This document shows, piece by piece, positions 1 through 64,000 of a DNA stretch of 64,000 nucleotides. The notes beneath the pieces are model-generated. The model worked only from the letters and a program-made list of their open reading frames with translations, had not been told where the DNA came from and ran no database searches. The stretch is from positions 128,001-192,000 of the forward strand of contig CAWJJC010000010.1 in assembly GCA_963843145.1 (NCBI GenBank), written 5' to 3'. The DNA comes from an uncultured delta proteobacterium (lineage in GTDB: Bacteria > Desulfobacterota > RBG-13-43-22). Within the stretch, counting starts at the first letter, position 1; the number at the start of each line of letters is the position of its first letter. A program made the translations under genes and the position numbers.

Positions 1-626
1 GCTACGGGATGACGGAGACCACGGCGGTCAGCCACAGCACCCCCATCCACCGTCCGAAAAAGGGCTCCTTCGGGGTCCCGATACCAGGCGTCCAGGCCGC
101 CATCGTCGACCATGAAACCGCTGACTTCATGCCGGTCGGCGAAGTGGGCGAACTGATCCTCAAAGGCCCCAACATCATGCAAGGCTACTGGAAAAGGCCG
201 GAGAGCAACCAGGAGACCTTCCTGGAGATCGACGGACAGCGCTGGATGCGAACCGGCGATCTGGTCAGCATGGACGAGGAGGGTTACTTCCATTTCTTCG
301 ACCGCAAGCGAGACCTGATCAAGTACAAGGGTTACTCGGTCTTCGCCCGCCATGTGGAGGAGGTCTTGTACCAGCACCCCCAGATCAAGGCCGCCGGGGT
401 GGTCGGCGTTCCCGACCCCAAGGTGGGAAATCTGATCAAGGCCTACGTGGTCCTGGAAAGCGAGGCCCGGGGGAAAGTTTCGGAAGAGGAAATCATCGAA
501 TTCTGCAAAGAAAAGCTGGCCCACTACAAGGTGCCCAAAATCGTCGAATTCCGAGGGGAATTGCCTAAGACCGACGTGGGCAAAGTTTCCAGAAGAGAAT
601 TGCGGGAGGAGGCCGAGGAGGCCTGA
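1..626 (+). CDS. Long-chain acyl-CoA synthetase (AMP-binding), 3' part; runs in from the window edge
   Basis: YGMTE motif at window start, RTGD, DRKRDLIK and terminal LPKTDVGKV motifs of ANL adenylating enzymes. Confidence 0.92.
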   Translation, partial: YGMTETTAVSHSTPIHRPKKGSFGVPIPGVQAAIVDHETADFMPVGEVGELILKGPNIMQGYWKRPESNQETFLEIDGQRWMRTGDLVSMDEEGYFHFFDRKRDLIKYKGYSVFARHVEEVLYQHPQIKAAGVVGVPDPKVGNLIKAYVVLESEARGKVSEEEIIEFCKEKLAHYKVPKIVEFRGELPKTDVGKVSRRELREEAEEA

Positions 627-627
627 T

Positions 628-1395
628 ATGTCCGAACCGTATCTGGAAGTCGAATCCCTGACCAAGAGTTTCGGGGGCCTCCTGGCGATCAACGATGTCT
701 CCTTCCGCATGGAGCAGAAGGAAATCATCGGCCTCATCGGACCGAACGGGGCGGGCAAGACCACCCTGCTTCGGTTGATCAACGGCATCCTGAAACCGGA
801 TTCGGGAAAGGTTCATTTCAAAGGGAAATCCATCGTGGGCATGAAGACCTGGGACATCGTCAACCTGGGTATCGCCTGCACCTTTCAGAACATGCGGCCC
901 TTCCGAAGACTACCCATCATCGCCAATGTCATGGTTTCTTGCCTGTCTCCCCGGTCCATGAAACGGGGGGAGTGGGTCAAGAAGGTCGAAGCCAAGGCCA
1001 TGGATGCCCTGGAATTCGCTGGAATCTCCGACATGGCGCTGGAAAAGGCCTCCACCCTGTCCCAGGGAGATCTCAAGCGGCTGGAGGTGGCCCGGGCCAT
1101 CGCCACCGAACCTGAACTGCTGCTTTTAGATGAACCTTTCGGCGGTTTGAGCCCGGCCGAAACGGACCTGATGGCCAAGTCCATCCGAAGGCTTCACAAA
1201 GGGGGGCGCTTTGGCCGCCTGCACAGTGAAGGTCCGGCCATGATCATCGTGGAGCACAAATTACAACAGTTGATGAAGATTGTGGATCGGATTGTGGTCC
1301 TCAATTTCGGAACGCTCCTGGCGGAGGGTCCCCCGGAAGAAGTGGTAAACAATTCCCAGGTTATCGAAGCCTACTTGGGACAGGGAAACGTTTAG
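628..1395 (+). CDS. livG: Branched-chain amino acid-type ABC transporter ATPase (LivG-like)
   Basis: Walker A GPNGAGKT, LSQGD signature, LLLLDEP, VEH, C-terminal VIEAYLG. Confidence 0.88.
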   Translation: MSEPYLEVESLTKSFGGLLAINDVSFRMEQKEIIGLIGPNGAGKTTLLRLINGILKPDSGKVHFKGKSIVGMKTWDIVNLGIACTFQNMRPFRRLPIIANVMVSCLSPRSMKRGEWVKKVEAKAMDALEFAGISDMALEKASTLSQGDLKRLEVARAIATEPELLLLDEPFGGLSPAETDLMAKSIRRLHKGGRFGRLHSEGPAMIIVEHKLQQLMKIVDRIVVLNFGTLLAEGPPEEVVNNSQVIEAYLGQGNV

Positions 1396-1440
1396 TCTGC
1401 CCAATAGTTTCAAACCTATTTTTTAGGTTAGTTTTTCACC

Positions 1441-1517
1441 GTCATACCGGACCTGATCCGGTATCCAGGTTTTTTGAACCTTAAACGCCCCTGGATCCTG
1501 GTTTCAGCCAGGATGAC
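1441..1517. repeat. GTCAT...ATGAC palindromic REP/RPE-like element
   Basis: GTCATACCGGACCTGATCCGGTATCCAG...CTGGATCCTGGTTTCAGCCAGGATGAC; related to elements at 29010, 29196, 36957 and 51412. Confidence 0.75.
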
Positions 1518-1541
1518 GGGTAATTTAAATCGGATTAAAAA

Positions 1542-2291
1542 ATGTTGCTGCAAGTCGAACATTTGAATGTGCGTTACGAAAAGGCCGTACTCATCAATGA
1601 CCTGAACCTGTCCGTGGACGCGGGGGAACTGGTCAGCCTGGTGGGCCCCAACGGGGCCGGCAAATCCACCACCCTGCGGGCCATCACCGGTCTGGTGGCC
1701 TGGGAAAGAGAGATCAAGCGTCGCTCCACGGCCGGGGACATCTTCCTGGAGGGTACGGTGACCTTCAATGGGGAGCGGATCGACCAAGTCCCGGCCCATG
1801 AAATCGTCCGGCGGGGACTCGTGCTTTGCCCGGAACGGCGAAGACCTTTCCGGGAAATGAGCGTCCTGGATAACCTGCTGGCCGGGGCCTACCTGCAAAA
1901 GGATAAAAAGAAAACCCAGGAAGGTCTGGAAAAAATCTATGATATGTTTCCGGTTTTGAAGAGCCGCTCCGGCCAGGTTTCCGGGACCCTCTCCGGGGGG
2001 GAGCAGCAGATGCTGGCCATCGGACGGGCCCTCATGTCCGAACCCAAGCTGCTGTGCATCGACGAACCCTCCACCGGTCTGGCTCCCCTGATGCGCAAGG
2101 AGGTTTTCGATAAAATTTCGGAGATCAACCGCCTGGGCATCACCGTGCTCCTGGTGGAGCAGGAAGTGAGTACCGTCTTCCAAATGGCCATCCGCAATTA
2201 CGTGCTTTCCTCGGGTAAGATCATCGCCGAGGGCACCGGGCAGCAACTCCTCCAAGACGAGGTCCTCCGCAAGACTTATCTGGGATTTTAA
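1542..2291 (+). CDS. livF: Branched-chain amino acid-type ABC transporter ATPase (LivF-like)
   Basis: GPNGAGKS, LSGGEQQMLAIGRALM, DEPS, VEQ, terminal YLG. Confidence 0.9.
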   Translation: MLLQVEHLNVRYEKAVLINDLNLSVDAGELVSLVGPNGAGKSTTLRAITGLVAWEREIKRRSTAGDIFLEGTVTFNGERIDQVPAHEIVRRGLVLCPERRRPFREMSVLDNLLAGAYLQKDKKKTQEGLEKIYDMFPVLKSRSGQVSGTLSGGEQQMLAIGRALMSEPKLLCIDEPSTGLAPLMRKEVFDKISEINRLGITVLLVEQEVSTVFQMAIRNYVLSSGKIIAEGTGQQLLQDEVLRKTYLGF

Positions 2292-2369
2292 GTCCGTCTT
2301 TCCCCCCGCCGGAGAACCCCGATCATTATTTTATTCCATCTTGGATTCCAGGGAAGGACGCGCTTTGAA

Positions 2370-2693
2370 AGGTTGTTCGTCCTTTTAGGTGGGTGGCCAC
2401 AACATCTGGCCGATTAACCTAGGATTGGGTCTCTGTAGCCGTTGGGCCGCGGAAAAAGGGTTTTCTCCCTCAGGCGGGACTTTTTAGGTTCAAACCCGGC
2501 CCCTGTGTTTTTAAATCTCCTCAGAGGCAGGGCCAGCCGGGGAAGCATCAAAAGACTCAGTGTTTGGGCCTGCTTTAAATAAAATTGGCAAGTTAGGCCC
2601 GGATTCGGAGTCCGGAGTACCTTCGGAAACCCCTTTTTCCGAGGCCCAACGGCCCCGTAGCAGATCTGGGGAATACCAACCCAAAAAGACGAA
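2370..2693. repeat. ~320-nt structured intergenic element, copy 1
   Basis: Terminal IR 2376-2394/2675-2693, inner IR about 2438-2465/2626-2653, core nearly identical to the copy at 45599-45915. Confidence 0.85.
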
Positions 2694-2730
2694 GTGTAAC
2701 TAAAAAAACCAAAAAGCGAAGGATCAAGCC

Positions 2731-4515
2731 ATGTCCCATTTTAGAGTGAACGAAAAGGATCTTTTTTTTATTTTGAAAAGCCAGTTGAATTACGGCAGTC
2801 TGTGCCGCTTGGACCGTTACCGGGAGCTGGATGAAGACACCTTGGACCTGCTGGTCAAGGAGGCTCTGAAATATGCCCGGACTGAAATTGCCCCACTCCA
2901 GGAGATCGGGGAAAACTGGGGGGTGGTCTTCGACCAGGGGGCGGTTCGCTGTGCTCCCGAGTTCAAACAGGCTTTCCGGCAATACGGTGAAAACGGCTGG
3001 ATTGCCGCGGCCCGGGCCCCGGAATACGGTGGCCAAGGATTTCCCCACATGACGCGCATCGTCATTAACGACCTGATGTATGGGGCTTGCCAGGCCTTTA
3101 ACATGGCCCCCAGCCTGACCCATGGGGCTGCTCACCTGATCGAAAACTTCGGGAGCCGGGAACTAAAGGAACGCTTTGTGCCGTCCATGTTCAGCGGGCA
3201 ATGGGCCGGGACCATGGCCCTCACCGAACCACAAGCCGGCTCCAACCTGGCCGCCATCCGGACCACCGCCATGCCCGAAGGCGAGCACTACCGGATCAAG
3301 GGCTCCAAGATCTTCATCTCCTGGGGAGACCACGACCTGACGGAAAACATCATTCACCTGGTCCTGGCCCGCATCGAAGGGGCGCCCGAAGGCGTCAAGG
3401 GCATTTCGCTGTTCGTCGTTCCCAAGGTCCGGATCAACCCGGACGGTTCCCTCGGGCAACCAAATGACGTGGTCTGCGGCGGCGTCGAAAAAAAACTGGG
3501 TCTCCACGCCTCGCCTACCTGTCAGTTGCTTTTCGGGGAACAAGACGGGTGTATCGGCTATCTGTGCGGCGAAGAAAACAACGGCCTGGCCCACATGTTC
3601 CAGATGATGAACGCCGCCCGTATCAATACCGGCGTGAGCGGAATGACCCTGGCCGGCAGCGCCTATCTCAACGCCCTGGCCTATGCTCGGGAGCGGATCC
3701 AGGGCTCGGATCTGGCCGGTCGCAAACCGGGCTTTGTCCCGATCATCGACCACCCCGACGTGCGGCGCATGCTGCTTTGGATGAAGGCTTCGGTGGATGG
3801 AATGCGTTCCATGATATACACCGGGGCCTACTGGTCGGACCTGGCTCTGGAGCTGCCCGAAGGGGAAGAGAAGAAACATTACCAGGCCCTGGTGGATTTT
3901 CTAACCCCGATCATCAAGGCCTACTGCTCGGATATGGGCTTTCGGGTCTGTGAAACCGCTATCCAGTGCCTGGGCGGCTATGGATTTTGCCGCGAGTACC
4001 CCCTGGAACAATACTTAAGAGATTCAAAGATCATGTCCCTTTACGAGGGTACCAACGGCATTCAGTCCGTCGACCTGCTGGGAAGAAAGATGCGGTTGAA
4101 TGGCGGGGCGCTGTTCAAGGCCTTCCTGTCCGAGATTCAGGAGTTCTGTAGGAAACATTCCTCCCAGCCCGTCCTTGGGTCGGAAATCCAGGCCCTGGCC
4201 AAGGCCGTGGAGCGATTGGCCGAAACCGCCCGTACACTGGCTGAAAAGATGAAAACCGATCCGCTCCAGTGGGCCTCCTATACCTACCCGGCCCTGCTGT
4301 GCTTTGGCGATATTACCATGGTCTGGCGACTCCTCGACCTGGCGGTCATCGCCCAGGAACAGATAGACTCCGGCAAGGGCACTGATTTTCTCTCCGGAAA
4401 AGTGGCTCAAGCCACCTACTTCACCGGGACGACCTTGCCGCTGACCCTGGCCCGGCTGGAGACCTGTCTGCGGTCCGGGCGGGAGGTAGTGGATATGCCG
4501 GAAGGGGCTTTCTAA
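2731..4515 (+). CDS. Acyl-CoA dehydrogenase (long, FadE5/DmdC-like subfamily)
   Basis: TMALTEPQAGS, GSKIFIS, KLGLHASPT, GGYGF, YEGTNGIQ. Confidence 0.92.
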   Translation: MSHFRVNEKDLFFILKSQLNYGSLCRLDRYRELDEDTLDLLVKEALKYARTEIAPLQEIGENWGVVFDQGAVRCAPEFKQAFRQYGENGWIAAARAPEYGGQGFPHMTRIVINDLMYGACQAFNMAPSLTHGAAHLIENFGSRELKERFVPSMFSGQWAGTMALTEPQAGSNLAAIRTTAMPEGEHYRIKGSKIFISWGDHDLTENIIHLVLARIEGAPEGVKGISLFVVPKVRINPDGSLGQPNDVVCGGVEKKLGLHASPTCQLLFGEQDGCIGYLCGEENNGLAHMFQMMNAARINTGVSGMTLAGSAYLNALAYARERIQGSDLAGRKPGFVPIIDHPDVRRMLLWMKASVDGMRSMIYTGAYWSDLALELPEGEEKKHYQALVDFLTPIIKAYCSDMGFRVCETAIQCLGGYGFCREYPLEQYLRDSKIMSLYEGTNGIQSVDLLGRKMRLNGGALFKAFLSEIQEFCRKHSSQPVLGSEIQALAKAVERLAETARTLAEKMKTDPLQWASYTYPALLCFGDITMVWRLLDLAVIAQEQIDSGKGTDFLSGKVAQATYFTGTTLPLTLARLETCLRSGREVVDMPEGAF

Positions 4516-4545
4516 TACGAAAATTGAGACGAAACGGAAAAATAA

Positions 4546-5994
4546 ATGGCCTTAAAAACAGGGGCGGAATACCTCGATTCCATCGAATCTTATGGGCTAG
4601 CGGCCCACATCCTGGGAAAAGAAACCAGCGACCTGACCGAACACGGCCTGGTCCAACCCTCCCGGCAGGCGGTGGCCTTTACCTATGATGCCGCCCACCA
4701 ATCGGAAACCCGGGATCTGTTCTGCGTCGAGTCACCGCTGTGTCAGGATACCGTGAACCGCTTCACCCATATTCACCAAAGCACGGAAGACCTGATCAAC
4801 AAAGTCAAGATGCAGCGCTACTGCGGCGTTCAGACCGCCTGCTGTTTTCAACGCTGCGTTGGACTGGACGCGGCCAACGCCATCTTCAGCACCACCTTTG
4901 ACTGCGACCGGAAGCACGGGACTTCCTATCACCAACGTTTCAGGGACTACTGGAAATCGATCCAGCAACAGGATCTGTTGGTGGACGGGGCCATGACCGA
5001 TCCCAAAGGGGACCGGGGGAAGCGCCCCAAGGACCAGCAGGACCCGGACCTGTACCTGCGGATCAAGGAACGCCGGTCGGGGGGCGTGGTGATCAGCGGG
5101 GCCAAACTCCATCAAACCGGCATGCTCAATTCCCACGAGATACTGGTCATGCCCACCCTGACGATGCGGGCGGGGGAAGAGGACTGGGCGGTCTGCTGCG
5201 CGGTTCCCACCAATGCCGAGGGCGTCCGGCACATCTACGGACGGCAGACCAGCGATACCCGGAAACTGGAAGCCTTTCCACTGGACAAGGGCAATCCCAC
5301 CTATGGCGGCCAGGAAGTGATGACCGTTTTTGAGGATGTATTTATCCCCGACGAACGCCTTTTCCTTAACGGGGAAGTCGATTTCTCCGGAATCCTGGTC
5401 GAGCGGTTCGCCTCCTATCACCGGCAGAGCTACGGGGGCTGCAAAGTCGGGGTAGGCGACGTCCTCATCGGAGCTGCGGCCTTGATCGCCCGGATGAACG
5501 GCGTATCGGAGGCCAGCCACATTAAGGATAAAATCGTGGAAATGATCCAGCTCAATGAAACGATCTATGCCTGCGGACTGGCCTGTTCCGCCACCGGTGA
5601 AAAGACCCCGGCCGGAAATTACCAGGTTAACCTGCTCCTGGCCAACGTCTGCAAGCTGAATGTCACCCGCTTCCCTTTCGAACTGGCCCGGCTGGCTACG
5701 GACATCGCCGGCGGCCTCCTGGGGACCATGCCTTCGGCCGCGGATCTGGATGACCCGGTGACCGGTCCCTATATCCAGAAATACCTGGCCGCCTCTCCGG
5801 GCAGTCGGGTGGTCGACCGCATGAAGGTGCTGCGCCTGATCGAAAACCTGGTGGCCGGCGCCGGAGCCGTGGGCTATCTCATCGAGTCCATGCACGGGGC
5901 CGGGCCCCCCATGGCCCAGCGGATCATGATCGGCCGTCAGGCCGACCTCGAGGGCAAGATCAGCCGGGTCGAGAAACTGCTGGGTTTGGTATGA
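4546..5994 (+). CDS. abfD: 4-hydroxybutyryl-CoA dehydratase/vinylacetyl-CoA isomerase family
   Basis: CFQRC and HRQSYGGCK Fe-S ligand motifs, GAMTDPKGDR, ESMHGAG. Confidence 0.85.
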   Translation: MALKTGAEYLDSIESYGLAAHILGKETSDLTEHGLVQPSRQAVAFTYDAAHQSETRDLFCVESPLCQDTVNRFTHIHQSTEDLINKVKMQRYCGVQTACCFQRCVGLDAANAIFSTTFDCDRKHGTSYHQRFRDYWKSIQQQDLLVDGAMTDPKGDRGKRPKDQQDPDLYLRIKERRSGGVVISGAKLHQTGMLNSHEILVMPTLTMRAGEEDWAVCCAVPTNAEGVRHIYGRQTSDTRKLEAFPLDKGNPTYGGQEVMTVFEDVFIPDERLFLNGEVDFSGILVERFASYHRQSYGGCKVGVGDVLIGAAALIARMNGVSEASHIKDKIVEMIQLNETIYACGLACSATGEKTPAGNYQVNLLLANVCKLNVTRFPFELARLATDIAGGLLGTMPSAADLDDPVTGPYIQKYLAASPGSRVVDRMKVLRLIENLVAGAGAVGYLIESMHGAGPPMAQRIMIGRQADLEGKISRVEKLLGLV

Positions 5995-7109
5995 GCATGC
6001 TCTTCCAACCTTTTCCCCTAAAAAATTTAACCTTGCCTAACCGGTTTGTCCGGTCCGCCACTTATGACGGAATGTCTGGAAAAAACGGCCGGGTTACCTC
6101 CGAACAAATCCAAATGGTGGAGGATCTGGCCAAGGGCGGAGTAGGCCTGATCATTTTGGGCATTGCCTATGTGCAGGCCTCCGGTCAAATTTCAGTCTTC
6201 CAAAATTCTCTGGCCGACGACGATTGTATCCCGGGCTTCCGGAATTTGGCTGAAACCGCTCACGAACACGGCGCTAAAATTGCCGTCCAGTTGTTTCATG
6301 CCGGCAGGGAAACGGCCAAGGCCTTTAAACCCCATCGCAAGCAGGCCCTGGCCCCAGCCATCATCACCGATGACCCTTACTTCCAAGGGGCCTACCGGGC
6401 CATGACTGAGGAAGAAATCCTGGAGGTCATCGGGGCTTTCGGCGAGGCCGCCGGCCGAGCCCAAGAAGCCGGGCTGGATGCGGTTCAGGTCCACGGGGCC
6501 CATGCCTATCTGCTGAGCCAGTTCCTGTCCCCTTTCACCAACCGGCGGACCGATGCCTGGGGCGGGGACCTGGAAAACCGCCTGCGCCTTCACCGCGAAA
6601 TCCTGGGGGCCATCAGGTCCCGGGTAGGTGAAGCCTATCCAGTCCTGCTCAAGATCGGGGTCCAGGACGGGTTTCCCGGCGGACTGGAATTCCCTGAAGG
6701 GAAACAGGCCGCGCTTCGCCTGGCCCAGTGGGGCTACGACTCTTTGGAAATCAGCTCCGGACTGAGGGGCCAGGGGTATGATAACGCCGAATTCAAGACC
6801 CGCATCACCCGGCTGGACCGCGAAGCGTATTTCAGATCCTGGACCCGGGAAATAAAATCGGAAGTACCGGTCCCGGTCATGATGGTCGGAGGGATGCGGA
6901 CGCCGGCACTCATGGAAGAAGTGATTCAAAACGGCGAGGCCGACCTGATCTCCCTCAGCCGGCCACTCATCAAAGAACCGGCGATTATCAAAGACTGGCA
7001 AAACGGCGACCTCCACCGAGCCACCTGCATCTCCTGCAACAAATGCTTCGAGGCCCTGCTGAAGGGGGAGGCCCTGCGCTGTGTCTTTCACGAGGAAACC
7101 GGTCGGTAG
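5991..7109 (+). CDS. NADH:flavin oxidoreductase (old yellow enzyme family)
   Basis: NRFVRSAT, QLFHAGR, HGAHAYLLSQFLSP, NRRTDAWGG, CISCNKC. Confidence 0.9.
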   Translation: MSMLFQPFPLKNLTLPNRFVRSATYDGMSGKNGRVTSEQIQMVEDLAKGGVGLIILGIAYVQASGQISVFQNSLADDDCIPGFRNLAETAHEHGAKIAVQLFHAGRETAKAFKPHRKQALAPAIITDDPYFQGAYRAMTEEEILEVIGAFGEAAGRAQEAGLDAVQVHGAHAYLLSQFLSPFTNRRTDAWGGDLENRLRLHREILGAIRSRVGEAYPVLLKIGVQDGFPGGLEFPEGKQAALRLAQWGYDSLEISSGLRGQGYDNAEFKTRITRLDREAYFRSWTREIKSEVPVPVMMVGGMRTPALMEEVIQNGEADLISLSRPLIKEPAIIKDWQNGDLHRATCISCNKCFEALLKGEALRCVFHEETGR

Positions 7110-7142
7110 ATTCGTAGCACCCTGATACTGGCGTGCTCTTTA

Positions 7143-7279
7143 AATTCGAAATCCGAAGCACGAAATCCGAAATAAGCACGAAGGTCCAAAAATCCAAAAG
7201 ATCAAAACAAAGACGTTTCGAATTTTGAAATTTGGTCATTTGAATTTGTTTCGGATTTCGATATTCGGATTTCGGATTT
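7143..7279. repeat. Imperfect palindrome built from CGAAATC/GATTTCG heptamer-like units
   Basis: AAATCCGAAGCACGAAATCCGAAA...TTTGAATTTGTTTCGGATTTCGATATTCGGATTTCGGATTT; half copy at about 21072-21114. Confidence 0.75.
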
Positions 7280-7298
7280 GAACTAAAAGGAGATTGAC

Positions 7299-8882
7299 AT
7301 GGGTAGTGGAAAGCACGATTTAGATCAAGGCTGGTTGTCGGAGGTCGAGGAACTTCGCCTTCGGGAACGTCTGGCGACCCAGATGGGCGGGGAGGAAAAC
7401 CTGGCCCGCCATCGGGCGGCCGGTCGTTTGAACGTCCGGGAGCGGATCGATCGTTTGCTGGATAAAGGCAGCTTCCACGAAACCGGCGCCATCACCGGGG
7501 TTCCCACCTGGAAGGAAGACCGCTTGGTCAAATTATTTCCCTCCAATTTTGTCCTGGGGACCGGGCGGATCGATCGGCGCCGGGTAGTGGTGGGGGCCGA
7601 CGACTTTACCATTCGCGGCGGAGCGGCCGATGCCGCCATCGGACACAAGGCGGCCTACGCCGAACGGATGGCCCTGGATCTTCGCCTGCCCATGATCCGC
7701 CTGGTGGACGGTACCGGAGGTGGAGGAAGCGTTAAATTTCTGGAGCAGATGGATCGCACCTACGTGCCTTACAACCCGGGCATGGACACCATGGCCGAGT
7801 TGCTTTCCACCGTGCCGGTAGTCAGCGCCGCCCTGGGATCGGTGGCCGGTCTGGGCGCGGCCCGGGTGGTCTTTTCCCATTTCTCGGTCATGCCCCGCAA
7901 AACGGCCCAGCTCTTTGTAGCCGGACCACCGGTGGTGGAACCGGCGCTGGGCCGGAAAGTGGGTAAGGAGGAACTCGGCGGGTCCCAAATCCAGACCGGC
8001 GGCTTCGGCGCCGTGGACAACGAGGTGGCCACCGAAGAAGAAGCCTTTGATCAGGTCCGCCGTTTTCTTTCCTACCTGCCGGATTCGGTCTATGAACTTC
8101 CTCCGGTTCAGGCGTCTTCCGATCCGGTCGACCGCCGCGAGGAGGAACTGATCCGCATCATCCCTAAAAACAAACGCCGACCCTACCCGGTGCGCCGCAT
8201 CCTGACGCTGGTGCTGGACCAGGGATCGTTTTTCGAGATCGGGGCCAAACATGGCCGTTCGGTGGTCACCGGCCTGGGTAGGCTGTCCGGCCGGCCGGTG
8301 GGGGTTTTCGCCCACGATTCCAACTTTTTCGGCGGCGCCATCACCGCCCAAGGGGCCGACAAGCTGGTTCGCTTCATCGATCTTTGCGACACCTTCCACC
8401 TGCCGGTGGTCAATTTTGTGGACAACCCGGGCTTCATGATCGGGGTGGAGGCGGAGAAACAGGGCACCATCCGCTTCGGGGCCCGCTACATCTTTGCCGT
8501 CTACCAGGCTACGGTCCCCTGGTGTTCCATCATCCTCCGGCGGGTCTACGGAGTCGCCGGAGCGGCCCATGGCAACCATTCCCGTCTCAACCTGCGTTAC
8601 GCCTGGCCTTCGGGCGAATGGGGCTCCCTGCCCATCGAGGGGGGCGTGCAGGCGGCCTACCGCCGACAGATCGAAGCCTCCGAAGATCCTCAGGCCCTGC
8701 GCCAGGAAATCGAGCAGCGTCTGTCGAAGTTCACCTCCCCCTTCCTGACCGCCGAGAAGTTCGGCATTGAGGAGATCATCGACCCTCGCGACACCCGGCC
8801 GCTGCTCTGCGAATGGGTTGAAAATGCCTACCGCCTGCTGCCCAGCCAGTTGGGGCCGAAAAAACGGGGTATGCGTCCTTAA
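7299..8882 (+). CDS. Acyl-CoA carboxylase/decarboxylase, carboxyltransferase (beta) subunit
   Basis: RERIDRLLD, DDFTIRGG, EELGG, FVDNPGF, IIDPRDTR. Confidence 0.9.
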   Translation: MGSGKHDLDQGWLSEVEELRLRERLATQMGGEENLARHRAAGRLNVRERIDRLLDKGSFHETGAITGVPTWKEDRLVKLFPSNFVLGTGRIDRRRVVVGADDFTIRGGAADAAIGHKAAYAERMALDLRLPMIRLVDGTGGGGSVKFLEQMDRTYVPYNPGMDTMAELLSTVPVVSAALGSVAGLGAARVVFSHFSVMPRKTAQLFVAGPPVVEPALGRKVGKEELGGSQIQTGGFGAVDNEVATEEEAFDQVRRFLSYLPDSVYELPPVQASSDPVDRREEELIRIIPKNKRRPYPVRRILTLVLDQGSFFEIGAKHGRSVVTGLGRLSGRPVGVFAHDSNFFGGAITAQGADKLVRFIDLCDTFHLPVVNFVDNPGFMIGVEAEKQGTIRFGARYIFAVYQATVPWCSIILRRVYGVAGAAHGNHSRLNLRYAWPSGEWGSLPIEGGVQAAYRRQIEASEDPQALRQEIEQRLSKFTSPFLTAEKFGIEEIIDPRDTRPLLCEWVENAYRLLPSQLGPKKRGMRP

Positions 8883-9086
8883 CCCAAAGTTTTTTTCTGC
8901 AGGTCGGAGGTTTGCCGGTCAAAAAGTGGTTTGTGCTAGAAGTCAGGAAGAAATCTCTCGCCCGCTGCGTTCTCTGTGGTCTCTGTGAGAGATTGCCCTT
9001 GTCTTTTTCCGCGGATTTCGAATTTCGTTGCGGCTATGCTGCTCTGAGTGGGTCCGTGGCAAGAAATTATAGAAAAGGAGTTCATT

Positions 9087-10241
9087 ATGGACTATGAGAT
9101 CCCGGAAAGCCTGCGCCTGATGCGGGAGACGATCCGCCGCTTCGTGAATCAGGACCTGGAGCCCCTTTCCCAACAAGTGGAGGACGAGGATCATATCCCG
9201 GAGGAGATCGTCCAAAAAATGCGGGAATTGGGGCTGTTCGGCCTTTCCATCCCGGAGGAATACGGGGGATTGGATCTGGGGACCTTCGGCGAATGTCTGG
9301 TCTATGAAGAATTGACCAAAACCAATGCGGCCTTCCGTTCCCGTATCGGCACCAGCAACGGGATCGGCTCCATGGGGATCCTCCTGGACGGCACCGAGGA
9401 GCAGAAACAGAAATACCTTCCCCGGATTGCCAGTGGGGAATGGACCGCCTGTTTGGCCCTGTCGGAACCGGAAGCGGGGTCGGATGCCGGGAACATCCAG
9501 ACCACAGCCGAGCGACAGGGAGAGACCTTTGTGATCAACGGCCTCAAGCACTTCATCACCAACGGCGACGTAGCCGACGTCGCCACTGTCCTGGCCGTGA
9601 CCGACAAGCAAAAACGAACCCGCGGCGGGATCACGGCTTTCGTGATTGAAAAGGGGACTCCGGGCTTTTCGGTAGGAACTATCGAACGGAAGATGGGGCT
9701 CCGGGGCAGCCACACCTGCGAACTGATCTTTGATGATTGCCGCGTCCCGGTCGAGCAGGTGATCGGTGGGGAAGCGATGATCGGCCAGGGGTTTAAGACC
9801 GCCATGCGGGTGCTCGACAAAGGCCGCCTGACCATGGGGGCCTGCGCCCTCGGCGGGGCCCAGAAGCTCCTGGATTTATCCGTGGCCTATGCCCGGCAGC
9901 GGGTTCAATTCGGCAAACCCATCGCCCAATTCCAGTCCGTTCAGAACATGCTGGCCGATATGGCCACCGAGATCTATGCCGCCCGGCAGATGCTCTACCA
10001 CGCCGCTTCCCTGCGGGACCAGGGCCGGACGGTGATCAAGGAAGCCTCCATGGTCAAACTCTTTTGCACGGAGATGGCCTGCCGGGTGGCCGATCGGGCC
10101 GTCCAGATTTTCGGCGGCATGGGCTACATGAAGGATTTCCCGGTAGAGCGGTTTTACCGGGACCTCCGCCTGTACCGGATTTACGAAGGGACCAGCGAGA
10201 TCCAGCGGATGGTCATCGCCCGGGAGCTGACCAAAGAATAG
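9087..10241 (+). CDS. Acyl-CoA dehydrogenase (short-chain type)
   Basis: RBS AAGGAG before ATG 9087; LSEPEAGSD, KMGLRGS, QFGKPI, GGMGY, IYEGTSEIQ. Confidence 0.93.
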   Translation: MDYEIPESLRLMRETIRRFVNQDLEPLSQQVEDEDHIPEEIVQKMRELGLFGLSIPEEYGGLDLGTFGECLVYEELTKTNAAFRSRIGTSNGIGSMGILLDGTEEQKQKYLPRIASGEWTACLALSEPEAGSDAGNIQTTAERQGETFVINGLKHFITNGDVADVATVLAVTDKQKRTRGGITAFVIEKGTPGFSVGTIERKMGLRGSHTCELIFDDCRVPVEQVIGGEAMIGQGFKTAMRVLDKGRLTMGACALGGAQKLLDLSVAYARQRVQFGKPIAQFQSVQNMLADMATEIYAARQMLYHAASLRDQGRTVIKEASMVKLFCTEMACRVADRAVQIFGGMGYMKDFPVERFYRDLRLYRIYEGTSEIQRMVIARELTKE

Positions 10242-10412
10242 CGGGCTTCCCCATTTTATTTACCAAGCGCCAGGAGGTTCGGACAAGATATCCCAACCAT
10301 CAAAAGGCTTTCTTCTTGACCCTTTTGCAGACCCTATTTATGATGGCAGTCTCTGAACCAGACCAACCTGGAAAAACTAAAAAAGCCTGAAAATGGGCGG
10401 GGGAGAATATTT

Positions 10413-10670
10413 ATGGCGGATAAAACGGCTCCGGCCGGTTCCCAGGGAAAGGGTACAGACCAACAATTTTTGGTTTTCCAACCCTATCCCCTGCTGGTCG
10501 GACAAAAGATATTTATTGAAAGCGGCCCCCGCCGGGGGGACTGGGAAGTGATAGGCCTGAGTGACCGCAAGGTCAGGCTGCGCTGTCCTTTTTCCGGCCG
10601 GGAGATAGAATGGGAACGTTTTTGTTATCTGGTCGAGGAGCGCCAAGGCCTTTGGCCCCATCCGGATTAA
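10413..10670 (+). CDS. Small hypothetical protein (85 aa)
   Basis: GGAG RBS, ATG start, plausible composition; no motif recognised. Confidence 0.6.
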   Translation: MADKTAPAGSQGKGTDQQFLVFQPYPLLVGQKIFIESGPRRGDWEVIGLSDRKVRLRCPFSGREIEWERFCYLVEERQGLWPHPD

Positions 10671-10865
10671 CCAGGATTTTTAATCTTCCGGAGGGGAATT
10701 TCGACATCAGACGGCTACTTGTGCTTCCGCCACAAAAGCCTCCAGGAGTTGATTCAATTTCGAAGCTCCAATGCTATGAGTTTGCTTTTGGCATAAATAA
10801 ATTCGAGGGCATCCCTTGCCTTCCCATCGATTATTTGACTATACTTTTACCTGTTCCATTATCCA

Positions 10866-11267
10866 TCAAACACCCGCATTACCTTGTACCTTCAAGGAAG
10901 GTACTGAATCCCACGTCTTTCCCTGCAAGAGACGGCCATTATGTTTTTTTGCCCGCTTCTTACCGTCAGCTCCCCAGCCTCCCCACTGTTTGAAGAAAAA
11001 GGCGGACCGTTGCCCGTCGCATTGGCGCTTGACGTTCAGCACCCACTCCTGGCGCATCGGCCGGGCCTTGGGTCCGGACTCACCGCCGACGATGACCCAG
11101 TGGATTCCGTGCAGGTTCAGGACGCCCAGGTCCTCTAGTAACGGCTCAACCGAGGTAAAGCGGATATGGGCCGGCACCCGGCGAAGACAGTCAAGCCGGG
11201 GGAGCCCGTATTTGCGATCCTCCACGGTTACCCCCAGCCAGGCGTTGCGTACGGTATGGGGTCGCAT
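10866..11267 (-). pseudogene. Phage Gp37/Gp68 (DUF5131) family, C-terminal half only
   Basis: WLGVTVE, SVEPLL, WVIVGGESG-x2-ARPM, FFFKQWGG; the N-terminal Cys-rich region is absent. Confidence 0.8.
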
Positions 11268-11399
11268 CTTTATCTTTTACGATTAAGTACTATCAGACCA
11301 CCACCAACTGATTTGATGCTGCCTTGGAATTTATCCGACTTTGGGCCTGGACGCGATGAATAACCCAGCGGAGAATTTTTCCTAAAGGCTATAACAAAC

Positions 11400-11582
11400 T
11401 CAAGCGACCCTATCACGTTTTCCAGGATAAATCGGTTTTGGTGGCCGGCTGACCAGTCGACCGGAGCAGCCATCCTGAATTTTTATTAAACGTTGAAAAT
11501 AGGAATCGGGAGCATCTTGAGATTCCTTGTCCATCCGCCTTCGGATTTCGCGCACCTTTTTGACAATCGGGTCTTTTTTCAT
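11400..11582 (-). CDS. Small hypothetical protein (DPIVxxVRxxR type, typical of TA neighbourhoods)
   Basis: MKKDPIVKKVREIRRR start; lies within the TA patch. Confidence 0.5.
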   Translation of the reverse strand: MKKDPIVKKVREIRRRMDKESQDAPDSYFQRLIKIQDGCSGRLVSRPPKPIYPGKRDRVA

Positions 11583-11606
11583 TTATGCGCTTTACAACGG
11601 TGATTT

Positions 11607-11831
11607 TCAGGATGCCTTTTTCAGACGTTCAGCCACCCACAGTTTAATGATGGATTGTCGGGGCACTCCCAGGCGTTTCGCTTCCTTATCCAATTGTCTG
11701 ATCATCCAAGCCGGAAAATCAACATTAACCCTCTTCTGTTCCAGTGTCGATCTCCGAGCCCTGGACAAATCAAGGTACTTAGAGATGTCATCTCCTTCGT
11801 CAAACTTTCTGTCGAACTCCTTAGCTTTCAT
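11607..11831 (-). CDS. CopG/BrnA-type ribbon-helix-helix antitoxin
   Basis: MKAKEFDRKFDEG...KRVNVDFPAWM...LGVPRQSIIKLWVAERL. Confidence 0.85.
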   Translation of the reverse strand: MKAKEFDRKFDEGDDISKYLDLSRARRSTLEQKRVNVDFPAWMIRQLDKEAKRLGVPRQSIIKLWVAERLKKAS

Positions 11832-11870
11832 AGATATCAATCTCTGCCATGGAGTAAAATCAAATTCCCT
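11821..11870 (-). pseudogene. Remnant of BrnT-type toxin (internal deletion)
   Basis: EFDF (BrnT-like N-end) lies directly before EIDIYES* (BrnT-like C-end overlapping the antitoxin start). Confidence 0.6.
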
Positions 11871-11933
11871 CTCCCATCCGGATTAAAAAGTTTTTGGACT
11901 TACAGTACAACTTCCTTAATGAAACGTTAATTT

Positions 11934-12293
11934 TTAGGATACGGGCTTATTGTTTTGCAGAGCTTCAAAAAACTTTTGGCAGACCGCCTCTAATGGATCG
12001 AGTTTATTCTGGACCACATCCCAAACGATGGGTAAATTGATCCCAAAATATTCATGAACCAGAATATTCCGCATTCCGGTAATTTTACGCCAATCTATCT
12101 TGCAAGTCGTTTCTTTAAAACTATCCGGTAGGCTTTTCGCTGCCTCGCCAATAATCTCCAGGTTCCGGGCTACGGCATCCTGGGTTTTTCTATCGTTGGC
12201 AAACGATTTTTCGTCTTGGCCTTCGACATAGGACCTGATTTGCTTTATCGCCTCAAGAATGTCATCGAGGTAAAGGCGATAGTCCCTAGACAT
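11934..12293 (-). CDS. HepT/DUF86 HEPN ribonuclease toxin
   Basis: DAVARNLEIIGEA and HEPN R-x4-H motif RNILVHEY. Confidence 0.9.
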   Translation of the reverse strand: MSRDYRLYLDDILEAIKQIRSYVEGQDEKSFANDRKTQDAVARNLEIIGEAAKSLPDSFKETTCKIDWRKITGMRNILVHEYFGINLPIVWDVVQNKLDPLEAVCQKFFEALQNNKPVS

Positions 12294-12573
12294 AGACCGC
12301 CTCACCGGCGATGATCGGCCGAAGACGGGGTTTCAATGAGTCAGCCAAAACCAGGTCCACAGACCTTCTAAGTTGGTCCTCCAGAAAAAATTTCAAATCC
12401 ATATAATGATCCAAAGTCGGTTGGGCCAACTCTACTAAAATATCTATATCGCTCTGGTCGTCGGCGGAACCATGCAGAAAAGAGCCAAACAATCCGATAC
12501 GCTTAACGGTGAACCGCCTCTCGATCTCACTTTTGTTTTTTTTTAAAAAATCGACAATCTTTTCACTATCCAT
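12286..12573 (-). CDS. MntA-type minimal nucleotidyltransferase antitoxin
   Basis: LFGS...SDIDILV, VDLV; overlaps the HEPN gene start. Confidence 0.9.
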   Translation of the reverse strand: MDSEKIVDFLKKNKSEIERRFTVKRIGLFGSFLHGSADDQSDIDILVELAQPTLDHYMDLKFFLEDQLRRSVDLVLADSLKPRLRPIIAGEAVYV

Positions 12574-12631
12574 TTTAATAATCCACCTCCCTGTCTCCTA
12601 AAAATTACCGCCCCAATCTATCCTAGAGGAT

Positions 12632-12669
12632 AAAAAGGCCCTTCCTCTGAGAATGAGAAAAGGGCCTTA
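12632..12669 (-). terminator. Probable intrinsic terminator after the AOR-ADH gene
   Basis: AAGGCCCTT...AAGGGCCTT stem followed by a T-run on the minus strand. Confidence 0.55.
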
Positions 12670-12786
12670 GGATTCCATTAAGTCCTCCCCGGTAAAGTTG
12701 GGCGAATAAATAGAAAAAAAAATTAATTAGATAACTTCTAATAGCACGACTTACCCTGACTGTCAATCATGGGCCTTCAAATCTGG

Positions 12787-15639
12787 TCAATCATACATCT
12801 CCTGCAGCAACTCCAGAATTTTCCGCCGGCTGGGGGTGGTGGGATCGGTGGCCATATTCACCGCGTCGCGCGAGGTGTAAAAGGCGATCTTCTCCAGGTC
12901 CCCTTGGGGAATTCCCTCGGCCTTCAGGCTGATGCGGATATCGAGCTTCTCGTAGAAGGCCAGCAGGCTTTCCAGGAGGTCGTTGGAGCGGTTCAACATC
13001 TGGGCCAGATCGGTAAAGGGGTCCTTACAGGTGTCCCGGTTGGCCCGGACAAAGCCGAGGAGGCCGTAGATGGCCGCCCGACCGTGGGGCAGATGGTAGT
13101 GGGCGCCCAGCACATGGGTAATGGCATGGCCGATCCCCAGGCCTTTCAGAAAGGCCAGGCCGCCGCAGAGGGCCGCCATGCACAGGTCGGTCCGGGCGGC
13201 GATATCCTCCCCGTCCCGATAGGCCCGGGGGAGGCTGCGCCCGATCAGTTTAACCCCGTAAACCGCCATGGACTCGAAGTAGGGGTGGTAGGGGGTGGCC
13301 AGGGAAACATAGCCCTCGACGCAGTGGGCCAGGGCGTCGATACCGGAGGCGATGGTCAGTCCGGGCGGCATAGTCCGGCAGAACAGGGGATCGATGACCG
13401 CCACCCGCGGGATCAGGTGATTGCTCATCAAAACCAGTTTCAGGTCCCGTTCCTTATCGGTAATCACCGCGCAGGGGTTGACCTCGCTTCCCGTCCCGGA
13501 AGTAGTCGGCAGGCAGAGGATCGGCGGTAGAATCGGCTTGATTTTGCCGCCTCCGCCCACAATCCCTTCAAATTCCCTCAGGTCCCCGGAGTGGGTGACC
13601 TGCAACCCGAGGGCCTTGGCCGTATCCATCGAACTGCCGCCGCCCAGGCCGAGAATGCCGTCACAGCCTGATTCGATATACAGCCGCCCGGCTCGTTCGA
13701 TGAGTTCGATGGGAGGATCGGGCTCCACCTCCGAAAAAACAACCGTTTCGATACCCCGAGGCTCAACGATCCGGCGGATCTCGTCCGCCCGCCCCAGGGA
13801 ATACATGACCGGATCGGTAACGATAAACAGTTTCCTGACCTGAAGACGCTTCAGGACTTCCCCCATTTTTCCCGCCACCCCGGCGCCGAACAGCGTTTCC
13901 GGCAGGGGCGGGATGCGGATTTCCCAGATCTTTTCTTTTTCCTGAAAGGAGTCCAGCCCGGCCCAGAAATGCGTGATCTCGGCCTCCTCCACATCGAAAA
14001 CCTGGTGGGTCGGGGCAACCGCCTCCTCGCGAATAAAGGCGGCCTCCCGGGTGTCCCCCCGGCTGAATTCGGCCTTTCCATTGAAAGCGAGCTGATCCCT
14101 AAGCGTCTGTTTGCCGATCTCCAGGACATCCGCGGGCGTCCACCGGCCCCCGTAGCGGGCGTTCAACAGATCGGCCAGGAAGGGATAGAGGGAAACCCGT
14201 CCGCCGGGAACGGCATTCAGGCAGTAGCCGAAAGCGTCACAGACGGCGGCCTGGACCTGGGCCTTGAGCGAATTCTCCGCTTGTTTCGTTCGGCTGAGGG
14301 GAATCCGGTAGGTCAGCCCGGCCGTGTGATCCGCGCCCATGGGGCTGGTGTAATAGGTGACCCCGGTTCCCTTGGTCGATCGGGGATCATGGCCGGGCAG
14401 GGCCTGCCCTTTATAGGCGGGCACCCGGCTGACGCCCAGGTATTGGGCGGTGGCCACCACCCCGTTTCCCAGGGCCCGGCCCAACGGCGTTTCCCGTTCC
14501 ATTTCTTCCAGCAGCCGCGCGGCCGAGGACCAATCGCCGAAGGTCATTTTCCCGGCCTCCGCCGCCAGGCCCAAAGCGCTGCCGGTTTCGATGGCATCGA
14601 CCCCCAGATCGTCGCAAAGGAATTTGAGCCGGGCAATGGCATCCGGATCGGTGATGCCCAGATTGCTTCCCAGCAGGGCGATAGTTTCATATTCATACGC
14701 CGAGCAGATCCGTTTCCCTTCCTGATCGGGATAGATGATGGAACAGCGGACCACGCAGCCGGGCATACAGCCGTGCATCCGGCCGCCCCGCTCAAAAAGG
14801 ATTTTCTGGATGCTGTTGCCGCTTACGGCGATAAAATCTTCGGGCCGGCCCGAACGGTAATTCAGGGTCGGCAAGGTCCCCTGGCTGGCGGAATTGGAAA
14901 CGGCGAAAGGCGTGCCGAAGCGGGAATAAAGGCTGCAACTCACATCGTGTTTGAGGGTGTTGACCCAGGATTTCACCCGCCGGCGAAAGGCCTCCGGATC
15001 GGCCGTCGCCACCGGACCGGTCTTTGCGGGATCGATGATAATGGCCTTGAGCCCCTTGGACCCCATCACGGCCCCGAGCCCTCCCCGGGCGGCATTCCGC
15101 GAGGGATCCCCGAACAGATCGGTCAAGGAGACCGAGGCCCCCCGGTATTTCCGCTCTCCCGCCGGGCCGGTAGAGATGATCGCCGTCTTTTCCCCGTGCT
15201 TTTCCCTCAGTCGCCCGGCCAGTTCGTAATTTTTAAGGCCCCGGTATTCCTCGGCCGGGATCAAGGCCGCCCGATCCCCGGAGATCGATAAGACGGTTAA
15301 GCGGCCATCCGGCGGAGCGCCGTGAACAACGATGGCGCGAATCCCCAGCCGGTCGAGGAATTGTCCGGCCGGGCCTCCGGCATTGGCCTCTTTGATCCCC
15401 AGCGTCAGGGGACTCTTGGCCCCGACGGAGATGCGCCCAAGCTGGGGCGCCCCGGTGCCGGCCAGGGGGCCGACGGCCACAATAAAGGCATTCTCGGGAC
15501 CCAGGGGATCCACCGCCGGCGGGACCTCCCGGTTCATGATCCGGGCCAACAATGCGCTGCCGCCGATGGGCAGCCAGTCCTCCCGGAGGCCCTCAAATTC
15601 AATCGTTCCCGTTTCCATGTTTAATCGCAGCAGCTTCAT
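12787..15639 (-). CDS. Fusion of aldehyde:ferredoxin oxidoreductase (AOR family, ~570 aa) and iron-containing alcohol dehydrogenase (~380 aa)
   Basis: AOR part: AKSPLT, GLGAVMGSKGLKAI, CMPGCVVRC, EYET, GADHT, DAFGYC. ADH part: GGGSSMD, PTTSGTGSE, DALAHCVE, GHAITH, PHG. Confidence 0.9.
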   Translation of the reverse strand: MKLLRLNMETGTIEFEGLREDWLPIGGSALLARIMNREVPPAVDPLGPENAFIVAVGPLAGTGAPQLGRISVGAKSPLTLGIKEANAGGPAGQFLDRLGIRAIVVHGAPPDGRLTVLSISGDRAALIPAEEYRGLKNYELAGRLREKHGEKTAIISTGPAGERKYRGASVSLTDLFGDPSRNAARGGLGAVMGSKGLKAIIIDPAKTGPVATADPEAFRRRVKSWVNTLKHDVSCSLYSRFGTPFAVSNSASQGTLPTLNYRSGRPEDFIAVSGNSIQKILFERGGRMHGCMPGCVVRCSIIYPDQEGKRICSAYEYETIALLGSNLGITDPDAIARLKFLCDDLGVDAIETGSALGLAAEAGKMTFGDWSSAARLLEEMERETPLGRALGNGVVATAQYLGVSRVPAYKGQALPGHDPRSTKGTGVTYYTSPMGADHTAGLTYRIPLSRTKQAENSLKAQVQAAVCDAFGYCLNAVPGGRVSLYPFLADLLNARYGGRWTPADVLEIGKQTLRDQLAFNGKAEFSRGDTREAAFIREEAVAPTHQVFDVEEAEITHFWAGLDSFQEKEKIWEIRIPPLPETLFGAGVAGKMGEVLKRLQVRKLFIVTDPVMYSLGRADEIRRIVEPRGIETVVFSEVEPDPPIELIERAGRLYIESGCDGILGLGGGSSMDTAKALGLQVTHSGDLREFEGIVGGGGKIKPILPPILCLPTTSGTGSEVNPCAVITDKERDLKLVLMSNHLIPRVAVIDPLFCRTMPPGLTIASGIDALAHCVEGYVSLATPYHPYFESMAVYGVKLIGRSLPRAYRDGEDIAARTDLCMAALCGGLAFLKGLGIGHAITHVLGAHYHLPHGRAAIYGLLGFVRANRDTCKDPFTDLAQMLNRSNDLLESLLAFYEKLDIRISLKAEGIPQGDLEKIAFYTSRDAVNMATDPTTPSRRKILELLQEMYD

Positions 15640-15818
15640 ATCGGCACTTCCTTTGAATAATCAAGATTTAAGGGCGCTATCCTATCATAATGCCCACCGC
15701 AAGTCCAAAGGGATGCGGCAGCAGAGGTCATAAAATTCTTAAGTTTTAGTCCTCGGCTCCGATAATCAGCTAGGGCCGTCGGCCATACTATTTAACATTT
15801 TTTGCAAGGGGGAAAATA

Positions 15819-16262
15819 ATGAAACGATTTTTCGTGGTTTTTTTGGTGTTGGGGTTGTTTGTGGGAACGGTCTATGCTGCCTCGGAAAAAGACCTGGCCG
15901 TCTCCTTAGTGGAAAAGGCGGCGGCCTTCGCTCAGGCCCAGGGCAAAGAGAAGGCCCTGGCTGAAATCAGCACGGCCAAGGGACAATTCGACAAGGGGGA
16001 AGTCTACGTGTTTGCCTATGATCTGCAGGGAGTGATCGTAGCCCACCCCAAGAATCCCAAGTTGATCGGCAAGAACCTTTTAGAGGTCCCCGACCCGGAC
16101 GGAAAATTCTTCCGTAAAGAGATCCAGGAAGTGGCCAAGACGAAGGGGACGGGCTGGGTGGATTACAAATACACCAATCCTGTAAATAAAAAAGTAGAAC
16201 ATAAGACCACCTATCTGAAGAAGGCAGGCGATCTTATTATTTGCTGCGGAGTATATCTATAG
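15819..16262 (+). CDS. Secreted stand-alone single Cache-domain protein
   Basis: Signal peptide ending VYA/AS; YVFAYD...AHP, DPDGK, GWVDY, GVY. Confidence 0.85.
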   Translation: MKRFFVVFLVLGLFVGTVYAASEKDLAVSLVEKAAAFAQAQGKEKALAEISTAKGQFDKGEVYVFAYDLQGVIVAHPKNPKLIGKNLLEVPDPDGKFFRKEIQEVAKTKGTGWVDYKYTNPVNKKVEHKTTYLKKAGDLIICCGVYL

Positions 16263-16416
16263 ATGACCTCGCAAAAAGTCCAAAAACGACTTTCTGCTCG
16301 GCGGGGAAGGGCTTCCCCTCCCCCGCCATTTGAAGTGAATTCAAATGGTCCCACCCTCACCCCAGCCCGGCGCTTAATCGCGCTCGGGCTGCTGCTGGAC
16401 TTTTTGCAAGTCCATC
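16262..16416. mobile_element. MITE-like element with GATG..CGCAAAAAGTC terminal inverted repeats
   Basis: GATGACCTCGCAAAAAGTCC...GGACTTTTTGCAAGTCCATC; flanks TCTATA/ACTATA resemble a 6-bp target duplication. Confidence 0.7.
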
Positions 16417-16681
16417 ACTATAACCTCTTAAATAACCTCGCAATAAGAAACAACTTGCGCCTGGGGGGGGGTCTGGATAAGCTTCCTGGCTTTTTCCCGC
16501 CCCTCCTTGTTTTCCAAGGTTCCAAAACGGCCAACCGCTGGACCTCCTGATCGGCCCGCTGAACGGGTATGTCCGCCGGTTTTTTCCAGCTTCTCGGCAA
16601 TCACTTATCGGTTGCAAGTTGCTCCCCCGACATGTTAATTTTTTTTATTGACACAAATCATTTGAATGGAGGGGCAGTCCC

Positions 16682-18397
16682 GTGAATTTTTTTATTCAAC
16701 CGAAGCGATACATCACTCTAATGGCCGATGAGGGCTCGCGGCTCCTTATGGAGAAAACCATTGCCTTCTTTGAAAACATGGGCAAAAGCCGGCTGCTTGA
16801 AGACTACAACCGAAAAATCTGGTACCGGGAATTTGTCGATTTCATCGGCCGGGAGCGGATTTTCGCCAAGCTGCTTACGCCCAAGGTATATGCCGATGAC
16901 GACCCGGACTGCCGCTGGGACACGGCGCGCAATAACGAGTTCAGCGAATTATTGGCTTTTTACGGCTTGGGCTATTGGTATTGCTTCCAGGTCACCATTC
17001 TGGGGCTGGGCCCCATCTGGATGAGCCCCAACGAAAAGGCCAAACAGAAAGCGGCCCGACTCCTTCGGGAAGGCGCCATCTTCGCCTTCGGCCTGTCCGA
17101 ACGGGCACATGGGGCGGATATTTACGCCACCGAAACCACCCTGACCCCCCGGGGCGACGGCACCTGGTCGGCCAACGGCGAGAAGTATTACATCGGCAAC
17201 GGCAACGAGGCGGAGATGGTTTCCACCCTCGGCAAGGTCAAAGACGGGACGGACGATTTTGTCTTCTTTGTCACCAACTACCGCCATAAGGCCTATGAGC
17301 TGAAAAAGAACGTCATCTCCCACCAGGAGTACGTCTCCAACTTCGCCCTGCACGACTATCCCGTCACCGAGGACGATATCCTTTCCCGGGGTCCCCTGGC
17401 CTGGGATTCGGCGCTGAATACGGTAAACATCGGCAAGTTTAATATCGGCCCGGCCTCCATCGGAATGGCCGAACACTGTTTCTACGAGGCCATTACCCAT
17501 GCCGCCCACCGCGTCCTTTACGGGGTTCGGGTCAGCGATATGCCTCATGTGCGTCGAAACTTCATGGACGCCTGGCTGCGGCTGACGGCCATGAAAAGCT
17601 ATCATCGCCGGGCCACCGACTACTTCCGGCAGGCCGGGGAATATGACCGGCGCTATCTGCTCTACAACCCCACCAGCAAGATGAAGGTGACCCTGCAATC
17701 CGAAGAGGTGATCAACCTGCTCTGGGAGGTGATTGCCGCCAAGGGTTTTGAAAAGGACACCTACTTCCACATGGCCGCCGCCGACGTCCGGGGCCCGTCC
17801 AAGCTCGAAGGCACCGTCCACGTAAATGTCCAGCTCATCCGCAAATTCATGAAGAACTATTTTTTCAGCCCCGCGGAATATGCCCCGGTGGGTCCCGATT
17901 TTTCCCTGAAAGACGACCTGTTCTTGTTCAATCAGGGACCGACCAAGGGTTTGGGCGCGGTCCGGTTTCATGACTACCGGCCGATATTCGAAGCCTTCCG
18001 GGATCTCCCCAACGTCGGCCGCTTCATCCGCCAGACCGAGATCTTCAGGGAGCTGCTCGAAAAGGCCGGACCGGACAAGATCCAGGATCTGGACCCCGTT
18101 TTCTCGCTCCCCCTCGGCGAGATGTTCTCCATCGTGGTCTACGGCCAGCTCATTTTGGAGCAGGCGCAGCTTGAGCACCTGGACTCGGATGTTCTCAACC
18201 AGATCTTCGATTTTATGGTGCGGGACTTCGCGCGGTTCGCTTTGCAGATCTACGGTCTGCCCGCCACCCGAGAGGAACAACGGGCCTTCTGTCAGGAGGT
18301 CATGCTGGTCCGGCCTGCCGGAGATGAGGCCCAATACCGGCGGGTCTGGGAGGGGTATGTCCTTCCCCTGAATGGAGAGTACGCCATGAATGAGTGA
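16682..18397 (+). CDS. Acyl-CoA dehydrogenase family protein
   Basis: FGLSERAHGAD, KYYIGNGN, NIGKFN, KLEGTVHVN. Confidence 0.85.
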   Translation: MNFFIQPKRYITLMADEGSRLLMEKTIAFFENMGKSRLLEDYNRKIWYREFVDFIGRERIFAKLLTPKVYADDDPDCRWDTARNNEFSELLAFYGLGYWYCFQVTILGLGPIWMSPNEKAKQKAARLLREGAIFAFGLSERAHGADIYATETTLTPRGDGTWSANGEKYYIGNGNEAEMVSTLGKVKDGTDDFVFFVTNYRHKAYELKKNVISHQEYVSNFALHDYPVTEDDILSRGPLAWDSALNTVNIGKFNIGPASIGMAEHCFYEAITHAAHRVLYGVRVSDMPHVRRNFMDAWLRLTAMKSYHRRATDYFRQAGEYDRRYLLYNPTSKMKVTLQSEEVINLLWEVIAAKGFEKDTYFHMAAADVRGPSKLEGTVHVNVQLIRKFMKNYFFSPAEYAPVGPDFSLKDDLFLFNQGPTKGLGAVRFHDYRPIFEAFRDLPNVGRFIRQTEIFRELLEKAGPDKIQDLDPVFSLPLGEMFSIVVYGQLILEQAQLEHLDSDVLNQIFDFMVRDFARFALQIYGLPATREEQRAFCQEVMLVRPAGDEAQYRRVWEGYVLPLNGEYAMNE

Positions 18398-18402
18398 CCT
18401 TC

Positions 18403-19182
18403 CTAAATCGTCTGCCCGCCGTCTACGCGGATAATCTCTCCGGTGACAAAGGAACCCGCCTCGGAGGCCAGGAAGAGGGCCAGTCCGGCGATCTCCTCGG
18501 GTTCTCCGAAGCGCCGCAGAACGATCTCTCGGAGGCGCACCGCTTTCCGGTCCGGATCGGTCCAGTTGACCCGGCTGAACTCGGTCTTGATGGAGCCCGG
18601 GGCGATGGCGTTGACCAGGATGTGGTGCGGAGCCAGCTCCCGGGCCAGGACCTGGGTCATCATGTTCAGCGCCGCTTTGCTGATACAGTAAGCCCCGGTC
18701 CCGTCGGCCCGGGCCCGTAGACCGCTGATCGAGCTGATATTGATGATCCGCCCCCCGCCTTGATCGATCATCCGGCGGGCCACGGCCTGACTCATGAGCC
18801 AGGCCCCCTTCAGATTAATCTCCAACACCTTATCCAAGCTCCGCTCCTCGAGATCCAATAGGGAACTCAGCACCGGATTCATACCGGCGTTGTTGACCAA
18901 CACATCAATTTTCCCAAATCGCTCCAGGGTTTTTTGGACCAGATTCTCCACCTCCGTCTTCTTCCCCACATGGGCCGCGATCGCCAGCCCGTTGCCCCCC
19001 AAAGCGCGGATCGCTTCGGCGGCCTGTTCCAACTCCGGCGGCTTGCGGTTGCGGCTGGAGACCACGACCTCGGCCCCCGCTTCCGCGAAAGCCAGGGCAA
19101 TGGACCGTCCGATGCCCCGGCTTCCTCCGGTCACCAGGGCCACCTTGTTCTTTAAAGAAAATAGCTTTTCAATCATCTCCAC
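18403..19182 (-). CDS. Short-chain dehydrogenase/reductase
   Basis: TGGSRGIG, NNAG, YCISK, IAPG, VDGG. Confidence 0.92.
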   Translation of the reverse strand: MEMIEKLFSLKNKVALVTGGSRGIGRSIALAFAEAGAEVVVSSRNRKPPELEQAAEAIRALGGNGLAIAAHVGKKTEVENLVQKTLERFGKIDVLVNNAGMNPVLSSLLDLEERSLDKVLEINLKGAWLMSQAVARRMIDQGGGRIINISSISGLRARADGTGAYCISKAALNMMTQVLARELAPHHILVNAIAPGSIKTEFSRVNWTDPDRKAVRLREIVLRRFGEPEEIAGLALFLASEAGSFVTGEIIRVDGGQTI

Positions 19183-19338
19183 CTCCTCCTTTTATTTTTA
19201 ACCTATCCGGGATACTATAATGCCCATCGCCCCCACCCGGTTAATTGGCTCTTTGCACCTCCTTTGCCGAATCCTTTTCACCGCCAAGGGGGATATTAGG
19301 CGATAACGGAGGTGGCCTCACCATAGTCTATGAATTTG

Positions 19339-19590
19339 TTAGAGGCAGTTGTTGAGCCGTTCCACGCTGTTCACGCCTACTGAAATCAGTTCGTGGCCCA
19401 GTTCCCGGAATACGACGGCGCCGAAGGGGCCGCCTGTTTCCCGGATCACATTCTCCCGGGCCAGGAAGATGGCCAGGCGCATCTTCTCCTCATCGCTTCG
19501 GCAGGGCGGGATATTTTTCATGAAATGATCCACCCAGGCCGGGAGGGTCCGCTTAATTTCCATTGGACCAAAGGGCGCGACTGTTTCCAT
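19339..19590 (-). pseudogene. Nucleoside/guanine deaminase family, N-terminal fragment
   Basis: MRLAIFLAREN...GGPFGAVVF...VGVN, then a stop just before the expected HAE zinc motif. Confidence 0.7.
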
Positions 19591-19840
19591 TTCGACGATT
19601 ATAAACCGAGGTCGATATAAACCTAAAGGCAAATTCGCCAGGTATTGAACGCTGGAGGAAGGGAAAATGAGAATGCCGGACTGATTCGGGGCCGAAAATA
19701 TCTCGAAGAGGCGATTTTTTTCTTGAAATTCAAACCTGTTTTGTAACAAATTGGACTAGTGTCATCCGGGAACGGCTATTTGGGTTTTTCAGTAAGGCCG
19801 ATCCCATCCTGTTAGGCAAATCCCCATGAGGGAGGGCGGA

Positions 19841-21058
19841 ATGAAAGTGGTGATCATTGGTCTGAGTGCCGCCGGTCTTTCGGCCTTGGAAACACTCCTG
19901 CGGTTTGCCCCCGAGGCCGAGATCACGGCGATCTCCGAGGAAAAACGGCAACCCTACTGCCGCTGCCTGCTCACTCAGTACCTCGGTCGTGAAGTCCAAC
20001 AGGATTTTCTGACGATTCGGGAGACAGCCCATTACCCAAAAAACGTGACCTGGCTTCTCGGGGAGCGAGTCTCGCAGATCGACCCGGGGAAGAAATCGAT
20101 CGCCTGTTCCTCCGGCCGCACCCTGAACTACGATAAATTATTGATCGCTGCCGGAGCCGGCGCCGTCCAGCCAGAATATTGCCGGGACGAAAACCGGACC
20201 CATACCTTGCGGTTTTTGGAAGACGCCCTGCAGATCGAAAACCTGGCCGTCGGGAGAGGGATCGTTGCCGGAGGCGGTTTTGTGGGCCTCAAGACGGCCT
20301 ATGGGTTGAAGGAAAGGGGCCTGGAGGTGGAAATGGTCGTCTCCTCCCCGCATCTGCTGTCCATGGTCATGAACGAACGGGCAGCGGTCTGGGTGGAAAA
20401 GGATCTTAAGTCCCTGGGCGTGGTCCTGAACCGAAATGACGATATTGCCCAAATCAGCGTCAAGGATCACCAGGTCCGGGCCGCGTTGAAATCAGGGAAA
20501 GAAATCCGGAGTGATGTCCTGGTAGTGGGCAAAGGGGTCGTTCCCCGGCTGGAGCTGGCCCGAAGCGCCGGTTTGACCGTCGAGGCCGGTATCCTGGTCA
20601 ATGAATTTTTGGAAACCTCTGCGCCGGATATTTTTGCCGCCGGGGACTGCTGCCAGGCCCTGGATGTAACCCGGGGACGACCCTGGATCAACGCCGTCTG
20701 GCCGGTGGCGGTGGAGCAGGGGTATTTTGCCGGCCAGAACCTGGCCGGGGTCCCGGCGGTCTATCCGGGGAGTATCGGGTTGAATAGTCTGAAAACACCC
20801 CGTTTCCATCTCATCAATGCCGGACTTTTGAACACCGCTGACGGAGTCACCTTTCACGAGCGACAGACTCCCGGCAAAGATCAGTTCCGCATGCTGGCTC
20901 TGCGGGAAGATATCCCGGTGGGTATGAGTTTTTATAATGCCCCCGAAGGCGCCGGGCCGGTGGTGAACCTTATCCGGCGGGGCCTGCCCCTGGCTCACGG
21001 CCTCCCGGAAGCCATCGTCAGCGGGGAGGCCTCCCTGTACGATTTGCTCAAAAACTGA
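19841..21058 (+). CDS. FAD/NAD(P)-dependent oxidoreductase (FNOR) associated with CODH
   Basis: IIGLSAAG, YDKLLIAAG, GGGFVG, IFAAGD; first gene of the coo cluster. Confidence 0.85.
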   Translation: MKVVIIGLSAAGLSALETLLRFAPEAEITAISEEKRQPYCRCLLTQYLGREVQQDFLTIRETAHYPKNVTWLLGERVSQIDPGKKSIACSSGRTLNYDKLLIAAGAGAVQPEYCRDENRTHTLRFLEDALQIENLAVGRGIVAGGGFVGLKTAYGLKERGLEVEMVVSSPHLLSMVMNERAAVWVEKDLKSLGVVLNRNDDIAQISVKDHQVRAALKSGKEIRSDVLVVGKGVVPRLELARSAGLTVEAGILVNEFLETSAPDIFAAGDCCQALDVTRGRPWINAVWPVAVEQGYFAGQNLAGVPAVYPGSIGLNSLKTPRFHLINAGLLNTADGVTFHERQTPGKDQFRMLALREDIPVGMSFYNAPEGAGPVVNLIRRGLPLAHGLPEAIVSGEASLYDLLKN

Positions 21059-21071
21059 CTTTTAAATAAAA

Positions 21072-21114
21072 CCATTTGAATTTGTTTCGGATTTCGGATT
21101 TCGTGCTTCGAATT
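21072..21114. repeat. Half copy of the heptamer palindrome at 7143
   Basis: CATTTGAATTTGTTTCGGATTTCG identical to 7237-7260. Confidence 0.7.
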
Positions 21115-21134
21115 TTCCCTAAAAGGAGGTCCTT

Positions 21135-21728
21135 ATGAAAACGGTGGTAGTCAGGCCCGAGCGTTGTGTCGGCTGCCTGCAGTGCCGTGTGGCCTGCGCG
21201 GTGGCCCACTCGCTGAGCCAGTCCCTCTACGCGGCGCCCTATGAGTCGGTGCTATCCAAGCCCCGCATCCACATCGGGCTTTCCAAAGAAAAGGAGCCCT
21301 TTCCCAACAAGTGCCGGCACTGCGACCCGGCGCCCTGCGAGATGGCCTGTCTGACCAAGGCCATTTTCCGCGAAGATAAAGCCCGGGCCATGATGATCAA
21401 TCCCGATCGCTGCATCAATTGCGGCATGTGCGCCATGGCCTGTCCCTTCGGCGTGATCCGCTATCATACCTATCCCAGTCATAAAGAAGCGGCCCACAAG
21501 TGCGATCAGTGCGCGGCCCGCCAGCGAGAAGGAAAAGGGCCGGCCTGCGTGGAGGTCTGCAAATCCGGCGCCCTGCTTTTTGAGGAACCCAACCGGGTCC
21601 TGGATCGGGAGACGGACGAAATGGCTTCCCTGGTCTATCTGGGCATTCGGGAAAAAGCCTCGGCCGATAATCCCTTTGCTGCCTTAACCCGTTATCGCCA
21701 TTCGCTGGAACAATTAAGGAGGAGATAA
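21135..21728 (+). CDS. cooF: CooF-like 4x[4Fe-4S] electron-transfer protein
   Basis: Four Cys groups (CVGCLQC, CRHC..PC, CINCGMC..CP, KCDQC..PAC). Confidence 0.88.
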   Translation: MKTVVVRPERCVGCLQCRVACAVAHSLSQSLYAAPYESVLSKPRIHIGLSKEKEPFPNKCRHCDPAPCEMACLTKAIFREDKARAMMINPDRCINCGMCAMACPFGVIRYHTYPSHKEAAHKCDQCAARQREGKGPACVEVCKSGALLFEEPNRVLDRETDEMASLVYLGIREKASADNPFAALTRYRHSLEQLRRR

Positions 21729-21731
21729 GCC

Positions 21732-23607
21732 ATGCGTGACGTTCAAGATCTTTCCATCTGTAAAGATGCCCAGCTTATGCTGAAGAAGGCGGCCGAAGAC
21801 GGCGTCGAGACCGTCTGGGACCGGTATCTAAAACAGCAGCCCCCCTGTGGCTATTGTGAACTGGGGCTCTCCTGCCGCAACTGCGTCATGGGGCCTTGCC
21901 GGATCGATCCCTTCGGGGAAGGGCCGCAACGAGGCGTTTGCGGCGCCGATGCCGATATCATCGTCGCCCGCAACCTGGCCCGGATGATCGCGGCCGGGGC
22001 GGCTTCCCATTCCGACCACGGGCGTGACCTGGTGGAGGTTTTGCATAAAATCGGCCAAGGTCAGGCCCCGGGCTATGCCATCAAGGACCCGGAAAAAATG
22101 AGACGCCTGGCGCTGGAGTACGGGGTCCCGACCGATAACCGCGAAACCCAGGCCATCGCCCTGGACTTGGCGGAAGCGATGATGGAAGACTACGGGATGA
22201 AGAAATCCCAGATTACCCTGGTCAACCGGGCACCAAAGCAGCGCCTGGATCTCTGGAAAAAATTTCGGGTCCTGCCCCGGGGCATTGACCGGGAGACCTC
22301 GGAGATGATGCACCGGACCCATATGGGCGTGGACAACGACTGGGTCTCCCTGCTCTTGCAGGCGGTCCGCAACAGTCTCTCCGATGGTTATGGCGGGTCC
22401 TTGATCGGCACCGAAGTGTCGGACATCATCTTCGGCACGCCTCAGCCGGGGATGTCCGAGGTAAATCTGGGGGTGCTCAAGGAAGATCGGGTCAACATCG
22501 TGGTCCACGGCCACAGCCCCGTCGTATCCGAGATGATCTGCCTGGCGGCCGAGGACCCGGAGATGATCGCCCTGGCCCAATCCAAAGGCGCCCGGGGGAT
22601 AAACCTGGTCGGGCTCTGCTGCACGGGCAACGAACTGACGATGCGCCGCAAGATCCCCATGGTCGGCAACCACCTGATGACCGAACTGACCCTGGTCACC
22701 GGGGCGGTGGAAGCCATGATCGTCGACTACCAATGCATTATGCCCTCCCTCGGGACAGGTGGCTCAGTGTTACCATACTCGAATGTATTCGACCTCGGAC
22801 AAGGCGAAATTCCCCTTCATGGAACACGTGGAATTCAATCCCGGCAACGCTAAAGAACAGGCCTACCGGATCGTCCGGGAGTCCATTGAAAATTTTACCC
22901 GCCGGGTCCCAGGGAAGGTCAACATCCCGGTCGAACCGGTCAGGACCATGACGGGTTTTTCGGTGGAGGCTATCGTCGGGGCCCTCGGCGGGACACTTAC
23001 GCCGCTGATTGAGGCCATCAAGGCCGGCAAGATCAAGGGCGCCGTGGGGGTGGTCGGCTGCAACAATCCCAAGGTCAAGCAGGACTACGGCCATGTGGAG
23101 TTGATCAAACGTCTGATCGCCAACGACATATTGGTTCTGACCACCGGCTGCGTCAACGTGGCCGCCGGCAAGGCCGGGCTGCAGGCCCCCGAGGCTAAAG
23201 ACCTGGCCGGTCCGGGCCTAAAGGAAATATGCGGCGCCTTGGGGATTCCGCCTTCCCTCCACCTGGGATCCTGCGTGGACAATTCGCGGATCCTGGTCAT
23301 TGCCTGCGCCCTGGCCAACGCCCTGGGAGTGGACATCAGCCAACTGCCCCTGGCCGGTTCGGCGCCGGAATGGTATTCCGAAAAGGCGGCGACAATCGCC
23401 TTCTACGTCATGGCCAGCGGGATCTTTACCCATCTCGGGGTCATGCCCCCTATTTTGGGGAGCAAGAAGGTCACCGAACTGGCCACCCAGGGACTGAACG
23501 ACGTCTTCGGGGCCTGCTTCGCCGTGGAACCGGACCCCATCAAGGCCGCCGAGTTGATTACTAATCACATCCTGGAAAAGCGAAAAGCTTTAGGTCTCAG
23601 CGTTTAG
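21732..23607 (+). CDS. cooS: Anaerobic Ni,Fe carbon monoxide dehydrogenase, split by a +1 frameshift near 22751
   Basis: CRNCVMGPC, HSDH, HGH, CCTG, DYQC, GCNN, TGC, GSCVD, SEKA; removing one G from CTCGGGACAG restores PSLGQVAQCYH (~624 aa). Confidence 0.92.
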
Positions 23608-23627
23608 TCGATAGTAGCTAGATGCAA

Positions 23628-23660
23628 AGAGGGTCCAGACTTAGGGTCTGGGCCCTCTTT
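23628..23660 (+). terminator. Hairpin terminator after cooS
   Basis: AGAGGGTCCAGAC-loop-GTCTGGGCCCTCT followed by TT. Confidence 0.65.
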
Positions 23661-23810
23661 GCATAAGCACTCCCTTCTTCCCATTTTTCATGCCGGAGTT
23701 CTGGTTTCAAATCCTGGCGCCTTCCCATCAGATGCATGTTTTAACTTTTTGACTCAATTCTACAAGAGGAAAGCCGTCTTCAATAGCGCGAGGGACGTAA
23801 GGGGATTCAC

Positions 23811-23901
23811 TCATAGAGTAAGGTCCGAAGGCCTGGCGACGTTCAGTTCGCTTACTTTTTGAAAGGCGGCATCAGCCTTTGGAAATATCGTCGAGGTTCA
23901 T
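23811..23901 (-). pseudogene. Remnant of PIN/VapC toxin (internal deletion)
   Basis: MNLDDIS start overlapping the antitoxin stop (ATGA), joined out of frame to ADAAFQKV...RPSDL, a PIN-like C-end. Confidence 0.65.
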
Positions 23902-24140
23902 GAATCCCAGCTATCTTCTTTCAGGACTTTCCTGAACTGTTCATGACTGAGGCGCATAGGACGTTCACAAAAAAGTTGGTAGGCGCTCTCCCGCTTTTGG
24001 GGATCGGGCAATCGGTTACTCAGGTAAGTGACCAGAGCGTCCTGAATCAGGTCGCTCAAAGGCCGGCCCTCTTCAAGGGCCCGATGTTTGGCCAGTTTGA
24101 TAACCTCTTCTTCAATCAAAGTGCCGACTTTTCTTTTCAT
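23898..24140 (-). CDS. Ribbon-helix-helix antitoxin (VapB/CopG-like), 80 aa
   Basis: MKRKVGTLIEEEVIKLAKHRALEEGRPLSDLIQDAL RHH pattern. Confidence 0.75.
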   Translation of the reverse strand: MKRKVGTLIEEEVIKLAKHRALEEGRPLSDLIQDALVTYLSNRLPDPQKRESAYQLFCERPMRLSHEQFRKVLKEDSWDS

Positions 24141-24452
24141 ATTAAGGGTCTCACAATAGTCTGTACATACACTGACCGTAATCCCCGAGGGGAAGTAATT
24201 CCCCCCATGGGTACTGGCTGACCAACGGAGATTGCTTCGTCGCTTCGCTTCTCGCTGGCCCTTGGCTTCGTTTGATCCCTCCGTTTTTTTGATTTTTCTC
24301 CCTTCCCCTCTCTTTTTTCCATTGTATCCCCTTTCCGGACTAAAGCAAATTCTTATCCATGTAGTCCGGACTTGCGTTTTACATGGCGGCCAGCGGCCCG
24401 AATATGTTAATTTGTAAAAATTGAAATTTTTGCCGGGTATTGTATTGTGAGC

Positions 24453-27400
24453 ATGAATGACCAAAGGGATCCCCTCTCCCCATTCCATCCCCTGATCCGC
24501 AAGTGGTTTACGGAAAGGCTGGGTGCGCCAACCAATATACAGTCACGTCGCCTGGCCGGAAATTGCCCTCGGAAGACACGTTCTGGTGACGGCGCCTACG
24601 GGCAGCGGCAAGACGCTGACGGCCTTCCTCTGGGCCATCAACCAACTGGTCACCGGCGCCTGGGTCACCGGCCGGACGCGCGTCCTCTATGTCTCGCCCT
24701 TAAAAGCGCTGAATAATGATATCCGGCGCAACCTGGCCAATCCCCTGGGGGAACTTCGCTCGTACTTCACGAAGGCCGGCGAGGAGTTTCCGCCTATCGG
24801 CCTGCTGACGCGCAGCGGCGATACGCCGGCGGAAGAACGGCGGCGGATGCGGCGCCGGCCGCCGGAAATCCTGATCACCACGCCGGAAAGCCTGAATCTC
24901 CTTTTGAGTTCCCGGAGCGGCCGGGAGATGCTGACCGGGATTGCCACGGTGATCCTGGATGAGATCCACGCCGTGATCGGCACCAAACGGGGGACCCATC
25001 TGATTACGGCCGTCGATCGCCTGGTCCGCCTTTCCGGCGAATTCCAGCGACTGGCCCTGTCGGCCACGGTGAAGCCCCTGGCCATCGTAGCCGAGTTTAT
25101 CGGCGGGTCCATGCTAAAGGGCGAAGGGCCCTCCGGGTATTATGAAAAACGGAACGTTTCGATTATTAAATCGAAGGACACCAAGCGCTATGGGATCGAG
25201 GTCCTTTTCCCTCCGGACGTCCGGGAACAGCCGGCCGACGCCTCCCGGTGGCCGGTCCTGGCTGCCGCCTTCCGGGAAGTCATTCGGGCCCACCGCTCCG
25301 TCCTGCTCTTTGCCAACAGCCGCCGCCTGGCGGAAAAGGTCACCCGCCTGATCAACGAAGGTCTAGCGGAAGAGCTGGCCTACTCCCACCACGGCTCCCT
25401 CTCCCGGGAGATCCGCCTGGCAGTGGAACAGCGTTTGAAAAATGGCGAACTGCGGGCCATCGTCGCCACCAGTTCCCTGGAGCTCGGCATCGATATCGGC
25501 GAACTGGATCTCGTCGTGCTTATCCAGACGCCGCCCTCCATATCCGCGGCCATCCAGCGGATCGGGCGTTCCGGCCACCGCGTCGGAGGGGTGAGCCGCG
25601 GCCTGCTCTATCCCACCCACGGGATTGATTTTCTGACCGCCGCCGTTATCGCCAAGAGCATCACGGATCAGGATATCGAAGCCGTCCGGCCCATCGAAGG
25701 TCCGCTGGACGTATTGGCCCAGGTGATCCTTTCCCTGACCGGTTTGGAACAATGGGATATGGATGAACTGTTCTCCTTCATAAAAACCAGCTACCCCTAC
25801 CGGCGCCTCCCCCGCCGGCAATTCGACCTGGTCCTGGAAATGCTGGCCGGGGGATACGCGGAAACGAGGCTCCGGGAACTTAAACCGCGCCTCTCCCTGG
25901 ATAAACTCGATAGCACCGTCCACGGCCGGGAGGGGGTGCTGCGTTTGCTCTATCTCTCGGGCGGAACCATCCCGGACCGCGGCTATTATGATTTGCGGCT
26001 GGCGGATTCCAAGGCCAAGATAGGCGAACTGGACGAAGAATTTGTCTGGGAACGGAGCCTCGGCGACACCTTCACCCTGGGCGCCCAGGTTTGGCGGATT
26101 CAGAAGGTGACCCACAACGAGGTAGAGGTGCTGCCGGCGGAGGTCAAACCTGGCATCTTCCCCTTCTGGAAGGCCGAGGACTTGAATCGGGATTTTCACT
26201 TTTCGGAAAAGATCCTGCTGTTCCTGGAACGATTCCAGACTCGGCCTGAAGTTTCCGTTTGGAAAGAGGAACTGCGGCGGGAATATTTCATGGAGAGAGG
26301 CGGCGGCGGACGAACTCCTCGGGTTTCTAAAAAGACAACAGGAAGCGACCCGGTCCGAGCTCCCTCACCGGCATCATCTGCTGATCGAGCACTTCCAGGA
26401 TCCCCTGAACCCCGCGGACGGCCGGCAAGTTATTCTACATACGCTCTGGGGCGGAAAAATCAACCGGCCTTTAAGCCTGGCCCTGCAGGCGGCTTGGGAA
26501 GAGAAGACTCGACACTCGTCTGGAAATCTTCCAGAATAACGACGGCCTCTTATTCCTGCTGCCGGACGACGTTTCCGCCGCGGAGGTCCTGACCCTGGTG
26601 ACGCCGGAAAACCTGGAACGGCTGCTCCGGCGGACGCTGGAGCAGAGCGGGTTTTTCGGGGCGAAATTCCGGGAAAACGCCGGCCGGGCACTGTTGCTCC
26701 CCCGCGGGGATTTTAAAAAACGCCTGCCCCTCTGGCTGAACCGGCTCCGGTCCAAGACGCTGTTGGAGGCCGTTCGGGTCTATCCGGATTTTCCCATTTT
26801 GCTGGAGACCTGGCGCACCTGCCTGCAGGATGAGTTCGACCTGGACCATCTAAAGCAACTGCTCGACGAAATCCGTGGCGGTCGGATAAAGATCACCGAG
26901 GCCGTCACTACCGCGGCCTCTCCCTTCGCCGACGGCCTGGTCTACCGGCAGACCAATGCCTATATGTATGCGGACGACACGCCCCGGTCGGAGAAAGCCT
27001 CTGCCTTGAGCCAGGAACTGCTGAAAGAAGTACTGTTTTCCCAGCGCCTCCGGCCGCGCCTTTCCCCGGACCTCAGCGCCGCGCTGGAGGAAAAGCTGAA
27101 GCGAACGACCCCGGGCTACGCCCCCCGATCGGCGGCCGACCTCCTGGACTGGGTCAAAGAGCGGCTCCTGATCCCGGCGCCGGAGTGGCAGGAGCTTAAA
27201 GAGGCCATGGGTCGTGATCGCGGGAGTTCGCCGGACGACCGAATCACAACCATCAGAGAAAAGATCGTCTCCCTGCGGCTGCCCGGGGCCTCGCTGGACC
27301 TGATTGGCGCCATAGAAAATCTGGGCCGGATCACCAAGGCCTTTCAAATCCAACCCGGGAAGTTGACGGTTCGGGATGTATTTTCCGGTGCCCCCTTGTC

Positions 27401-28961
27401 CGGCCGGGCCGCCTATTGGGTCGACACCGTATTAAAAAAATCCCCTTCAAAAAAAGCCGATCAGGAGGAGAACCCGCTGCCGGATCTCTTCCAGCAGTGG
27501 CTTTCCTTCTACGGACCGATCCGGAAATCCTCTCTGAAAGAGGTGCTGGGTCTCGAGGGTGTCCGACTGGATGACCTGTTGGCCGGCTTGGCGGAAGCCC
27601 AGGAGGTGGTGCTCGACCTGTTGACGGAACAGGCCGAAGAGCTGGAAATCTGTGACCGGGAAAACCTGGAGATCCTGCTCCGGATGGCCCGCAGGTCCCG
27701 GCAGCCTTCCTTCCAGGCCCTCGACTTGGACCGGCTGCCGCTGTTTCTGGCCGACTGGCAGGGCCTCACCCGGCCGGGCCACTCGCCCGATGACCTCCAG
27801 CGCATCCTGGATCAGCTCTTTGGATTCCCGGCCGCCGCCGACGCCTGGGAGAAACAGTTTCTGCCGGCCCGCTTATCGCCCTATTACGGTGCCTGGCTGG
27901 ACGGTCTGATCCACTCCGGTCCTCTTCTCTGGTTCGGCTGCGGCCTTCGTAAATTGAGCCTAGCCTTCTCCGACGACCTGGAACTCTTCCTCGATCCCGG
28001 CAGTGCCGGATCCGGATCGAAAACAGCGGAGACGAAGACCGGGGAGGAGGAACTGGTCCGTCTGCTGCCCCGGGAAATCGGACGTTACGGCCTGCTGGAT
28101 ATTATCCGCCATTCAAAAATGGACAGCCGGACCGTAACCGGAAAACTCTGGGACCTGGCCTGGCAGGGGCGGATCACCAATGACGCCTTCACCGCCCTGC
28201 GCCAGGGGATCGTGACGGATTTTGCTCCGTTTCCTTTAAATGAGGCCGGCCCCCGGCCTTCCCGATCGGCCTTTAACCGCTGGGCCGCTACACGCCCGCT
28301 GTCCGGAAACTGGTACGCTATCGACCGCGATAAGATGGATAAAGATCCCATCGCGGAAGCGGAATTGGTCAAGGACCGGGTCCGTCAGCTCCTCCGGCGC
28401 TATGGTCTACTCTTCCGGGAACTGGTAGCGGGCGAGCTGCCGCTGCTTCGCTGGTCCAGGGTATTCAAGGCCCTACGGCTCATGGAGCTTTCCGGCGAGA
28501 TCCTCTCCGGGCATTTTTTTCAAGGTATCCCCGGCCTGCAATTCATCTCCCCCGAGGCCTTCCGCTTCTTAAACGAACCCCAGACGGAGGACCCCGTTTA
28601 CTGGCTGAATGCCGCCGACCCGGCCTCGCTTTGCGGGATTAAACTGGAGGCCTGGAAGGGCCTCCTCCCCAGCCGCCGACCTTCGACGCATCTGGTCTAC
28701 CGCGGATCTCGATTGGTCATCATTTCCCGCCGGAACGGCGGGTCCCTGGAAATGCGGATCCCTCCCGAAGACCCGCGTCTCCCCGACTACCTGGCCTTTT
28801 TTAAGGTGCTGTTAACTCGCGAATTCAGTCCCGAAAAAATCATACTGGTGGAAACGATCAACGGGAAGCCTGCCCTGGAAAGCGAATACGCCGGTCCTTT
28901 GAAGGCCTTCGGTTTTTACAGAGGCTATAAAGGATTAGAGTTGGTGAAGAAATATGATTGA
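24453..28961 (+). CDS. lhr: Large Lhr ATP-dependent helicase (~1500 aa) with C-terminal extension; three +1 frameshifts (~24545, ~26296, ~26515)
   Basis: APTGSGKT, SPLKAL, TTPES, DEIH, SAT, HHGSL, LELGID, QRIGRSGH; C-terminal LLRRYG and NAADPASL. Confidence 0.88.
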
Positions 28962-28981
28962 TTTGAGTGGGGCTCAAATTT

Positions 28982-29124
28982 GATGAACTCGCAAAAAGTC
29001 CCCCAGTCTGTCATTGCGAGGAGTGAAGCGACGAAGCAATCCCCAAGAATCAGCTAATTGCCGAGGTGGGGATTGCTTTTCTTCGCTCGCAATGACGGTT
29101 TTTTCGACTTTTTGCGAAACCATC
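28982..29124. mobile_element. MITE-like element (same TIR as 16262) carrying a GTCATTGCGAG...CTCGCAATGAC palindrome (29010-29096)
   Basis: GATGAACTCGCAAAAAGTC...GACTTTTTGCGAAACCATC with AAATTT on both flanks. Confidence 0.75.
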
Positions 29125-29195
29125 AAATTTGACAGGCCCGGATTCCAGCTAAGCTAAATAAAGGGGATGACCGTCAGGTTAACTCAGAAATTCCG

Positions 29196-29258
29196 TCCTC
29201 CCCGAATGCTTTTATCGCGTATCCAGGGTTCCCGCTCAGAAACGCTGCGAGAATAACG
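29196..29258. repeat. Degenerate REP/RPE-like palindrome
   Basis: GTCCTCCCCGAATGCTTTTATCGCGTATCCAG...TTCCCGC...GCGAGAATAAC. Confidence 0.45.
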
Positions 29259-29313
29259 TTTTATGATGTTATTACTATTTTGAGACCATTCATGATATCC
29301 CGGCCGAGCCTCA

Positions 29314-30153
29314 TCATCCATTCCTTCCTTTATGGTTCAAGCCGGCCTGCCGCTCATACTCCTTCTTGACCGCCTCCGACCCGTATTTGCGTTCCAGCCG
29401 CCGAATAGTAAAGTGGCCTCTGGCCATGGCCTGAAAATGGGAGACAAACAACAGGTTGATCAATGCGCCGCCCAAAGCGCCGATCAGGGGAATCATTTCG
29501 GCCAGGGTTTTTTCCGAAACCACCACTCCGAAACGCGACGTGACCACTGTCATCAGTCGAATCAAAAGGGGGGCTCCCTCCTGGACCGCCCCCCGGCCGC
29601 CCAGGAACTCCGCCGCTTCGGATACCAGCCTGGCCAACGAGGCCCGCACCGCGTAATACCCGGTTTCCGCGGCATCATCTTCCGACCGGGTTCCTCCCAG
29701 GGTAAACACCTCCAGGCAGGCCCATCGAGCCTCCAGGGCGTCCAGGTCCTCGCCCTCCGATTGGGCCACTGCCACGATGGCCCGCAGCATCAAAACGGTT
29801 GAAACCGGCAGTTCAACGAGCAGACCCGGCAGGCCCCAAAAGCCGCCCAAGGCTCCGCTGAGCATGACCAGGCCACGGTGGGTTCCCAGCGAAGGCTCCG
29901 GCGCCGCCCTTTTCCCCAGGGTAGCGATCGCCAGCCCCAGGGACTTACCCAAAGCCCTTTCCGTCAACCAGCGGATCATCAGAGACAGCGGTTTGGGCAA
30001 GACCCGGATCAGGGCCTCGATTGGGGCACCCAGGAAATTGATCAGGCGAATGGCCCAGCCGGGATGTTCCAGTCCTTGAACGGCAGATTTCAGGTCTTGG
30101 AGATCTTTGGTTTCCCACACGGAAGGTACCGGATATAATTGATGCCGATTCAC
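29314..30153 (-). CDS. EcsC family protein
   Basis: LEHP, GGFWGLPGLLVELPVST, CLEVFTLGG, GYYAVR, GHFTIRRLERKYG. Confidence 0.8.
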   Translation of the reverse strand: MNRHQLYPVPSVWETKDLQDLKSAVQGLEHPGWAIRLINFLGAPIEALIRVLPKPLSLMIRWLTERALGKSLGLAIATLGKRAAPEPSLGTHRGLVMLSGALGGFWGLPGLLVELPVSTVLMLRAIVAVAQSEGEDLDALEARWACLEVFTLGGTRSEDDAAETGYYAVRASLARLVSEAAEFLGGRGAVQEGAPLLIRLMTVVTSRFGVVVSEKTLAEMIPLIGALGGALINLLFVSHFQAMARGHFTIRRLERKYGSEAVKKEYERQAGLNHKGRNG

Positions 30154-30426
30154 AAGGCTTTAAAGACCTTGGCCAGGGATTCCCCATAGACCGACAGATC
30201 CCATTCGCAGTCTAATTCTGGAACCTGCTCCAGAGTCTTTTCAAAAGTGCGGAACCGAAACCGTTTGGTCTGAAACATCAACAACTTCACCGGGAAATCC
30301 CCCTTTTTCTTTATCGTACCATGGATGCTTTTCCGGATAAACTTAAATCCATCGACCGATCATTGAGATCCTACCGGTTTTTCTTTATAAGGTCGTTCGC
30401 CCTTTTGGTTGGGCGGCCTCAAGATT

Positions 30427-30440
30427 TTGATTTAGGTCAA
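30427..30440. promoter_or_regulatory. FNR/Crp-family-like box
   Basis: TTGAT-TTAG-GTCAA, one mismatch to TTGAT-N4-ATCAA. Confidence 0.4.
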
Positions 30441-30568
30441 TGTCCAAATTATTCAATCAAAAATATTCTAATGATATTGGTGGACCTTTTGATATAATCT
30501 ATCTCACCATTGCCTAAGAAACGGGCGGCGATTATTCATTAGGGAGTACCGGTACCGACCCGGGCCGA

Positions 30569-30766
30569 CAGTATCTCACCAAAACGCTGCACCTGCCGGG
30601 AGGTGCCACGGCGCTTATCGCGGTCATCGGCGGTGACAAAATTCACCACTTCGGTTTTTTCTACGCTTTGGTGCCCGTAGCCCTCGGGGCCGCCGGGATG
30701 CTGGTGGTGGCCCTGCTGGTCAACAATATCCCCAGGGACCGGAAATATCCGGAGTTCTGGCTCTAA
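30569..30766 (+). pseudogene. HPP-family membrane protein, C-terminal fragment (not in the ORF track)
   Basis: TKTLHLPGGATALIAV...LLVNNIPRDRKYPEFWL*; HPP motif changed to HLP, no start codon. Confidence 0.75.
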
Positions 30767-30780
30767 CAAAAGGTGTCTTC

Positions 30781-31311
30781 TTGCCCCCTAATCCTTTACT
30801 GAAAACCTTCGCCTCCCTGCTAAAGGGAAAAGAGCTTTCAGGCCCGGTACTGGATCTGGCCTGCGGTGAGGGAGAAAATGGTCTTTTCCTGGCCGGCCTG
30901 GGTCTTCCGGTGATCCTGGCCGACCGATCCTCCGAGGCGTTGGCCAAAGCCGAAAAGGCGGCGGTGGGAAAAGGCCTCGAAATAGGTTTCTGGAAAATCG
31001 ATCTGGAAACCGGCGTAAACCCCCTGGAAGAAGAACACTACCGAGGCATCCTGGTCTTTCGCTACCTCCATCGCCCGCTGATCCCTTGCCTGAAAAAGGG
31101 GATGAGGAAAGGAGGAATCCTTATTTATGAAACCTTTACCGTCGAACAATCCCAATACGGCCATCCTCACAATCCTGATTTTCTGCTCCAGCCCGGCGAG
31201 TTGTCCGGCTGGTTTTCGGATTGGCAATTGATCCATTATTTTGAGGGCCTAATGGAAGACCCCCCCAGGGCCGTGGCCCAGATCGTTTGTCGCAAACCCT
31301 TTCTGAAATAA
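30781..31311 (+). CDS. Class I SAM-dependent methyltransferase (TehB-like)
   Basis: VLDLACGEG, FRYLHRPL, GGILIYETF, FLLQPGEL. Confidence 0.85.
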   Translation: MPPNPLLKTFASLLKGKELSGPVLDLACGEGENGLFLAGLGLPVILADRSSEALAKAEKAAVGKGLEIGFWKIDLETGVNPLEEEHYRGILVFRYLHRPLIPCLKKGMRKGGILIYETFTVEQSQYGHPHNPDFLLQPGELSGWFSDWQLIHYFEGLMEDPPRAVAQIVCRKPFLK

Positions 31312-31317
31312 AGGCAC

Positions 31318-31346
31318 TTGACATCCCGGCGGTGTTTTGGTAATTG
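31318..31346 (+). promoter_or_regulatory. Sigma70-type promoter for the riboswitch operon
   Basis: TTGACA, 17-nt spacer, TG-N-TAATTG, immediately before the riboswitch P1 stem. Confidence 0.55.
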
Positions 31347-31350
31347 AGAT

Positions 31351-31511
31351 CTTTCGGTTCGAGGGTTAACGGAACACGGTGCGACTCCGTGGCGGACCCG
31401 CCGCTGTAACCGGTGACAAAACCCGAATGACCACTGCCCGTTCCAAGACGGGTGGGAAGGTCGGGTGGCGGAAGATCCGGGAAGCCAGAAGACGAACGCT
31501 CGAACCGGGGG
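31351..31511 (+). ncRNA. Cobalamin (B12) riboswitch
   Basis: GGAAcacGGTGcgAcTCCgtg, CCCGCCGCTGTAA, CCACTG...GGGAAGG and B12-box AAGCCAGAAGAC in the expected order; closing stem CTTTCGGTTCGAG/CTCGAACCGGGGG. Confidence 0.92.
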
Positions 31512-31530
31512 CACGCGGATGGTAAACGGT

Positions 31531-31570
31531 ACCCCTGATCCCTTATTTTTAGGGATCAGGGGTTTTTTTT
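31531..31570 (+). terminator. Intrinsic terminator (riboswitch expression platform)
   Basis: Perfect 13-bp stem ACCCCTGATCCCT/AGGGATCAGGGGT followed by a T-run. Confidence 0.88.
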
Positions 31571-31643
31571 CGCCGCTCGCCCCGGAAAGCGGCGGGCAAC
31601 GGCCCCGGGCCGTCTATTTCATTCGACAAGGAGAATCGAGGGT

Positions 31644-32207
31644 ATGTCAAAAAGCGTTTTGGAAGCAGGGGTAATGAATCGGAGCCTATTTTTCATGAAT
31701 ACCAAATCGCTGGTGGGGGCGGTGCTGCTGGGATTGGTTTTCGTACTGGTGCAACAAATCGCCCACCGAATCGATGCCTTGATTAATCCGGCCTGCGTCA
31801 TCATCGGCGGGGTGACCTGGGCCACCTTCACCGGACTGGTGGTGCTCCTGTACCGCCAACCGGCCGGAATCATCACCGCTGAAGTGGCCGCCTTCACCGG
31901 ACTGGCAACCGGCCTTTCGGTCCTGGCGCCTTTCTTTATTCTGGCCAATGGAGCCGGATCCATCGTCTATTCGCTGGTGTCCTGGAAATTGCCCATGAGG
32001 ACCTGGCTGCACCACTTCCTGGCCCAACTGGCCACCAACCTGGTCGGCAACTTGCTGGTCGCCATCGGCCTGCGGGTCCTGCTGCACCTGCCCTTCGGAG
32101 TCATCCTGGTGGCGGCCGGGATCACCACCTTGGCCGGGGTAGTCGGCGGAACGATCCTGACCAAAAAGATTTATGAGAACATCCATCACGCCGGGCTGGC
32201 CGATTAA
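31644..32207 (+). CDS. ECF transporter substrate-specific (S) component, specificity unknown; start may be 31695
   Basis: ~170-190 aa, about 6 hydrophobic helices, first gene of an operon with ECF A and T genes. Confidence 0.72.
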   Translation: MSKSVLEAGVMNRSLFFMNTKSLVGAVLLGLVFVLVQQIAHRIDALINPACVIIGGVTWATFTGLVVLLYRQPAGIITAEVAAFTGLATGLSVLAPFFILANGAGSIVYSLVSWKLPMRTWLHHFLAQLATNLVGNLLVAIGLRVLLHLPFGVILVAAGITTLAGVVGGTILTKKIYENIHHAGLAD

Positions 32208-32221
32208 AGGACATTGACGCT

Positions 32222-33595
32222 ATGTCGCAGGATCTCAGGGTCTTTTTGAAAGATTTCGAACGGCTTTTCCCCCAGCAGGTGGTACGGATCAACCGGGAAT
32301 TGAGCCCGGTGTTTGAGCCCACTGCCGTTATTATGGAACTGGAGCGATCCCGACGATACCCGCTGGTCTACTTTGAAAATATCCGGGGTTCGGCCTTTCC
32401 GGTGGTGGCCAATGTCCTGGCTACCCGGCAGCGCCTGGCCCTGGCCCTGGACGTCCGGCCGGAAATCGCGGCGGAGGTGTTTGCGCGACGGATCAAGTCC
32501 GCCATCCCCCCCTTGCGGGCCCCCGAAGCCCCCTTTCAAAAAAATCGCCAGAACGGCGAAGCGGTCAACCTGACCGGCTTCCCGATCCTGACCCATTTCC
32601 CGGTTGACGCCGGTCCGTACGTGACCGCCGGCCTGGTCCTGGCCAGGGACCCCGAGTCCGGCTCCGATACCTGCGGCTACCACCGGATGCAGCTCAAAGG
32701 CCCGAACAAACTCGGCGTGAGTCTCCACTCCCGGCAGCGGCTGTGGGAATATCTGCGTCGGGCGGAACAGGCCGGCCGCAACCTGGAGGCTGCGGTGGTC
32801 ATCGGCGTGCATCCGGCCGTATCCCTGGGGTCCATGGCCTTGGTACCCTATGACCAGGGTAAATTCGCCCGCATCGGCAGTTTGTTGAAAGCCCCCCTTC
32901 AGGTTACCCCCTGTCAAGACATCGACCTGGATGTCCCAACCTTCGCCGAAGTGGTGATCGAAGGTGAAATCCTGGCCGGCTGTCACGAACCCGAAGGACC
33001 TTTTGCCGAGTTTACCAACTACGCTTCTTCTCGCAGCACGGAAAATGTATTCAGGGTAAAATCCATTCACTATCGGGACCAGGCCCTTTACCAGAGTATC
33101 ACCCCGGCCCGGTCCGCCGACCATGTGACCATCGTCGCGCTCCATCGGGAGGGGGAGTTATGGCGCGCCTTGCACCAGGCCCTGCCCAATGTCCGGCAGA
33201 TCCACGTACCCCTTTCGGCCTGCGGCTTGTTCCACTGTTACCTGGCCTTGGAAAAAACCGCCGAAGGCCAGCCCATGCAGGCTATTCTGGCCTCCCTGGC
33301 CGTGGATCACAACATCAAGCTGGTCATCGTGGTGGATGCCGATATCGATGTCTTCGACGAAGCCCAGGTTTTATGGGCCGTGGCTACCCGGGTTCAAGCG
33401 GACCGGGACGTGATGATCATCCCCCAGCATCAGGGCATGGGCTGCACCCTGGATCCCTCCAGCGATGAACTGAGCCGCAGCGCCAAAATGGGCATCGACG
33501 CCACCAAGCCCCTTTCAGGATTTGCCCGAAGGATCGATCCGGACCCGGCCGCCCAGGACAAGGCCCGCCGGATTCTCCGGGAATTGCGGATCTGA
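32222..33595 (+). CDS. UbiD-family (prenylated-FMN) decarboxylase
   Basis: DAGPYVTAG, GYHRMQ, EVVIEG, EGPFAEF, VVDADIDVFD, WAVATRVQ, LDPS, KMGIDAT. Confidence 0.92.
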   Translation: MSQDLRVFLKDFERLFPQQVVRINRELSPVFEPTAVIMELERSRRYPLVYFENIRGSAFPVVANVLATRQRLALALDVRPEIAAEVFARRIKSAIPPLRAPEAPFQKNRQNGEAVNLTGFPILTHFPVDAGPYVTAGLVLARDPESGSDTCGYHRMQLKGPNKLGVSLHSRQRLWEYLRRAEQAGRNLEAAVVIGVHPAVSLGSMALVPYDQGKFARIGSLLKAPLQVTPCQDIDLDVPTFAEVVIEGEILAGCHEPEGPFAEFTNYASSRSTENVFRVKSIHYRDQALYQSITPARSADHVTIVALHREGELWRALHQALPNVRQIHVPLSACGLFHCYLALEKTAEGQPMQAILASLAVDHNIKLVIVVDADIDVFDEAQVLWAVATRVQADRDVMIIPQHQGMGCTLDPSSDELSRSAKMGIDATKPLSGFARRIDPDPAAQDKARRILRELRI

Positions 33596-33609
33596 CCCTG
33601 TCCCAGACC

Positions 33610-35112
33610 ATGACTGCCACGGAACCGGCCCTGTTGCGGGCCCATATCCGGACTTTGAGTTTCGAGCCGAATTCCTCGCCTGTCTTACGGGACATCCTGT
33701 TGAAAATCGCTCCGGGAGAATTCATCCTGCTCCTGGGCCGAACCGGCGCCGGGAAATCGGTCCTGACCCGGTGCCTTTCAGGAGTAATACCCCGCTTCCA
33801 GAAAGGCTATCTGGACGGGGCCGTTTACTTGGCAGGACAGGAGACTATCTCGAAGCGGCTGCCGGAATTATCCGCCCTGGTCAGCCTGATCACGGACGAT
33901 CCTCAAAATCAACTCTTCTGCCCGACGCTGGCGGATGATCTGGCCTTCGGACCGTGCAACCTCGGGCTGTCGGCTGACAACGTCCGGCACCGGATGGCCC
34001 GGGCGCTGAAGGAGGTGGGGCTGGAAGGCTTTGGACAGCGTCGGCCCGAAACCCTTTCCGGGGGTGAGGCCCAAAAAGCCACGCTGGCCTCCTTCCTGAC
34101 GCTAGGTGCTCCGCTCCTGATTCTCGACCGAGCCGCCGGGCAGATGGACGCCGAAAGCCGAAAAACCGTTTATGAACACCTGGCCGAGTGCTGCCGTAAC
34201 CGGAGCCAAAGCATTCTGGTTATCGATGAGCAGTTCCAGCCCCTGCTTCCCCTCGCCAGCCGCCTGATCTTCCTGGAAAACGGATCGGTGGGCTACGACG
34301 GCCCCCCAGGCCGGGCGCCTGCCGGGCTCCTGGAAAGCCTGCAGTCGCCAGCCTTCGAACCGCGACTGCCCAATCCGGTCACTCTACCCGCCGCCGAGGC
34401 CCCCCCCCTTCTCGAGGTAAAAGACCTTTCCTCCGCCTATCCCCACGGAACATTCGCCCTGCGTCAAATCTCCCTGGCCGTTCATCGAGGGGAATTCGTG
34501 GCTATCCTGGGCCGCAACGGGGCCGGGAAGACCTCTTTGATCCGGCATTTCAACGGGCTGTCGGTCCCGGATCGGGGAGAAGTCCGGGTCGAGGGGTTGA
34601 ATACTCGGGACCATTCCCCAACGGTTTTCGCCGATCGGATCGGGTTCCTTTTTCAAAACCCCGATTCCCAGCTTTTTGCCAGAACGGTCCGCGAAGAGGT
34701 GGGGTTCGCCCTGCGAGTTAGGGGAGTAAGCCGAAAGAAAATCGAGGCCCGGGTGAAGGCGGTTTTGGCTGAACTGGGCCTTTTGCCAGTGGCCGGGACC
34801 CATCCTTACCGGCTCAACCGCGGCACCCGACAGATCGTGGCCTTGGCCGCCTGCCTGGTCAATCGCCCCCCGTTATTGGTGCTGGATGAGCCCGTCTCCC
34901 ACCTGAGTTTCCCCCGCAATTGGGAAATCCTGGAACTTATCGGCCGTTTGAACCGGCAGGGCCTGACCGTTATCCTGGTCACCCATGATTTCCAGGCCGT
35001 CCGGCATTTCAGTACCCGGAACATTTTTCTGGAAAATGGGCGTGTGGTCAAAGACCTTAATTGCCCCGGCGTCTTCGAAACGCGTCCTGCTGCAACCCAC
35101 AGGCCCGTGTGA
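33610..35112 (+). CDS. ECF transporter ATPase with two fused ABC domains
   Basis: GRTGAGKS and GRNGAGKT Walker A motifs, DPQNQLF/NPDSQLF Q-helix, AFGPCNLG. Confidence 0.88.
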   Translation: MTATEPALLRAHIRTLSFEPNSSPVLRDILLKIAPGEFILLLGRTGAGKSVLTRCLSGVIPRFQKGYLDGAVYLAGQETISKRLPELSALVSLITDDPQNQLFCPTLADDLAFGPCNLGLSADNVRHRMARALKEVGLEGFGQRRPETLSGGEAQKATLASFLTLGAPLLILDRAAGQMDAESRKTVYEHLAECCRNRSQSILVIDEQFQPLLPLASRLIFLENGSVGYDGPPGRAPAGLLESLQSPAFEPRLPNPVTLPAAEAPPLLEVKDLSSAYPHGTFALRQISLAVHRGEFVAILGRNGAGKTSLIRHFNGLSVPDRGEVRVEGLNTRDHSPTVFADRIGFLFQNPDSQLFARTVREEVGFALRVRGVSRKKIEARVKAVLAELGLLPVAGTHPYRLNRGTRQIVALAACLVNRPPLLVLDEPVSHLSFPRNWEILELIGRLNRQGLTVILVTHDFQAVRHFSTRNIFLENGRVVKDLNCPGVFETRPAATHRPV

Positions 35113-35120
35113 CCGGCGGC

Positions 35121-35873
35121 ATGAACCCGATCCCCGGAGAAGACGATTCCAGGTCCGGTCCGGTATTCGACCCTCGGGTGAAAATTGCCTGGCTGGGGGC
35201 CGGCGTCACGCTGGCGGTCTGGCACCAGCAAATCGGGCTCCTCGGCCTGCAGTTGATCCTGACCCTGGGGTTAAATCGCTGGATCGGTCTGCCTTCAAGC
35301 AAATTGGGGCCCCTGTTTAAAGTGACGGGGGCCATGGGACTGCAGTTGATTCTCCTCCAGGGATTTTTGCAGCCGGAGGGGTCAAAGCTATTCACGCTGG
35401 CCGGATATAGCTTTTATACGGGAGGCGCGCTGCTGGGCCTTAGAGGGATACTGGTGGTCTCCAGCCTGGCCCTCCTTTTTTTCCAATTCCTTTTCTGGAC
35501 CTCGCCCCGGGAAATCACCCTGTTGTTGATCAAGCTACGAATCCCCTATCGATATGCCTTCGCGGCCGGAATGGCGGTCCGCTTTTTACCCCTGCTACAG
35601 CAGGACCTGCAATCGATTGTCCAGAGTCAAATGTCCCGGGGCCTGCCGCTGGATGGTTTCTTCAAGAGAATAAAAGGTCTGCCTCCTATTATGCTGCCGT
35701 TGATCCTGAAGACCTTGCGACGGGCCGAAACCATTGCCCGTTCGATGGAACTCAAGGGATTCGGCCTTCAGCCCAGGGTCACCCGACTGGAGAATTTAGA
35801 AATGGGCTGGAAGGACCTGGGGGCGCTCGCGGCCATCGCCTTCTACGGCGCCCTGCTGGCCTGGGGTTTCTGA
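35121..35873 (+). CDS. ECF transporter transmembrane T component (CbiQ/EcfT family)
   Basis: DPRVKI, RFLPLL, QMSRG and MELKGF coupling-helix motifs. Confidence 0.88.
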   Translation: MNPIPGEDDSRSGPVFDPRVKIAWLGAGVTLAVWHQQIGLLGLQLILTLGLNRWIGLPSSKLGPLFKVTGAMGLQLILLQGFLQPEGSKLFTLAGYSFYTGGALLGLRGILVVSSLALLFFQFLFWTSPREITLLLIKLRIPYRYAFAAGMAVRFLPLLQQDLQSIVQSQMSRGLPLDGFFKRIKGLPPIMLPLILKTLRRAETIARSMELKGFGLQPRVTRLENLEMGWKDLGALAAIAFYGALLAWGF

Positions 35874-36101
35874 ATAGACCTCTTCCCACTGAATGCCGAT
35901 CCGGACCTCAAGGCAAGGCTCTCTAGGGCCTATGAATTGGCAAGCTTCCCTGAGGCAACCGGCGCGTAAAATTGAAACCCAGGGTTAAATAATGCTTGCC
36001 AGCCGGGTCTAATTTCTGTAATTAAATAAATCTGAATAAATGGTTCCCGCCGGAATTCCCGAGAAAAATAAAATCTAATAAAACAGGAGGAACTCCCGAT
36101 T

Positions 36102-36392
36102 ATGGCCGACTGGACTTTTCTGACCAATCATGCCGTGGTGTTAATCTTGTTGTCTCAAAATGCGGGCATCACCGCCCGGGATTTAGCCTCGCAAATCGGA
36201 ATTACGGAACGATCGGTTAGAAAAATCAACGCTGATCTGGAAAACGAAGGGTATCTTGAAAAAACAAAAATGGGCCGGCGGGTTAACTATAAGATCAACC
36301 AAAAGCTCCCTTTCCGTCATCCGACGCAACGTGATCATGCCATTGAGAAGCTGTTAGTCGCAATGGGCGTGAAAACCGATGGACGGAAATAA
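36102..36392 (+). CDS. Winged-helix DNA-binding protein (MarR/AsnC-like)
   Basis: WTFLTNH, IGITERSV, DLENEGY, GRRVNY. Confidence 0.82.
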   Translation: MADWTFLTNHAVVLILLSQNAGITARDLASQIGITERSVRKINADLENEGYLEKTKMGRRVNYKINQKLPFRHPTQRDHAIEKLLVAMGVKTDGRK

Positions 36393-36715
36393 GAATTCTG
36401 ATAGAGGAAAGTTTATAACTGAAGCTTCTCAAGGGGTACGCCTGCCGGCCATTAAAAAAGATTGGGTCGACCATTATATTTAAATTCATCCAAGTTCCTA
36501 TCTATCCACTCCTCATTTGGTCTTTATCCTTTTGCAGATTCCCTGTCTCTCTGGCAGGGAATCTTTAATTATCAATTTGCTTTGCCTTGTTTTCCAGCCC
36601 CTTAAAGAAAAGTTAATTTGACCACTGTTAGATTTGTCCTGGATCACTGTTTCTTCTCCACGATTTTCGAGGTTCCCGGCGACTAACCCCGAGGTTAACG
36701 TAATGCCAAACGGGA

Positions 36716-36871
36716 GCAGATGCCTCCGGCAACTATACCCTAGTAGTGAGTGGTTTGCCCTACCCCTACCTGACGGCCACTGCCACCGATGCCCGGGGGA
36801 CTTCGAGGTTTTCGACGGTCTTCACCTCTACCGCCTTCCTGTTCCATTTGCCGATGGTGATGCGGAAGGAA
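36716..36871 (+). pseudogene. C-terminal fragment of a secreted protein with TATAT...TSxFS and LPxVxR tail
   Basis: ADASGNY...LTATATDARGTSRFS...FHLPMVMRK, with no upstream gene body. Confidence 0.45.
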
Positions 36872-36956
36872 AGGTCCCTCCTTAACGCTTATACGCCGGA
36901 CGGACATCCGCGATGCCTATATAAAGGGTCTCAAAATAGTAACAACATCGCAGCGC

Positions 36957-36989
36957 GTCATTCCCTCAGCGCTTCTGAGCGGGGATGAC
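36957..36989. repeat. Short GTCAT...ATGAC palindrome
   Basis: GTCATTCCCTCAGCGCTTCTGAGCGGGGATGAC. Confidence 0.6.
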
Positions 36990-37014
36990 GAAAAATTGCA
37001 TGTAAATATTTCCT

Positions 37015-37299
37015 TTAAGTTCCCGGCACCGGCTCAAAGGGCCGTTTCATTTTGGGCTGCTCGAAGAGTTTCAGAAATTTTCCGAAGGTCAGGGCATTCC
37101 CTTTCTCGTAAGTAAACCCGGCCAGGATGATCAGGGGATTGCGGATTTTAGCCAGCATTTCCTTCCAGGCCCCGGAATCCGCTTTGACCTTCAGGTCCAG
37201 ATTCATCCGGTCCAGGTCCCCGGGGGGCCGGGGCCTGATTTCCGCCACGCCATAGCGCACCCGTATGGTGAAGGCTTCCCCGGTGTCGGGGAAAACCAT
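37015..37299 (-). pseudogene. Alkyl-sulfatase C-terminal (SCP2-like) domain fragment
   Basis: FPDTGEAFTIRVRYGVAEI...FLKLF; no metallo-beta-lactamase core upstream. Confidence 0.6.
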
Positions 37300-37453
37300 G
37301 CCGGCTGTCGGGAATTGCGGCTCAGCCGGGAAGTGGTCGAGCTCCGTCCCAACTCAATTGAAATGGGTGAAGCGGAACTCACCTTTCACTACTCGGATCA
37401 CGACTATTGGGGGGGGACGTGGAAATCGTCCGGGTAGGGGTGAACGGCGAGGT

Positions 37454-37490
37454 TCAGACCGACTCGGCCTCCGAGACCGAGTCGGTCTGA
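37454..37490. terminator. 14-bp perfect hairpin downstream of the DinB-family gene
   Basis: TCAGACCGACTCGG/CCGAGTCGGTCTGA. Confidence 0.5.
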
Positions 37491-37515
37491 TCGCTGGCGA
37501 ACTCGGGGAAAATCG

Positions 37516-38007
37516 CTAATATTCTTTTATCGGTTTAAGGCCGAGGATCCGCCGCAGGGTGACGATTTCCGCCGTGTGGTAAGCGTTGTGGTCGGCCGCC
37601 AGAAGTACCTCCCGGAATACCGTGTAATCTTTAGCATGGGGGATCGGGCTGAAGAACTTGGTTTTCGGATCGAGAACCAGTTCCTCCAGGGCCTCCAGGT
37701 CCGCCCGAAAGCCGCCGATCGTTTTTTTCCAGCGGCCGGGGGTGGCCATCTCGTCCGCCGCCGGCCAGTAGCCTGCCGGGAAGTCGGGCGAAACGTGGTT
37801 CGGATTCCGGACAAATTCCAGGATATCCCACTGGGCGATCCGCAGGTGCTCCAGCAGGTGCCACACCGTGTAGGTGGCGTTCGGCAGCCGGCGATTGATC
37901 TCTTCCATCGGGAAACCGGAAACAGCCCGGGTAAAAGGCATATGGGCGTTCTCGCCTTTCAGCATTGCCAGCAACTGGTCACGCAGGATTTGATCCGCTT
38001 TCATCAT
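37516..38007 (-). CDS. DinB/YfiT family protein
   Basis: WHLLEHLRIAQWDIL and DHNAYH His motifs. Confidence 0.85.
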   Translation of the reverse strand: MMKADQILRDQLLAMLKGENAHMPFTRAVSGFPMEEINRRLPNATYTVWHLLEHLRIAQWDILEFVRNPNHVSPDFPAGYWPAADEMATPGRWKKTIGGFRADLEALEELVLDPKTKFFSPIPHAKDYTVFREVLLAADHNAYHTAEIVTLRRILGLKPIKEY

Positions 38008-38054
38008 TCGATCCTCCTTATTGCTTATTTTCCTTCATCCTTTTTGAGATTTTC

Positions 38055-38774
38055 TTATATAGAATTGAATTCCATTCTGGGCTGGTTTTCCGAAAGGATT
38101 TCCCGGCGGGACTCCCCGCCGCAGAAGCGCCCCACCAGTTCGATGATCTGGCTGCAGGTTTCTTCCACTTCCTCCGGGGTAACCGGCGGGAGACCGTCCA
38201 CATTGAATTCGATGGCGTGGGTATCCAACTGGGTCAACGTGTGATTGGCCTGGCGCCAGGTCCAGCGGCGGGTCAAAACCGTATCCCCCTCAGCAAAAAT
38301 GATTTCACCGGGCAGCGGATGTTCCGATTTATCCGAACCAAAGGGGATAAATTCTTCCTGCCCCGTTGCCGACCGTAAGGCGATATCGCCGGTCAGCACA
38401 TCGATGGCATGCCCTCCGGCCGGAACGAGATGCCGCAATGAAATCAGGTTGCCGATATCGACCAGGGCGTTGATGGCCAGCAGGGGATCACCCCGCAGCA
38501 CGCGGCGAACCAGGGCCTCAATGGAGGAGCGGAACTCGCTGGGCTTGGCGCCAAAGGAGCGATAGGCTTCCCGCCACGACCGGATGCGCGGGTGCTCGGC
38601 CAATTGCTCGATTTTCAGGCGGGCGCGAACGGACTCTTCCGCTTCGCGCAGCAGCCCACCCAGGTCATCCGGAGACGGACGATTGGAAACCTGACGGGCC
38701 ACCACCACACCGCGCACATATCCCGGGAACTGCTGAAAGATTTCACTTGAAATGGAATAGCTCAGCGCCTTCAT
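38055..38774 (-). CDS. Stand-alone B3/B4 (PheT editing-like) domain protein
   Basis: WREAYRSFG, SSIEALVRR, INALVDIGN, RRWTWRQ. Confidence 0.85.
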   Translation of the reverse strand: MKALSYSISSEIFQQFPGYVRGVVVARQVSNRPSPDDLGGLLREAEESVRARLKIEQLAEHPRIRSWREAYRSFGAKPSEFRSSIEALVRRVLRGDPLLAINALVDIGNLISLRHLVPAGGHAIDVLTGDIALRSATGQEEFIPFGSDKSEHPLPGEIIFAEGDTVLTRRWTWRQANHTLTQLDTHAIEFNVDGLPPVTPEEVEETCSQIIELVGRFCGGESRREILSENQPRMEFNSI

Positions 38775-38922
38775 GCTTCCCCCTTGATCACGGATGAACG
38801 CCCCTCCGAGGATGATAGTAATCAAATTTAGGGACTATTTCTACAATATAATGAATTGCTTTAATGATTGTCTAAACCGGACAAATTCGTTAATATAGAA
38901 TAATTCAACCGGAGATTTGAAC

Positions 38923-39798
38923 ATGAAAAATTATTGGCGGCCGGCGTTGCTGGTGGTTACGCTGATCCTGGCTTCGGGTTGTGCCCATGACCCGGGAAGC
39001 ACGAGCGCCGGGGTTCCCTTATCAAAATTTCAGGAGATCCTGCAGAAGAACGAACTGGTGGTGGGGATGACCGGCAAGCAGCCTCCGCTCAATTCCAAAG
39101 ACCAAAAGGGCCAGCTCATCGGCCTGGAACCCGATCTGGCGCGGAGAATAGCGGACGCCATGGGGGTCAAAATTAAGTTCGAGCTGCTGGACTTTTTCGA
39201 GCTGTTGCCGGCCCTGGAATCCGGACGACTGGACCTGATCCTTTCCGGCTTGACCATGACGCCCCAGCGCAATCTGAAAATGGCCTTTGTCGGCCCCTAC
39301 TTCGTTACCGGCAAATCTTTTCTGACCAAGGCCGATCACATCGTCAAATGTCAGGAACTCTGCGATATCGACAGCCCGCAAACCACCCTGACCTTCCTCA
39401 AAGGTTCCACCAGCCAGTCTTTTACCGAAAAAATGATCCCCCAGGCCCGGACGATCCCGGCCAAGGATTACGACGAGGCCATCCGCCTGGTTCTGGAAGA
39501 CAAGGCGGACGCCATGATCGCCGATTTTTTGACCTGTGTTCTGGCCGTGCTCCGCCATCCCCATCAGGGGTTGTTGACTTCGTTGAAAACTTTTTCCTTC
39601 GAACCGTTGGGAATAGCCCTTCCGGGCACGGACCCGCTGCTGATCAACTGGATGGAAAATTTTCTGAAAACCCTTCAGGGAACGGGTGAGCTGAAAAAGC
39701 TCTCCGAATACTGGCTGAAAAACGAACGCTGGGTTGAGGGAAAAGACGATCCCCCGTTTGAATTTGAAACGTCAAGGCAGAAATCCACCGGCCTTTAA
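38923..39798 (+). CDS. Amino-acid ABC-type substrate-binding lipoprotein (family 3), orphan
   Basis: Lipobox LASGC, QPP, DLILSGLTMTPQR, FVGPY. Confidence 0.85.
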   Translation: MKNYWRPALLVVTLILASGCAHDPGSTSAGVPLSKFQEILQKNELVVGMTGKQPPLNSKDQKGQLIGLEPDLARRIADAMGVKIKFELLDFFELLPALESGRLDLILSGLTMTPQRNLKMAFVGPYFVTGKSFLTKADHIVKCQELCDIDSPQTTLTFLKGSTSQSFTEKMIPQARTIPAKDYDEAIRLVLEDKADAMIADFLTCVLAVLRHPHQGLLTSLKTFSFEPLGIALPGTDPLLINWMENFLKTLQGTGELKKLSEYWLKNERWVEGKDDPPFEFETSRQKSTGL

Positions 39799-39948
39799 TC
39801 GCCAAAGGCTAAGTCTGCCTTTTTAATTTCTCCTTTTCGCCTTATACCCGACCTCGGCGACCTGAGGTCAGGCCGCCGACCAGGATACAACCTCCTCTGG
39901 CCGGAAACCTGGAACTCCCGGTTGACTGCCATGCCAAGTGAGCGTCCG

Positions 39949-41127
39949 ATGGAAAAAAACATTTCATTGAATAAAGTTCGGGAAATCATGCTGGAGTTTT
40001 CCAGCCTGACCGGGCTCTCGGGATCCGGGAAGCCCCCCAAGCGATACTTGTGGACAGACGCCTTTGCCGTCTGCAACTATCTGGAACTTTACCGCCAAAC
40101 CCGGGAAGAGGAATTCCGGGACCTGACCCTGCGGTTGGTTGCCCAGGTTCATCAAAACCTCGGCCGGCACCGGCCGGATGACTCCCGGACCGGTTGGATC
40201 AGCGGCCTGGGGGAAGTAGAAGGTTCGAGACACCCCACCCTCGGGGGATTGCGGATAGGCAAGCCATTACCCGAGCGCCGCATCGGCGAGGCCTACGACG
40301 CGGAACTGGAATGGGACCGGGATGGACAATACTTCCATTATTTGACCAAATGGATGCAGGCCCTCAATCAGGTCAGCCGGGCCACCGGGGACTGGCAGTA
40401 TAACCGCTGGGCCCTGGAGCTGGCTCGAACGGCCCAGGCCCGCTTTGTCACCCTTTCCCCGTCCGGGGTACGGGACCGGATGTATTGGAAAATGAGCATC
40501 GATCTTTCCTTTCCCCAGGTCCCTTCCATGGGACAGCACGATCCACTGGACGGCTTCATTACCTACGCGCAACTCCGGGTAACCGGGGAAAAAGATCCCG
40601 AAAAAAATCCGGACTGGGACCTCACGGCGGAGTTGGCCGAGATGGCCCGGATGTGCCGACACCAGAAGTGGGAAACGGAAGATCCCCTGGGAATCGGCGG
40701 CCTGATGAGCGACGCTTATCGGGCCGCCCAATTGTCCGCCTCGGGAAGAGACCTCCCTGCCGATCTGCCGATTACCTTGCTGGATGCCTCCCTCTCCGGC
40801 TTAGCCTCTTTGGCCCGGAAAAATTCCTGGGATTACCCCGCCGACTATCGGTTGGCTTTCCGGGAGCTGGGATTATCCATCGGGTTTCGGGCTCTCGAGA
40901 AACTGGAGGAATTCATAAAAAACCAACAGGGATCGTTGAAAACGGATACTGCTCTTCACAGCCGGATCGAACGGCTCGCCGCCTACAGGTCTCTCCAGGA
41001 ACAGATCGAGTCTTTCTGGCTTGATCGCCGAAACCGCGCCGTCCCAAGCTGGACGGAGCATCGGGAAATCAACATGGTCATGCTGGCCACCAGCCTGGCC
41101 CCTGACGGATACTTCACGCTTTCCTGA
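39949..41127 (+). CDS. Conserved hypothetical protein (possibly alpha/alpha-barrel)
   Basis: Long ORF with RYLWTDAF, GGLRIGK, DGQYFHYLTKW, HDPLDG, AFRELG, INMVMLAT blocks. Confidence 0.65.
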   Translation: MEKNISLNKVREIMLEFSSLTGLSGSGKPPKRYLWTDAFAVCNYLELYRQTREEEFRDLTLRLVAQVHQNLGRHRPDDSRTGWISGLGEVEGSRHPTLGGLRIGKPLPERRIGEAYDAELEWDRDGQYFHYLTKWMQALNQVSRATGDWQYNRWALELARTAQARFVTLSPSGVRDRMYWKMSIDLSFPQVPSMGQHDPLDGFITYAQLRVTGEKDPEKNPDWDLTAELAEMARMCRHQKWETEDPLGIGGLMSDAYRAAQLSASGRDLPADLPITLLDASLSGLASLARKNSWDYPADYRLAFRELGLSIGFRALEKLEEFIKNQQGSLKTDTALHSRIERLAAYRSLQEQIESFWLDRRNRAVPSWTEHREINMVMLATSLAPDGYFTLS

Positions 41128-41317
41128 CCGGCGATCCCTCCCGATTTTTGCATCCAGGCCCAGGCCCCAATGATCGGGCGAACCTCTCTATTTTGGGGTC
41201 TTGACAGACAATCCGAAAGGGGTATGATGATCTTTAAAAGGCAGCAAGTCTTCCCGACCGGTTGATCTGCTGCTGATAAACCGGGAATAAAACGTGTCGC
41301 TTCTCTGGAGACCAGGA

Positions 41318-44300
41318 ATGGCCCCTTTCGGTCAGGTGCTCGGTATAGACATCGGTTCCGTTTCCCTGGCCATCGCCTGCCTGGCTCCCGACACCACCAT
41401 CCTGGAAACCTTCTACGCCTTCCATCAGGGGAAGATAGCGGAAACCCTGAATTCCCTGCTCTCCGGGTATCCGCTCGAACCCGTCGGCCATCTGGCCTGC
41501 ACCTCCTCCACCCCCGAAACTATCGGCCCCGCGGTCCGCTACGATACCCAGTTGGCGGTCATCAGCGGCGCCTCCCTGGTCCGGGAAAAAATCGGAAGCA
41601 TCCTCCTGGTGGGGGGCGAAAAATTCAGCCTGCTGCAGTTCGACCCCCAGGGCCGGTACCGGCGGTCCAAAACCAACACCTCCTGCGCCGCGGGAACCGG
41701 CAGTTTTCTTGACCAACAGGCCTTTCGTTTGAACCTGCAGGGGGTCGAGGCGCTGGCCGAATTGGCCGATTCCAATCAAGGGGAAATCCCCAAGATCGCC
41801 TCGCGTTGCGCGGTATTCGCCAAAACCGACCTGAGCCATGCCCAACAGGAGGGGTATTCCCTGGCCGAGATCTGCGACGGCCTCTGCTTCGGGCTGGCCC
41901 GCAATATCGTGGATACCCTCTTTACCGGCGACGGCGTGACGGCGCCGGTGATTATGAGCGGGGGGGTGTCATTGAACCGGGCCGTGGTCCGGCATCTTTC
42001 CAGGCTGATCGGAATGCCGATCGAGGCGGACGCCTATTCCCCGCTCCACGGGGCCATCGGCGCCGCCGCCTGCCTGCTCCGGGAAAACAATTTTGAAAAC
42101 CCGCTGTCGATTCGCCGGCCGGCCGAGCTGTTCCGGCCCTCGGCGGAAAAACGGACCTATTTCTATCCGCCGCTTTTGACGACCTCTTCCGAGGTCCCCG
42201 ATTTTCACCCCCCGGAGAGTTACCTTTACCGCTCCGCCCGTTCCGATTTCCAGCCCGGGGTGGAGGTGGAACGGTTCGAACCCCTTTCAGCGGGGGAAAA
42301 CAACACGGTATTTCTCGGCCTGGATATTGGCTCCACCAGCACCAAAGCCGTTCTGACCGGCCCGGGCCGGAAGGTGGTCGCCGGATTTTACACCCGCACG
42401 GCCGGACGGCCCTTGCAGGCCGTCCAGGTCCTTCTGGAGGCCATGGATGACCTGGCCCGGAAGCAGGGGACGACCTTCCAGGTCCTGGGAGCCGGAACGA
42501 CCGGATCGGGACGGACCTTCATCGGCCGGATTATCGGGGCCGACCTGATCATCGACGAAATCACGGCCCATGCCCGAGCCGCGGTGGAGTTAAACCCGGC
42601 CGTCGACACGATCATCGAGATCGGCGGACAGGACTCGAAGTTCACTACCCTGAACCAGGGGTTGGTCACTTTCTCGACGATGAATGCCGTCTGTGCCGCC
42701 GGGACGGGCAGCTTTATCGAGGAGCAGGCCTCCCGGCTCGGCTGTCCGCTGACCGAATACTCCCGGCGGGCCGAGGGGATTCGGGCCCCGCTGGCCAGCG
42801 ACCGCTGCACCGTGTTCATGGAACGGGACCTGAATCATTATCTCAGCAAAGGCTATGGGGTCGACGAGATCCTGGCCGCGGTGCTCCACGCCGTGCGGGA
42901 CAACTACCTGTCCAAGGTGGCCGTGGGCTCCCGCATCGGAACCTGCCTTACTTTCCAGGGGGCGACCGGACGGAACCGGGCCCTGGTGGCGGCCTTTGAG
43001 CAGAAGCTGGGCCAACCGATCTTCGTCTCCCCTTACTGCCACCTGACCGGGGCCCTGGGGACGGCCTATATCCTGGAGGAGGGCGGCCTGAATCGCTCGG
43101 CCTTCCGGGGGATCGAACTCTATAAACAATCGGTCCCGATCGAGACCGAAGTCTGCGAATACTGCACCAACCACTGCAAGATCAAACTCGCCCGCCTGGA
43201 CGGCGAAACGGTGGCCTACGGTTTTCTCTGCGGCCGGGATTATGATACCCGGGAATTCGTCAATAAGAACCGCTCCGGCTTCGATCTCCTCCAGGAACGG
43301 GCCCGGGCCTTCCGGTTTAAACCGGGAACCCACGATACCGGGCCGACCATCGGGCTTCCGGCGGCCCTGCATCTCTTCGAAGACCTGCCTTTCTGGAAAA
43401 AGTTCTTCGACCTGCTGGAGCTGAAGACCCGGTCGAGCGAGGACTGCCGGGATGCCGTCGCCAGGGGAAAGTCTCTGGCCGGCGCCGAATTTTGCGCGCC
43501 CATCGCCGCCCTTCATGGCCATGTTTCCTATCTGGCCCAGCGCTGCGATTCTATTTTTTTGCCGATTTACCTGGAAGCCCGGGACAAGCCGCCGGGACGG
43601 ATACGAAAATACTGCTATTACACCCAGTACGCGCCGGCCCTTGTCTCTCGGATGGAAGAGACCGTTCGCCGGAAGTGCCTGGTACCGCTTCTGGACACCA
43701 ACGCCGGGATTAGTACCGGACTCCGGCGGCTGCACCAGGTCTTGAAACAGGTCAAACCGGGGCTCTCCTTCCTCAAAGTCCACTCGGCCTTTCAACAGGC
43801 CCGGGCCTTTCAGGCGCCGGTCGGAAGCGGCTGATCGAGCTTTTCGAACGCCGCGTCTCTGAGAGCGGCGAAATCAAAGTCGTCTTATTGGGCCGCCCCT
43901 ATACCCTCTTCTCCCGGGTCATGAACAAGGGGATCCCCGATATCTTCGGGTCCCTGGGAATCCAGACCTTCTCCCAGGATATGCTGGCCGGGACCGCGGA
44001 TAGGGCTCAGGAGATCGGCGGGCTGCTGCGGGCCTTTCACTGGAATTACGCGGCCGCCATCCTGGAGGCCGCCGAAGCAGTCGCTTCCCGGGAAGGGATC
44101 TACCCCGTGCTGGTCACTTCCTTTAAATGCTCTCCGGATTCCTTCGTGACCGACTACTTCAAGCAGATCCTGGAAGGGGCCGGGAAACCCTACCTGATCC
44201 TGCAACTGGACGAGCACGATTCCAGCGTGGGTTACGAAACCCGGATCGAAGCGGCCGTACGAGCCTTCGGCAACCACTTCCGGAGGAAAGCCCGGATCGT

Positions 44301-45568
44301 CGGGCATCGGGTTCGGGAAGTAAATCCCCGTACCGAAAACGAGATCGGCGGCAAAACGCTGCTGCTGCCGAACTGGGATCCGATCTGCTGCCGGCTGATC
44401 GCGGCCAATCTGGTTCGGCACGGGGTGGATGCCCGGGTGTTGGAGGAGAACCGGGTCCTGATTCAGAAGAGCCTGCGCCACAATACCGGACAATGCCTGC
44501 CGCTCAATGCCATCGCCCAGGAGTTCATGGAGTATATCGAAACCCACCGACTGGAACCCGAAAAAACCCTGCTCTGGATGGCCGGTTCCGAGATCGCCTG
44601 CAATGTGCGGCTCTTTCCCTATTACATCCGGAGCATCCTGGATGCCCGCGGAGGAGGGCTGGAGAAAGCCGGCGTCTATGTGGGGAATATTACTTTTACC
44701 GAATTGTCGTCCCGTATCGGGGTGGATACTTACTTTGCTTTTTTGTTCGGGGGCTTTATTCGAAAAATAGCCTGTAGGCTTCGCCCCTATGAGCTGACCC
44801 GGGGTGAAACCGACCGGGCGGTTTCCCGGGCCGTTCAGATCGCCGCCGATTCTTTCCTGGGGAAACAGGACCGGGAGGCGGCCGCCCGGGAAATTTCGCG
44901 GTTGTTTCAGGAAATCCGGGTGGACCGCAGCCAGTCCGCGTCCCTTGGTGGCCGTCTTCGGGGATCTTTATACCCGCGACAACGACGTCATGAACCAGGA
45001 CCTGATCCCGGCCATCGAGCAGGCCGGCGGGGAGGCGGTCACCACGCCCTACAGCGACTACCTCAAGATGATCGCCGAGCCCTATTTCCGGCGCTGGCTG
45101 ACGGAAAAGCACTACTGGATGGTACTGGTCAACAAGGCCCTGCTCGGACTGGTCAGCATCCTGGATCGAAAATATTACCGGATCTTTCAACCGCTATTGG
45201 GCGACCCCTATCCCGTCTACCCGCGCGGAGCCCTGGAAATCCTCTCGCGATTCAATTTGCAGGCCCAGCACGCCGGGGAGTCCATGGAGAACCTGGTCAA
45301 GGTCTTTTCCCTGCTGCGGCTTCACCCGGGGATTTCCCTTTTCGTCCAGGCCAGCCCGGCCTTCTGCTGCCCTTCGCTGGTGACCGAGGCCATGGGACGG
45401 GACATCGAGCGCCAGACCGGCATCCCGGTGGTTTCCATCACCTATGACGGGACGGGCAGCCCCAAGAACGACGTGATTATCCCCTATATCCAATACACCC
45501 TCCAGTCGGCCTCCAGCTCCCCATATTCGGCTTCAGGGGCCAGAAGCTCCAGGGGACGGGTGACCTGA
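41318..45568 (+). CDS. Acyl-CoA dehydratase activase-like multidomain protein (two BadF/BcrAD ATPase domains plus DUF2229-type domains); frameshifts near 43815 and 44935
   Basis: GIDIGS/GLDIGST, CAAGTGSF twice, RCAVF/RCTVF, EIGGQDSK, CxxCxxxC, SFKCSPD, FCCP. Confidence 0.85.
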
Positions 45569-45598
45569 AATGGCTTTCCAAATACCGGCTGAAACACG

Positions 45599-45915
45599 AG
45601 GTTGTTCGCCCTTTTGGGTGGGTGGCCACAATATACGTGGCAGCCTAGTCTGAAATCGAAGCTCCGAAGCCGCCGGGTCTCGGCGAAAGGGTTTTCCATC
45701 TCGCTTTTTCGGTTCTAACCCGGCCCCCATCTAGTCAAATCTTCGAGGAGGCAGGGCCGGCCTGATAGGCATCAAAGGCCTCTGAATTTGGGCCTGCTTT
45801 AAATAAAATTAGTAGTTTAGGCCCGGATTCGAAGTCCGGAGTACCTTTGGAAAACCCTTTCGCCGAGACCCGGCGGCCATACCAGATCTGGGGGGTACCC
45901 ACCCAAAAGGGCGAA
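45599..45915. repeat. ~320-nt structured intergenic element, copy 2
   Basis: Perfect 19-bp terminal IR (45605-45623/45897-45915) and perfect 30-bp inner IR (45669-45698/45848-45877). Confidence 0.88.
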
Positions 45916-46066
45916 GCATCAAAGAAAATGGGGCGTCAAAGAAAAATTCGAGCCCCCTTTGAATTTGAAACGTCAGAGAAGTTATCCACCGGTCCCTTAT
46001 CCCCGGAGGAACCAGCCCCCAAGTCAGTAGTTGAAACAAAATCAGTCATGCGGGAGAGGAAGTATT

Positions 46067-46930
46067 ATGGGAATAGAGACTGTCGCCATTGTCGGCCTGG
46101 GAACCATGGGAAGCCAAATCGCCGTTGTTTGTGCCCAAGGGGGGTTTAAAACGATGGTCTTGGATATCTCTGAAGAGCGGTTGGTCAGAGGAAAAGCGGC
46201 CATCGGCTCCTTTCTGGATAACGAGGTTAGGAAAAAAAAGAGGGATCAGGAAGCACGGAATCAGGCTTTGGGGGCCATCCAAACCACCACCAAGCCGGAG
46301 GAGGCTTTTGAAGACGCCGATCTGGTGATCGAAGCGGTTTATGAAGACATTCAAACAAAACGGGCAATCTTCCAGGAGGCCGACCGGAGGTGCCCGCCGC
46401 GGACAATCCTGGCCAGCAATACCTCGACCCTCTCCATCTCAGAGCTGGCCGCCGGGACTCACCGGCCGGACCGCTGCCTGGGGACCCATTTCCTGATTCC
46501 CGCCGCCCTGACCCCTCTGGTGGAGGTAGTCCGGGGCCTCGACACCTCGGACCAAACGCATGAGGCGGCAATCGGCTTTCTGAAACAGTGCGGAAAGGAA
46601 ACAGTAACGGTAGCCGATTCTCCGGGATTTGTGATCAACCGGATCTACCTTCCCCTGGTTAATGAGGCTTTTTTTGCCCTGGAAACCTCATTGGCCGCTG
46701 CCGGCGACATCGACCGCTGCTGCCAAAAGGGCTTGGGATTTCCCCTGGGTCCGCTGGCGGCTGCCGATGCCTTCGGCCTCGACATCCTGCTCGACTGTAT
46801 GCACAGCCTGCACCGGGAACTGGGCGATAAATACCGGCCCGCCCCCCTGCTGGTCAAACTGGTTAAGGCCGGCCGGTTGGGGCGAAAAACCGGGCAAGGG
46901 GTTTATGACTATAGCCCGAGCAAAAAGTAA
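46067..46930 (+). CDS. 3-hydroxyacyl-CoA (3-hydroxybutyryl-CoA) dehydrogenase
   Basis: [33 protein letters not shown]. Confidence 0.9.
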
Positions 46931-46976
46931 GGTTCCGCCTCCGAAGAGACCGGGTTTGATCTCCTCCTAAAGGCCA

Positions 46977-48536
46977 TCAGAGATACCGAACCCGGAGGAT
47001 GGTTTTTAGGACCTTTCCGGTGGGGTTGCGGGGAATCTCGCCGAAGAAAACCTTTCGCGGGCGTTTGTACTTTGCCAGTGCCTCACAAAAGGCCAGGACC
47101 TCTTCTTCGCTCAACCCGCCTCCCGGGATGACCTCTATGACCACCGCCACGATCTCGCCCAGCCGTTCATCGGGGTAACCGATGACCGCCGTATCCTTGA
47201 CCTGCGGATGGGTGTGGATATGGTTTTCGACTTCCACGGGAAAGACGTTTTCGCCTCCGCAGATGATGATATCTTTTTTACGGTCCACCAGGTAAACGAA
47301 GCCGTCTCCGTCCTCTCGAGCCATGTCCCCGGTGTACAACCAGCCCTCCCGTAGCGTCTGGGCCGTGGCCTCGGGATTGCGGTAATATTCCTTCATCACC
47401 CCGCCACCCCGAATCGTCAGCTCCCCCACCGCCCCGGGATCGACTTTTTTTCCGTATTCATCGACGATGCGCATTTCCCAGTTAAACCCCGGACGACCGA
47501 TGGCCCCCACTTTATGAACGTTTTCGATGCCCAGTTGAAAACAGTTCGGGCCGGTGGCCTCGCTTAACCCGTAGGTGGTATTGTACTGGATGGCCGGAAA
47601 ATACTTCCGCCAGCGGCTCACCAGAGAAGGCGGGATGGGCATGGCGCCCATGTGCATCAAACGCCAGGCGGATAGGTCGTAGTCCTCCAAATTCAGTTTT
47701 TCGCTGTCCAGTTCCAACAGGATATCCTGAGCCCAGGGCACCAGCAGCCAGAGGATCGTGCCTTTCTCTTGACTCATGGCCTCCAGAATCCAGCGGGGGC
47801 TGACTCCCTTGAGGATCACGGCCCGGCTGCCTACGATGAGGCTGCCCAGCCAGTGCATCATGGCCCCGGTATGGTAGAGCGGGGGGATAAGGACAAAGTT
47901 GTCTTCTTTGTTCTGGCCATGATGAACCTTTTCCGTTATAGCGGCGCAGGACAGGTTCTGATGGGTCAGCAGGATCGGTTTCGGGCGGCCGGTCGTGCCG
48001 GAGGTAAAGTAGAGCCCGCCGGGGTCTTCCGGACCGATAGCCACCGGGCAGGGTCCCGGCGAGCCATTTTGCAGGGCCTCCGCGAAGGAAACCGCGTAGG
48101 CCGGGGTGACCTCACCCAGAGCGATGAAGGTCTCCGCGCTTTTTATGGACTGCCAAAGGGGATCGATCCGGTCGCTGAATTCCTCCCCGAAGAGGACGGC
48201 CTTGGGTTCCGCCACAGCGGCACAATAGCGGATCTCTTCCACGGAAAACCGAAAATTAAGCGGGACCACCCAGGCTCCCGTTCGCAGGATGCCGAAATAG
48301 GCGATCAACCAGTCGATAGAATTGTATACCAGGTGGATGACTCGATCGCCCTTCCCGATGCCTCTCTGTCTCAGAAAATCGGCCAATCGGTTGGCCTGCC
48401 GGTCGAACTCCTGCCAGGTGATCACAATCCGCTGGTTTTGGGCGGGGTTCCGCTCCACCAGGGCGATTTCTTGCGGGAACATCCGGCCGTTCCGGGCCAG
48501 CATTTCAGCGATGTGAATAAAAAATGGATTCATCAA
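46977..48536 (-). CDS. Acyl-CoA synthetase (AMP-binding)
   Basis: YFTSGTTGRPK, YGLSE, YTGD, PRNPTGK. Confidence 0.92.
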   Translation of the reverse strand: MMNPFFIHIAEMLARNGRMFPQEIALVERNPAQNQRIVITWQEFDRQANRLADFLRQRGIGKGDRVIHLVYNSIDWLIAYFGILRTGAWVVPLNFRFSVEEIRYCAAVAEPKAVLFGEEFSDRIDPLWQSIKSAETFIALGEVTPAYAVSFAEALQNGSPGPCPVAIGPEDPGGLYFTSGTTGRPKPILLTHQNLSCAAITEKVHHGQNKEDNFVLIPPLYHTGAMMHWLGSLIVGSRAVILKGVSPRWILEAMSQEKGTILWLLVPWAQDILLELDSEKLNLEDYDLSAWRLMHMGAMPIPPSLVSRWRKYFPAIQYNTTYGLSEATGPNCFQLGIENVHKVGAIGRPGFNWEMRIVDEYGKKVDPGAVGELTIRGGGVMKEYYRNPEATAQTLREGWLYTGDMAREDGDGFVYLVDRKKDIIICGGENVFPVEVENHIHTHPQVKDTAVIGYPDERLGEIVAVVIEVIPGGGLSEEEVLAFCEALAKYKRPRKVFFGEIPRNPTGKVLKTILRVRYL

Positions 48537-48681
48537 TATTCCCTCGAGATTTTTGTCGCTCCGCCCTTTTATTGCAGGAATGACAATATGAAGGCCAGGG
48601 GATAGTCGGTTCTATTATGTAGACATGAATAGGTAGGCACCCACCCTATCTGGCATGAAAACGGTTCATTGATCCGCTGAT

Positions 48682-49197
48682 CTACCGTCGGGGATCCGCG
48701 GCCAGCCTTTCCCGCAGCAGCGATTTTTCCGCCATCATGCCCTTCAGCCGGTCCGACGGTCCAAAATAGATACAATGCCCTTCACAGACGTTATCCGCGC
48801 AGGCGGGGATCAGCCCTCGATCCAGCCGCTGGACGCACAGGTTGCATTTATAGGCTTTCCCTTCCCGTTCAGCAAAGGCGATGGCCTGGTAGGGGCAGGC
48901 CTCCAGGCAGAGGGTGCATCCGGTGCAGGCCGCCGTTTCCAGAATGACCAGCCCGTCTTCTCGCCGGGTGATGGCCTCCACCGGACAGGCCTCCACGCAG
49001 GGCGGGTCATCGCAATGGCGGCAGAGATTAACTCGGTAGCTGAAGTCCAGCTTGCCCTCAACCCGCCGAGGGCCCTCTTCAATCACTGAAATCAGGCGAA
49101 CGCCGTCGGGTGCCTGGTTTTCCTGCTTGCAGGCCACTTCGCAGGTCCGGCAGCCCCAGCAGGCTCTATTATCGACGGCCAATCGGTAGTCGGTCAT
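48682..49197 (-). CDS. DmsB-like 4Fe-4S subunit
   Basis: CWGCRTC, CRHC..PC, CTGCTLC..CP, KCNLC. Confidence 0.88.
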   Translation of the reverse strand: MTDYRLAVDNRACWGCRTCEVACKQENQAPDGVRLISVIEEGPRRVEGKLDFSYRVNLCRHCDDPPCVEACPVEAITRREDGLVILETAACTGCTLCLEACPYQAIAFAEREGKAYKCNLCVQRLDRGLIPACADNVCEGHCIYFGPSDRLKGMMAEKSLLRERLAADPRR

Positions 49198-49231
49198 GAT
49201 ACTTCGCCTCCTCTTTCAGAAAAACCGCGAC

Positions 49232-51385
49232 CTACGGAAGCGGTTTTTCTTCCGGGTAGATTTTACAAAGCAGGGTCCGGATGCTGGTGGCCCCCATGGC
49301 CGGGTCCATGGATTCATAGGCATTGTCGGTCAGGATGTTGATATTGGATTCCTCCCAACCGTGACCGGGGTCTTTCTTTTCCGGAAACCACCAGCCGTGC
49401 TGGGCGGCCACGATCCGGGGGTCCATGCCGGCAAAGAGTTTGGCCCGCTGCCGGACCTTCCCCCGTGGGGATTCGATAACCACCCAATCCCCTTCCAGTA
49501 TCCCCTCCCGGGCGGCGGCCTCCGGGTGGATCTCCACGACCGGGTCCCGATGAAGGTCCCGGAGCCAGGGGACCTGTCGGTTTTCGGTATGGAAGAACCC
49601 CGGCTGCCTGGCCCCGGTAATCAGGATGTACGGGTAGTCCCGGTAGCGTTCCGGCGTGCTGACCGGGCTCTCGGGTGGTTCCCGAAACTGGGGCAGGGGA
49701 TCACAGCCCATCCGTTCCAGGGAGGTGCAATAGAGCTCAAACTTACCCGTGGGTGTGGAGAAGCCGCCCTGCTCATACTTCCGGTAACGCACTTCCCCGC
49801 GGATACAATCCATTTTTTTGAATTCCTGCCAAGTGACGCCCAGCGGCTTGAGGATGTAGTCCAGGCCGCCCTCGAAGGTGTCCCACCAATACTCGCCCTG
49901 GCCGATGCGACGGGCCAGGTCGTTAAGCATCTCGTGGTCGGAGCGGCACTCGCCGATCTGGACCACCTTGCGCCGGGGGAGCAGCCGGCCGTGGCGCTTC
50001 CAGAAATCGCCGATATAATCCATCTCCAGCCAGGTGGCGGCGGGCAGCACGACATCGGCCAGTTCGGCCGTGGGGGTCATAAAGAAATCAGCCACGGCCA
50101 TGAACTCCACCCGCTCCAGGGCCCGGTAGACTTCGCGGGCATTGGCCCGGGTGATGAGGGGATTGGAGCTGATGAAAAAAAGCATCTTCACCGGATAAGG
50201 CTTCTCTTCCAGAATGGCGTCCCAAACCGCCTTGGGTTGAATAATGGCGAACCGGCCGGCCAGGCGAAAGCGCTCCCCGCCCAGACGCTTAGCCGCCTGT
50301 TCCGGGGGGAGCAGGCCGTGGGCCCCGAATTTCCCCACGTTGTGGACGGGCGGGGTCCGGTAGAGCACCTGCCCTCCGGGCACGTCGATGTTCCCGGTAA
50401 TCCCCATGAGGCACAAGAGGACCCGGTCGTTATCGGCGCAGGTGTTCTGCTGCTCGATGGCCACCCCCCACTGAATGGCCGCCGGCTTGGTCCGGGCAAA
50501 GAGGCGGGCGGCCTCCCGGATCTTTTCCGGGGGAACCCAGGTAATCCGCTCCACTTTATCCAGCGGATATTCATTGACCCGCTGGACGAACTCTTCCCAG
50601 CCGTGGGTGTAGCGCTCCACAAACTCCCGGTCGTACAGCTCTTCGTGGATAATGACCCAGGCCATACCCAGAGCCAGGGCCGTATCCGTCCCCGGGCGGA
50701 GTGGCAGCCAGACGTCGGCCCGGGCGGCGGCCCGGGTCAGGCGGGGATCGACCACGATCAGCTTGGCGCCGGCCTCGAGGGCCACGGAAAAGGGCTCCCC
50801 CTTGTAGCAGTCCGGATTGCTGATGACCACGTTATTGCCCCACATCATCAGACATTGGGGACGGTTTTCATAATCCACGATGGGGTTGGTGCCGCAGGTA
50901 AGGATGCTGGTGGCGATCCGGGGCCCGTAGCAGAAGTGACCGGCCGTCAGCACATTGGGGGATCCCAGCAGGTTGGCGATCCGGTAGATGGCCGCCTCGT
51001 TTTCCCGTCCGGTCCCATACCCGAAGACGACCGATTCGGCTCCGAACCGTTCCTTATAGTCCAGGATCCGGGCGGCGATCGTATCCAGGGCTTCATCCCA
51101 GGAGATGCGCTCCCAGCGTCCGCTGCCCTTGGGACCCACCCGTTTTACCGGGTAGGTCAGCCGATCGGGATGGTAGACCAGTTGCGTCGAGGCCAGTCCT
51201 TTGCTGCAGAGCGTGCCGTGGTTGATCGGGCAGTCCGGGTCCCCGGCTATTTTGGCGATGCGTCCGTCTTTAACATAGACCAGGACCCCGCAGCCGCCGT
51301 GACAATTCCGGCAATGGCTCTTGACGACCCGGTCATAGCCGTAGACCTCCATTTCCCGGGCCACGTTGGAAAAGCGGTATTCCAT
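49232..51385 (-). CDS. Mo/W-bisPGD oxidoreductase catalytic subunit (acetylene-hydratase-like subfamily, cytoplasmic)
   Basis: CRNCHGGC...LCSKG, ISWDEAL, AGHFC, ADVVLPA, TPTGKFE, HGWW; no Tat signal. Confidence 0.85.
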   Translation of the reverse strand: MEYRFSNVAREMEVYGYDRVVKSHCRNCHGGCGVLVYVKDGRIAKIAGDPDCPINHGTLCSKGLASTQLVYHPDRLTYPVKRVGPKGSGRWERISWDEALDTIAARILDYKERFGAESVVFGYGTGRENEAAIYRIANLLGSPNVLTAGHFCYGPRIATSILTCGTNPIVDYENRPQCLMMWGNNVVISNPDCYKGEPFSVALEAGAKLIVVDPRLTRAAARADVWLPLRPGTDTALALGMAWVIIHEELYDREFVERYTHGWEEFVQRVNEYPLDKVERITWVPPEKIREAARLFARTKPAAIQWGVAIEQQNTCADNDRVLLCLMGITGNIDVPGGQVLYRTPPVHNVGKFGAHGLLPPEQAAKRLGGERFRLAGRFAIIQPKAVWDAILEEKPYPVKMLFFISSNPLITRANAREVYRALERVEFMAVADFFMTPTAELADVVLPAATWLEMDYIGDFWKRHGRLLPRRKVVQIGECRSDHEMLNDLARRIGQGEYWWDTFEGGLDYILKPLGVTWQEFKKMDCIRGEVRYRKYEQGGFSTPTGKFELYCTSLERMGCDPLPQFREPPESPVSTPERYRDYPYILITGARQPGFFHTENRQVPWLRDLHRDPVVEIHPEAAAREGILEGDWVVIESPRGKVRQRAKLFAGMDPRIVAAQHGWWFPEKKDPGHGWEESNINILTDNAYESMDPAMGATSIRTLLCKIYPEEKPLP

Positions 51386-51411
51386 GCACTTGCCTTTCTT
51401 CGAAAAAAGTC

Positions 51412-51525
51412 GTCACCCCGGCGAAAGCCCTTCGGCTTACTCAGGGCCATGAGCATTGTCGAATGGCCGGGGTCCAGGGCAGGAAAGCTCCGATGTTCTG
51501 GATGCCGGATCGAGTCCGGCATGAC
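51412..51525. repeat. REP/RPE-like palindrome with a nested 36-nt insertion
   Basis: GTCACCCCGGCGAAAGCC[insert 51430-51465]GCCGGGGTCCAG...CTGGATGCCGGATCGAGTCCGGCATGAC. Confidence 0.7.
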
Positions 51526-51627
51526 TCTTAAAAATAAAAGGGCCCAGGCAACAGCTTAACTAATTGATTTTAAAAATTAATGATCAATTGTTAATTATTA
51601 ATCGTTAACCCTTTCCCTACCTCTCCC

Positions 51628-52425
51628 CTAAGCCTCCGCAACCTCCGCCCCCAGCAGACGGCTAATCTGTCGGGCACTTTCCGCCACCTTCCGGCCGTAG
51701 AGCTTCATCCGTTTTTTGGGTATCAGGCCGGTTACAAACAAAACCCCCAGCAATCGCTCCCCCGAACCAAAGACGGGTGCGGCCAGGGCCTGGATCCGAG
51801 GGTGCATTTCCCCCGGGTCCTCGGCATAACCCTCCCGGCGGCAACGGTCCAGTTCCCGATCGAGGCGAGGGCGGTCCAGGCGCGAGGGATCGCCGTGAAA
51901 AAATAGTTTTTCCTGACTCAGGAGGCGCTGCCGGTCGGGTTCCGGGAGAAAGGCCGCGATCGCCTTGCCATGAGAACCGTGGCTGAGGGGGTAGCGTTGC
52001 CCCAGGCGGATGGTCAGGCCGAGTCGGCCGTCTCCCTCGTTCTTGGCAATAACAAAAACATTCCGATCGGCAATCAGTCCGAAAAAGGCCGGACTGCCTG
52101 TTTCCCGGGCCAGCCTGGCCAGAAGGGGATCGGCCACCTCCTTGAAATTCAGGTTGTCCAGCACCGCGCGCCCCAGGGCAATCAGACCCGGTCCGAGTCC
52201 GTAACGCCTCCCCTCCTCGTCCCGCTGAATAAAACCGAAAGTCTGAAGGGTGTTCAGGATGGCAAAGCCTTTACTTTTGTGGATGTCCACCTTCCGGCAA
52301 AGGTCGGTCAGGTTCATTCGGGACGGGGCCTGGCCGGCCAAAGCCAGCAGCAAACGGGCCGCCTGCTCAACGGCCGGAACCACTCGGCTGTATTCGGCTT
52401 TCGGAAGGGAATCAAGTTTTTTCAC
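51628..52425 (-). CDS. IclR family transcriptional regulator
   Basis: VPAVEQA..LL HTH, YGLGP, SHGKA, GYAED, LAAPVF. Confidence 0.9.
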   Translation of the reverse strand: MKKLDSLPKAEYSRVVPAVEQAARLLLALAGQAPSRMNLTDLCRKVDIHKSKGFAILNTLQTFGFIQRDEEGRRYGLGPGLIALGRAVLDNLNFKEVADPLLARLARETGSPAFFGLIADRNVFVIAKNEGDGRLGLTIRLGQRYPLSHGSHGKAIAAFLPEPDRQRLLSQEKLFFHGDPSRLDRPRLDRELDRCRREGYAEDPGEMHPRIQALAAPVFGSGERLLGVLFVTGLIPKKRMKLYGRKVAESARQISRLLGAEVAEA

Positions 52426-52452
52426 GGGAGGCTTTGTCGGATCGATAGGGAA

Positions 52453-52486
52453 TTCTGCATACAGAACAAATTATTTTATGCAGAAC
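52453..52486. promoter_or_regulatory. Putative IclR operator pair
   Basis: TTCTG-CATA-CAGAA palindrome plus related ATTTTATGCAGAAC, between a minus-strand TTGACA (52510-52515) and the iclR start. Confidence 0.45.
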
Positions 52487-52764
52487 AGACTACCTCTTCG
52501 GCCCCCTCCTGTCAACAAATTATCATCCGCTATTTTCGAACAGGGATCGCTTTTTTTCGCCCTGTTCTTAAAGGTGAAAAATACATTCTTAGACCCTGTC
52601 CCTCAGGCCTAGCGGGGAGGTGTGTTCATGAAGGAGAAACCAACCCCTTCCGCTCCGTCTTTTTCCTTGACCCTGTCGGCCCCTTTTCCTATACTCTTTC
52701 AGCCAAAAAGAAAACTTATCCGCTACCTGGCAATTCAGCCGCTTGGCCCAAAGGGAGGATGAAG

Positions 52765-53856
52765 ATGTCCGGCCTGGTTTTACCCCAAAAGCTGGTCAGT
52801 CAATTAATCGAGGCCGTTAAAACCGGGATCCTCCTGGCCGATAATGAGGGAACCATTCGTTTTGCCAATGAGTACCTGGGCGCGCTTCTGGAATACCCCA
52901 GGGATAGTCTGATCGGGAAGCCCCTGCACCATCTTTTTTTCCAGGAAGATGTCCCCGTTTTTCTGGCCAATATCATGAACCTGACCCTGAGGGACAAGGG
53001 CTTTGAGGGCGAGGTCCTTCTGCGCAAGGGGGGCGGGAGCACCCTTTTTGTCAAGCTTTCCACGGCTCGCTATCAGGAAGATTCACCCGAACGGGACATC
53101 CTTATTTTTACGCTCCAGGACGTCTCTCGATTTAAACAAATGGAAAAAAATCTTTTCTATTCGGAACGATTTGCGGGTCTGGGAAAAATGACCGATCAGA
53201 TCGCCCACCAAATCAGAAATCCGGTGGCTTCCATAGGCGGGTTTGCCCTTCGCCTGGCCAAGGAAAAAGTTCCCTATGAAATGTATACCCGCTATACGGA
53301 TATCATTTATACCGAGGCAATCCGTTTGGAACAGATCATCGACCGCCTGGTGGAATTCGCGCAAGTTTCTTCTCCGCGTTTCCGACCCATAAAGCTGGTT
53401 GAAATTTTCCAGGAGGTGCTCAAGACCCTGGCCCCGATTCAGGCAGCCAACCGGTCTCGGATCAGAATTCCCTCTTTGGAATTTTTACCGGAAACCACCC
53501 TTTACGGAGACCCCGGCCTGCTGGCCCAAGCGGTTCATTATTTGCTCCTGAATTCCCTGGAGGCCTCTTCCGATCCGGATGAAATTGAAGTATCGGGAAC
53601 GGTCCGGGACGATCAGGTGATCATCGAAGTCAAAGACCGGGGAGAAGGGGTCCTGCCCGAACACCTGCCTTTTGTTTTCGACCCATTTTTTTCCACCAAG
53701 TTCAATTACCTGGGTCTGGGCTTAACCACGGCCAAACGGATCGTCACCGAACATCACGGGCAGGTCGAAATTCTCAGTATCCCCAAAAAAGGCACGGAAG
53801 TGAGTCTGGTCTTTCCGAAAGATCGCCGTCGGCCCATAAGGACCCGGCTCATCTGA
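52765..53856 (+). CDS. PAS-domain sensor histidine kinase
   Basis: PAS N-terminus, H-box IAHQIRNP, LLLNSLEA, DRGEG, FDPFFSTK, GLGL; RBS GGGAGG. Confidence 0.9.
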   Translation: MSGLVLPQKLVSQLIEAVKTGILLADNEGTIRFANEYLGALLEYPRDSLIGKPLHHLFFQEDVPVFLANIMNLTLRDKGFEGEVLLRKGGGSTLFVKLSTARYQEDSPERDILIFTLQDVSRFKQMEKNLFYSERFAGLGKMTDQIAHQIRNPVASIGGFALRLAKEKVPYEMYTRYTDIIYTEAIRLEQIIDRLVEFAQVSSPRFRPIKLVEIFQEVLKTLAPIQAANRSRIRIPSLEFLPETTLYGDPGLLAQAVHYLLLNSLEASSDPDEIEVSGTVRDDQVIIEVKDRGEGVLPEHLPFVFDPFFSTKFNYLGLGLTTAKRIVTEHHGQVEILSIPKKGTEVSLVFPKDRRRPIRTRLI

Positions 53857-54055
53857 GGGACTTCGGGGCCCCGGCTGGCCCGCGAGAGATCAGATCCTGA
53901 ACCGGGCAATGAATCTATTATCGAGTTGTGCGCCAAGTGCTTCCGGACCGAAGTCTTTAGACCCCTGGCCTCATTGAGGACCGGCGGATAGTGGCGGAAA
54001 CCACTGCCAAGTTTCTTGAGAAACCAGGCTTTATTTACAGGAATGGACTTATACC

Positions 54056-54365
54056 TTACCGCATGACCCACTTTTGACCCGCCTCAATGGCAAACTGGCA
54101 TTCAAGGATCGGAGGCATTTCAGCCCTAAGCTTCCGAAAGTCCACTTCGGGATAGTCTCTGATCTTGACTCCGCCGGTCAAATTGAACCGGATAACCCGG
54201 TCTTCATCAAACCGCCAAAACTGACGCCTGATGGCCTCCAGGCATTCCTCCGAAGGGAGACCACCGGTCTGAATTTCGACCATCTCCCTATCATAAACCG
54301 GCAAGGGCACAAACCGGGTTTCAATCCGGTTATTGAGGACCTCGGCTTCGACAAACCCCTTGACG
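54056..54365 (-). pseudogene. C-terminal fragment resembling an SbcD/Mre11-type nuclease
   Basis: KGFVEAEV...TRFVPLP pattern without the phosphoesterase motifs. Confidence 0.45.
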
Positions 54366-54455
54366 AATATCTGGATTATTATAAAATAAAATAATTCGTG
54401 CACCAGGGGGTGCTTACTTGGCCCTCATCAGCGAAGACGAGGAGGAAGAACAGAA

Positions 54456-54986
54456 ATGCTGCCCTTTAAAAAAATCTTGTGCCCGACCGATTTCAGCGAT
54501 CCCTCTTACGAATCATTGAAAGCGGCAGCCGAACTGGCTGGTCATTTTTCGTCCGACCTGTATCTGGTGCACGTCATCCCGCCGATCCCCCTCTCTAATT
54601 TTATGAGTCCGGAAACGACGCCGGCCTTTGACTTTTCTCTCTACCAGGAAGAACTGAAAAAGGGCTCTGAAAAAAACCTGCAGGAGGTAATCGAGCGAAG
54701 GTTACCCAAAGGCCTTTCGGTCCATCCCCTGGTCGTGCTCGGCCATCCCGTCGAGGAAATCCTTCGACTCGCCCAGGATCAAAAAATGGATCTTATCGTG
54801 ATTGCCACGCACGGCCGTACCGGATTGCCGCATTTCCTCTTCGGTTCGGTGGCCGAAAAAGTCGTCCGGCTTGCGCCCCTCCCGGTGCTGATCGTGTCAG
54901 CGCCCCATGGAAAACCGGAGGAACTGAACCTTTCCAGAAGAGAATTTCTGGGTCTTTCGACTCCGGACGAAATTGGAAAAGTTTAA
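54456..54986 (+). CDS. Universal stress protein
   Basis: ILCPTDFS, LVHV, DLIVIATHGRTG, GSVAEKVVR..P.PVL. Confidence 0.92.
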   Translation: MLPFKKILCPTDFSDPSYESLKAAAELAGHFSSDLYLVHVIPPIPLSNFMSPETTPAFDFSLYQEELKKGSEKNLQEVIERRLPKGLSVHPLVVLGHPVEEILRLAQDQKMDLIVIATHGRTGLPHFLFGSVAEKVVRLAPLPVLIVSAPHGKPEELNLSRREFLGLSTPDEIGKV

Positions 54987-55159
54987 GAGCCGGATCAGAA
55001 GTGGAATGATCTTGAGACCAATTGAAATTTTGACATCGCCCCCTGGAGGGTCAACCATACATTCCCATCCGGAAAATCCCAGGGTCGGCTGAACCCAATA
55101 AGGTTTTTATTGTAGTCGGATAAAGCAGTTAGCTCTCCTTTACCTCAAATTCATTTTGT

Positions 55160-55175
55160 GGGCATCGATCTTGCT
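55160..55175 (+). promoter_or_regulatory. Putative sigma54 -24/-12 promoter
   Basis: GGGCATCGATCTTGCT fits the GG-N10-GC spacing. Confidence 0.5.
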
Positions 55176-55193
55176 TTATTTTCTGGTAAAAAG

Positions 55194-55240
55194 ACGCTAT
55201 ATGTGGTATTAAATTATTTAATTACCCCTATATGTATGCA
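55194..55240. promoter_or_regulatory. Tandem NrdR-box-like sites
   Basis: ACGCTATATGTGGTAT and CCCCTATATGTATGCA, starts 31 bp apart. Confidence 0.4.
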
Positions 55241-55281
55241 GTTACTATGAACCAGCGGCCCGGAGGGAACGCGCAATAATC

Positions 55282-55473
55282 ATGTTTATCGTAATCTGTT
55301 CCTGGTGCAATCGGGAGATCAGCCGGTTACCCGGAAAGGATGCGGTCTCCCATGGGATCTGCCGCTCCTGTTATGAGAAGACCATGGAGGAGGTCAGGTC
55401 CTTTGTACCTCGGAAGATCGAATTAATTAAAAGACCCGCTTCGGTGAACAATACCCTGGTGGAACAGCTCTGA
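55282..55473 (+). CDS. Small putative zinc-binding protein (63 aa)
   Basis: CSWC...SHGICRSC; GGAGG upstream. Confidence 0.7.
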   Translation: MFIVICSWCNREISRLPGKDAVSHGICRSCYEKTMEEVRSFVPRKIELIKRPASVNNTLVEQL

Positions 55474-55582
55474 CCCCCGATCGGCAGCACCTGAAATTCC
55501 TCCTGTCCGGAGAGAGATCATCTCCCCCGGCAGTCGCCCCCCCTTGCTGCCCTGGAGCCCGTTCGTTCCGGGCGCGGGCAAC

Positions 55583-55690
55583 TTACCTCAGTATTCGCTG
55601 CAGGGCCGCCAATAGCCGGTCCACGTTTTCCTTTCGGGCCGTGTGTCCCATGAGCAGAATTTCTTCGATGCCTTCCAGTAAGTTTTCCAT
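55583..55690 (-). pseudogene. Class V (alanine-glyoxylate type) aminotransferase remnant, both ends fused
   Basis: RBS GGAGG then MENLLEGIEEILLMG|HTARKENVDRLLAALQRILR*. Confidence 0.65.
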
Positions 55691-55877
55691 ACTTTTCCTC
55701 CGGTTGATGGCAGATGAAACTTCCCCATTCATATTAAATAACTCAGGAATTAAGAAAAAGGAAGTTGGATCTTAATAGTGTCCGGCAGGGGTTACAACTA
55801 CCTTTGATCGACAATTCCCAAAACCAAGGGAAGGATTTGGGCGGGCAAATATGATCCAGCGGTAGTCATCTTCGGTT

Positions 55878-57179
55878 TTATTGGGTGAGCGCCGGTAAAA
55901 TGAGAGCCAGTTTGGGGAAGAGCATTAAGAGGATGGCATTGATGATGATGGCGATCAGAAAGGGGAAGATCCCCTTAAAGATGGTCTCCAGGGGGAGCTC
56001 CGGAGCGATTCCTTTAATCACATAGACGTTGACCCCCACCGGGGGGGTAATGACCCCCATTTCACTGATCAGGACCACCATGACCCCGAACCAGATCGGG
56101 TCGAAGCCGAAACGGAGGACGACCGGATAGATGACCGGGACGGTCAGGACCACGAGGGCCATGGAGTCCATAAAACAGCCACCCACCAGATACATGAAAA
56201 GGATAATCCCCATAATCACGAACGGCGGCACGGGGAGCCCCGAGACCCAATCGGCCAGAATAAAGGGGATGGTGGTAACCGCCATGAAATGGCCGAAGAG
56301 CACGGCACAGGCGATAATGCACAGAACCATGCAGGAGGTCCGCAGTCCGCTCTGGGTCGCTTCCAGAAATACCCGCCAGTTAAACTCCCGGCGCACCAGG
56401 CCGATCACCAGGGCGCCGGCCGCCCCGATTCCTCCGGCCTGGGTGGGGGTAAACCAGCCCCAAAACAGTCCCCCGATCACCAGGCCGAATAAGAGAACGG
56501 ATTCCCCGGCGTTTAAGGTCGCTTTTATCTTCACCCGCCAGGGTACCGAGTCCCCCCGGGGGGCCATCTCCGGATGGCGCCAGCAGATGAAGGCCACGGT
56601 CAGGACGAACAGGAAGGTCAGGATCAGGCCGGGGATGATCCCGGCCACAAAGAGCTTGCCGATGGATTGCTCGGTGATGATGCCATAGACCAGAAAGATG
56701 GTGCTGGGAGGGATCAGGATCCCCAAGGCCCCGGCGCTGGCGACACAGCCGGCGGCCAGCGTATCGGCATAGCCATAGCGTTTCATCTCGGGCAGGGCGA
56801 TCTTGCCGATGGTGGCGGCGGTGGCGGCGGTGGAACCGCAGATGGCGGCAAACCCCCCGCAGGCCAGGACCGTGGCGATGGTCAAGCCCCCCCGCAGGCT
56901 GCCCATCAGGGCATAAGCGGCATCATAGAGTCTTTTCCCGATCCCGGCCGCGAAGGAGAAAGAACCCATGAGGATAAACATGGGGATGGCGCTCAGCGGG
57001 AAGGAAGAGAATTGTTCAAAAATATCCCGGGCCAGCAGCTTGCAAGCCGCCGGAAAGGAAACCAGGACGGAAAAGCCCGCCAAACCGACAAAGGCCATGG
57101 CAAAGGCGACGGGTAAACGGATTAAAAAGAGAAAGACCAGAAAGACGATGCCCAGGAGTCCAAGGCTAACGGGATCCAT
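55878..57179 (-). CDS. dctM: TRAP transporter large permease
   Basis: AIPMFILMG, GILIPPS, FTPTQAG, ITPPVGVN. Confidence 0.92.
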   Translation of the reverse strand: MDPVSLGLLGIVFLVFLFLIRLPVAFAMAFVGLAGFSVLVSFPAACKLLARDIFEQFSSFPLSAIPMFILMGSFSFAAGIGKRLYDAAYALMGSLRGGLTIATVLACGGFAAICGSTAATAATIGKIALPEMKRYGYADTLAAGCVASAGALGILIPPSTIFLVYGIITEQSIGKLFVAGIIPGLILTFLFVLTVAFICWRHPEMAPRGDSVPWRVKIKATLNAGESVLLFGLVIGGLFWGWFTPTQAGGIGAAGALVIGLVRREFNWRVFLEATQSGLRTSCMVLCIIACAVLFGHFMAVTTIPFILADWVSGLPVPPFVIMGIILFMYLVGGCFMDSMALVVLTVPVIYPVVLRFGFDPIWFGVMVVLISEMGVITPPVGVNVYVIKGIAPELPLETIFKGIFPFLIAIIINAILLMLFPKLALILPALTQ

Positions 57180-57681
57180 GCTTCACCACCTGGGACAAGG
57201 ACTGGACCACTTCCAAAAGAAAAACCAGACAGACGGGCACGGCCGAGAGCGCGATCAAAAAGGCAAAGGGGTAAAAGGGGACCCGGGAGGTGGACCCGAT
57301 TTCCCCGGCTTTCAGCAGGGACTGACCGTAGAGCAGGCTCTGCCAGGCCAGCAGGGCAAAAACCGCCAGCCCCAGCAGGGAGCTGAAAGCGCTGATCAGT
57401 CCCCGGGGTCGGGGAGATAACCGGTCTAACAGGAAGTCCACCCGGATATGCTGGCCTTTCAAAAGGACGTAGGCGATCGGCGGGGCGATGGCCACTACCT
57501 GAAAAAAGCCAATCACTTCGACGGCCCCGGGCATCGGCCAAAGAAGCAGTTTCGCCCCGACCACATCGACCAGATTGACCACAAACATGGCCAGAAAGCC
57601 AAACAACCCCACCCATTCCAAGGAGCGGCTCAGCGTGGTAATGAGCCGCTCCAGGGTACCTTGACGGTTGAGCACTTCCAT
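57166..57681 (-). CDS. dctQ: TRAP transporter small permease
   Basis: 4 TM helices, HIRVDF motif. Confidence 0.9.
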   Translation of the reverse strand: MEVLNRQGTLERLITTLSRSLEWVGLFGFLAMFVVNLVDVVGAKLLLWPMPGAVEVIGFFQVVAIAPPIAYVLLKGQHIRVDFLLDRLSPRPRGLISAFSSLLGLAVFALLAWQSLLYGQSLLKAGEIGSTSRVPFYPFAFLIALSAVPVCLVFLLEVVQSLSQVVKHGSR

Positions 57682-57695
57682 GGGGTTCCGTGGCC

Positions 57696-58763
57696 CTATT
57701 TCACCCGCACGGCGGCCGGACCGGTGGCGGACTTGACCCCCGCTTCGATTTGCTTTTTGGTCCAGAAATCGATCCGTTGTCCGATGAAGTCCAGCCAGCT
57801 CCGGACTTCCGGCTCCGGGTAGCCGACGCCGACCATGGATTTGACGTACTTATCCAGGACCGGATGCACGGCTTGCTTCCAGCGCGTGACCTGGTCCGGG
57901 GACAACTCCGAAATCTTCAGCCCTTTTTCCAGACCGTATTTTTTGCCATCGGTATCGGCGTTGTTCCACATGACCGCGAATTTTTCTTCGAAGGGATATT
58001 CATTGAAAATCTTTTGGATGTCGGGCGGAAGCTTGGCCCAGACCTCCTTGTTCATGATCAGGTAAAAGGTATACACCTGGCCGATAGGCCAACATTCCGT
58101 GGCGTATTTGGCCACCTCGGCCAACCGAAAGGCTCTCAGGGTTTCCATGGGGATCAGCAGCCCGTCGATCACATGTTTGCTGACCGCTTCATAGGCCTCC
58201 GGCATGGGGATGGCCCGGGCCGTCCCGCCCAGGGCCGTGACCGATTCGGCGATATACCCCAGTCCCCGCAGCGTCATGCCCTTCAGGTCTTCCAATTTCA
58301 TTACCGGCTTGGTGGCCGACAGGACCACGTTCGGCGGGCTGGTATGCATGGAGAGCATATGAATCTTGTCCCATTCCTTGGGTTTGAATTTCCGGAAATA
58401 ATCGTTGGCGACATGATTGGCCACCCAGGCATCGGGAAAGCCGATGGGCAGGTCCAGGGCTTCGGTCTCCTTGAAACGACCGAAGGTATAGGCGACGTTG
58501 GAAAGTCCGATATCCCCGATCCCTTCCACGACCCCGTCGTACATCTTAGGGGCGCTGAGCAGGGTGCCTCCGGGGAAATAGCGGAACTTCACCCGGCCGC
58601 CCGTTCGGGCCTCCAGGTCTTTGATCATTTCTTCGCAAATCTTGGATTGATTCGAGGGGGCCGGAAAGTAATTGCAGAATTTCAACTCGATGGCCGCCGA
58701 GGCGAGGGAAGGTACCACCAAACCCAAAACCAGTAGACAGGAAACAAATAGCTTCTTGCTCAT
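57696..58763 (-). CDS. dctP: TRAP transporter substrate-binding protein
   Basis: Signal peptide, YFPGGTL, DLKGMTLR, YEAVSKHVIDG. Confidence 0.9.
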   Translation of the reverse strand: MSKKLFVSCLLVLGLVVPSLASAAIELKFCNYFPAPSNQSKICEEMIKDLEARTGGRVKFRYFPGGTLLSAPKMYDGVVEGIGDIGLSNVAYTFGRFKETEALDLPIGFPDAWVANHVANDYFRKFKPKEWDKIHMLSMHTSPPNVVLSATKPVMKLEDLKGMTLRGLGYIAESVTALGGTARAIPMPEAYEAVSKHVIDGLLIPMETLRAFRLAEVAKYATECWPIGQVYTFYLIMNKEVWAKLPPDIQKIFNEYPFEEKFAVMWNNADTDGKKYGLEKGLKISELSPDQVTRWKQAVHPVLDKYVKSMVGVGYPEPEVRSWLDFIGQRIDFWTKKQIEAGVKSATGPAAVRVK

Positions 58764-58882
58764 GACTGTAAACCTCCTGGGAATAAATGAATGGAACGGG
58801 AGTTGCCTGACTTTTCCAATAAAGGGAATGAACACCCGATTGGTTGGCGATTGAAACCGATTCACCTCCTTTCCACTAGGAA

Positions 58883-58940
58883 TAGATTCTTACATCCATT
58901 GTTCCGAGAATTGGTCTCTAACAATGGATGTAAGAATCTA
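58883..58940. repeat. Perfect 21-bp inverted repeat
   Basis: TAGATTCTTACATCCATTGTT / AACAATGGATGTAAGAATCTA with a 16-nt loop. Confidence 0.9.
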
Positions 58941-59027
58941 AATTAAAAAACGTTATCTTTAAATCTGTTAAGTGGTTTTTATTACAGCCAAAAAGATTTT
59001 AAATATTTTTGGCTAGTATTAGTAACA

Positions 59028-59213
59028 TTAAACCACTTCTTTAAGGTCGCTGAAATTGATTTCCAGCATTTTTGCGCTGGCCAGAATTCGCTGAGCATTG
59101 CAATCCACGGCCTGGATCCCCTCTGATAAATCTTTTAGTTGTAAGGCGGCCTTTTTGATGATCTGGATTTGACTATCAATTTGTTCAAGGGCCTCGAGTT
59201 CCTGTTGATTCAT
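59028..59213 (-). CDS. Small helical hypothetical protein
   Basis: GGAG RBS; MNQQELEAL...NAQRILASAKMLEINFSD; follows the paaK-like gene. Confidence 0.65.
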   Translation of the reverse strand: MNQQELEALEQIDSQIQIIKKAALQLKDLSEGIQAVDCNAQRILASAKMLEINFSDLKEVV

Positions 59214-59260
59214 GATAGGGTCTCCACTTTTTCCCAAATAAATCCTCATTCCTATTATTC

Positions 59261-60601
59261 TTACTTTCGCAAGTCCTTAAATCTCTTGGCCTTGCCTTCC
59301 GGACGGGGTAACGTCTGAAAAGGATGAATTTCAATGTGATAATTCAGGTTGGTCTGGAGTCTCAATTGATTTTTTAAACGAGCCAAGCTCTCTTCCGGAA
59401 CTCTTTCCTGATCGCGCAGGGTCTCCACCTTTAAGGTTATATCGTCCGTATCCCCTTTCTTGGTGACGACCACTTCGTATTCGTCTCCCAACTCGGGAAA
59501 ACTGCGGACCACTTCTTCTATGGCCGAGGGCGACAGCAGGACCCCCTTAACCTTGGTGATATCATCCGCCCGCCCGGAAACCCCGCCTTTAAATAGCCGG
59601 AAGCTCCTCCCGCAGGGGCAGGGAGTATCGGCCCATTCGACCAGGTCCTTGGAATCAAAACGGATGCAGGGTTGGGCCATACGATCCAGGGCCGTGATGA
59701 CCATCTTCCCCTTTTGGCCCGGTTCGGTTATGGGTTTCCCGGTGATCAGGTCCTCCACTTCCACCAGGAAAAGGGCTTCGTTAATATGAATCCCCGATTG
59801 CTCCTGGCATTCGTATCCCCAGGCCCCGATCTCAGTGGCTCCCACGTGATCATAGACCTTGGCCCCCCAGGCCTCTTCCATCCTTTTCCGCGTGTGGGGG
59901 ATACTGGCCCCGGGTTCACCGGCGCAGACGATCTTTCTGATGGTCAAGTCTTTGGCCGGGTTGATATTCATACGGTTTTTGGCCGCATCGGCCATGGTCA
60001 GCACATAACTGGGAGTGGCCAGCATGGCGGTAGCCTGGAGTTCCTGGATCTTGAGGATCCGGGCGGCCGTGTCCAAAACCCCTCCGGGCACCACCTCACA
60101 TCCTATTTTTTCCGCCGCGTAATGGGCGGCCCAGAAGGCCACAAAGACATTATAGCCAAAGGGCAGGAAGACCCGATCGGTCTTGCGAAAACCCTGGGCA
60201 TAGAGGATATAGGCCCAGGACTCGGCCCACCACTCCCAATCCTGCCAGGTATCCGGCTGATAAACCGGTTGGCCGGTGGTGCCGCTGGTCTGCCGAAATT
60301 CGACCACCTCTTCCAAAGGGACGCAAAGGGCCTCCCCGTAAGGAAAAGGATTTTTGCGCTGGATGGAGCGCATCATGGCCTTTTCCACTTTGGGGACTTT
60401 TTGAATATCTTCATACGTCCGGATGTCCCCGGGCTCCAGCCCGACTTCCTGATACAGACGCCGATGGAACTTTGACCGCTCGTAGGCCCATTCAACGATC
60501 TTTTTGAATTTCCGAAGCTGAAGGGCGCGCAATGGCTCTTGCGGAAGTCGCTCCATCAGGGGGTTCCAATATTTATTCGCGTCTGCAGCCAAGGGTCTCA
60601 T
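59261..60601 (-). CDS. paaK: Phenylacetate-CoA ligase family protein
   Basis: QTSGTTGQP, AGEPG, GATE, GRADD, GKAKRFKDLR. Confidence 0.85.
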   Translation of the reverse strand: MRPLAADANKYWNPLMERLPQEPLRALQLRKFKKIVEWAYERSKFHRRLYQEVGLEPGDIRTYEDIQKVPKVEKAMMRSIQRKNPFPYGEALCVPLEEVVEFRQTSGTTGQPVYQPDTWQDWEWWAESWAYILYAQGFRKTDRVFLPFGYNVFVAFWAAHYAAEKIGCEVVPGGVLDTAARILKIQELQATAMLATPSYVLTMADAAKNRMNINPAKDLTIRKIVCAGEPGASIPHTRKRMEEAWGAKVYDHVGATEIGAWGYECQEQSGIHINEALFLVEVEDLITGKPITEPGQKGKMVITALDRMAQPCIRFDSKDLVEWADTPCPCGRSFRLFKGGVSGRADDITKVKGVLLSPSAIEEVVRSFPELGDEYEVVVTKKGDTDDITLKVETLRDQERVPEESLARLKNQLRLQTNLNYHIEIHPFQTLPRPEGKAKRFKDLRK

Positions 60602-60632
60602 CGTAACCTCGATCGGATCCGTTCAATCTTCT

Positions 60633-60651
60633 TGTTTCATCTAATGAAACA
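60633..60651. promoter_or_regulatory. Putative IclR operator upstream of paaK
   Basis: TGTTTCAT-CTA-ATGAAACA palindrome downstream of a minus-strand TTGACA-N18-TAGGAT. Confidence 0.65.
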
Positions 60652-60754
60652 TCTGGTTCATTGGATGATCCTAGCGAACTTCTCCCAAACCTGTCAAGCA
60701 CTAAATAGGGACCCCCTGGAATAAAATTTATTTTGGGCCGGGTCGCACCTTTCT

Positions 60755-61552
60755 TTAGAGGGCGGACTTTCTTTCAGGATAGCCTATGGCCCTGGAAATA
60801 TTCAGGCCCGTTTTCGAGGCCTCTGTAAGAATCTTCTTCATTCCCCTGGGATCAACGGCAGAAGAGATGAAACAGACGGCTAAGCTGGCGACAACCTTTC
60901 CCCGGAAATCGCGAATCGGGACGGCCAACCCGGTAATGCCTTCAAAGGTCCTTTCCTCATCGACGGCATAGCCCTCCTCCCGCACCTGGGCAAGCCATTT
61001 TTTGTACTCTTCCTTTTTGGTAAACGATTTTTTGGTGTTTGCCTTTAGCGGGTTTTTCTCCAGCAGAATATCGACTTCGAGGTCGGGCAAATGGGCCATC
61101 AGCATGGGGCCCAACATTCCCCAATAGGGGGGACGGCGGGTGCCGATCTTCGAGGTAAAGGTGATCGGATTTTGCGCATCCTCTCTCTTGTCGATGTAAA
61201 TCAATTCCCCCTGCTCCAAGATGGCCAGGAATAATGTTTTCCCCAGCTTCTGATGCAATTGGTCCAAATAGGGAGAGGCTATTTTTCTCAGGGAGAAAGA
61301 ATGAAAAACAATACTCCCCAACTCGAACAAGCGGAAGCCCAGAGAATACTCCTTGGTGGTAGGGTCCTGATTGAGAAAGCCGTATTTACCCAGCGTCGAA
61401 CACAGTCTTAAAACCGTGGCCCGGGAGAGATCCAGAATCTCCGAGAGTTGACTCAAGGTGAGCAGTTTCCTCTCGCCGGTAAAGGCGTTCAGGATTTGCA
61501 GGGCCCTTTCCAGGGACCTGTTGTAGAAAGTTTCTTTTTTATTCAGTGACAT
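60755..61552 (-). CDS. IclR family transcriptional regulator
   Basis: SLERALQIL, YSLG, GYAVD, LAVPIRD. Confidence 0.92.
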   Translation of the reverse strand: MSLNKKETFYNRSLERALQILNAFTGERKLLTLSQLSEILDLSRATVLRLCSTLGKYGFLNQDPTTKEYSLGFRLFELGSIVFHSFSLRKIASPYLDQLHQKLGKTLFLAILEQGELIYIDKREDAQNPITFTSKIGTRRPPYWGMLGPMLMAHLPDLEVDILLEKNPLKANTKKSFTKKEEYKKWLAQVREEGYAVDEERTFEGITGLAVPIRDFRGKVVASLAVCFISSAVDPRGMKKILTEASKTGLNISRAIGYPERKSAL

Positions 61553-61557
61553 AGATA

Positions 61558-61570
61558 TTCACCTAGTGAA
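61558..61570. promoter_or_regulatory. Putative IclR autoregulatory operator
   Basis: TTCAC-CTA-GTGAA, same architecture as the 60633 site. Confidence 0.55.
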
Positions 61571-61642
61571 ATTTTTCTTACGCTAATAACATCCAGCCTG
61601 ATTGTCAACTGCTATTTACCCTGGCTAATCGGACGCGCCGCC

Positions 61643-61956
61643 TTATTGGAGCCCGAAAAATGCCGGAAGAAAGGTGGACAGGGCCGGAAAAAAAGGATCA
61701 CCAGCAGGGCCGCCGCCATAATAGCTACAAAAGGAAGCACCGATTTGGAAATATCCTCCAGGGAAAGGCCGGCGATATTGGCGATCACATAGAGATTCAC
61801 CGCCACCGGGAGGGGGGTGATCTGACCGATCGCCAGATTGAAGGAATAGCGGATAAAATAACGGGTCAGGACATTGACAAAGGCCAGGAGGCACATAAGA
61901 AGGAGAAGAAAAACGCCGGCCGCCTCCTCCCCCTGTTCGGAGATCTTCTTGCGCAT
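61643..61956 (-). pseudogene. dctQ N-terminus fused to dctM C-terminus (large deletion)
   Basis: EEAAGVFLL...VNVLTRY..RYSF|NLAIGQITPLPVAVNLY...LSTFLP; junction near 61839/61840 plus a later frameshift. Confidence 0.8.
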
Positions 61957-61970
61957 AGCGGGAAACCGTT

Positions 61971-63002
61971 TTATTTCCTTTTCCCCGCCTGCTGCACCTC
62001 CTTTTCAGCCATTTTGACCAGATCCGAACCTATTTCCTTCTCCCACTTATCATAGACCGGCCTGGTTTTGGTCACAAAGGCCTGACTCTGAACGGGCGAA
62101 AGGACCGTCACCTCCATGCCGTTTTTTCTCAACTGATCCAGGGCCGGCCTGGTCCCCTCCAGCCCTTCACGGGCACCTTTCTTCTGCCAGGCCGCTACCT
62201 CCTCGGCCGCTTTTTTGATGGCCTCTTTGTCCTTCAGCGGGAGACCGTCCCAGACCTTTTTGCTCATTCCCAAGATCAGGGGATCGATGGCGTAGCCCCA
62301 AACCGTCATGTATTTTTGGACCTGCCAGAGCTTGTTGGGGATAATGACCGAAACGACCGGATTTTCCTGGCCGTCAACCGTTCCCTGCTGGAAGGCCGAA
62401 AGGGCTTCACCCCAGTTCATAGAGACGGGGTTGGCGCCCAGGGCTTTAAAGGTATCGATAAAGATGGGTGAGCCCACCACCCTGATTTTAAGACCCTCGA
62501 GGTCCGCGGGTTTCTTCACGGTTCGTTTGCTGTTGGTCAGATCCCGGTAACCGTTTTCTCCCCAACCGAGAACCATCACCCCTTTGTCTTCAATAATCCT
62601 GGAAAGGCGTTTTCCGGTTTCGCCGTTTTCCACGGCGTCCAGGGCCTTGTAGCTGGGAAAGAAAAAAGGCAGGGAAAAGAGATTGAGCTCCTTGATGGTC
62701 GTGGACCAGTTGATGGTCGACCCGAGGGCAAAGTCGATGACCCCCTGCTTCATCAGAAGAAATTCATTGGTCTGCTTCCCGGCGAAGAGTTGCCCGCTGT
62801 AATAGGGTTTAATGTTGATCCGGCCGTCCGTGGCCTTTTTCACCGCTTCGGCGAATCGGGCCGCAGCCTCCCCCCAGGGTCCGGTAGTGCCCACCACAAT
62901 ACTCATTTTATATTCCGGCTTATAGGTCGCGCCCAGCCCCAAAGAGACCACTCCGAAGAGCAGGATAACGAGTACCGACCACCCAAGAAATTGTTTTCCC
63001 AT
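61971..63002 (-). CDS. dctP: TRAP transporter substrate-binding protein
   Basis: Signal peptide, WGENGYR, DLEGLKIRV, VDGQENP. Confidence 0.92.
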   Translation of the reverse strand: MGKQFLGWSVLVILLFGVVSLGLGATYKPEYKMSIVVGTTGPWGEAAARFAEAVKKATDGRINIKPYYSGQLFAGKQTNEFLLMKQGVIDFALGSTINWSTTIKELNLFSLPFFFPSYKALDAVENGETGKRLSRIIEDKGVMVLGWGENGYRDLTNSKRTVKKPADLEGLKIRVVGSPIFIDTFKALGANPVSMNWGEALSAFQQGTVDGQENPVVSVIIPNKLWQVQKYMTVWGYAIDPLILGMSKKVWDGLPLKDKEAIKKAAEEVAAWQKKGAREGLEGTRPALDQLRKNGMEVTVLSPVQSQAFVTKTRPVYDKWEKEIGSDLVKMAEKEVQQAGKRK

Positions 63003-63247
63003 AATGATTCCTCCCGATTTATTTGGTGTTTTGGACAACGGCCCGAAAAAACCTGCCGGTTATCATACTTTTTTTGGGTATCTTCGTCAAAAGATAATGA
63101 GTTCTCTGCGATCTCTGTGTGCTCTGTGAGAGATCGTCTTTGGTCTTTGGTTGTGGATGGCCGGCCCTTGTCTTTAACGGCCGCTTCTGCTATCCTGATT
63201 TTCAAAGCGCTGTCTAAGAATAAGCGTGGAAAGGAGAAAATTTCCCC

Positions 63248-63523
63248 ATGAAGCATAATTCCTATTTTGAAGGAAAGGTCCAAAGCCTGGGCATCACTAC
63301 GCCGGAAGGCTACGCCACCGTCGGGGTCATCGAGCCCGGACAATATACCTTTTCCACCGATTCCGAAGAGCATTTATCTATAATCGCCGGTTCCATGAAG
63401 GTGAAACTGCCGGGCGGCTCCTGGCGGCTGGTCAATCGGAACGACTCCTTCGTGGTCCCGCCCCAGGCCTCTTTCGAGATCGACGCCCCGGCCGACGTGG
63501 CTTATATCTGTTATTACAAATAG
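63248..63523 (+). CDS. ppnP: Pyrimidine/purine nucleoside phosphorylase (DUF1255)
   Basis: NSYFEGKVQSLG, TVGVIEPGQYTFST, YICYY. Confidence 0.88.
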   Translation: MKHNSYFEGKVQSLGITTPEGYATVGVIEPGQYTFSTDSEEHLSIIAGSMKVKLPGGSWRLVNRNDSFVVPPQASFEIDAPADVAYICYYK

Positions 63524-63637
63524 GTTGTTCGCCCTTCTTTTTAGGGGAGGGTGGGTACCCTAATTCGTAGAATCGAGCAATCCGGATCTTGAGGGGCACC
63601 GGGTCTCGGCTGCCAGGCACCCTAAAGGAAGATTAAG

Positions 63638-64000
63638 ATGTATCATCAAGATGATTTCAGATCCAAGCTAATTGATATCAACAGGCTGATCAAGCGCATC
63701 AAGCCCGGTAGTCGGATATTCCTGAGCAGCGGGGTTGCCTGGCCGGCCTTTACCGTCAAGGGCATCTTGGATAATGCCGCAATCCGCTCTTATGACTTGG
63801 AATTCATTCAATTGTTTTCCATTAGCGATCTGATTTCCCTGACTGAAATCAAAAGTAATTTTCGGCATATCTCCTTCCGCGCGGGTGAAGCCATTCCCGA
63901 GATTATCTGTCACAATGAGAAAATCGACTTTATACCGGCCAACCTCATGGAGATCCCCTACCTGTTCGAGACAGGGACCATTAATGCGGACATGGCCATC
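63638..64000 (+). CDS. Acetyl-CoA hydrolase/transferase family protein, 5' part (not in the ORF track)
   Basis: Open frame to the window end: IKPGSRIFLSSG...DFIPANLMEIPYLF...DMAI. Confidence 0.7.
   Translation, partial: MYHQDDFRSKLIDINRLIKRIKPGSRIFLSSGVAWPAFTVKGILDNAAIRSYDLEFIQLFSISDLISLTEIKSNFRHISFRAGEAIPEIICHNEKIDFIPANLMEIPYLFETGTINADMAI

Follow-up and report, generated by a model that had tools for sequence, protein, structure and literature searches.

A recurrent single-chain fusion of an aldehyde:ferredoxin oxidoreductase with an iron-containing alcohol dehydrogenase in uncultured syntrophs and sulfate reducers

Does a single polypeptide of an uncultured delta proteobacterium unite an aldehyde:ferredoxin oxidoreductase (AOR) with an iron-containing alcohol dehydrogenase (Fe-ADH), and which reaction would such a protein catalyze? 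The question is raised by gene P0001 at positions 12787..15639 (minus strand) of the 64,000-nucleotide stretch that was analyzed as a whole and is referred to as the window. The gene starts with ATG and encodes 950 amino acids without internal stop codons. Four Pfam domains follow each other on the minus strand with E-values far beyond chance: AFOR_N (residues 2–203, 15031..15636; E 2e-56, 191 bits at a cut-off of 29.8), AFOR_C domains 2 and 3 (residues 230–533, 14041..14952; E 8e-49, 167 bits, cut-off 27), the NAD-binding domain of Fe-ADH (residues 581–751, 13387..13899; E 6e-46, 157 bits, cut-off 31.3) and the catalytic domain ADH_Fe_C (residues 762–949, 12793..13356; E 2e-35, 122 bits, cut-off 27). 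A sequence-only reading of the window had described one uninterrupted 950-aa reading frame in which an AOR domain is joined to an Fe-ADH. The reading frame and the four domains bear this out, and the same domain set was recovered from other genomes. The AFOR_C match covers positions 11–337 of the 385 profile positions. Judged by the profile alignments this shortness is a trait of the subfamily and not a truncation, because the match of the unfused proteins P0124 and P0127 likewise stops at profile position 344–345 of 385. Two plus-strand reading frames of 253 and 440 aa within the gene were rejected as antisense shadows in DNA of 60–66% GC. A ribosome-binding site (AAAGGAAG, 15647..15654, minus strand) was read from the sequence 8 nt 5′ of the ATG, and a terminator-like hairpin with a T-run (12639..12663, minus strand) lies about 125 nt past the stop codon, as detected solely by a consensus scan that found 6 sites compared to 5.6 expected from shuffled sequences. 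The gene looks monocistronic in the window.

The N-terminal half aligns to the AOR of Pyrococcus furiosus (1aor) across residues 3–539 (E 2e-57). The Fe–S cysteine motifs perceived in the sequence-only reading are indeed present: C291-x3-C295-x3-C299 (14743..14769, minus strand) and C473 (14221–14223, minus strand) align to the four [4Fe-4S] cysteines of 1aor and 1b25 and are invariant in our 41-row alignment A1, as are most catalytic and cofactor residues of the AOR. Compared to the CxxCxxxC spacing of 1aor and 1b25, the first spacer is longer by one residue (CxxxCxxxC), a feature also found among unfused relatives of about 570 aa. The motifs CDDLGVD and CDAFGYC align to the corresponding 1aor motifs and, following the motif definition D-x-x-G-x-(D/C), presumably bind the pterin; D343, G346, D348, D468 and C473 are invariant in A1. 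AFOR_C carries Thr243, Glu318 (Glu313 of the P. furiosus enzyme, PfAOR), His417 at the position of PfAOR Tyr427, and His438 (PfAOR His448). According to a recent classification of the tungsten oxidoreductases (WORs), Thr243, Glu313, Tyr427 and His448 in PfAOR numbering are highly conserved in aldehyde-oxidising members (PMC13328260, 2026). In 17 of 17 rows of clade A, one of the fusion clades of the AOR tree, the four cysteines and both pterin motifs are kept along with the equivalents of Thr243, Glu313 and His448, while the Tyr427 position is occupied by His in all 17 of these fusions, in 5 of 5 unfused sister sequences and in 6 of 37 unfused relatives. By its domains, cysteines and pterin motifs, the AOR half is classified as a large subunit (WorL) of the AOR/WOR family.

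The C-terminal half aligns to the NAD-dependent methanol dehydrogenase 8zrl across residues 582–946 (E 3e-61) and also to the ADH domains of AdhE (3zdr, 6tqh and others). The Asp and His metal ligands noted earlier can be specified as D768, H772, H838 and H852, which we take to be the ligands from the alignment to FucO/8zrl-type enzymes and from the residue numbering of these. Together with G666-G667-G668-S669 they are invariant in 41 aligned fusions from three clades. D609 in 'VTDP' of the NAD-binding domain is kept in at least 90% of the A1 rows and, by the rule 'Asp after strand 2', presumably signals a preference for NAD over NADP. Domains, ligands, the GGGS stretch and the fold identify this half, at the level of sequence and model, as an iron-containing (group III) alcohol dehydrogenase.

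The two halves meet at residues 540–580 (13900..14022, minus strand), a segment that is conserved at the protein level among the fusions and contains no low-complexity linker. The AOR module ends at about residue 565, the same place where its unfused relatives end, and passes straight into the N-terminal strand of the ADH (W-EIRIPPLPETLFGAGV), which begins near residue 580; the junction at nt ~13900–13945 thus falls where it had been expected from the sequence (13900–13950). An AlphaFold model of the whole protein reached a mean pLDDT of 86.7 and a pTM of 0.87, with confidence below 50 at residues 408–431 and 435–445, the stretch holding His417 and His438. The AOR half superposes on solved AOR with a TM of 0.75–0.79 of the target and the ADH half on solved Fe-ADHs with a TM of 0.89–0.92, and the structure comparison found no solved chain spanning both halves. 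When the halves were modelled as two chains (AOR 1–566, ADH 567–950), a score of 0.81 was obtained in 3 of 3 runs, compared to 0.00 for the best of three controls. Of 80 solved complexes 58 attain this score, versus 2 of 110 mismatched pairs, a calibration that holds only roughly because the two-chain model was built on our own alignment. The runs had at least 61% of contacts in common, with a partner pLDDT of at least 90. In the model the ADH module (688–694, 728–733, 780–781 and 917–935) packs with a defined interface on AOR helices bearing Thr243 (230–253, including the Thr243 helix, 269–282, and 444).

A reading frame of this kind could also arise if faulty assembly or base calling had merged two neighbouring genes in the source MAG. 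Base errors in this assembly are plausible, because the window holds other genes that look frame-shifted, one for CODH/prismane and one for an Lhr helicase, each split into two open reading frames in different frames. Nevertheless, the unbroken architecture is present in all of the best 120 protein clusters listed (drawn from ENA, JGI, NCBI and Logan; all four domains, 936–966 aa, 75–93% identity) and in 70 named loci from different MAG projects, most of which span residues 1–950 at 64–92% identity. These MAGs belong to Syntrophaceae, Smithellaceae, Desulfomonilaceae, Syntrophobacteraceae and Desulfobacteraceae. Conservation extends to the junction, and no indel within the gene was seen in the public contigs compared, which give thin cover. 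Since clusters and loci share the fusion, an artefact is effectively refuted and has practically no probability left. Of the findings that could have spoken against the sequence-only reading, neither a break at the junction nor a confinement to this genome was observed: the frame is open here and in the 70 independently assembled loci, and of the 401 genomes sampled from the phylum, 13 have a full-length match and 2 more have partial matches at contig ends. It is likewise conceivable that only the AOR is active and that the ADH-like module has a regulatory or structural role as in ErcA, an alcohol-dehydrogenase-like regulatory protein and the top NCBIfam match of the ADH half (NF041833, E 5e-76). 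However, the score of 256 bits lies below the cut-off of 550, so the fusion is not a member of ErcA. The invariance of the four ligands and the GGGS stretch in 41 fusions from three clades is unlike a domain that has lost catalysis, and the fold matches that of active Fe-ADHs at the high TM values given above. We regard a non-catalytic ADH module as very improbable.

A tree of AOR sequences (70 rows) places clade A (17 rows, support 99) as sister to unfused AORs, while clade B (5 rows, support 100) and clade C adjoin different unfused AORs, and three proteins with the reverse order (ADH to AOR) fall in a distant branch of canonical AORs. Between clades the ADH halves are 28–40% identical and thus no closer than to stand-alone ADHs (30–47%). 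On the basis of these comparisons AOR and Fe-ADH were fused independently at least three to four times, in both orders and once in Heimdallarchaeota. Locus L149, with an ADH gene (411 aa) and an AOR gene (634 aa) in frame and one stop codon between them, is by its sequence a near-fusion state.

In the window the fusion gene lies alone between a toxin-antitoxin pair (MNT/HepT) and a gene for a small Cache protein. Divergent from it, a 571-aa ACAD-like protein is encoded (16682..18397, plus strand) that is 53–54% identical to the ACAD-like gene product of clade-B operons. Further genes on the plus strand encode an acyl-CoA dehydrogenase of 594 aa with Acyl-CoA_dh_C (2731..4515), 38% identical to the ACAD whose gene immediately follows the fusion at other loci, a 482-aa homologue of the 4-hydroxybutyryl-CoA dehydratase AbfD at a distance of 6.8 kb (4546..5994; 1u8v, E 7e-179) and, by homology, a carboxyltransferase of the glutaconyl-/methylmalonyl-CoA decarboxylase alpha type (7299..8882). 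Clade-B operons have the order sigma-54 activator, SCP2, fusion, acyl-CoA synthetase, ACAD and thiolase, and a FadE5-like ACAD directly follows the clade-A fusion in 18 of 70 loci, a context that points to acyl-CoA metabolism. In one relative (L028) a ThiS-like 'WorX' gene is located just upstream of the fusion.

We consider it probable that the fusion is bifunctional, with a Class-I-like W/Mo AOR (residues 1 to ~565) and an NAD(H)-type Fe-ADH (~570–950) that together interconvert alcohol and acid via the aldehyde. The ADH module would catalyze alcohol + NAD+ ↔ aldehyde + NADH, and the AOR module, as a single-subunit W/Mo-pyranopterin enzyme carrying one [4Fe-4S] cluster, aldehyde + H2O + 2 Fd(ox) ↔ acid + 2 Fd(red). 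Electrons should not flow between the modules because the ADH is without an electron-transfer cofactor; the aldehyde would be the sole link and need never leave the protein. In either direction the uphill half-reaction would be tied to the downhill one, the free aldehyde would be held low and four electrons would be shared between the NAD and ferredoxin pools, with neither CoA nor ATP needed. Alcohol is thus probably converted to acid, or the reverse, without release of toxic aldehyde, and in these syntrophs and sulfate reducers we infer the oxidative direction to be the more likely one. The sequence-only reading had proposed an acid–aldehyde–alcohol enzyme that links ferredoxin and NAD(H) and may channel the aldehyde. 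The intact residues, the junction, the recurrent fusion and the modelled interface fit this proposal, in which activities, metal, ferredoxin partner, channelling and substrate keep the status of predictions. Alternatively, each module alone could clear aldehydes by oxidation or reduction depending on the redox state, the fusion merely securing co-expression without channelling. This would agree with the widely varying neighbourhoods of clade A, with the apparently monocistronic gene in the window and with 11 AOR/ADH-related matches in the source genome, which suggest broad aldehyde handling; moreover, most characterised Class I WORs are assigned to aldehyde detoxification in Table 2 and section 6 of PMC13328260. 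For co-expression, however, an operon suffices, as on contig C28 of the same genome, and at least three to four independent fusions, the conserved linker-free junction and the confidently modelled interface by the AOR active-site helix would be left unexplained. In addition, the clade-B operons look catabolic, as they include genes for acyl-CoA synthetase and beta-oxidation. Mere aldehyde scavenging therefore appears improbable to us.

Within the bifunctional reading, a narrower substrate assignment can be put forward tentatively for clade A, namely a 4-hydroxybutyrate dehydrogenase combined with a succinic-semialdehyde:ferredoxin oxidoreductase that links succinate and 4-hydroxybutyrate without CoA. 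Together with AbfD it would give these syntrophs a connection from succinate to their crotonyl-CoA hub. By tblastn, 14 of 70 loci encode AbfD no more than 3 kb from the fusion, typically in the order thiolase, AbfD, fusion, ACAD, where AbfD precedes the fusion on the same strand by about 190 bp; of 12 further loci, 3 have it within 8 kb. The fusion-adjacent protein matches 1u8v, the 4-hydroxybutyryl-CoA dehydratase of C. aminobutyricum, with an E-value of 9e-233. The homologue in the window agrees with this, as does a clade-B-type locus (L044) with AbfD at 2.7 kb. On contig C28 of the same genome the association recurs independently: behind an ABC transporter lie separate genes for an Fe-ADH (386 aa), an AOR (584 aa) and an AbfD (491 aa), the Fe-ADH/AOR pair being at most 38% identical to any fusion. 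AbfD (E ≤ 1e-100) was detected in 14 of the 15 genomes that have a clade-A fusion versus 113 of 386 other sampled genomes, with the reservation that kin are not independent. In a few loci the cluster is followed by succinate dehydrogenase/fumarate reductase genes, with Sdh_cyt present in 4 and an SdhA-like flavoprotein in three (L025, L047, L113). Some cluster members are automatically named 4-hydroxybutyrate dehydrogenase, and this enzyme is the second-best NCBIfam match of the ADH half.

On the other hand, its score of 238 bits falls short of the cut-off of 500 (NF058672), which does not support assignment to this equivalog, and is no better than that of ErcA (256) or of the choline dehydrogenase model (234). 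In 56 of 70 loci AbfD is absent within 3 kb, and neither the 7 loci of unfused sister AORs (within ~6 kb) nor the 4 loci with reverse-order fusions have one. A gene for a 4-hydroxybutyrate CoA-transferase does not adjoin the fusion; the closest AcetylCoA_hyd_C genes lie about 30–50 kb away in three genomes (G000, G401, G402). The FadE5-like ACAD, equally frequent, together with thiolase and ECH would suit the oxidation of fatty alcohols or aldehydes as well, and our literature search found no publication tying AOR, AbfD and succinic semialdehyde together. The route from 4-hydroxybutyrate via succinic semialdehyde to succinate is thus an unproven lead from gene context. Rather speculative is the full proposal that clade A is a sixth kind of WOR, an aldehyde-channelling 4-hydroxybutyrate:succinate oxidoreductase that with AbfD forms a CoA- and ATP-free bridge between succinate and crotonyl-CoA, yielding or consuming ferredoxin, in syntrophic Thermodesulfobacteriota, with the AOR/Fe-ADH fusion reached at least three to four times including Heimdallarchaeota. 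If the 4-hydroxybutyrate assignment were true, it would add a new ferredoxin-linked tie of succinate to crotonyl-CoA in syntrophic carbon flow.

To our knowledge, no pathway in biology other than AOR plus ADH turns a free carboxylic acid into the alcohol with neither ATP nor CoA. A natural single-chain version, invented recurrently and conserved in many uncultured syntrophs and sulfate reducers, offers a ready system for testing whether a tungsten enzyme can channel an aldehyde, and a candidate part for acid-to-alcohol biocatalysis. The fusions are also Rosetta-stone evidence for cooperation of AOR and Fe-ADH in vivo in unculturable organisms. Literature searches found no published description or characterisation of the architecture, the third finding that would have counted against the sequence-only reading. 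In the classification of WORs, 'alcohol dehydrogenase' and 'fusion' do not occur in the main text, nor do 'alcohol dehydrogenase', 'PF00465', 'IPR001670' or 'Fe-ADH' in two supplement files (PMC13328260). The fusion is conserved but unstudied and, as far as the text of that classification goes, outside its five-class scheme, in which it would fill a gap.

Among the closest known systems is the two-enzyme pathway of Pyrococcus furiosus, Thermoanaerobacter sp. X514 and Clostridium autoethanogenum, which relies on the same enzyme families and achieves the same net conversion (ferredoxin for acid ↔ aldehyde, NAD(P)H for aldehyde ↔ alcohol, no CoA, no ATP). There two separate proteins share the work and the aldehyde is released between them, whereas the fusion is one chain with a conserved junction that lacks a linker and with an interface predicted by the model, and its AOR belongs to a shorter subfamily (~570 aa) with CxxxCxxxC and with His in place of Tyr427. 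In the literature 'AOR-ADH' denotes the two-enzyme pathway, and AOR and ADH cascades, engineered as two separate enzymes for bio-alcohol production, are described in PMC12096430. AdhE resembles the fusion in having an aldehyde-forming module N-terminal to an Fe-ADH and the aldehyde as shared intermediate. Its N-terminus, however, is a CoA-acylating ALDH instead of a pyranopterin/[4Fe-4S] AOR, and the fusion would use acid and not acyl-CoA as substrate or product and ferredoxin instead of NAD as second carrier. The earlier comparison with AdhE consequently stands as an analogy but not as membership: an ALDH domain is absent among the five Pfam matches of the fusion, and the AdhE model NF010378 matches the ADH half only (positions 480–757 of 872; 197 bits, cut-off 951). 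In clostridia, succinate is converted to 4-hydroxybutyrate by SucD, a CoA-dependent succinate-semialdehyde dehydrogenase, and the Fe-ADH 4HbD/AbfH, followed by AbfT and AbfD (see also PMC10249356). The fusion shares with this route an Fe-ADH family enzyme beside 4-hydroxybutyryl-CoA dehydratase and possibly succinic semialdehyde as intermediate; SucD acts on succinyl-CoA, whereas the fusion, as a CoA-independent counterpart of SucD plus 4HbD, would employ a ferredoxin-dependent AOR on free succinate, and no CoA-transferase gene adjoins it. Among the five WOR classes, Class I consists of ferredoxin-linked enzymes with WorL only (PfAOR, PfGAPOR, BmWOR, CsWOR87; PMC13328260). The fusion resembles these by its single large subunit and one [4Fe-4S] cluster, and it fits the ferredoxin-linked Class I because no gene for a WorS-type polyferredoxin (Fer4), and none for WorN or WorABC, lies beside it in the window. 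None of the five classes, as described there, includes a WorL fused to a dehydrogenase; in Classes III and IV NAD(H) is brought in by an electron-transfer subunit, in the fusion by the fused enzyme.

The fusion gene (12787..15639, minus strand) is one open reading frame of 950 codons with an ATG start and no internal stop. A ribosome-binding site, AAAGGAAG, lies 8 nt upstream, and ~125 nt downstream there is a terminator-like hairpin, in a scan whose total was no higher than in shuffles. Pfam assigned AFOR_N to residues 2-203, AFOR_C to residues 230-533, Fe-ADH to residues 581-751 and ADH_Fe_C to residues 762-949 of the encoded protein (P0001), with E-values between 2e-35 and 2e-56. This confirmed the coordinates, the junction at nt ~13900-13950 and the order of AOR followed by Fe-ADH that a sequence-only reading had proposed. 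A sequence search of solved structures aligned residues 3-539 with the AOR of Pyrococcus furiosus (PfAOR; 1aor, E 2e-57) and residues 582-946 with an NAD-dependent methanol dehydrogenase (8zrl, E 3e-61). BamB (4z3w) gave a weak match to the N-terminus (residues 6-231).

The fusion is real and conserved. All of the 120 clusters listed in a word-indexed search carry the four domains (936-966 aa, 75-93% identical). The sequence-only reading had staked its proposal on full-length copies in other genomes, and these were found: among 401 genomes sampled from the phylum, 13, including the window's own, match residues 1-949/950 at 55-100% identity, and two further genomes have partial matches at contig ends. 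The fusion-bearing genomes of this sample are covered by six family codes. GTDB species genomes contain 179 stretches encoding a relative, the best 80 of which yielded 70 loci, mostly spanning residues 1-950 at 64-92% identity. The titles of these loci give Syntrophaceae, Smithellaceae, Smithella, Syntrophales, Desulfomonilaceae, Syntrophobacteraceae, Desulfobacteraceae, Desulfatitalea and Desulfobacterales. Every one of the 70 is from a MAG, with no named isolate among them.

The junction is kept at the protein level (...FDV..E...W.GLD.F.EKEK.WE[IV]RIPPLP...G[AE]GV...), and alignments of the fusions revealed no low-complexity linker there; unfused AOR relatives have their C-terminal end at about residue 565-568. 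No indel inside the gene was seen in the public contigs matched to it, the cover of which is thin, short and of low depth. Among the public runs listed, the best share 0.27 and 0.22 of the sampled words, none shares half or more, and no RNA run appears; the bins with any depth number 18, 24, 14 and 20 of 30 for X1-X4, and a single 151-nt contig (13915-14065) enters the junction region, with no bridging by the 31-letter rule. That the fusion is an artefact is extremely improbable. Two loci behave differently: at L069 and L077 the tblastn match is 2848 nt long, which is not divisible by 3, and the L069 range contains 17 stops when translated directly; these copies may therefore carry a frameshift. 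Locus L069 was left out of the 41-row fusion alignment because of the stops, and L035 had been left out of an earlier alignment because an antisense frame had been picked.

Alignment of the AOR half with 1aor/1b25 and with its family showed that Thr243, Glu318 (PfAOR Glu313), His438 (PfAOR His448), both pterin motifs (CDDLGVD and CDAFGYC) and all four cluster cysteines (C291, C295, C299 and C473) are kept. It departs from canonical AORs by a CxxxCxxxC motif, which has one additional residue in the first cysteine spacer, and by His417 at the position of Tyr427. Neither is specific for the fusion, since the spacing is common to unfused relatives of ~570 aa and the histidine is shared by all five of the unfused sister sequences, as well as by 6 of the 37 other relatives that are not fused. 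Likewise, the short AFOR_C match, ending at profile position 337 of 385, is a trait of the subfamily (cf. P0124 and P0127). In the ADH half G666-G667-G668-S669 and the metal ligands D768, H772, H838 and H852 are invariant in 41 sequences from three fusion clades, and it is very hard to believe that the ADH-like domain is non-catalytic. The residue D609 in 'VTDP' may point to NAD, and not NADP, as the cofactor.

An AlphaFold2 model based on the 41-row alignment reached a mean pLDDT of 86.7 and a pTM of 0.87, with low confidence only at residues 408-431, 435-445 and 540-542. Foldseek matched the AOR half to solved AORs and the ADH half to solved Fe-ADHs, and found no solved chain spanning both. 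When the two modules were folded as separate chains, a score of 0.81 was obtained in three of three runs, compared to 0.00 for the best of three controls. Among solved complexes 58 of 80 attain this value, among mismatched pairs 2 of 110, a calibration that is only rough because our own input alignment was used. The two-chain runs had at least 61% of contacts in common, with a partner pLDDT of at least 90. In the modelled interface AOR residues 230-253 and 269-282 meet a C-terminal segment of the ADH (917-935) as well as ADH residues 688-694, 728-733 and 780-781, the AOR side including the helix with the active-site Thr243. The models support a fixed arrangement in which the ADH would be docked beside the AOR active-site region.

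An exhaustive search of 50%-identity representatives combined with Pfam was applied for identifying the kinds of fusion. AOR-to-ADH fusions comprise clade A (P0001 and P0024, 76% identical), clade B (P0126, 977 aa, 38% identical to P0001) and clade C (P0130, 949 aa, 35% identical to P0001, and the fragment P0160). The reverse order, ADH-to-AOR, is found in P0202, P0222 and P0239 (1004-1029 aa), for which identity to P0001 is not directly comparable; the NCBI name on the cluster of P0239 is Candidatus Heimdallarchaeota. An AOR-domain tree of 70 rows with SH-aLRT support places clade A as a single group (17 rows, support 99) next to unfused sister AORs (support 100), clade B (5 rows, support 100) as sister to P0215, clade C (support 100) with two unfused AORs, and the reverse-order fusions far off, within the canonical-AOR branch. 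Between clades the ADH halves share 28-40% identity and are no closer to each other than to stand-alone ADHs (30-47%). We read the tree and the identities as indicating that AOR/Fe-ADH fusions arose independently at least three to four times. Because the tree is unrooted and was built by a quick method, a smaller number of fusions with later fissions might also have produced this pattern. Around the nearest unfused AORs (52-53% identity) none of seven loci has an Fe-ADH within about 6 kb, that is, no split form.

On a metagenome contig (L149:6965-10105) an Fe-ADH of 411 aa and an AOR of 634 aa, preceded by a TetR gene, lie in one frame with a single stop codon between them. This pair resembles a reverse-order fusion either before joining or shortly after splitting, and suggests a possible route by which such fusions arise. 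P0215 (782 aa), of the same short AOR subfamily, has an unrelated C-terminal extension of ~200 aa with no Pfam match and is an AOR fusion of yet another kind. Four loci (L050, L088, L102 and L106) have a second AOR-ADH gene upstream of the fusion. It directly adjoins the fusion in the latter three, with Pfam confirmation for L088:1-2841 only, while three small opposite-strand ORFs intervene in L050.

In the window the fusion gene stands alone. Directly downstream, a toxin-antitoxin pair on the minus strand (11934-12573) encodes an MNT nucleotidyltransferase of 95 aa and, in a gene overlapping it by 20 nt, a HepT RNase of 123 aa. The GC content drops from 62-66% in the fusion gene to 42-47% in this stretch. 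Horizontal transfer was considered for this step and rejected, since only the island made up of the toxin-antitoxin pair and intergenic DNA is low in GC, flanking genes elsewhere having 50-63%. Divergent genes upstream encode a secreted single-Cache_2 protein with a signal peptide (147 aa; 15819-16262, plus strand) and a 571-aa ACAD-like protein with 53-54% identity to that of clade-B operons. A large Cache-PAS-CBS-DUF294 protein is encoded nearby in the clade-B locus L034. At a distance of 2.5-10 kb a plus-strand cluster comprises genes for an ACAD (594 aa), a homologue of the 4-hydroxybutyryl-CoA dehydratase AbfD (E 7e-179 against 1u8v), an old-yellow-enzyme homologue, a carboxyltransferase and an ACAD of 397 aa. 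Upstream of the fusion, inspection by eye for a sigma-54 promoter turned up no more than a near-match (GG-N11-GC), and a sigma-70 scan of the minus strand revealed no promoter-like site.

Elsewhere on the plus strand a gene of the prismane/CO-dehydrogenase family (21732-23607) is broken into two ORFs that overlap and differ in frame (21732-22853 and 22759-23607), owing to a frameshift or else to an error in base calling; genes for a pyridine-nucleotide-disulphide oxidoreductase (19826-21058) and a 4Fe-4S protein (21135-21728) precede it. An Lhr-type helicase gene (24523-28961, plus strand) is also split between frames (24523-26592, 689 aa, and 26598-28961, 787 aa), the second place in the window with an apparent frameshift. 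In the whole genome (5.35 Mb) the fusion query matched 11 AOR/ADH-related places, several of them in open frames of 643-733 aa where the match is to the N-terminal AOR part of the query alone (about residues 8-223).

Neighbours were counted by tblastn within ±3 kb of the fusion in the 70 clade-A loci. In 18 of them the gene after the fusion is a FadE5-like ACAD, a thiolase is present in 13, glutaconyl-CoA-decarboxylase-type GcdA and GcdB in six each and a TPP enzyme in four; where AbfD occurs the typical order is thiolase, AbfD, fusion, ACAD, and the remaining loci have no neighbours in common. At L027 the AbfD gene is overlaid by an antisense ORF. Succinate dehydrogenase/fumarate reductase genes follow the fusion cluster in a few loci. 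Clade-B operons have a constant gene order of sigma-54 activator, SCP2, fusion, acyl-CoA synthetase and ACAD-like gene, followed by thiolase or ACAD, and would read as a route from alcohol via acid and acyl-CoA into beta-oxidation.

The fusion is probably a bifunctional alcohol:NAD+/aldehyde:ferredoxin oxidoreductase. As the Fe-ADH is without an electron-transfer cofactor, the aldehyde intermediate would be the sole link between the modules. Being fused would allow whichever half-reaction is favourable to pull the other: alcohol oxidation would be pulled by the AOR step in the oxidative direction, acid reduction by the ADH step in the reductive direction. Fusion would also hold free aldehyde low; that the protein serves purely as an aldehyde scavenger seems unlikely. 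We favour the oxidative direction, which would yield NADH and reduced ferredoxin, because the hosts are syntrophs and sulfate reducers with beta-oxidation neighbours.

A more specific role, action on 4-hydroxybutyrate by a route tied to AbfD, is a tentative lead from gene context and at present rather doubtful. The only reaction we know of for AbfD is the interconversion of 4-hydroxybutyryl-CoA and crotonyl-CoA, and in clostridia its gene adjoins that of an Fe-ADH-type 4-hydroxybutyrate dehydrogenase. AbfD adjoins the fusion in 14 of the 70 loci (±3 kb) and, with the range set to ±8 kb, in 3 of another 12; one locus of clade-B type has it as well. Among the sampled genomes it is present in 14 of 15 with a fusion compared to 113 of 386 others, a comparison in which kin are not independent. 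Moreover, the window's own genome has a second, unfused cluster in the order Fe-ADH, AOR, AbfD on another contig (C28:260000-279000, minus strand). There a sigma-54 activator fragment and a Liv-type ABC transporter (binding protein, two permeases, two ATPases) are followed by an Fe-ADH of 386 aa, an AOR of 584 aa and a homologue of 4-hydroxybutyryl-CoA dehydratase with 491 aa. No protein of this cluster exceeds 38% identity to any fusion, and this is an independent association of ADH, AOR and AbfD. Nevertheless, AbfD is absent from most clade-A loci (±3 kb), from all seven loci of unfused sister AORs and from all four loci of reverse-order fusions. The latter number stems from a metagenome scan in which 76 of 80 loci were plain ADHs, as the patterns were drawn from the ADH half, and were left out of the analysis. 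In addition, the score of the 4-hydroxybutyrate dehydrogenase model did not reach its cut-off and had no advantage over those of other Fe-ADH models, and no CoA-transferase gene adjoins the fusion, the nearest being 30-50 kb off.

AOR and ADH acting as separate enzymes form an established pathway, and both families and their chemistry are well known. Schut et al. 2021 reportedly defined 92 clades of tungsten oxidoreductases (WOR). The sequence-only reading had allowed that the fused architecture might already be characterised; a full-text literature search, with the 2021 WOR-clade paper outside its scope, found no description of it. The 2026 WOR classification (PMC13328260) distinguishes five classes according to their subunits and describes no dehydrogenase fused to any of them, and two of its supplement files contain no mention of alcohol dehydrogenase or Fe-ADH; a 2025 tungsten-enzyme review (PMC12096430) likewise mentions no fused form. 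Public records label the fusions by one half, as 'iron-containing alcohol dehydrogenase' or 'aldehyde:ferredoxin oxidoreductase'. The protein is not an AdhE, because it lacks the ALDH domain which AdhE has. The fusion is uncharacterised. The pairing of AOR with ADH is in itself to be expected, and public databases already contain the sequences; what makes the fusion noteworthy is that it apparently arose repeatedly by convergence, that an interface between its modules was modelled and that the 4-hydroxybutyrate lead is testable.

Follow-up and report, generated by a model that had tools for sequence, protein, structure and literature searches.

Behind a cobalamin riboswitch and an intrinsic terminator, the window (the whole 64-kb stretch of DNA analyzed here) carries four closely packed genes, all on the forward strand like the leader itself. 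They encode a small membrane protein (S), a UbiD-family decarboxylase, a fused ECF ATPase (A-A'), and an ECF T component. Gaps of 14 nt separate S from UbiD and UbiD from A-A', and a possible GTGA start/stop overlap at 35109 connects A-A' with T.

The riboswitch aptamer (31346 to 31515) scores 85.4 bits with the Rfam model RF00174, whose gathering score is 31.5; the match (E = 1.2e-19) takes in the full model (positions 1 to 189 of 189) and is the only Rfam match in the window. By the gathering-score test over the whole aptamer, this segment is a full-length cobalamin riboswitch, as the first-pass annotation had read from the letters when it proposed the Rfam check. Its call of a terminator is likewise borne out: the hairpin at 31531 to 31571, placed 16 nt past the aptamer and 73 nt ahead of the S start codon, has a 13-bp stem with 8 G-C pairs and a 7-nt loop (31531 to 31563), followed by T8, and dominates the folding of positions 31480 to 31580 (-40.7 kcal/mol; z = -3.16). 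Judged by its layout, this expression platform should be able to switch the downstream genes, and the position of an intrinsic terminator behind the aptamer implies an OFF switch. The promoter claimed for the same leader fared less well: the candidate read off the sequence at 31318 to 31346 combines a perfect -35 element (TTGACA, 31318 to 31323) and a 17-nt spacer with a poor -10 element (TAATTG), and it is unconfirmed because the consensus scan did not list the site.

Proteins of the operon

The 457-aa decarboxylase (32222 to 33595) has the three-domain UbiD architecture, with UbiD_N, UbiD, and UbiD_C domains (PF20695, PF01977, and PF20696; 60.1, 192.1, and 110.2 bits) all scoring above the curated cut-offs, as does the model TIGR00148 (321.8; cut-off, 244.85). 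Its best solved relative is HmfF (PDB 6h6v; 284.9 bits over residues 18 to 435), and its E258-GPFA-E263 segment aligns with the HmfF motif EGPFGE. The intact EGPFxE motif seen at first reading is confirmed as EGPFAE, which is invariant across 18 orthologs, as are R171, R173, E258, and E263. From motif spacing, we take these four residues to be the E(D)-R-E network, which would then be complete in this prFMN-dependent enzyme. Such an ionic network next to prFMN is described as conserved in UbiD enzymes (PMC8988006). In the UbiD tree, the window protein falls into a tight, HmfF-like clade (at least 51% identity within it) that is separate from HmfF, has HmfF as its nearest characterized neighbor, and contains no characterized member, so that it did not land in a characterized clade of unrelated function. 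Some sources automatically name the orthologs “2,5-furandicarboxylate decarboxylase 1.”

As originally noted, the operon contains no ubiX, cobalt, or corrin gene, and none was found among the 10 flanking ORFs scanned in the window. The suggested search elsewhere in the genome did find ubiX: a 216-aa PF02441 protein, encoded outside the window operon (G000:C20:464151-464657), is 52% identical to the co-operonic UbiX of a related locus (L012). A predicted source of prFMN is therefore available in the host.

The 500-aa A-A' protein (33610 to 35112) contains two ABC domains, with PF00005 matched in two stretches, and scores above the cut-off of the cbiO model TIGR01166 (243.2 versus 211.8) and slightly below that of TIGR04520 (ECF_ATPase_1; 311.4 versus 315). 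The T component (35109 to 35873) belongs to the CbiQ family (PF02361; 80.7 bits versus a cut-off of 25). The longest T reading frame opens with TTG at 35061; the start is probably GTG 35109 or ATG 35121 instead, and tblastn alignments to relatives begin at query residues 7 to 37. With the ATPase and T genes encoded next to that of S, the predicted transporter is a dedicated (group I) ECF module.

The first-pass gene identities thus stand on curated models for UbiD, A-A', and T, whereas S, which has no family in Pfam or NCBIfam, can be called an S component only putatively. This orphan protein of 187 aa (31644 to 32207) shows about six hydrophobic stretches in a crude window-based hydropathy profile and so appears to have the size and helix number of ECF S components. 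Its relatives were gathered as 68 clusters and as 45 representatives, and S has invariant His-His, Asp, Glu, and Gln positions. The remote similarity signals are each nonsignificant when taken singly. A 19-sequence profile gave an hhalign probability of 0.2 against RibU-type proteins; a wider profile reached 36% against PF12822-type (E = 3.8e-4) and 24% against RibU-type proteins (E = 8.2e-4; 151 columns), with 0.3% in a control against the T component. A PDB profile search at E ≤ 10 returned only three matches, two FolT chains and RibU (E = 2.8 to 6), with no CbrT or BtuM chain among them. One of 16 distant relatives matches PF12822 (1.3e-4), and the nearest Atlas cluster (homolog P0028; score, 0.91) bears the name “ECF transporter S component.” ECF A and T genes are present in the S locus wherever the flank suffices, with the sole exception of L023, where the only nearby ATPase is encoded by an unrelated ABC gene and the A and T genes lie at a second locus (L059) of the same genome. 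We take S to be a putative ECF S component belonging to a family not described before.

Conservation of the linkage and of B12 control

The comparison set comprised 86 related loci, taken from metagenomes and from genomes of Desulfomonilaceae-like bacteria, Bacillota, and Actinomycetota; because many of these loci are relatives or near-duplicates of one another, the counts make them look more independent than they are. S lies directly ahead of UbiD in 57 of the 61 loci that contain both, and this adjacency is kept although the A-A' and T genes, and those for HyuA and HyuB, shift position among loci. An S-based scan with one genome per species gave 21 loci, in 20 of which S is adjoined by UbiD (58 to 87% identity); the remaining genome, that of L023, has its UbiD at a separate locus. 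The reciprocal UbiD search of 401 genomes produced 16 matches and 14 newly fetched loci, all with ECF A and T genes and 13 with S. Riboswitches precede 19 of the 21 S-scan loci (the other two are cut by contig ends), 13 of the 14 UbiD-scan loci (the remaining locus is cut), and 27 of 51 metagenome loci, where the calls come from a custom nhmmer profile rather than from Rfam. Every evaluable transcription unit with an ECF gene (54/54) opens with a cobalamin riboswitch. The linkage of the importer genes with UbiD is not due to chance, both this linkage and the riboswitch control are conserved across phyla, and the first-pass view of an import-and-decarboxylate module in the B12 regulon, for which synteny and riboswitch co-occurrence had been suggested as a check, is well supported.

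The module is also larger than first noted, as relatives add genes for UbiX, for an LpdD-like prFMN chaperone, and for HyuA and HyuB (ATP-dependent and lactamase-like); some also have one for an aldehyde:ferredoxin oxidoreductase (AOR). In many relatives, UbiX and the LpdD-like protein (PF21758) are encoded within the operon, as are HyuA/HyuB in Bacillota and Actinomycetota. Where such loci are divided, the riboswitch is re-created on every split transcription unit: L057 and L084 each carry a divergent pair of riboswitches, serving UbiD-HyuAB and A-T-S, respectively; in L082, L086, L098, and L100, the riboswitch directly precedes UbiD-HyuAB; and L066 has a separate one ahead of UbiX. The UbiD tree places riboswitch control as ancestral to the 72-row UbiD clade, with one loss. 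That loss is a nested 7-row lineage whose loci encode UbiD, HyuAB, and LpdD-like proteins with no riboswitch and no ECF gene, so the enzymes also work outside B12 control.

This lineage, with a divergent MFS gene upstream in two of its loci (L101 and L103), looks catabolic, as do MFS-linked outgroups, and it raises the question of whether the module serves ordinary catabolism or detoxification of N-heterocycles or aromatic acids, with B12 control as a secondary overlay (for example, a shift to another substrate once energy metabolism that depends on corrinoids stalls), or with UbiD working in the carboxylating direction. AOR is a catabolic enzyme type, and the relatives of HyuAB include caprolactamase and acetophenone carboxylase. 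We nevertheless consider this reading very unlikely, given the ancestral riboswitch, restored on each split unit, the high affinity and low capacity for which ECF importers are known, and the lack of conserved downstream catabolic genes in the compared loci.

A possible place in cobamide supply

The host genome has five cobalamin riboswitches, and the four outside the window control cob biosynthesis genes with cbiMNQO, cobU, btuBFCD, and cobT, so the rest of its B12 regulon is cobamide supply. The search for lower-base genes proposed at the outset had a divided result: cobT is there, under riboswitch control, but the bza genes are not, as only ThiC and no BzaAB or BzaF was found in the host genome, nor any BluB above the cut-off. 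Among the related loci, L055 has the order riboswitch-cobT-riboswitch-A-T-S-UbiD-HyuAB, and cobT is adjacent in this one genome only (plus a metagenome twin, L085). Within the fetched flanks, the only further cob- or btu-type gene is CobQ-like and lies 8 kb from a locus that has no riboswitch.

With these data, we tentatively favor, at somewhat less than an even chance, a role of the operon in taking up an N-heteroaromatic carboxylate and decarboxylating it, under repression by B12, to a cobamide building block, most likely the lower-ligand base. When cobamide is scarce, the leader would be read through, the ECF complex would import a scarce, polar (hetero)aromatic carboxylic acid, and UbiD, charged with prFMN from the UbiX encoded elsewhere, would strip its carboxyl group in the cytoplasm. 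The product would enter cobamide supply, most probably as a benzimidazole- or purine-type base for the riboswitch-controlled CobT of the host. In Bacillota and Actinomycetota, HyuA/HyuB, of the ATP-dependent lactam/hydantoin hydrolase type, and sometimes AOR may generate the UbiD substrate from lactam or aldehyde precursors. The support for a lower base is suggestive but mixed: the module of L055 has cobT as its neighbor, and the host is devoid of bza and bluB, whereas bzaAB occurs in 7 of the 26 genomes that carry the module, among them the genome of L055. The module is therefore not simply a substitute for benzimidazole synthesis. The order of the host shows no complementary pattern either, as 5 of its 21 genomes have the module and none of the 21 has bza, with or without it.

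The same coexistence with bzaAB, together with the finding that no module in the loci examined sits inside a cob cluster, would also fit a B12-sparing bypass, in which the product replaces the output of a cobamide-dependent enzyme or relieves its lack, comparable to the riboswitch-repressed metE and nrd; one example would be the salvage of a heterocycle related to folate, pterin, or queuosine. OFF-type riboswitch control is a hallmark of B12-independent isozymes too, and the weak PDB neighbors of S are folate and riboflavin S components. Even so, such a bypass seems rather unlikely: we know of no cobamide-dependent reaction with a product that a decarboxylase plus a lactamase would provide, the other four riboswitch units of the host all serve cobamide supply, and cobT adjoins the module in L055.

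Within cobamide supply, the imported compound could instead be a tetrapyrrole- or pyrrole-type precursor, or cobalt complexed with a heteroaromatic dicarboxylate chelator that UbiD destroys, freeing the metal. B12 riboswitches commonly control cobalt uptake, and the invariant S positions listed above would be in keeping with this idea. Furthermore, the nearest solved relative, HmfF, is described as acting on a 2,5-dicarboxylated heteroaromatic (PMC8988006). We think this input improbable in view of the riboswitch-controlled cbiMNQO already present in the host, the HyuAB and AOR partners, which point to processing of organic substrates, and the absence of a metallochaperone or chelatase from every locus examined.

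The lower-base reading can be extended into an oxygen-independent salvage route that is unlikely as a whole. ECF importers serve micronutrients and vitamins, and S might import, at vitamin-level concentrations, a flavin- or pterin-derived N-heterocycle, such as a quinoxaline or pteridine dione, its aldehyde, or a ring-contracted carboxylate. Spending ATP, HyuAB would then open the lactam ring or contract it, any aldehyde forms would be oxidized by AOR, and the prFMN decarboxylase would turn a (benz)imidazole-2-carboxylate into a benzimidazole or purine base to be activated by CobT. If true, this could explain how organohalide respirers and acetogens without BluB and Bza come by unusual lower ligands.

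Comparison with known systems

In terms of chemistry, the best precedent for HyuAB and UbiD making a lower-ligand-like base is the set described for Cupriavidus sp. LA-1 (PMC12391406), which comprises a xanthine-8-carboxylate decarboxylase, UbiX, and a dihydroxylumazine isomerase. There, amide-bond chemistry contracts the ring of an N-heterocyclic (pteridine) dione, and a prFMN-dependent UbiD enzyme then decarboxylates xanthine-8-carboxylate, an acid of the imidazole-2-carboxylate type, to a purine base. As far as that account goes, the LA-1 system differs in serving aerobic catabolism, in its molybdenum dehydrogenase and amidase-signature isomerase, and in having neither B12 control nor an ECF importer.

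The UbiD, UbiX, and small LpdD-like (PF21758) proteins of many relatives resemble the hydroxyarylic acid decarboxylases VdcBCD/LpdBCD, which are described as working with an LpdD chaperone (PMC10865409). The window operon, however, has no B or D subunit, and its UbiD is not VdcC, as it scores 267.3 bits against the NF041204 cut-off of 650. The HyuA/HyuB proteins of related loci best match the caprolactamase/hydantoinase type (297.7 bits to PDB 6yra_B), but their scores of 603 and 377 bits for NF050156 and NF050157 are far below the equivalog cut-offs of 1000, and the pair is missing from the window operon (the host's only HyuAB is 32 to 34% identical).

HmfF (PDB 6h6v and 6h6x), a 2,5-furandicarboxylate decarboxylase, shares the aligned EGPF(G/A)E motif as the closest solved UbiD. 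The window protein does not appear to be HmfF itself, judging from the position of the latter outside the tight clade and from neighbors that include ECF, HyuAB, and UbiX but no hmf pathway genes; B12 regulation and the link to an ECF importer are not known for HmfF.

The cobamide importers ECF-CbrT and BtuM, for which solved structures exist, likewise rely on a small membrane component of the ECF type that binds the substrate and is under B12 control, but neither is known to have an embedded enzyme, and PDB profile searches with the S family matched no chain of either at E ≤ 10. The CblT-CblS system of alpha-ribazole salvage and other precursor uptake units controlled by B12 riboswitches reportedly also have a B12-regulated ECF-type S component, genetically coupled to a single cytoplasmic enzyme that processes the imported cobamide precursor. 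That enzyme is here a prFMN decarboxylase (with an ATP-dependent lactamase in relatives) rather than a kinase, the S family is probably unrelated in sequence, and A-A' and T are encoded within the module itself. We found no description of this B12-switched S-UbiD-ECF module in the literature, and it is probably a conserved, previously undescribed variant of B12-regulon salvage.

Leader and four-gene unit

The only Rfam family detected in the entire 64-kb window is a cobalamin riboswitch on the forward strand at positions 31346-31515 (85.4 bits against a gathering threshold of 31.5; model positions 1-189). Sixteen bases 3' of the aptamer, on the same strand, begins a hairpin with a perfect 13-bp stem and a run of eight T residues after it (31531-31571), which by its sequence is a classical transcription-terminating (OFF) expression platform. 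These two elements of the leader described in the first-pass annotation were confirmed, whereas its promoter was not: the candidate upstream of the riboswitch has a perfect -35 hexamer, TTGACA (31318-31323, forward strand), but remains plausible and unconfirmed because its -10 element is poor and the site is absent from the consensus-scan listing. The datasets listed as containing this stretch include no RNA datasets, only five soil-metagenome DNA entries with small shares of it.

The leader is followed on the forward strand by four open reading frames (ORFs) in one orientation, with 14-nt gaps. They encode a hydrophobic protein of 187 aa that belongs to no Pfam or NCBIfam family (S); a 457-aa UbiD with all three UbiD domains and a TIGR00148 match above the cut-off; a 500-aa fused ATPase with two ABC domains of the ECF/CbiO type (A-A'); and a CbiQ-family component (T), whose start is probably the GTG at 35109, in a GTGA overlap with the A-A' stop codon, rather than the TTG at 35061 that gives the longest ORF. 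A scan of ten flanking ORFs agreed with the earlier statement that no ubiX, cobalt, or corrin gene lies next to the module. It returned a split Lhr-type helicase, EcsC, DinB, a small methyltransferase, a MarR-like HTH protein, a protein with a B3/4 domain, a solute-binding protein, and an activase of the BadF/BcrA type. As these are unrelated, the four genes form a self-contained unit.

Two features of the surrounding sequence deserve a record. The large Lhr-type helicase is encoded by two adjacent forward-strand ORFs, 24523-26592 (DEAD, Helicase_C, and WH_Lhr domains) and 26598-28961 (DEAD_assoc, WH3, and WH4), a division that may be natural or may result from a frameshift or from faulty assembly. 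The 846-aa protein encoded at 41294-43834 (forward strand) combines two BadF/BadG/BcrA/BcrD ATPase stretches with DUF2229 and, in domain content, resembles activases of the 2-hydroxyacyl-CoA dehydratase or benzoyl-CoA reductase type.

Conservation of the S-UbiD-ECF linkage and its riboswitch

The S family is small: clustering at 90% identity leaves 68 groups, and 45 representatives out of 1.84 billion reach E ≤ 1e-3. As a lead only, the Atlas cluster nearest to the homologue P0028, used in place of S, bears the name "ECF transporter S component" (score, 0.91). The protein's size and approximately six hydrophobic segments fit an ECF substrate-binding (S) component, and ECF A and T genes share the locus with S wherever the flank suffices, with one split case (L023, see below). 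Sequence comparisons give weaker signals. Pfam searches with 19 members yielded no significant match, and membership in the RibU family was rejected at the level of the 19-sequence profile (hhalign probability, 0.2). A wider profile that includes distant relatives gave hhalign probabilities of 36% with PF12822-type proteins (E = 3.8e-4) and 24% with RibU-type proteins (E = 8.2e-4, 151 aligned columns), versus 0.3% for a T-component control; PF12822 itself was matched by 1 of 16 distant relatives, at 1.3e-4. Against 177,635 PDB sequences, a 40-sequence profile produced just three matches at E ≤ 10, all weak (E = 2.8 to 6), all ECF S components (FolT 9kym_D, FolT 4huq_S, and RibU 3p5n), and aligned in register; CbrT and BtuM were absent from the matches at that threshold. 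Gene context thus favors an S-component role for which the sequence tests are weak, and the protein is a probable S component of a new, previously unclassified family. When a sample of 401 Actinomycetota genomes was searched for distant S relatives, the only matches were two genomes known before. In a genome of the same genus as the window, the S gene carries in-frame TGA stops (G004:C42:26000-26539), and the matches to the UbiD and A-A' genes of L017 and to the A-A' gene of L008 are broken into several fragments shifted against each other; gene decay or errors in long-read assembly may account for this.

The S-ubiD-A-T synteny, proposed earlier as a check, was examined from both sides and found to be conserved. 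A scan with the S alignment, limited to one genome per species, gave 85 pattern matches, 21 of them confirmed, and in 20 of the resulting 21 loci S is adjoined by an orthologue of UbiD (58-87% identical). The sole exception, L023, from a metagenome-assembled genome titled Thermincola ferriacetica, has the order riboswitch-S-ferredoxin-AOR (aldehyde:ferredoxin oxidoreductase), and the same genome encodes A-T-UbiD-HyuA-HyuB (HyuAB being a lactamase-like pair) on another contig, L059. From the other side, a sample of 401 genomes from the phylum to which the Formimonas genome belongs was searched with the window's UbiD, and 16 of them matched at E ≤ 1e-120 (identity, 57-67%). The 14 further loci retrieved (including L060, the same record as L024) all contain A-A' and T; 13 have an S homologue (39-67% identical), 12 HyuA/HyuB, and 8 UbiX. 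A metagenome scan with the UbiD alignment added 51 loci. Of the 61 loci with both genes, 57 have S directly 5' of UbiD, a count that, like the others, indicates consistency rather than independent events, as many loci are close relatives and several recur across collections (L018=L078=L080, L014=L081, L054=L075, L057=L084, L055=L085, L024=L060, and L101=L102). The order differs in L025 (S-AOR-UbiD), L066 (S-A-T-UbiD), and the split pair L057/L084.

The riboswitch is conserved along with the genes. In 19 of the 21 S-scan loci, Rfam detects a cobalamin riboswitch in front of the first gene of the array, and in the other two, L013 and L016, the contig ends 178 and 20 nt 5' of S, respectively. It is present in 13 of the 14 UbiD-side loci, with L059 stopping at a contig edge. 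In the metagenome loci, riboswitches were called not by Rfam but by an nhmmer profile built from 33 Rfam-confirmed aptamers, which also detected all 4 of the Rfam hits withheld from it; riboswitches were called in 27 of the 51 loci, and Rfam searches of ten nhmmer-negative loci gave no cobalamin match in any. Among 66 transcription units with an ECF gene, 55 have at least 400 nt of upstream sequence, and a script flagged a riboswitch in 51 of these. Three of the four misses were artefacts, caused by merging of an unrelated upstream ABC gene (L006 and L023) or by filtering out of the A-A' match (L108), and in all three the riboswitch lies directly 5' of the first module gene; the fourth sequence, L076, begins inside HyuB and is not evaluable. 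Orthologous operons therefore keep the riboswitch in 54 of 54 evaluable ECF units.

Several loci carry additional elements. In L023, a second cobalamin riboswitch 6.5 kb 5' of the S-AOR unit heads a separate operon (1102-7626, forward strand) whose last genes encode a BPD_transp_1 permease with two domains and an ABC ATPase; together they make up a putative B12-regulated ABC importer. In L065, from a single 2.9-Mb genome (G341), an IS200-like transposase gene (PF01797; 13405-13899, reverse strand) sits between the cobalamin riboswitch (14062-14241) and A-A' and may uncouple the operon from its leader. A long CRISPR array of about 45 CRISPR-DR2 repeats (L058:34-3029, reverse strand; genome G130) is found 2.5 kb 5' of the module riboswitch. 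The FMN riboswitch at L096:561-684 (forward strand, 114.7 bits), in a locus that has no cobalamin riboswitch, is 9.3 kb 5' of UbiD and, because of this distance, probably unrelated.

Gene order varies, including S-UbiD-A-T, HyuAB-S-UbiD-A-T, S-UbiD-HyuAB-A-T, and A-T-S-UbiD-HyuAB-UbiX, yet the riboswitch always stands at the head of the array, and where the genes are split, each unit has its own. Thus, L057/L084 has two divergent riboswitches, one 5' of UbiD-HyuAB and the other 5' of A-T-S; L066 has one 5' of UbiX and another 5' of S-A-T-UbiD; L055 has the order riboswitch-cobT-riboswitch-A-T-S-UbiD-HyuAB; and in L082, L086, L098, and L100 the riboswitch lies directly 5' of UbiD-HyuAB with no ECF gene within 10 kb. 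By this arrangement, the UbiD, HyuAB, and UbiX enzymes belong to the regulon independently of the importer. The placement under a B12 riboswitch and the tight pairing of S with UbiD are direct observations.

In a UbiD phylogeny, another of the checks suggested at the outset, the riboswitch-associated proteins fall together: all 54 such rows of a 79-row FastTree tree lie within a 72-row clade (local support, 91). Nested in it is a 7-row lineage that has neither riboswitch nor ECF genes but combines UbiD-HyuAB with an LpdD-like gene (see below) and, in L101 and L103, a divergent MFS transporter. The branches just outside the clade, L087/L099 and L109, are riboswitch-less, L087 and L099 being MFS-linked; L111 and L112, also outside, were left out of the riboswitch evaluation. 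The topology fits ancestral B12 control with one loss, as far as a quick, unrooted tree can indicate.

Partner proteins

HyuA and HyuB match the hydantoinase/oxoprolinase families. As their nearest relatives are the caprolactamase subunits CapA and CapB (603 and 377 bits; cut-offs, 1000) and PDB entry 6yra, with better matches to caprolactamase than to acetophenone or acetone carboxylases, they are predicted to be of the ATP-dependent cyclic-amide hydrolase type. L012 encodes a UbiX that matches the canonical flavin prenyltransferases (TIGR00421, 270 bits). In many loci, UbiX or HyuB is followed by a protein of 112 to 129 aa from PF21758 ("bacterial proteasome assembling chaperone-like"). LpdD, described in PMC10865409 as a prFMNH2-binding chaperone that activates UbiD enzymes, has precisely this fold, and we infer on that basis that the PF21758 partner is LpdD-like. 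In Thermincola-type loci (L023, L025, and L090), AOR is inserted beside S. In L064 (2842-4137), L065, L067, L094, L095 (3727-4323), and L105, the array of UbiD, HyuAB, and UbiX is accompanied, either at its end or in divergent orientation, by a DUF2284 "predicted metal-binding" protein. It occurs in a 431-aa form whose N-terminal half has no assignment and in a 198-aa form; a PDB search returned no relative, and the protein may serve anaerobes in the maturation of prFMN.

A minimal module that lacks HyuAB is seen in the window, in L006 to L008, and in Desulfomonilaceae and their metagenome relatives. The only HyuAB of the host genome (G000) shows 32-34% identity and hence is not the orthologue. 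As for a ubiX elsewhere in the genome, the only one is present off-module at G000:C20:464151 and has no riboswitch nearby. A second UbiD paralogue, which shares 29% identity with the UbiD of the window, is encoded 5 kb away (G000:C20:464151-471443), and this UbiX is probably part of a quinone pathway, or of another one, whose prFMN is shared.

Proposed function in the B12 regulon

ECF importers carry micronutrients, UbiD enzymes use prFMN to decarboxylate acrylic, aromatic, and heteroaromatic acids, and OFF-type B12 riboswitches control either cobamide supply or B12-independent substitutes. Besides that of the module, the host has four cobalamin riboswitches, which control cobD/Q-cobA-cobB-cbiC-cbiMNQO, cobU, btuB-btuFCD, and a lone cobT, so that by gene content this genome already makes corrin and takes up cobalt and cobamides. 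Its single ThiC-like gene, located beside thiD, is assigned as ThiC, with scores above the cut-offs for ThiC and below that for BzaB; no BluB was found in the genome at the cut-off (best score, 105 bits versus 150). By known markers, then, the host appears to have no lower-ligand pathway. The solved UbiD closest to the window's protein is HmfF, whose substrate is a heteroaromatic dicarboxylate with a five-membered ring, and PMC12391406 describes a prFMN-dependent UbiD that decarboxylates xanthine-8-carboxylate after ring contraction of a pteridine dione by amide chemistry.

Given this regulon, the absent lower-ligand markers, the relation to HmfF, and the xanthine-8-carboxylate precedent, our best reading is that the module takes up and decarboxylates an N-heteroaromatic acid, supplying a cobamide lower base. 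By analogy with that precedent, HyuAB, as a lactamase-type enzyme, together with UbiD could convert a flavin- or pterin-derived dione to a (benz)imidazole-2-carboxylate and then to the free base, with AOR feeding aldehyde forms into this pool of acids. The first-pass observation is confirmed, and its general import-and-decarboxylate interpretation is supported by the conserved riboswitch-S-UbiD-ECF linkage. In the Anaerosolibacter carboniphilus locus (L011), an azaaromatic (yjdF) riboswitch (13068-13169, forward strand, 85.3 bits) heads a 137-aa ORF about 0.9 kb 3' of the module's T gene, which may be a coincidence or a clue to the ligand class.

The evidence is not one-sided. The cobT gene adjoins the module in only one genome (L055, with its metagenome twin L085), and searches of the fetched flanks with ten host cob and btu proteins found no other cobamide gene except one CobQ-like gene, 8 kb from the riboswitch-less L101. 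A BzaA-BzaB pair is encoded in 7 of 26 carrier genomes (G024, G076, G245, G274, G301, G315, and G403), among them the one with the adjacent cobT (G315), so the module at most adds to de novo benzimidazole synthesis and does not replace it. In the host's order, S occurs in 5 of 21 genomes, in one of them with in-frame stops; no complementarity between the module and bza was seen, a comparison that is uninformative because bza is found in 0 of 21. These points, with the nested riboswitch-less lineage, leave some weight to other explanations. A B12 bypass would suit an OFF-type riboswitch and the sparse cobamide neighborhood; with the host's four other riboswitch units all serving cobamide supply and cobT adjoining the module in L055, we consider it unlikely. 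Handling of another cobamide precursor or of cobalt would be in keeping with the common control of cobalt uptake by B12 riboswitches, and appears quite unlikely in a host that already has a riboswitch-controlled cbiMNQO. A catabolic role draws on the nested lineage, which shows that these enzymes can also function independently of B12; with a riboswitch on every split transcription unit, it is the least probable of the three. A phenolic lower ligand (ArsAB) is likewise unlikely: five carriers showed no tandem cobT pair, and matches to the VdcC model fell far below the cut-off.

To our knowledge, in twenty years of mining of B12 regulons, nearly every member has proved to belong to cobamide synthesis, uptake, or remodelling or to be a B12-independent isozyme. 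Here, B12 riboswitches precede UbiD, UbiX, LpdD-like, and HyuAB genes and, with them, a probable ECF substrate-binding family that had not been classified before. The organisms that carry the module are anaerobes with a strong demand for corrinoids, and their source names include Desulfomonile, Dehalobacter, Desulfitobacterium, Desulfosporosinus, Formimonas, Thermincola, and Alkalibaculum. Several are cultured, among them Geosporobacter ferrireducens IRF9, Anaerosolibacter carboniphilus DSM 103526, Candidatus Formimonas warabiya DCMF, Desulfosporosinus orientis DSM 765, and Dehalobacter restrictus. Full-text searches of a literature library found no paper linking UbiD with cobalamin riboswitches or cobamides, and searches for hydantoinase with a B12 riboswitch, ECF, or UbiD revealed no such module in titles or abstract openings. 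A corrinoid-starvation study of Dehalobacter restrictus, a species that by source name contributes a UbiD orthologue (57% identity), reported five riboswitch operons, and its main text does not mention UbiD, decarboxylase, or hydantoin (PMC4285132). If the product is a cobamide building block, the module would represent new enzymology for cobamide salvage and a new exchangeable metabolite in the microbial B12 economy, of relevance to consortia used in bioremediation; a bypass, by contrast, would reveal a cobamide-dependent process so far unrecognised. On present evidence, the module is an undescribed member of the B12 regulon in which a known logic, the combination of a riboswitch with a precursor importer and a processing enzyme, is built from new parts: the S family, the prFMN decarboxylase system, and the ATP-dependent lactamase.
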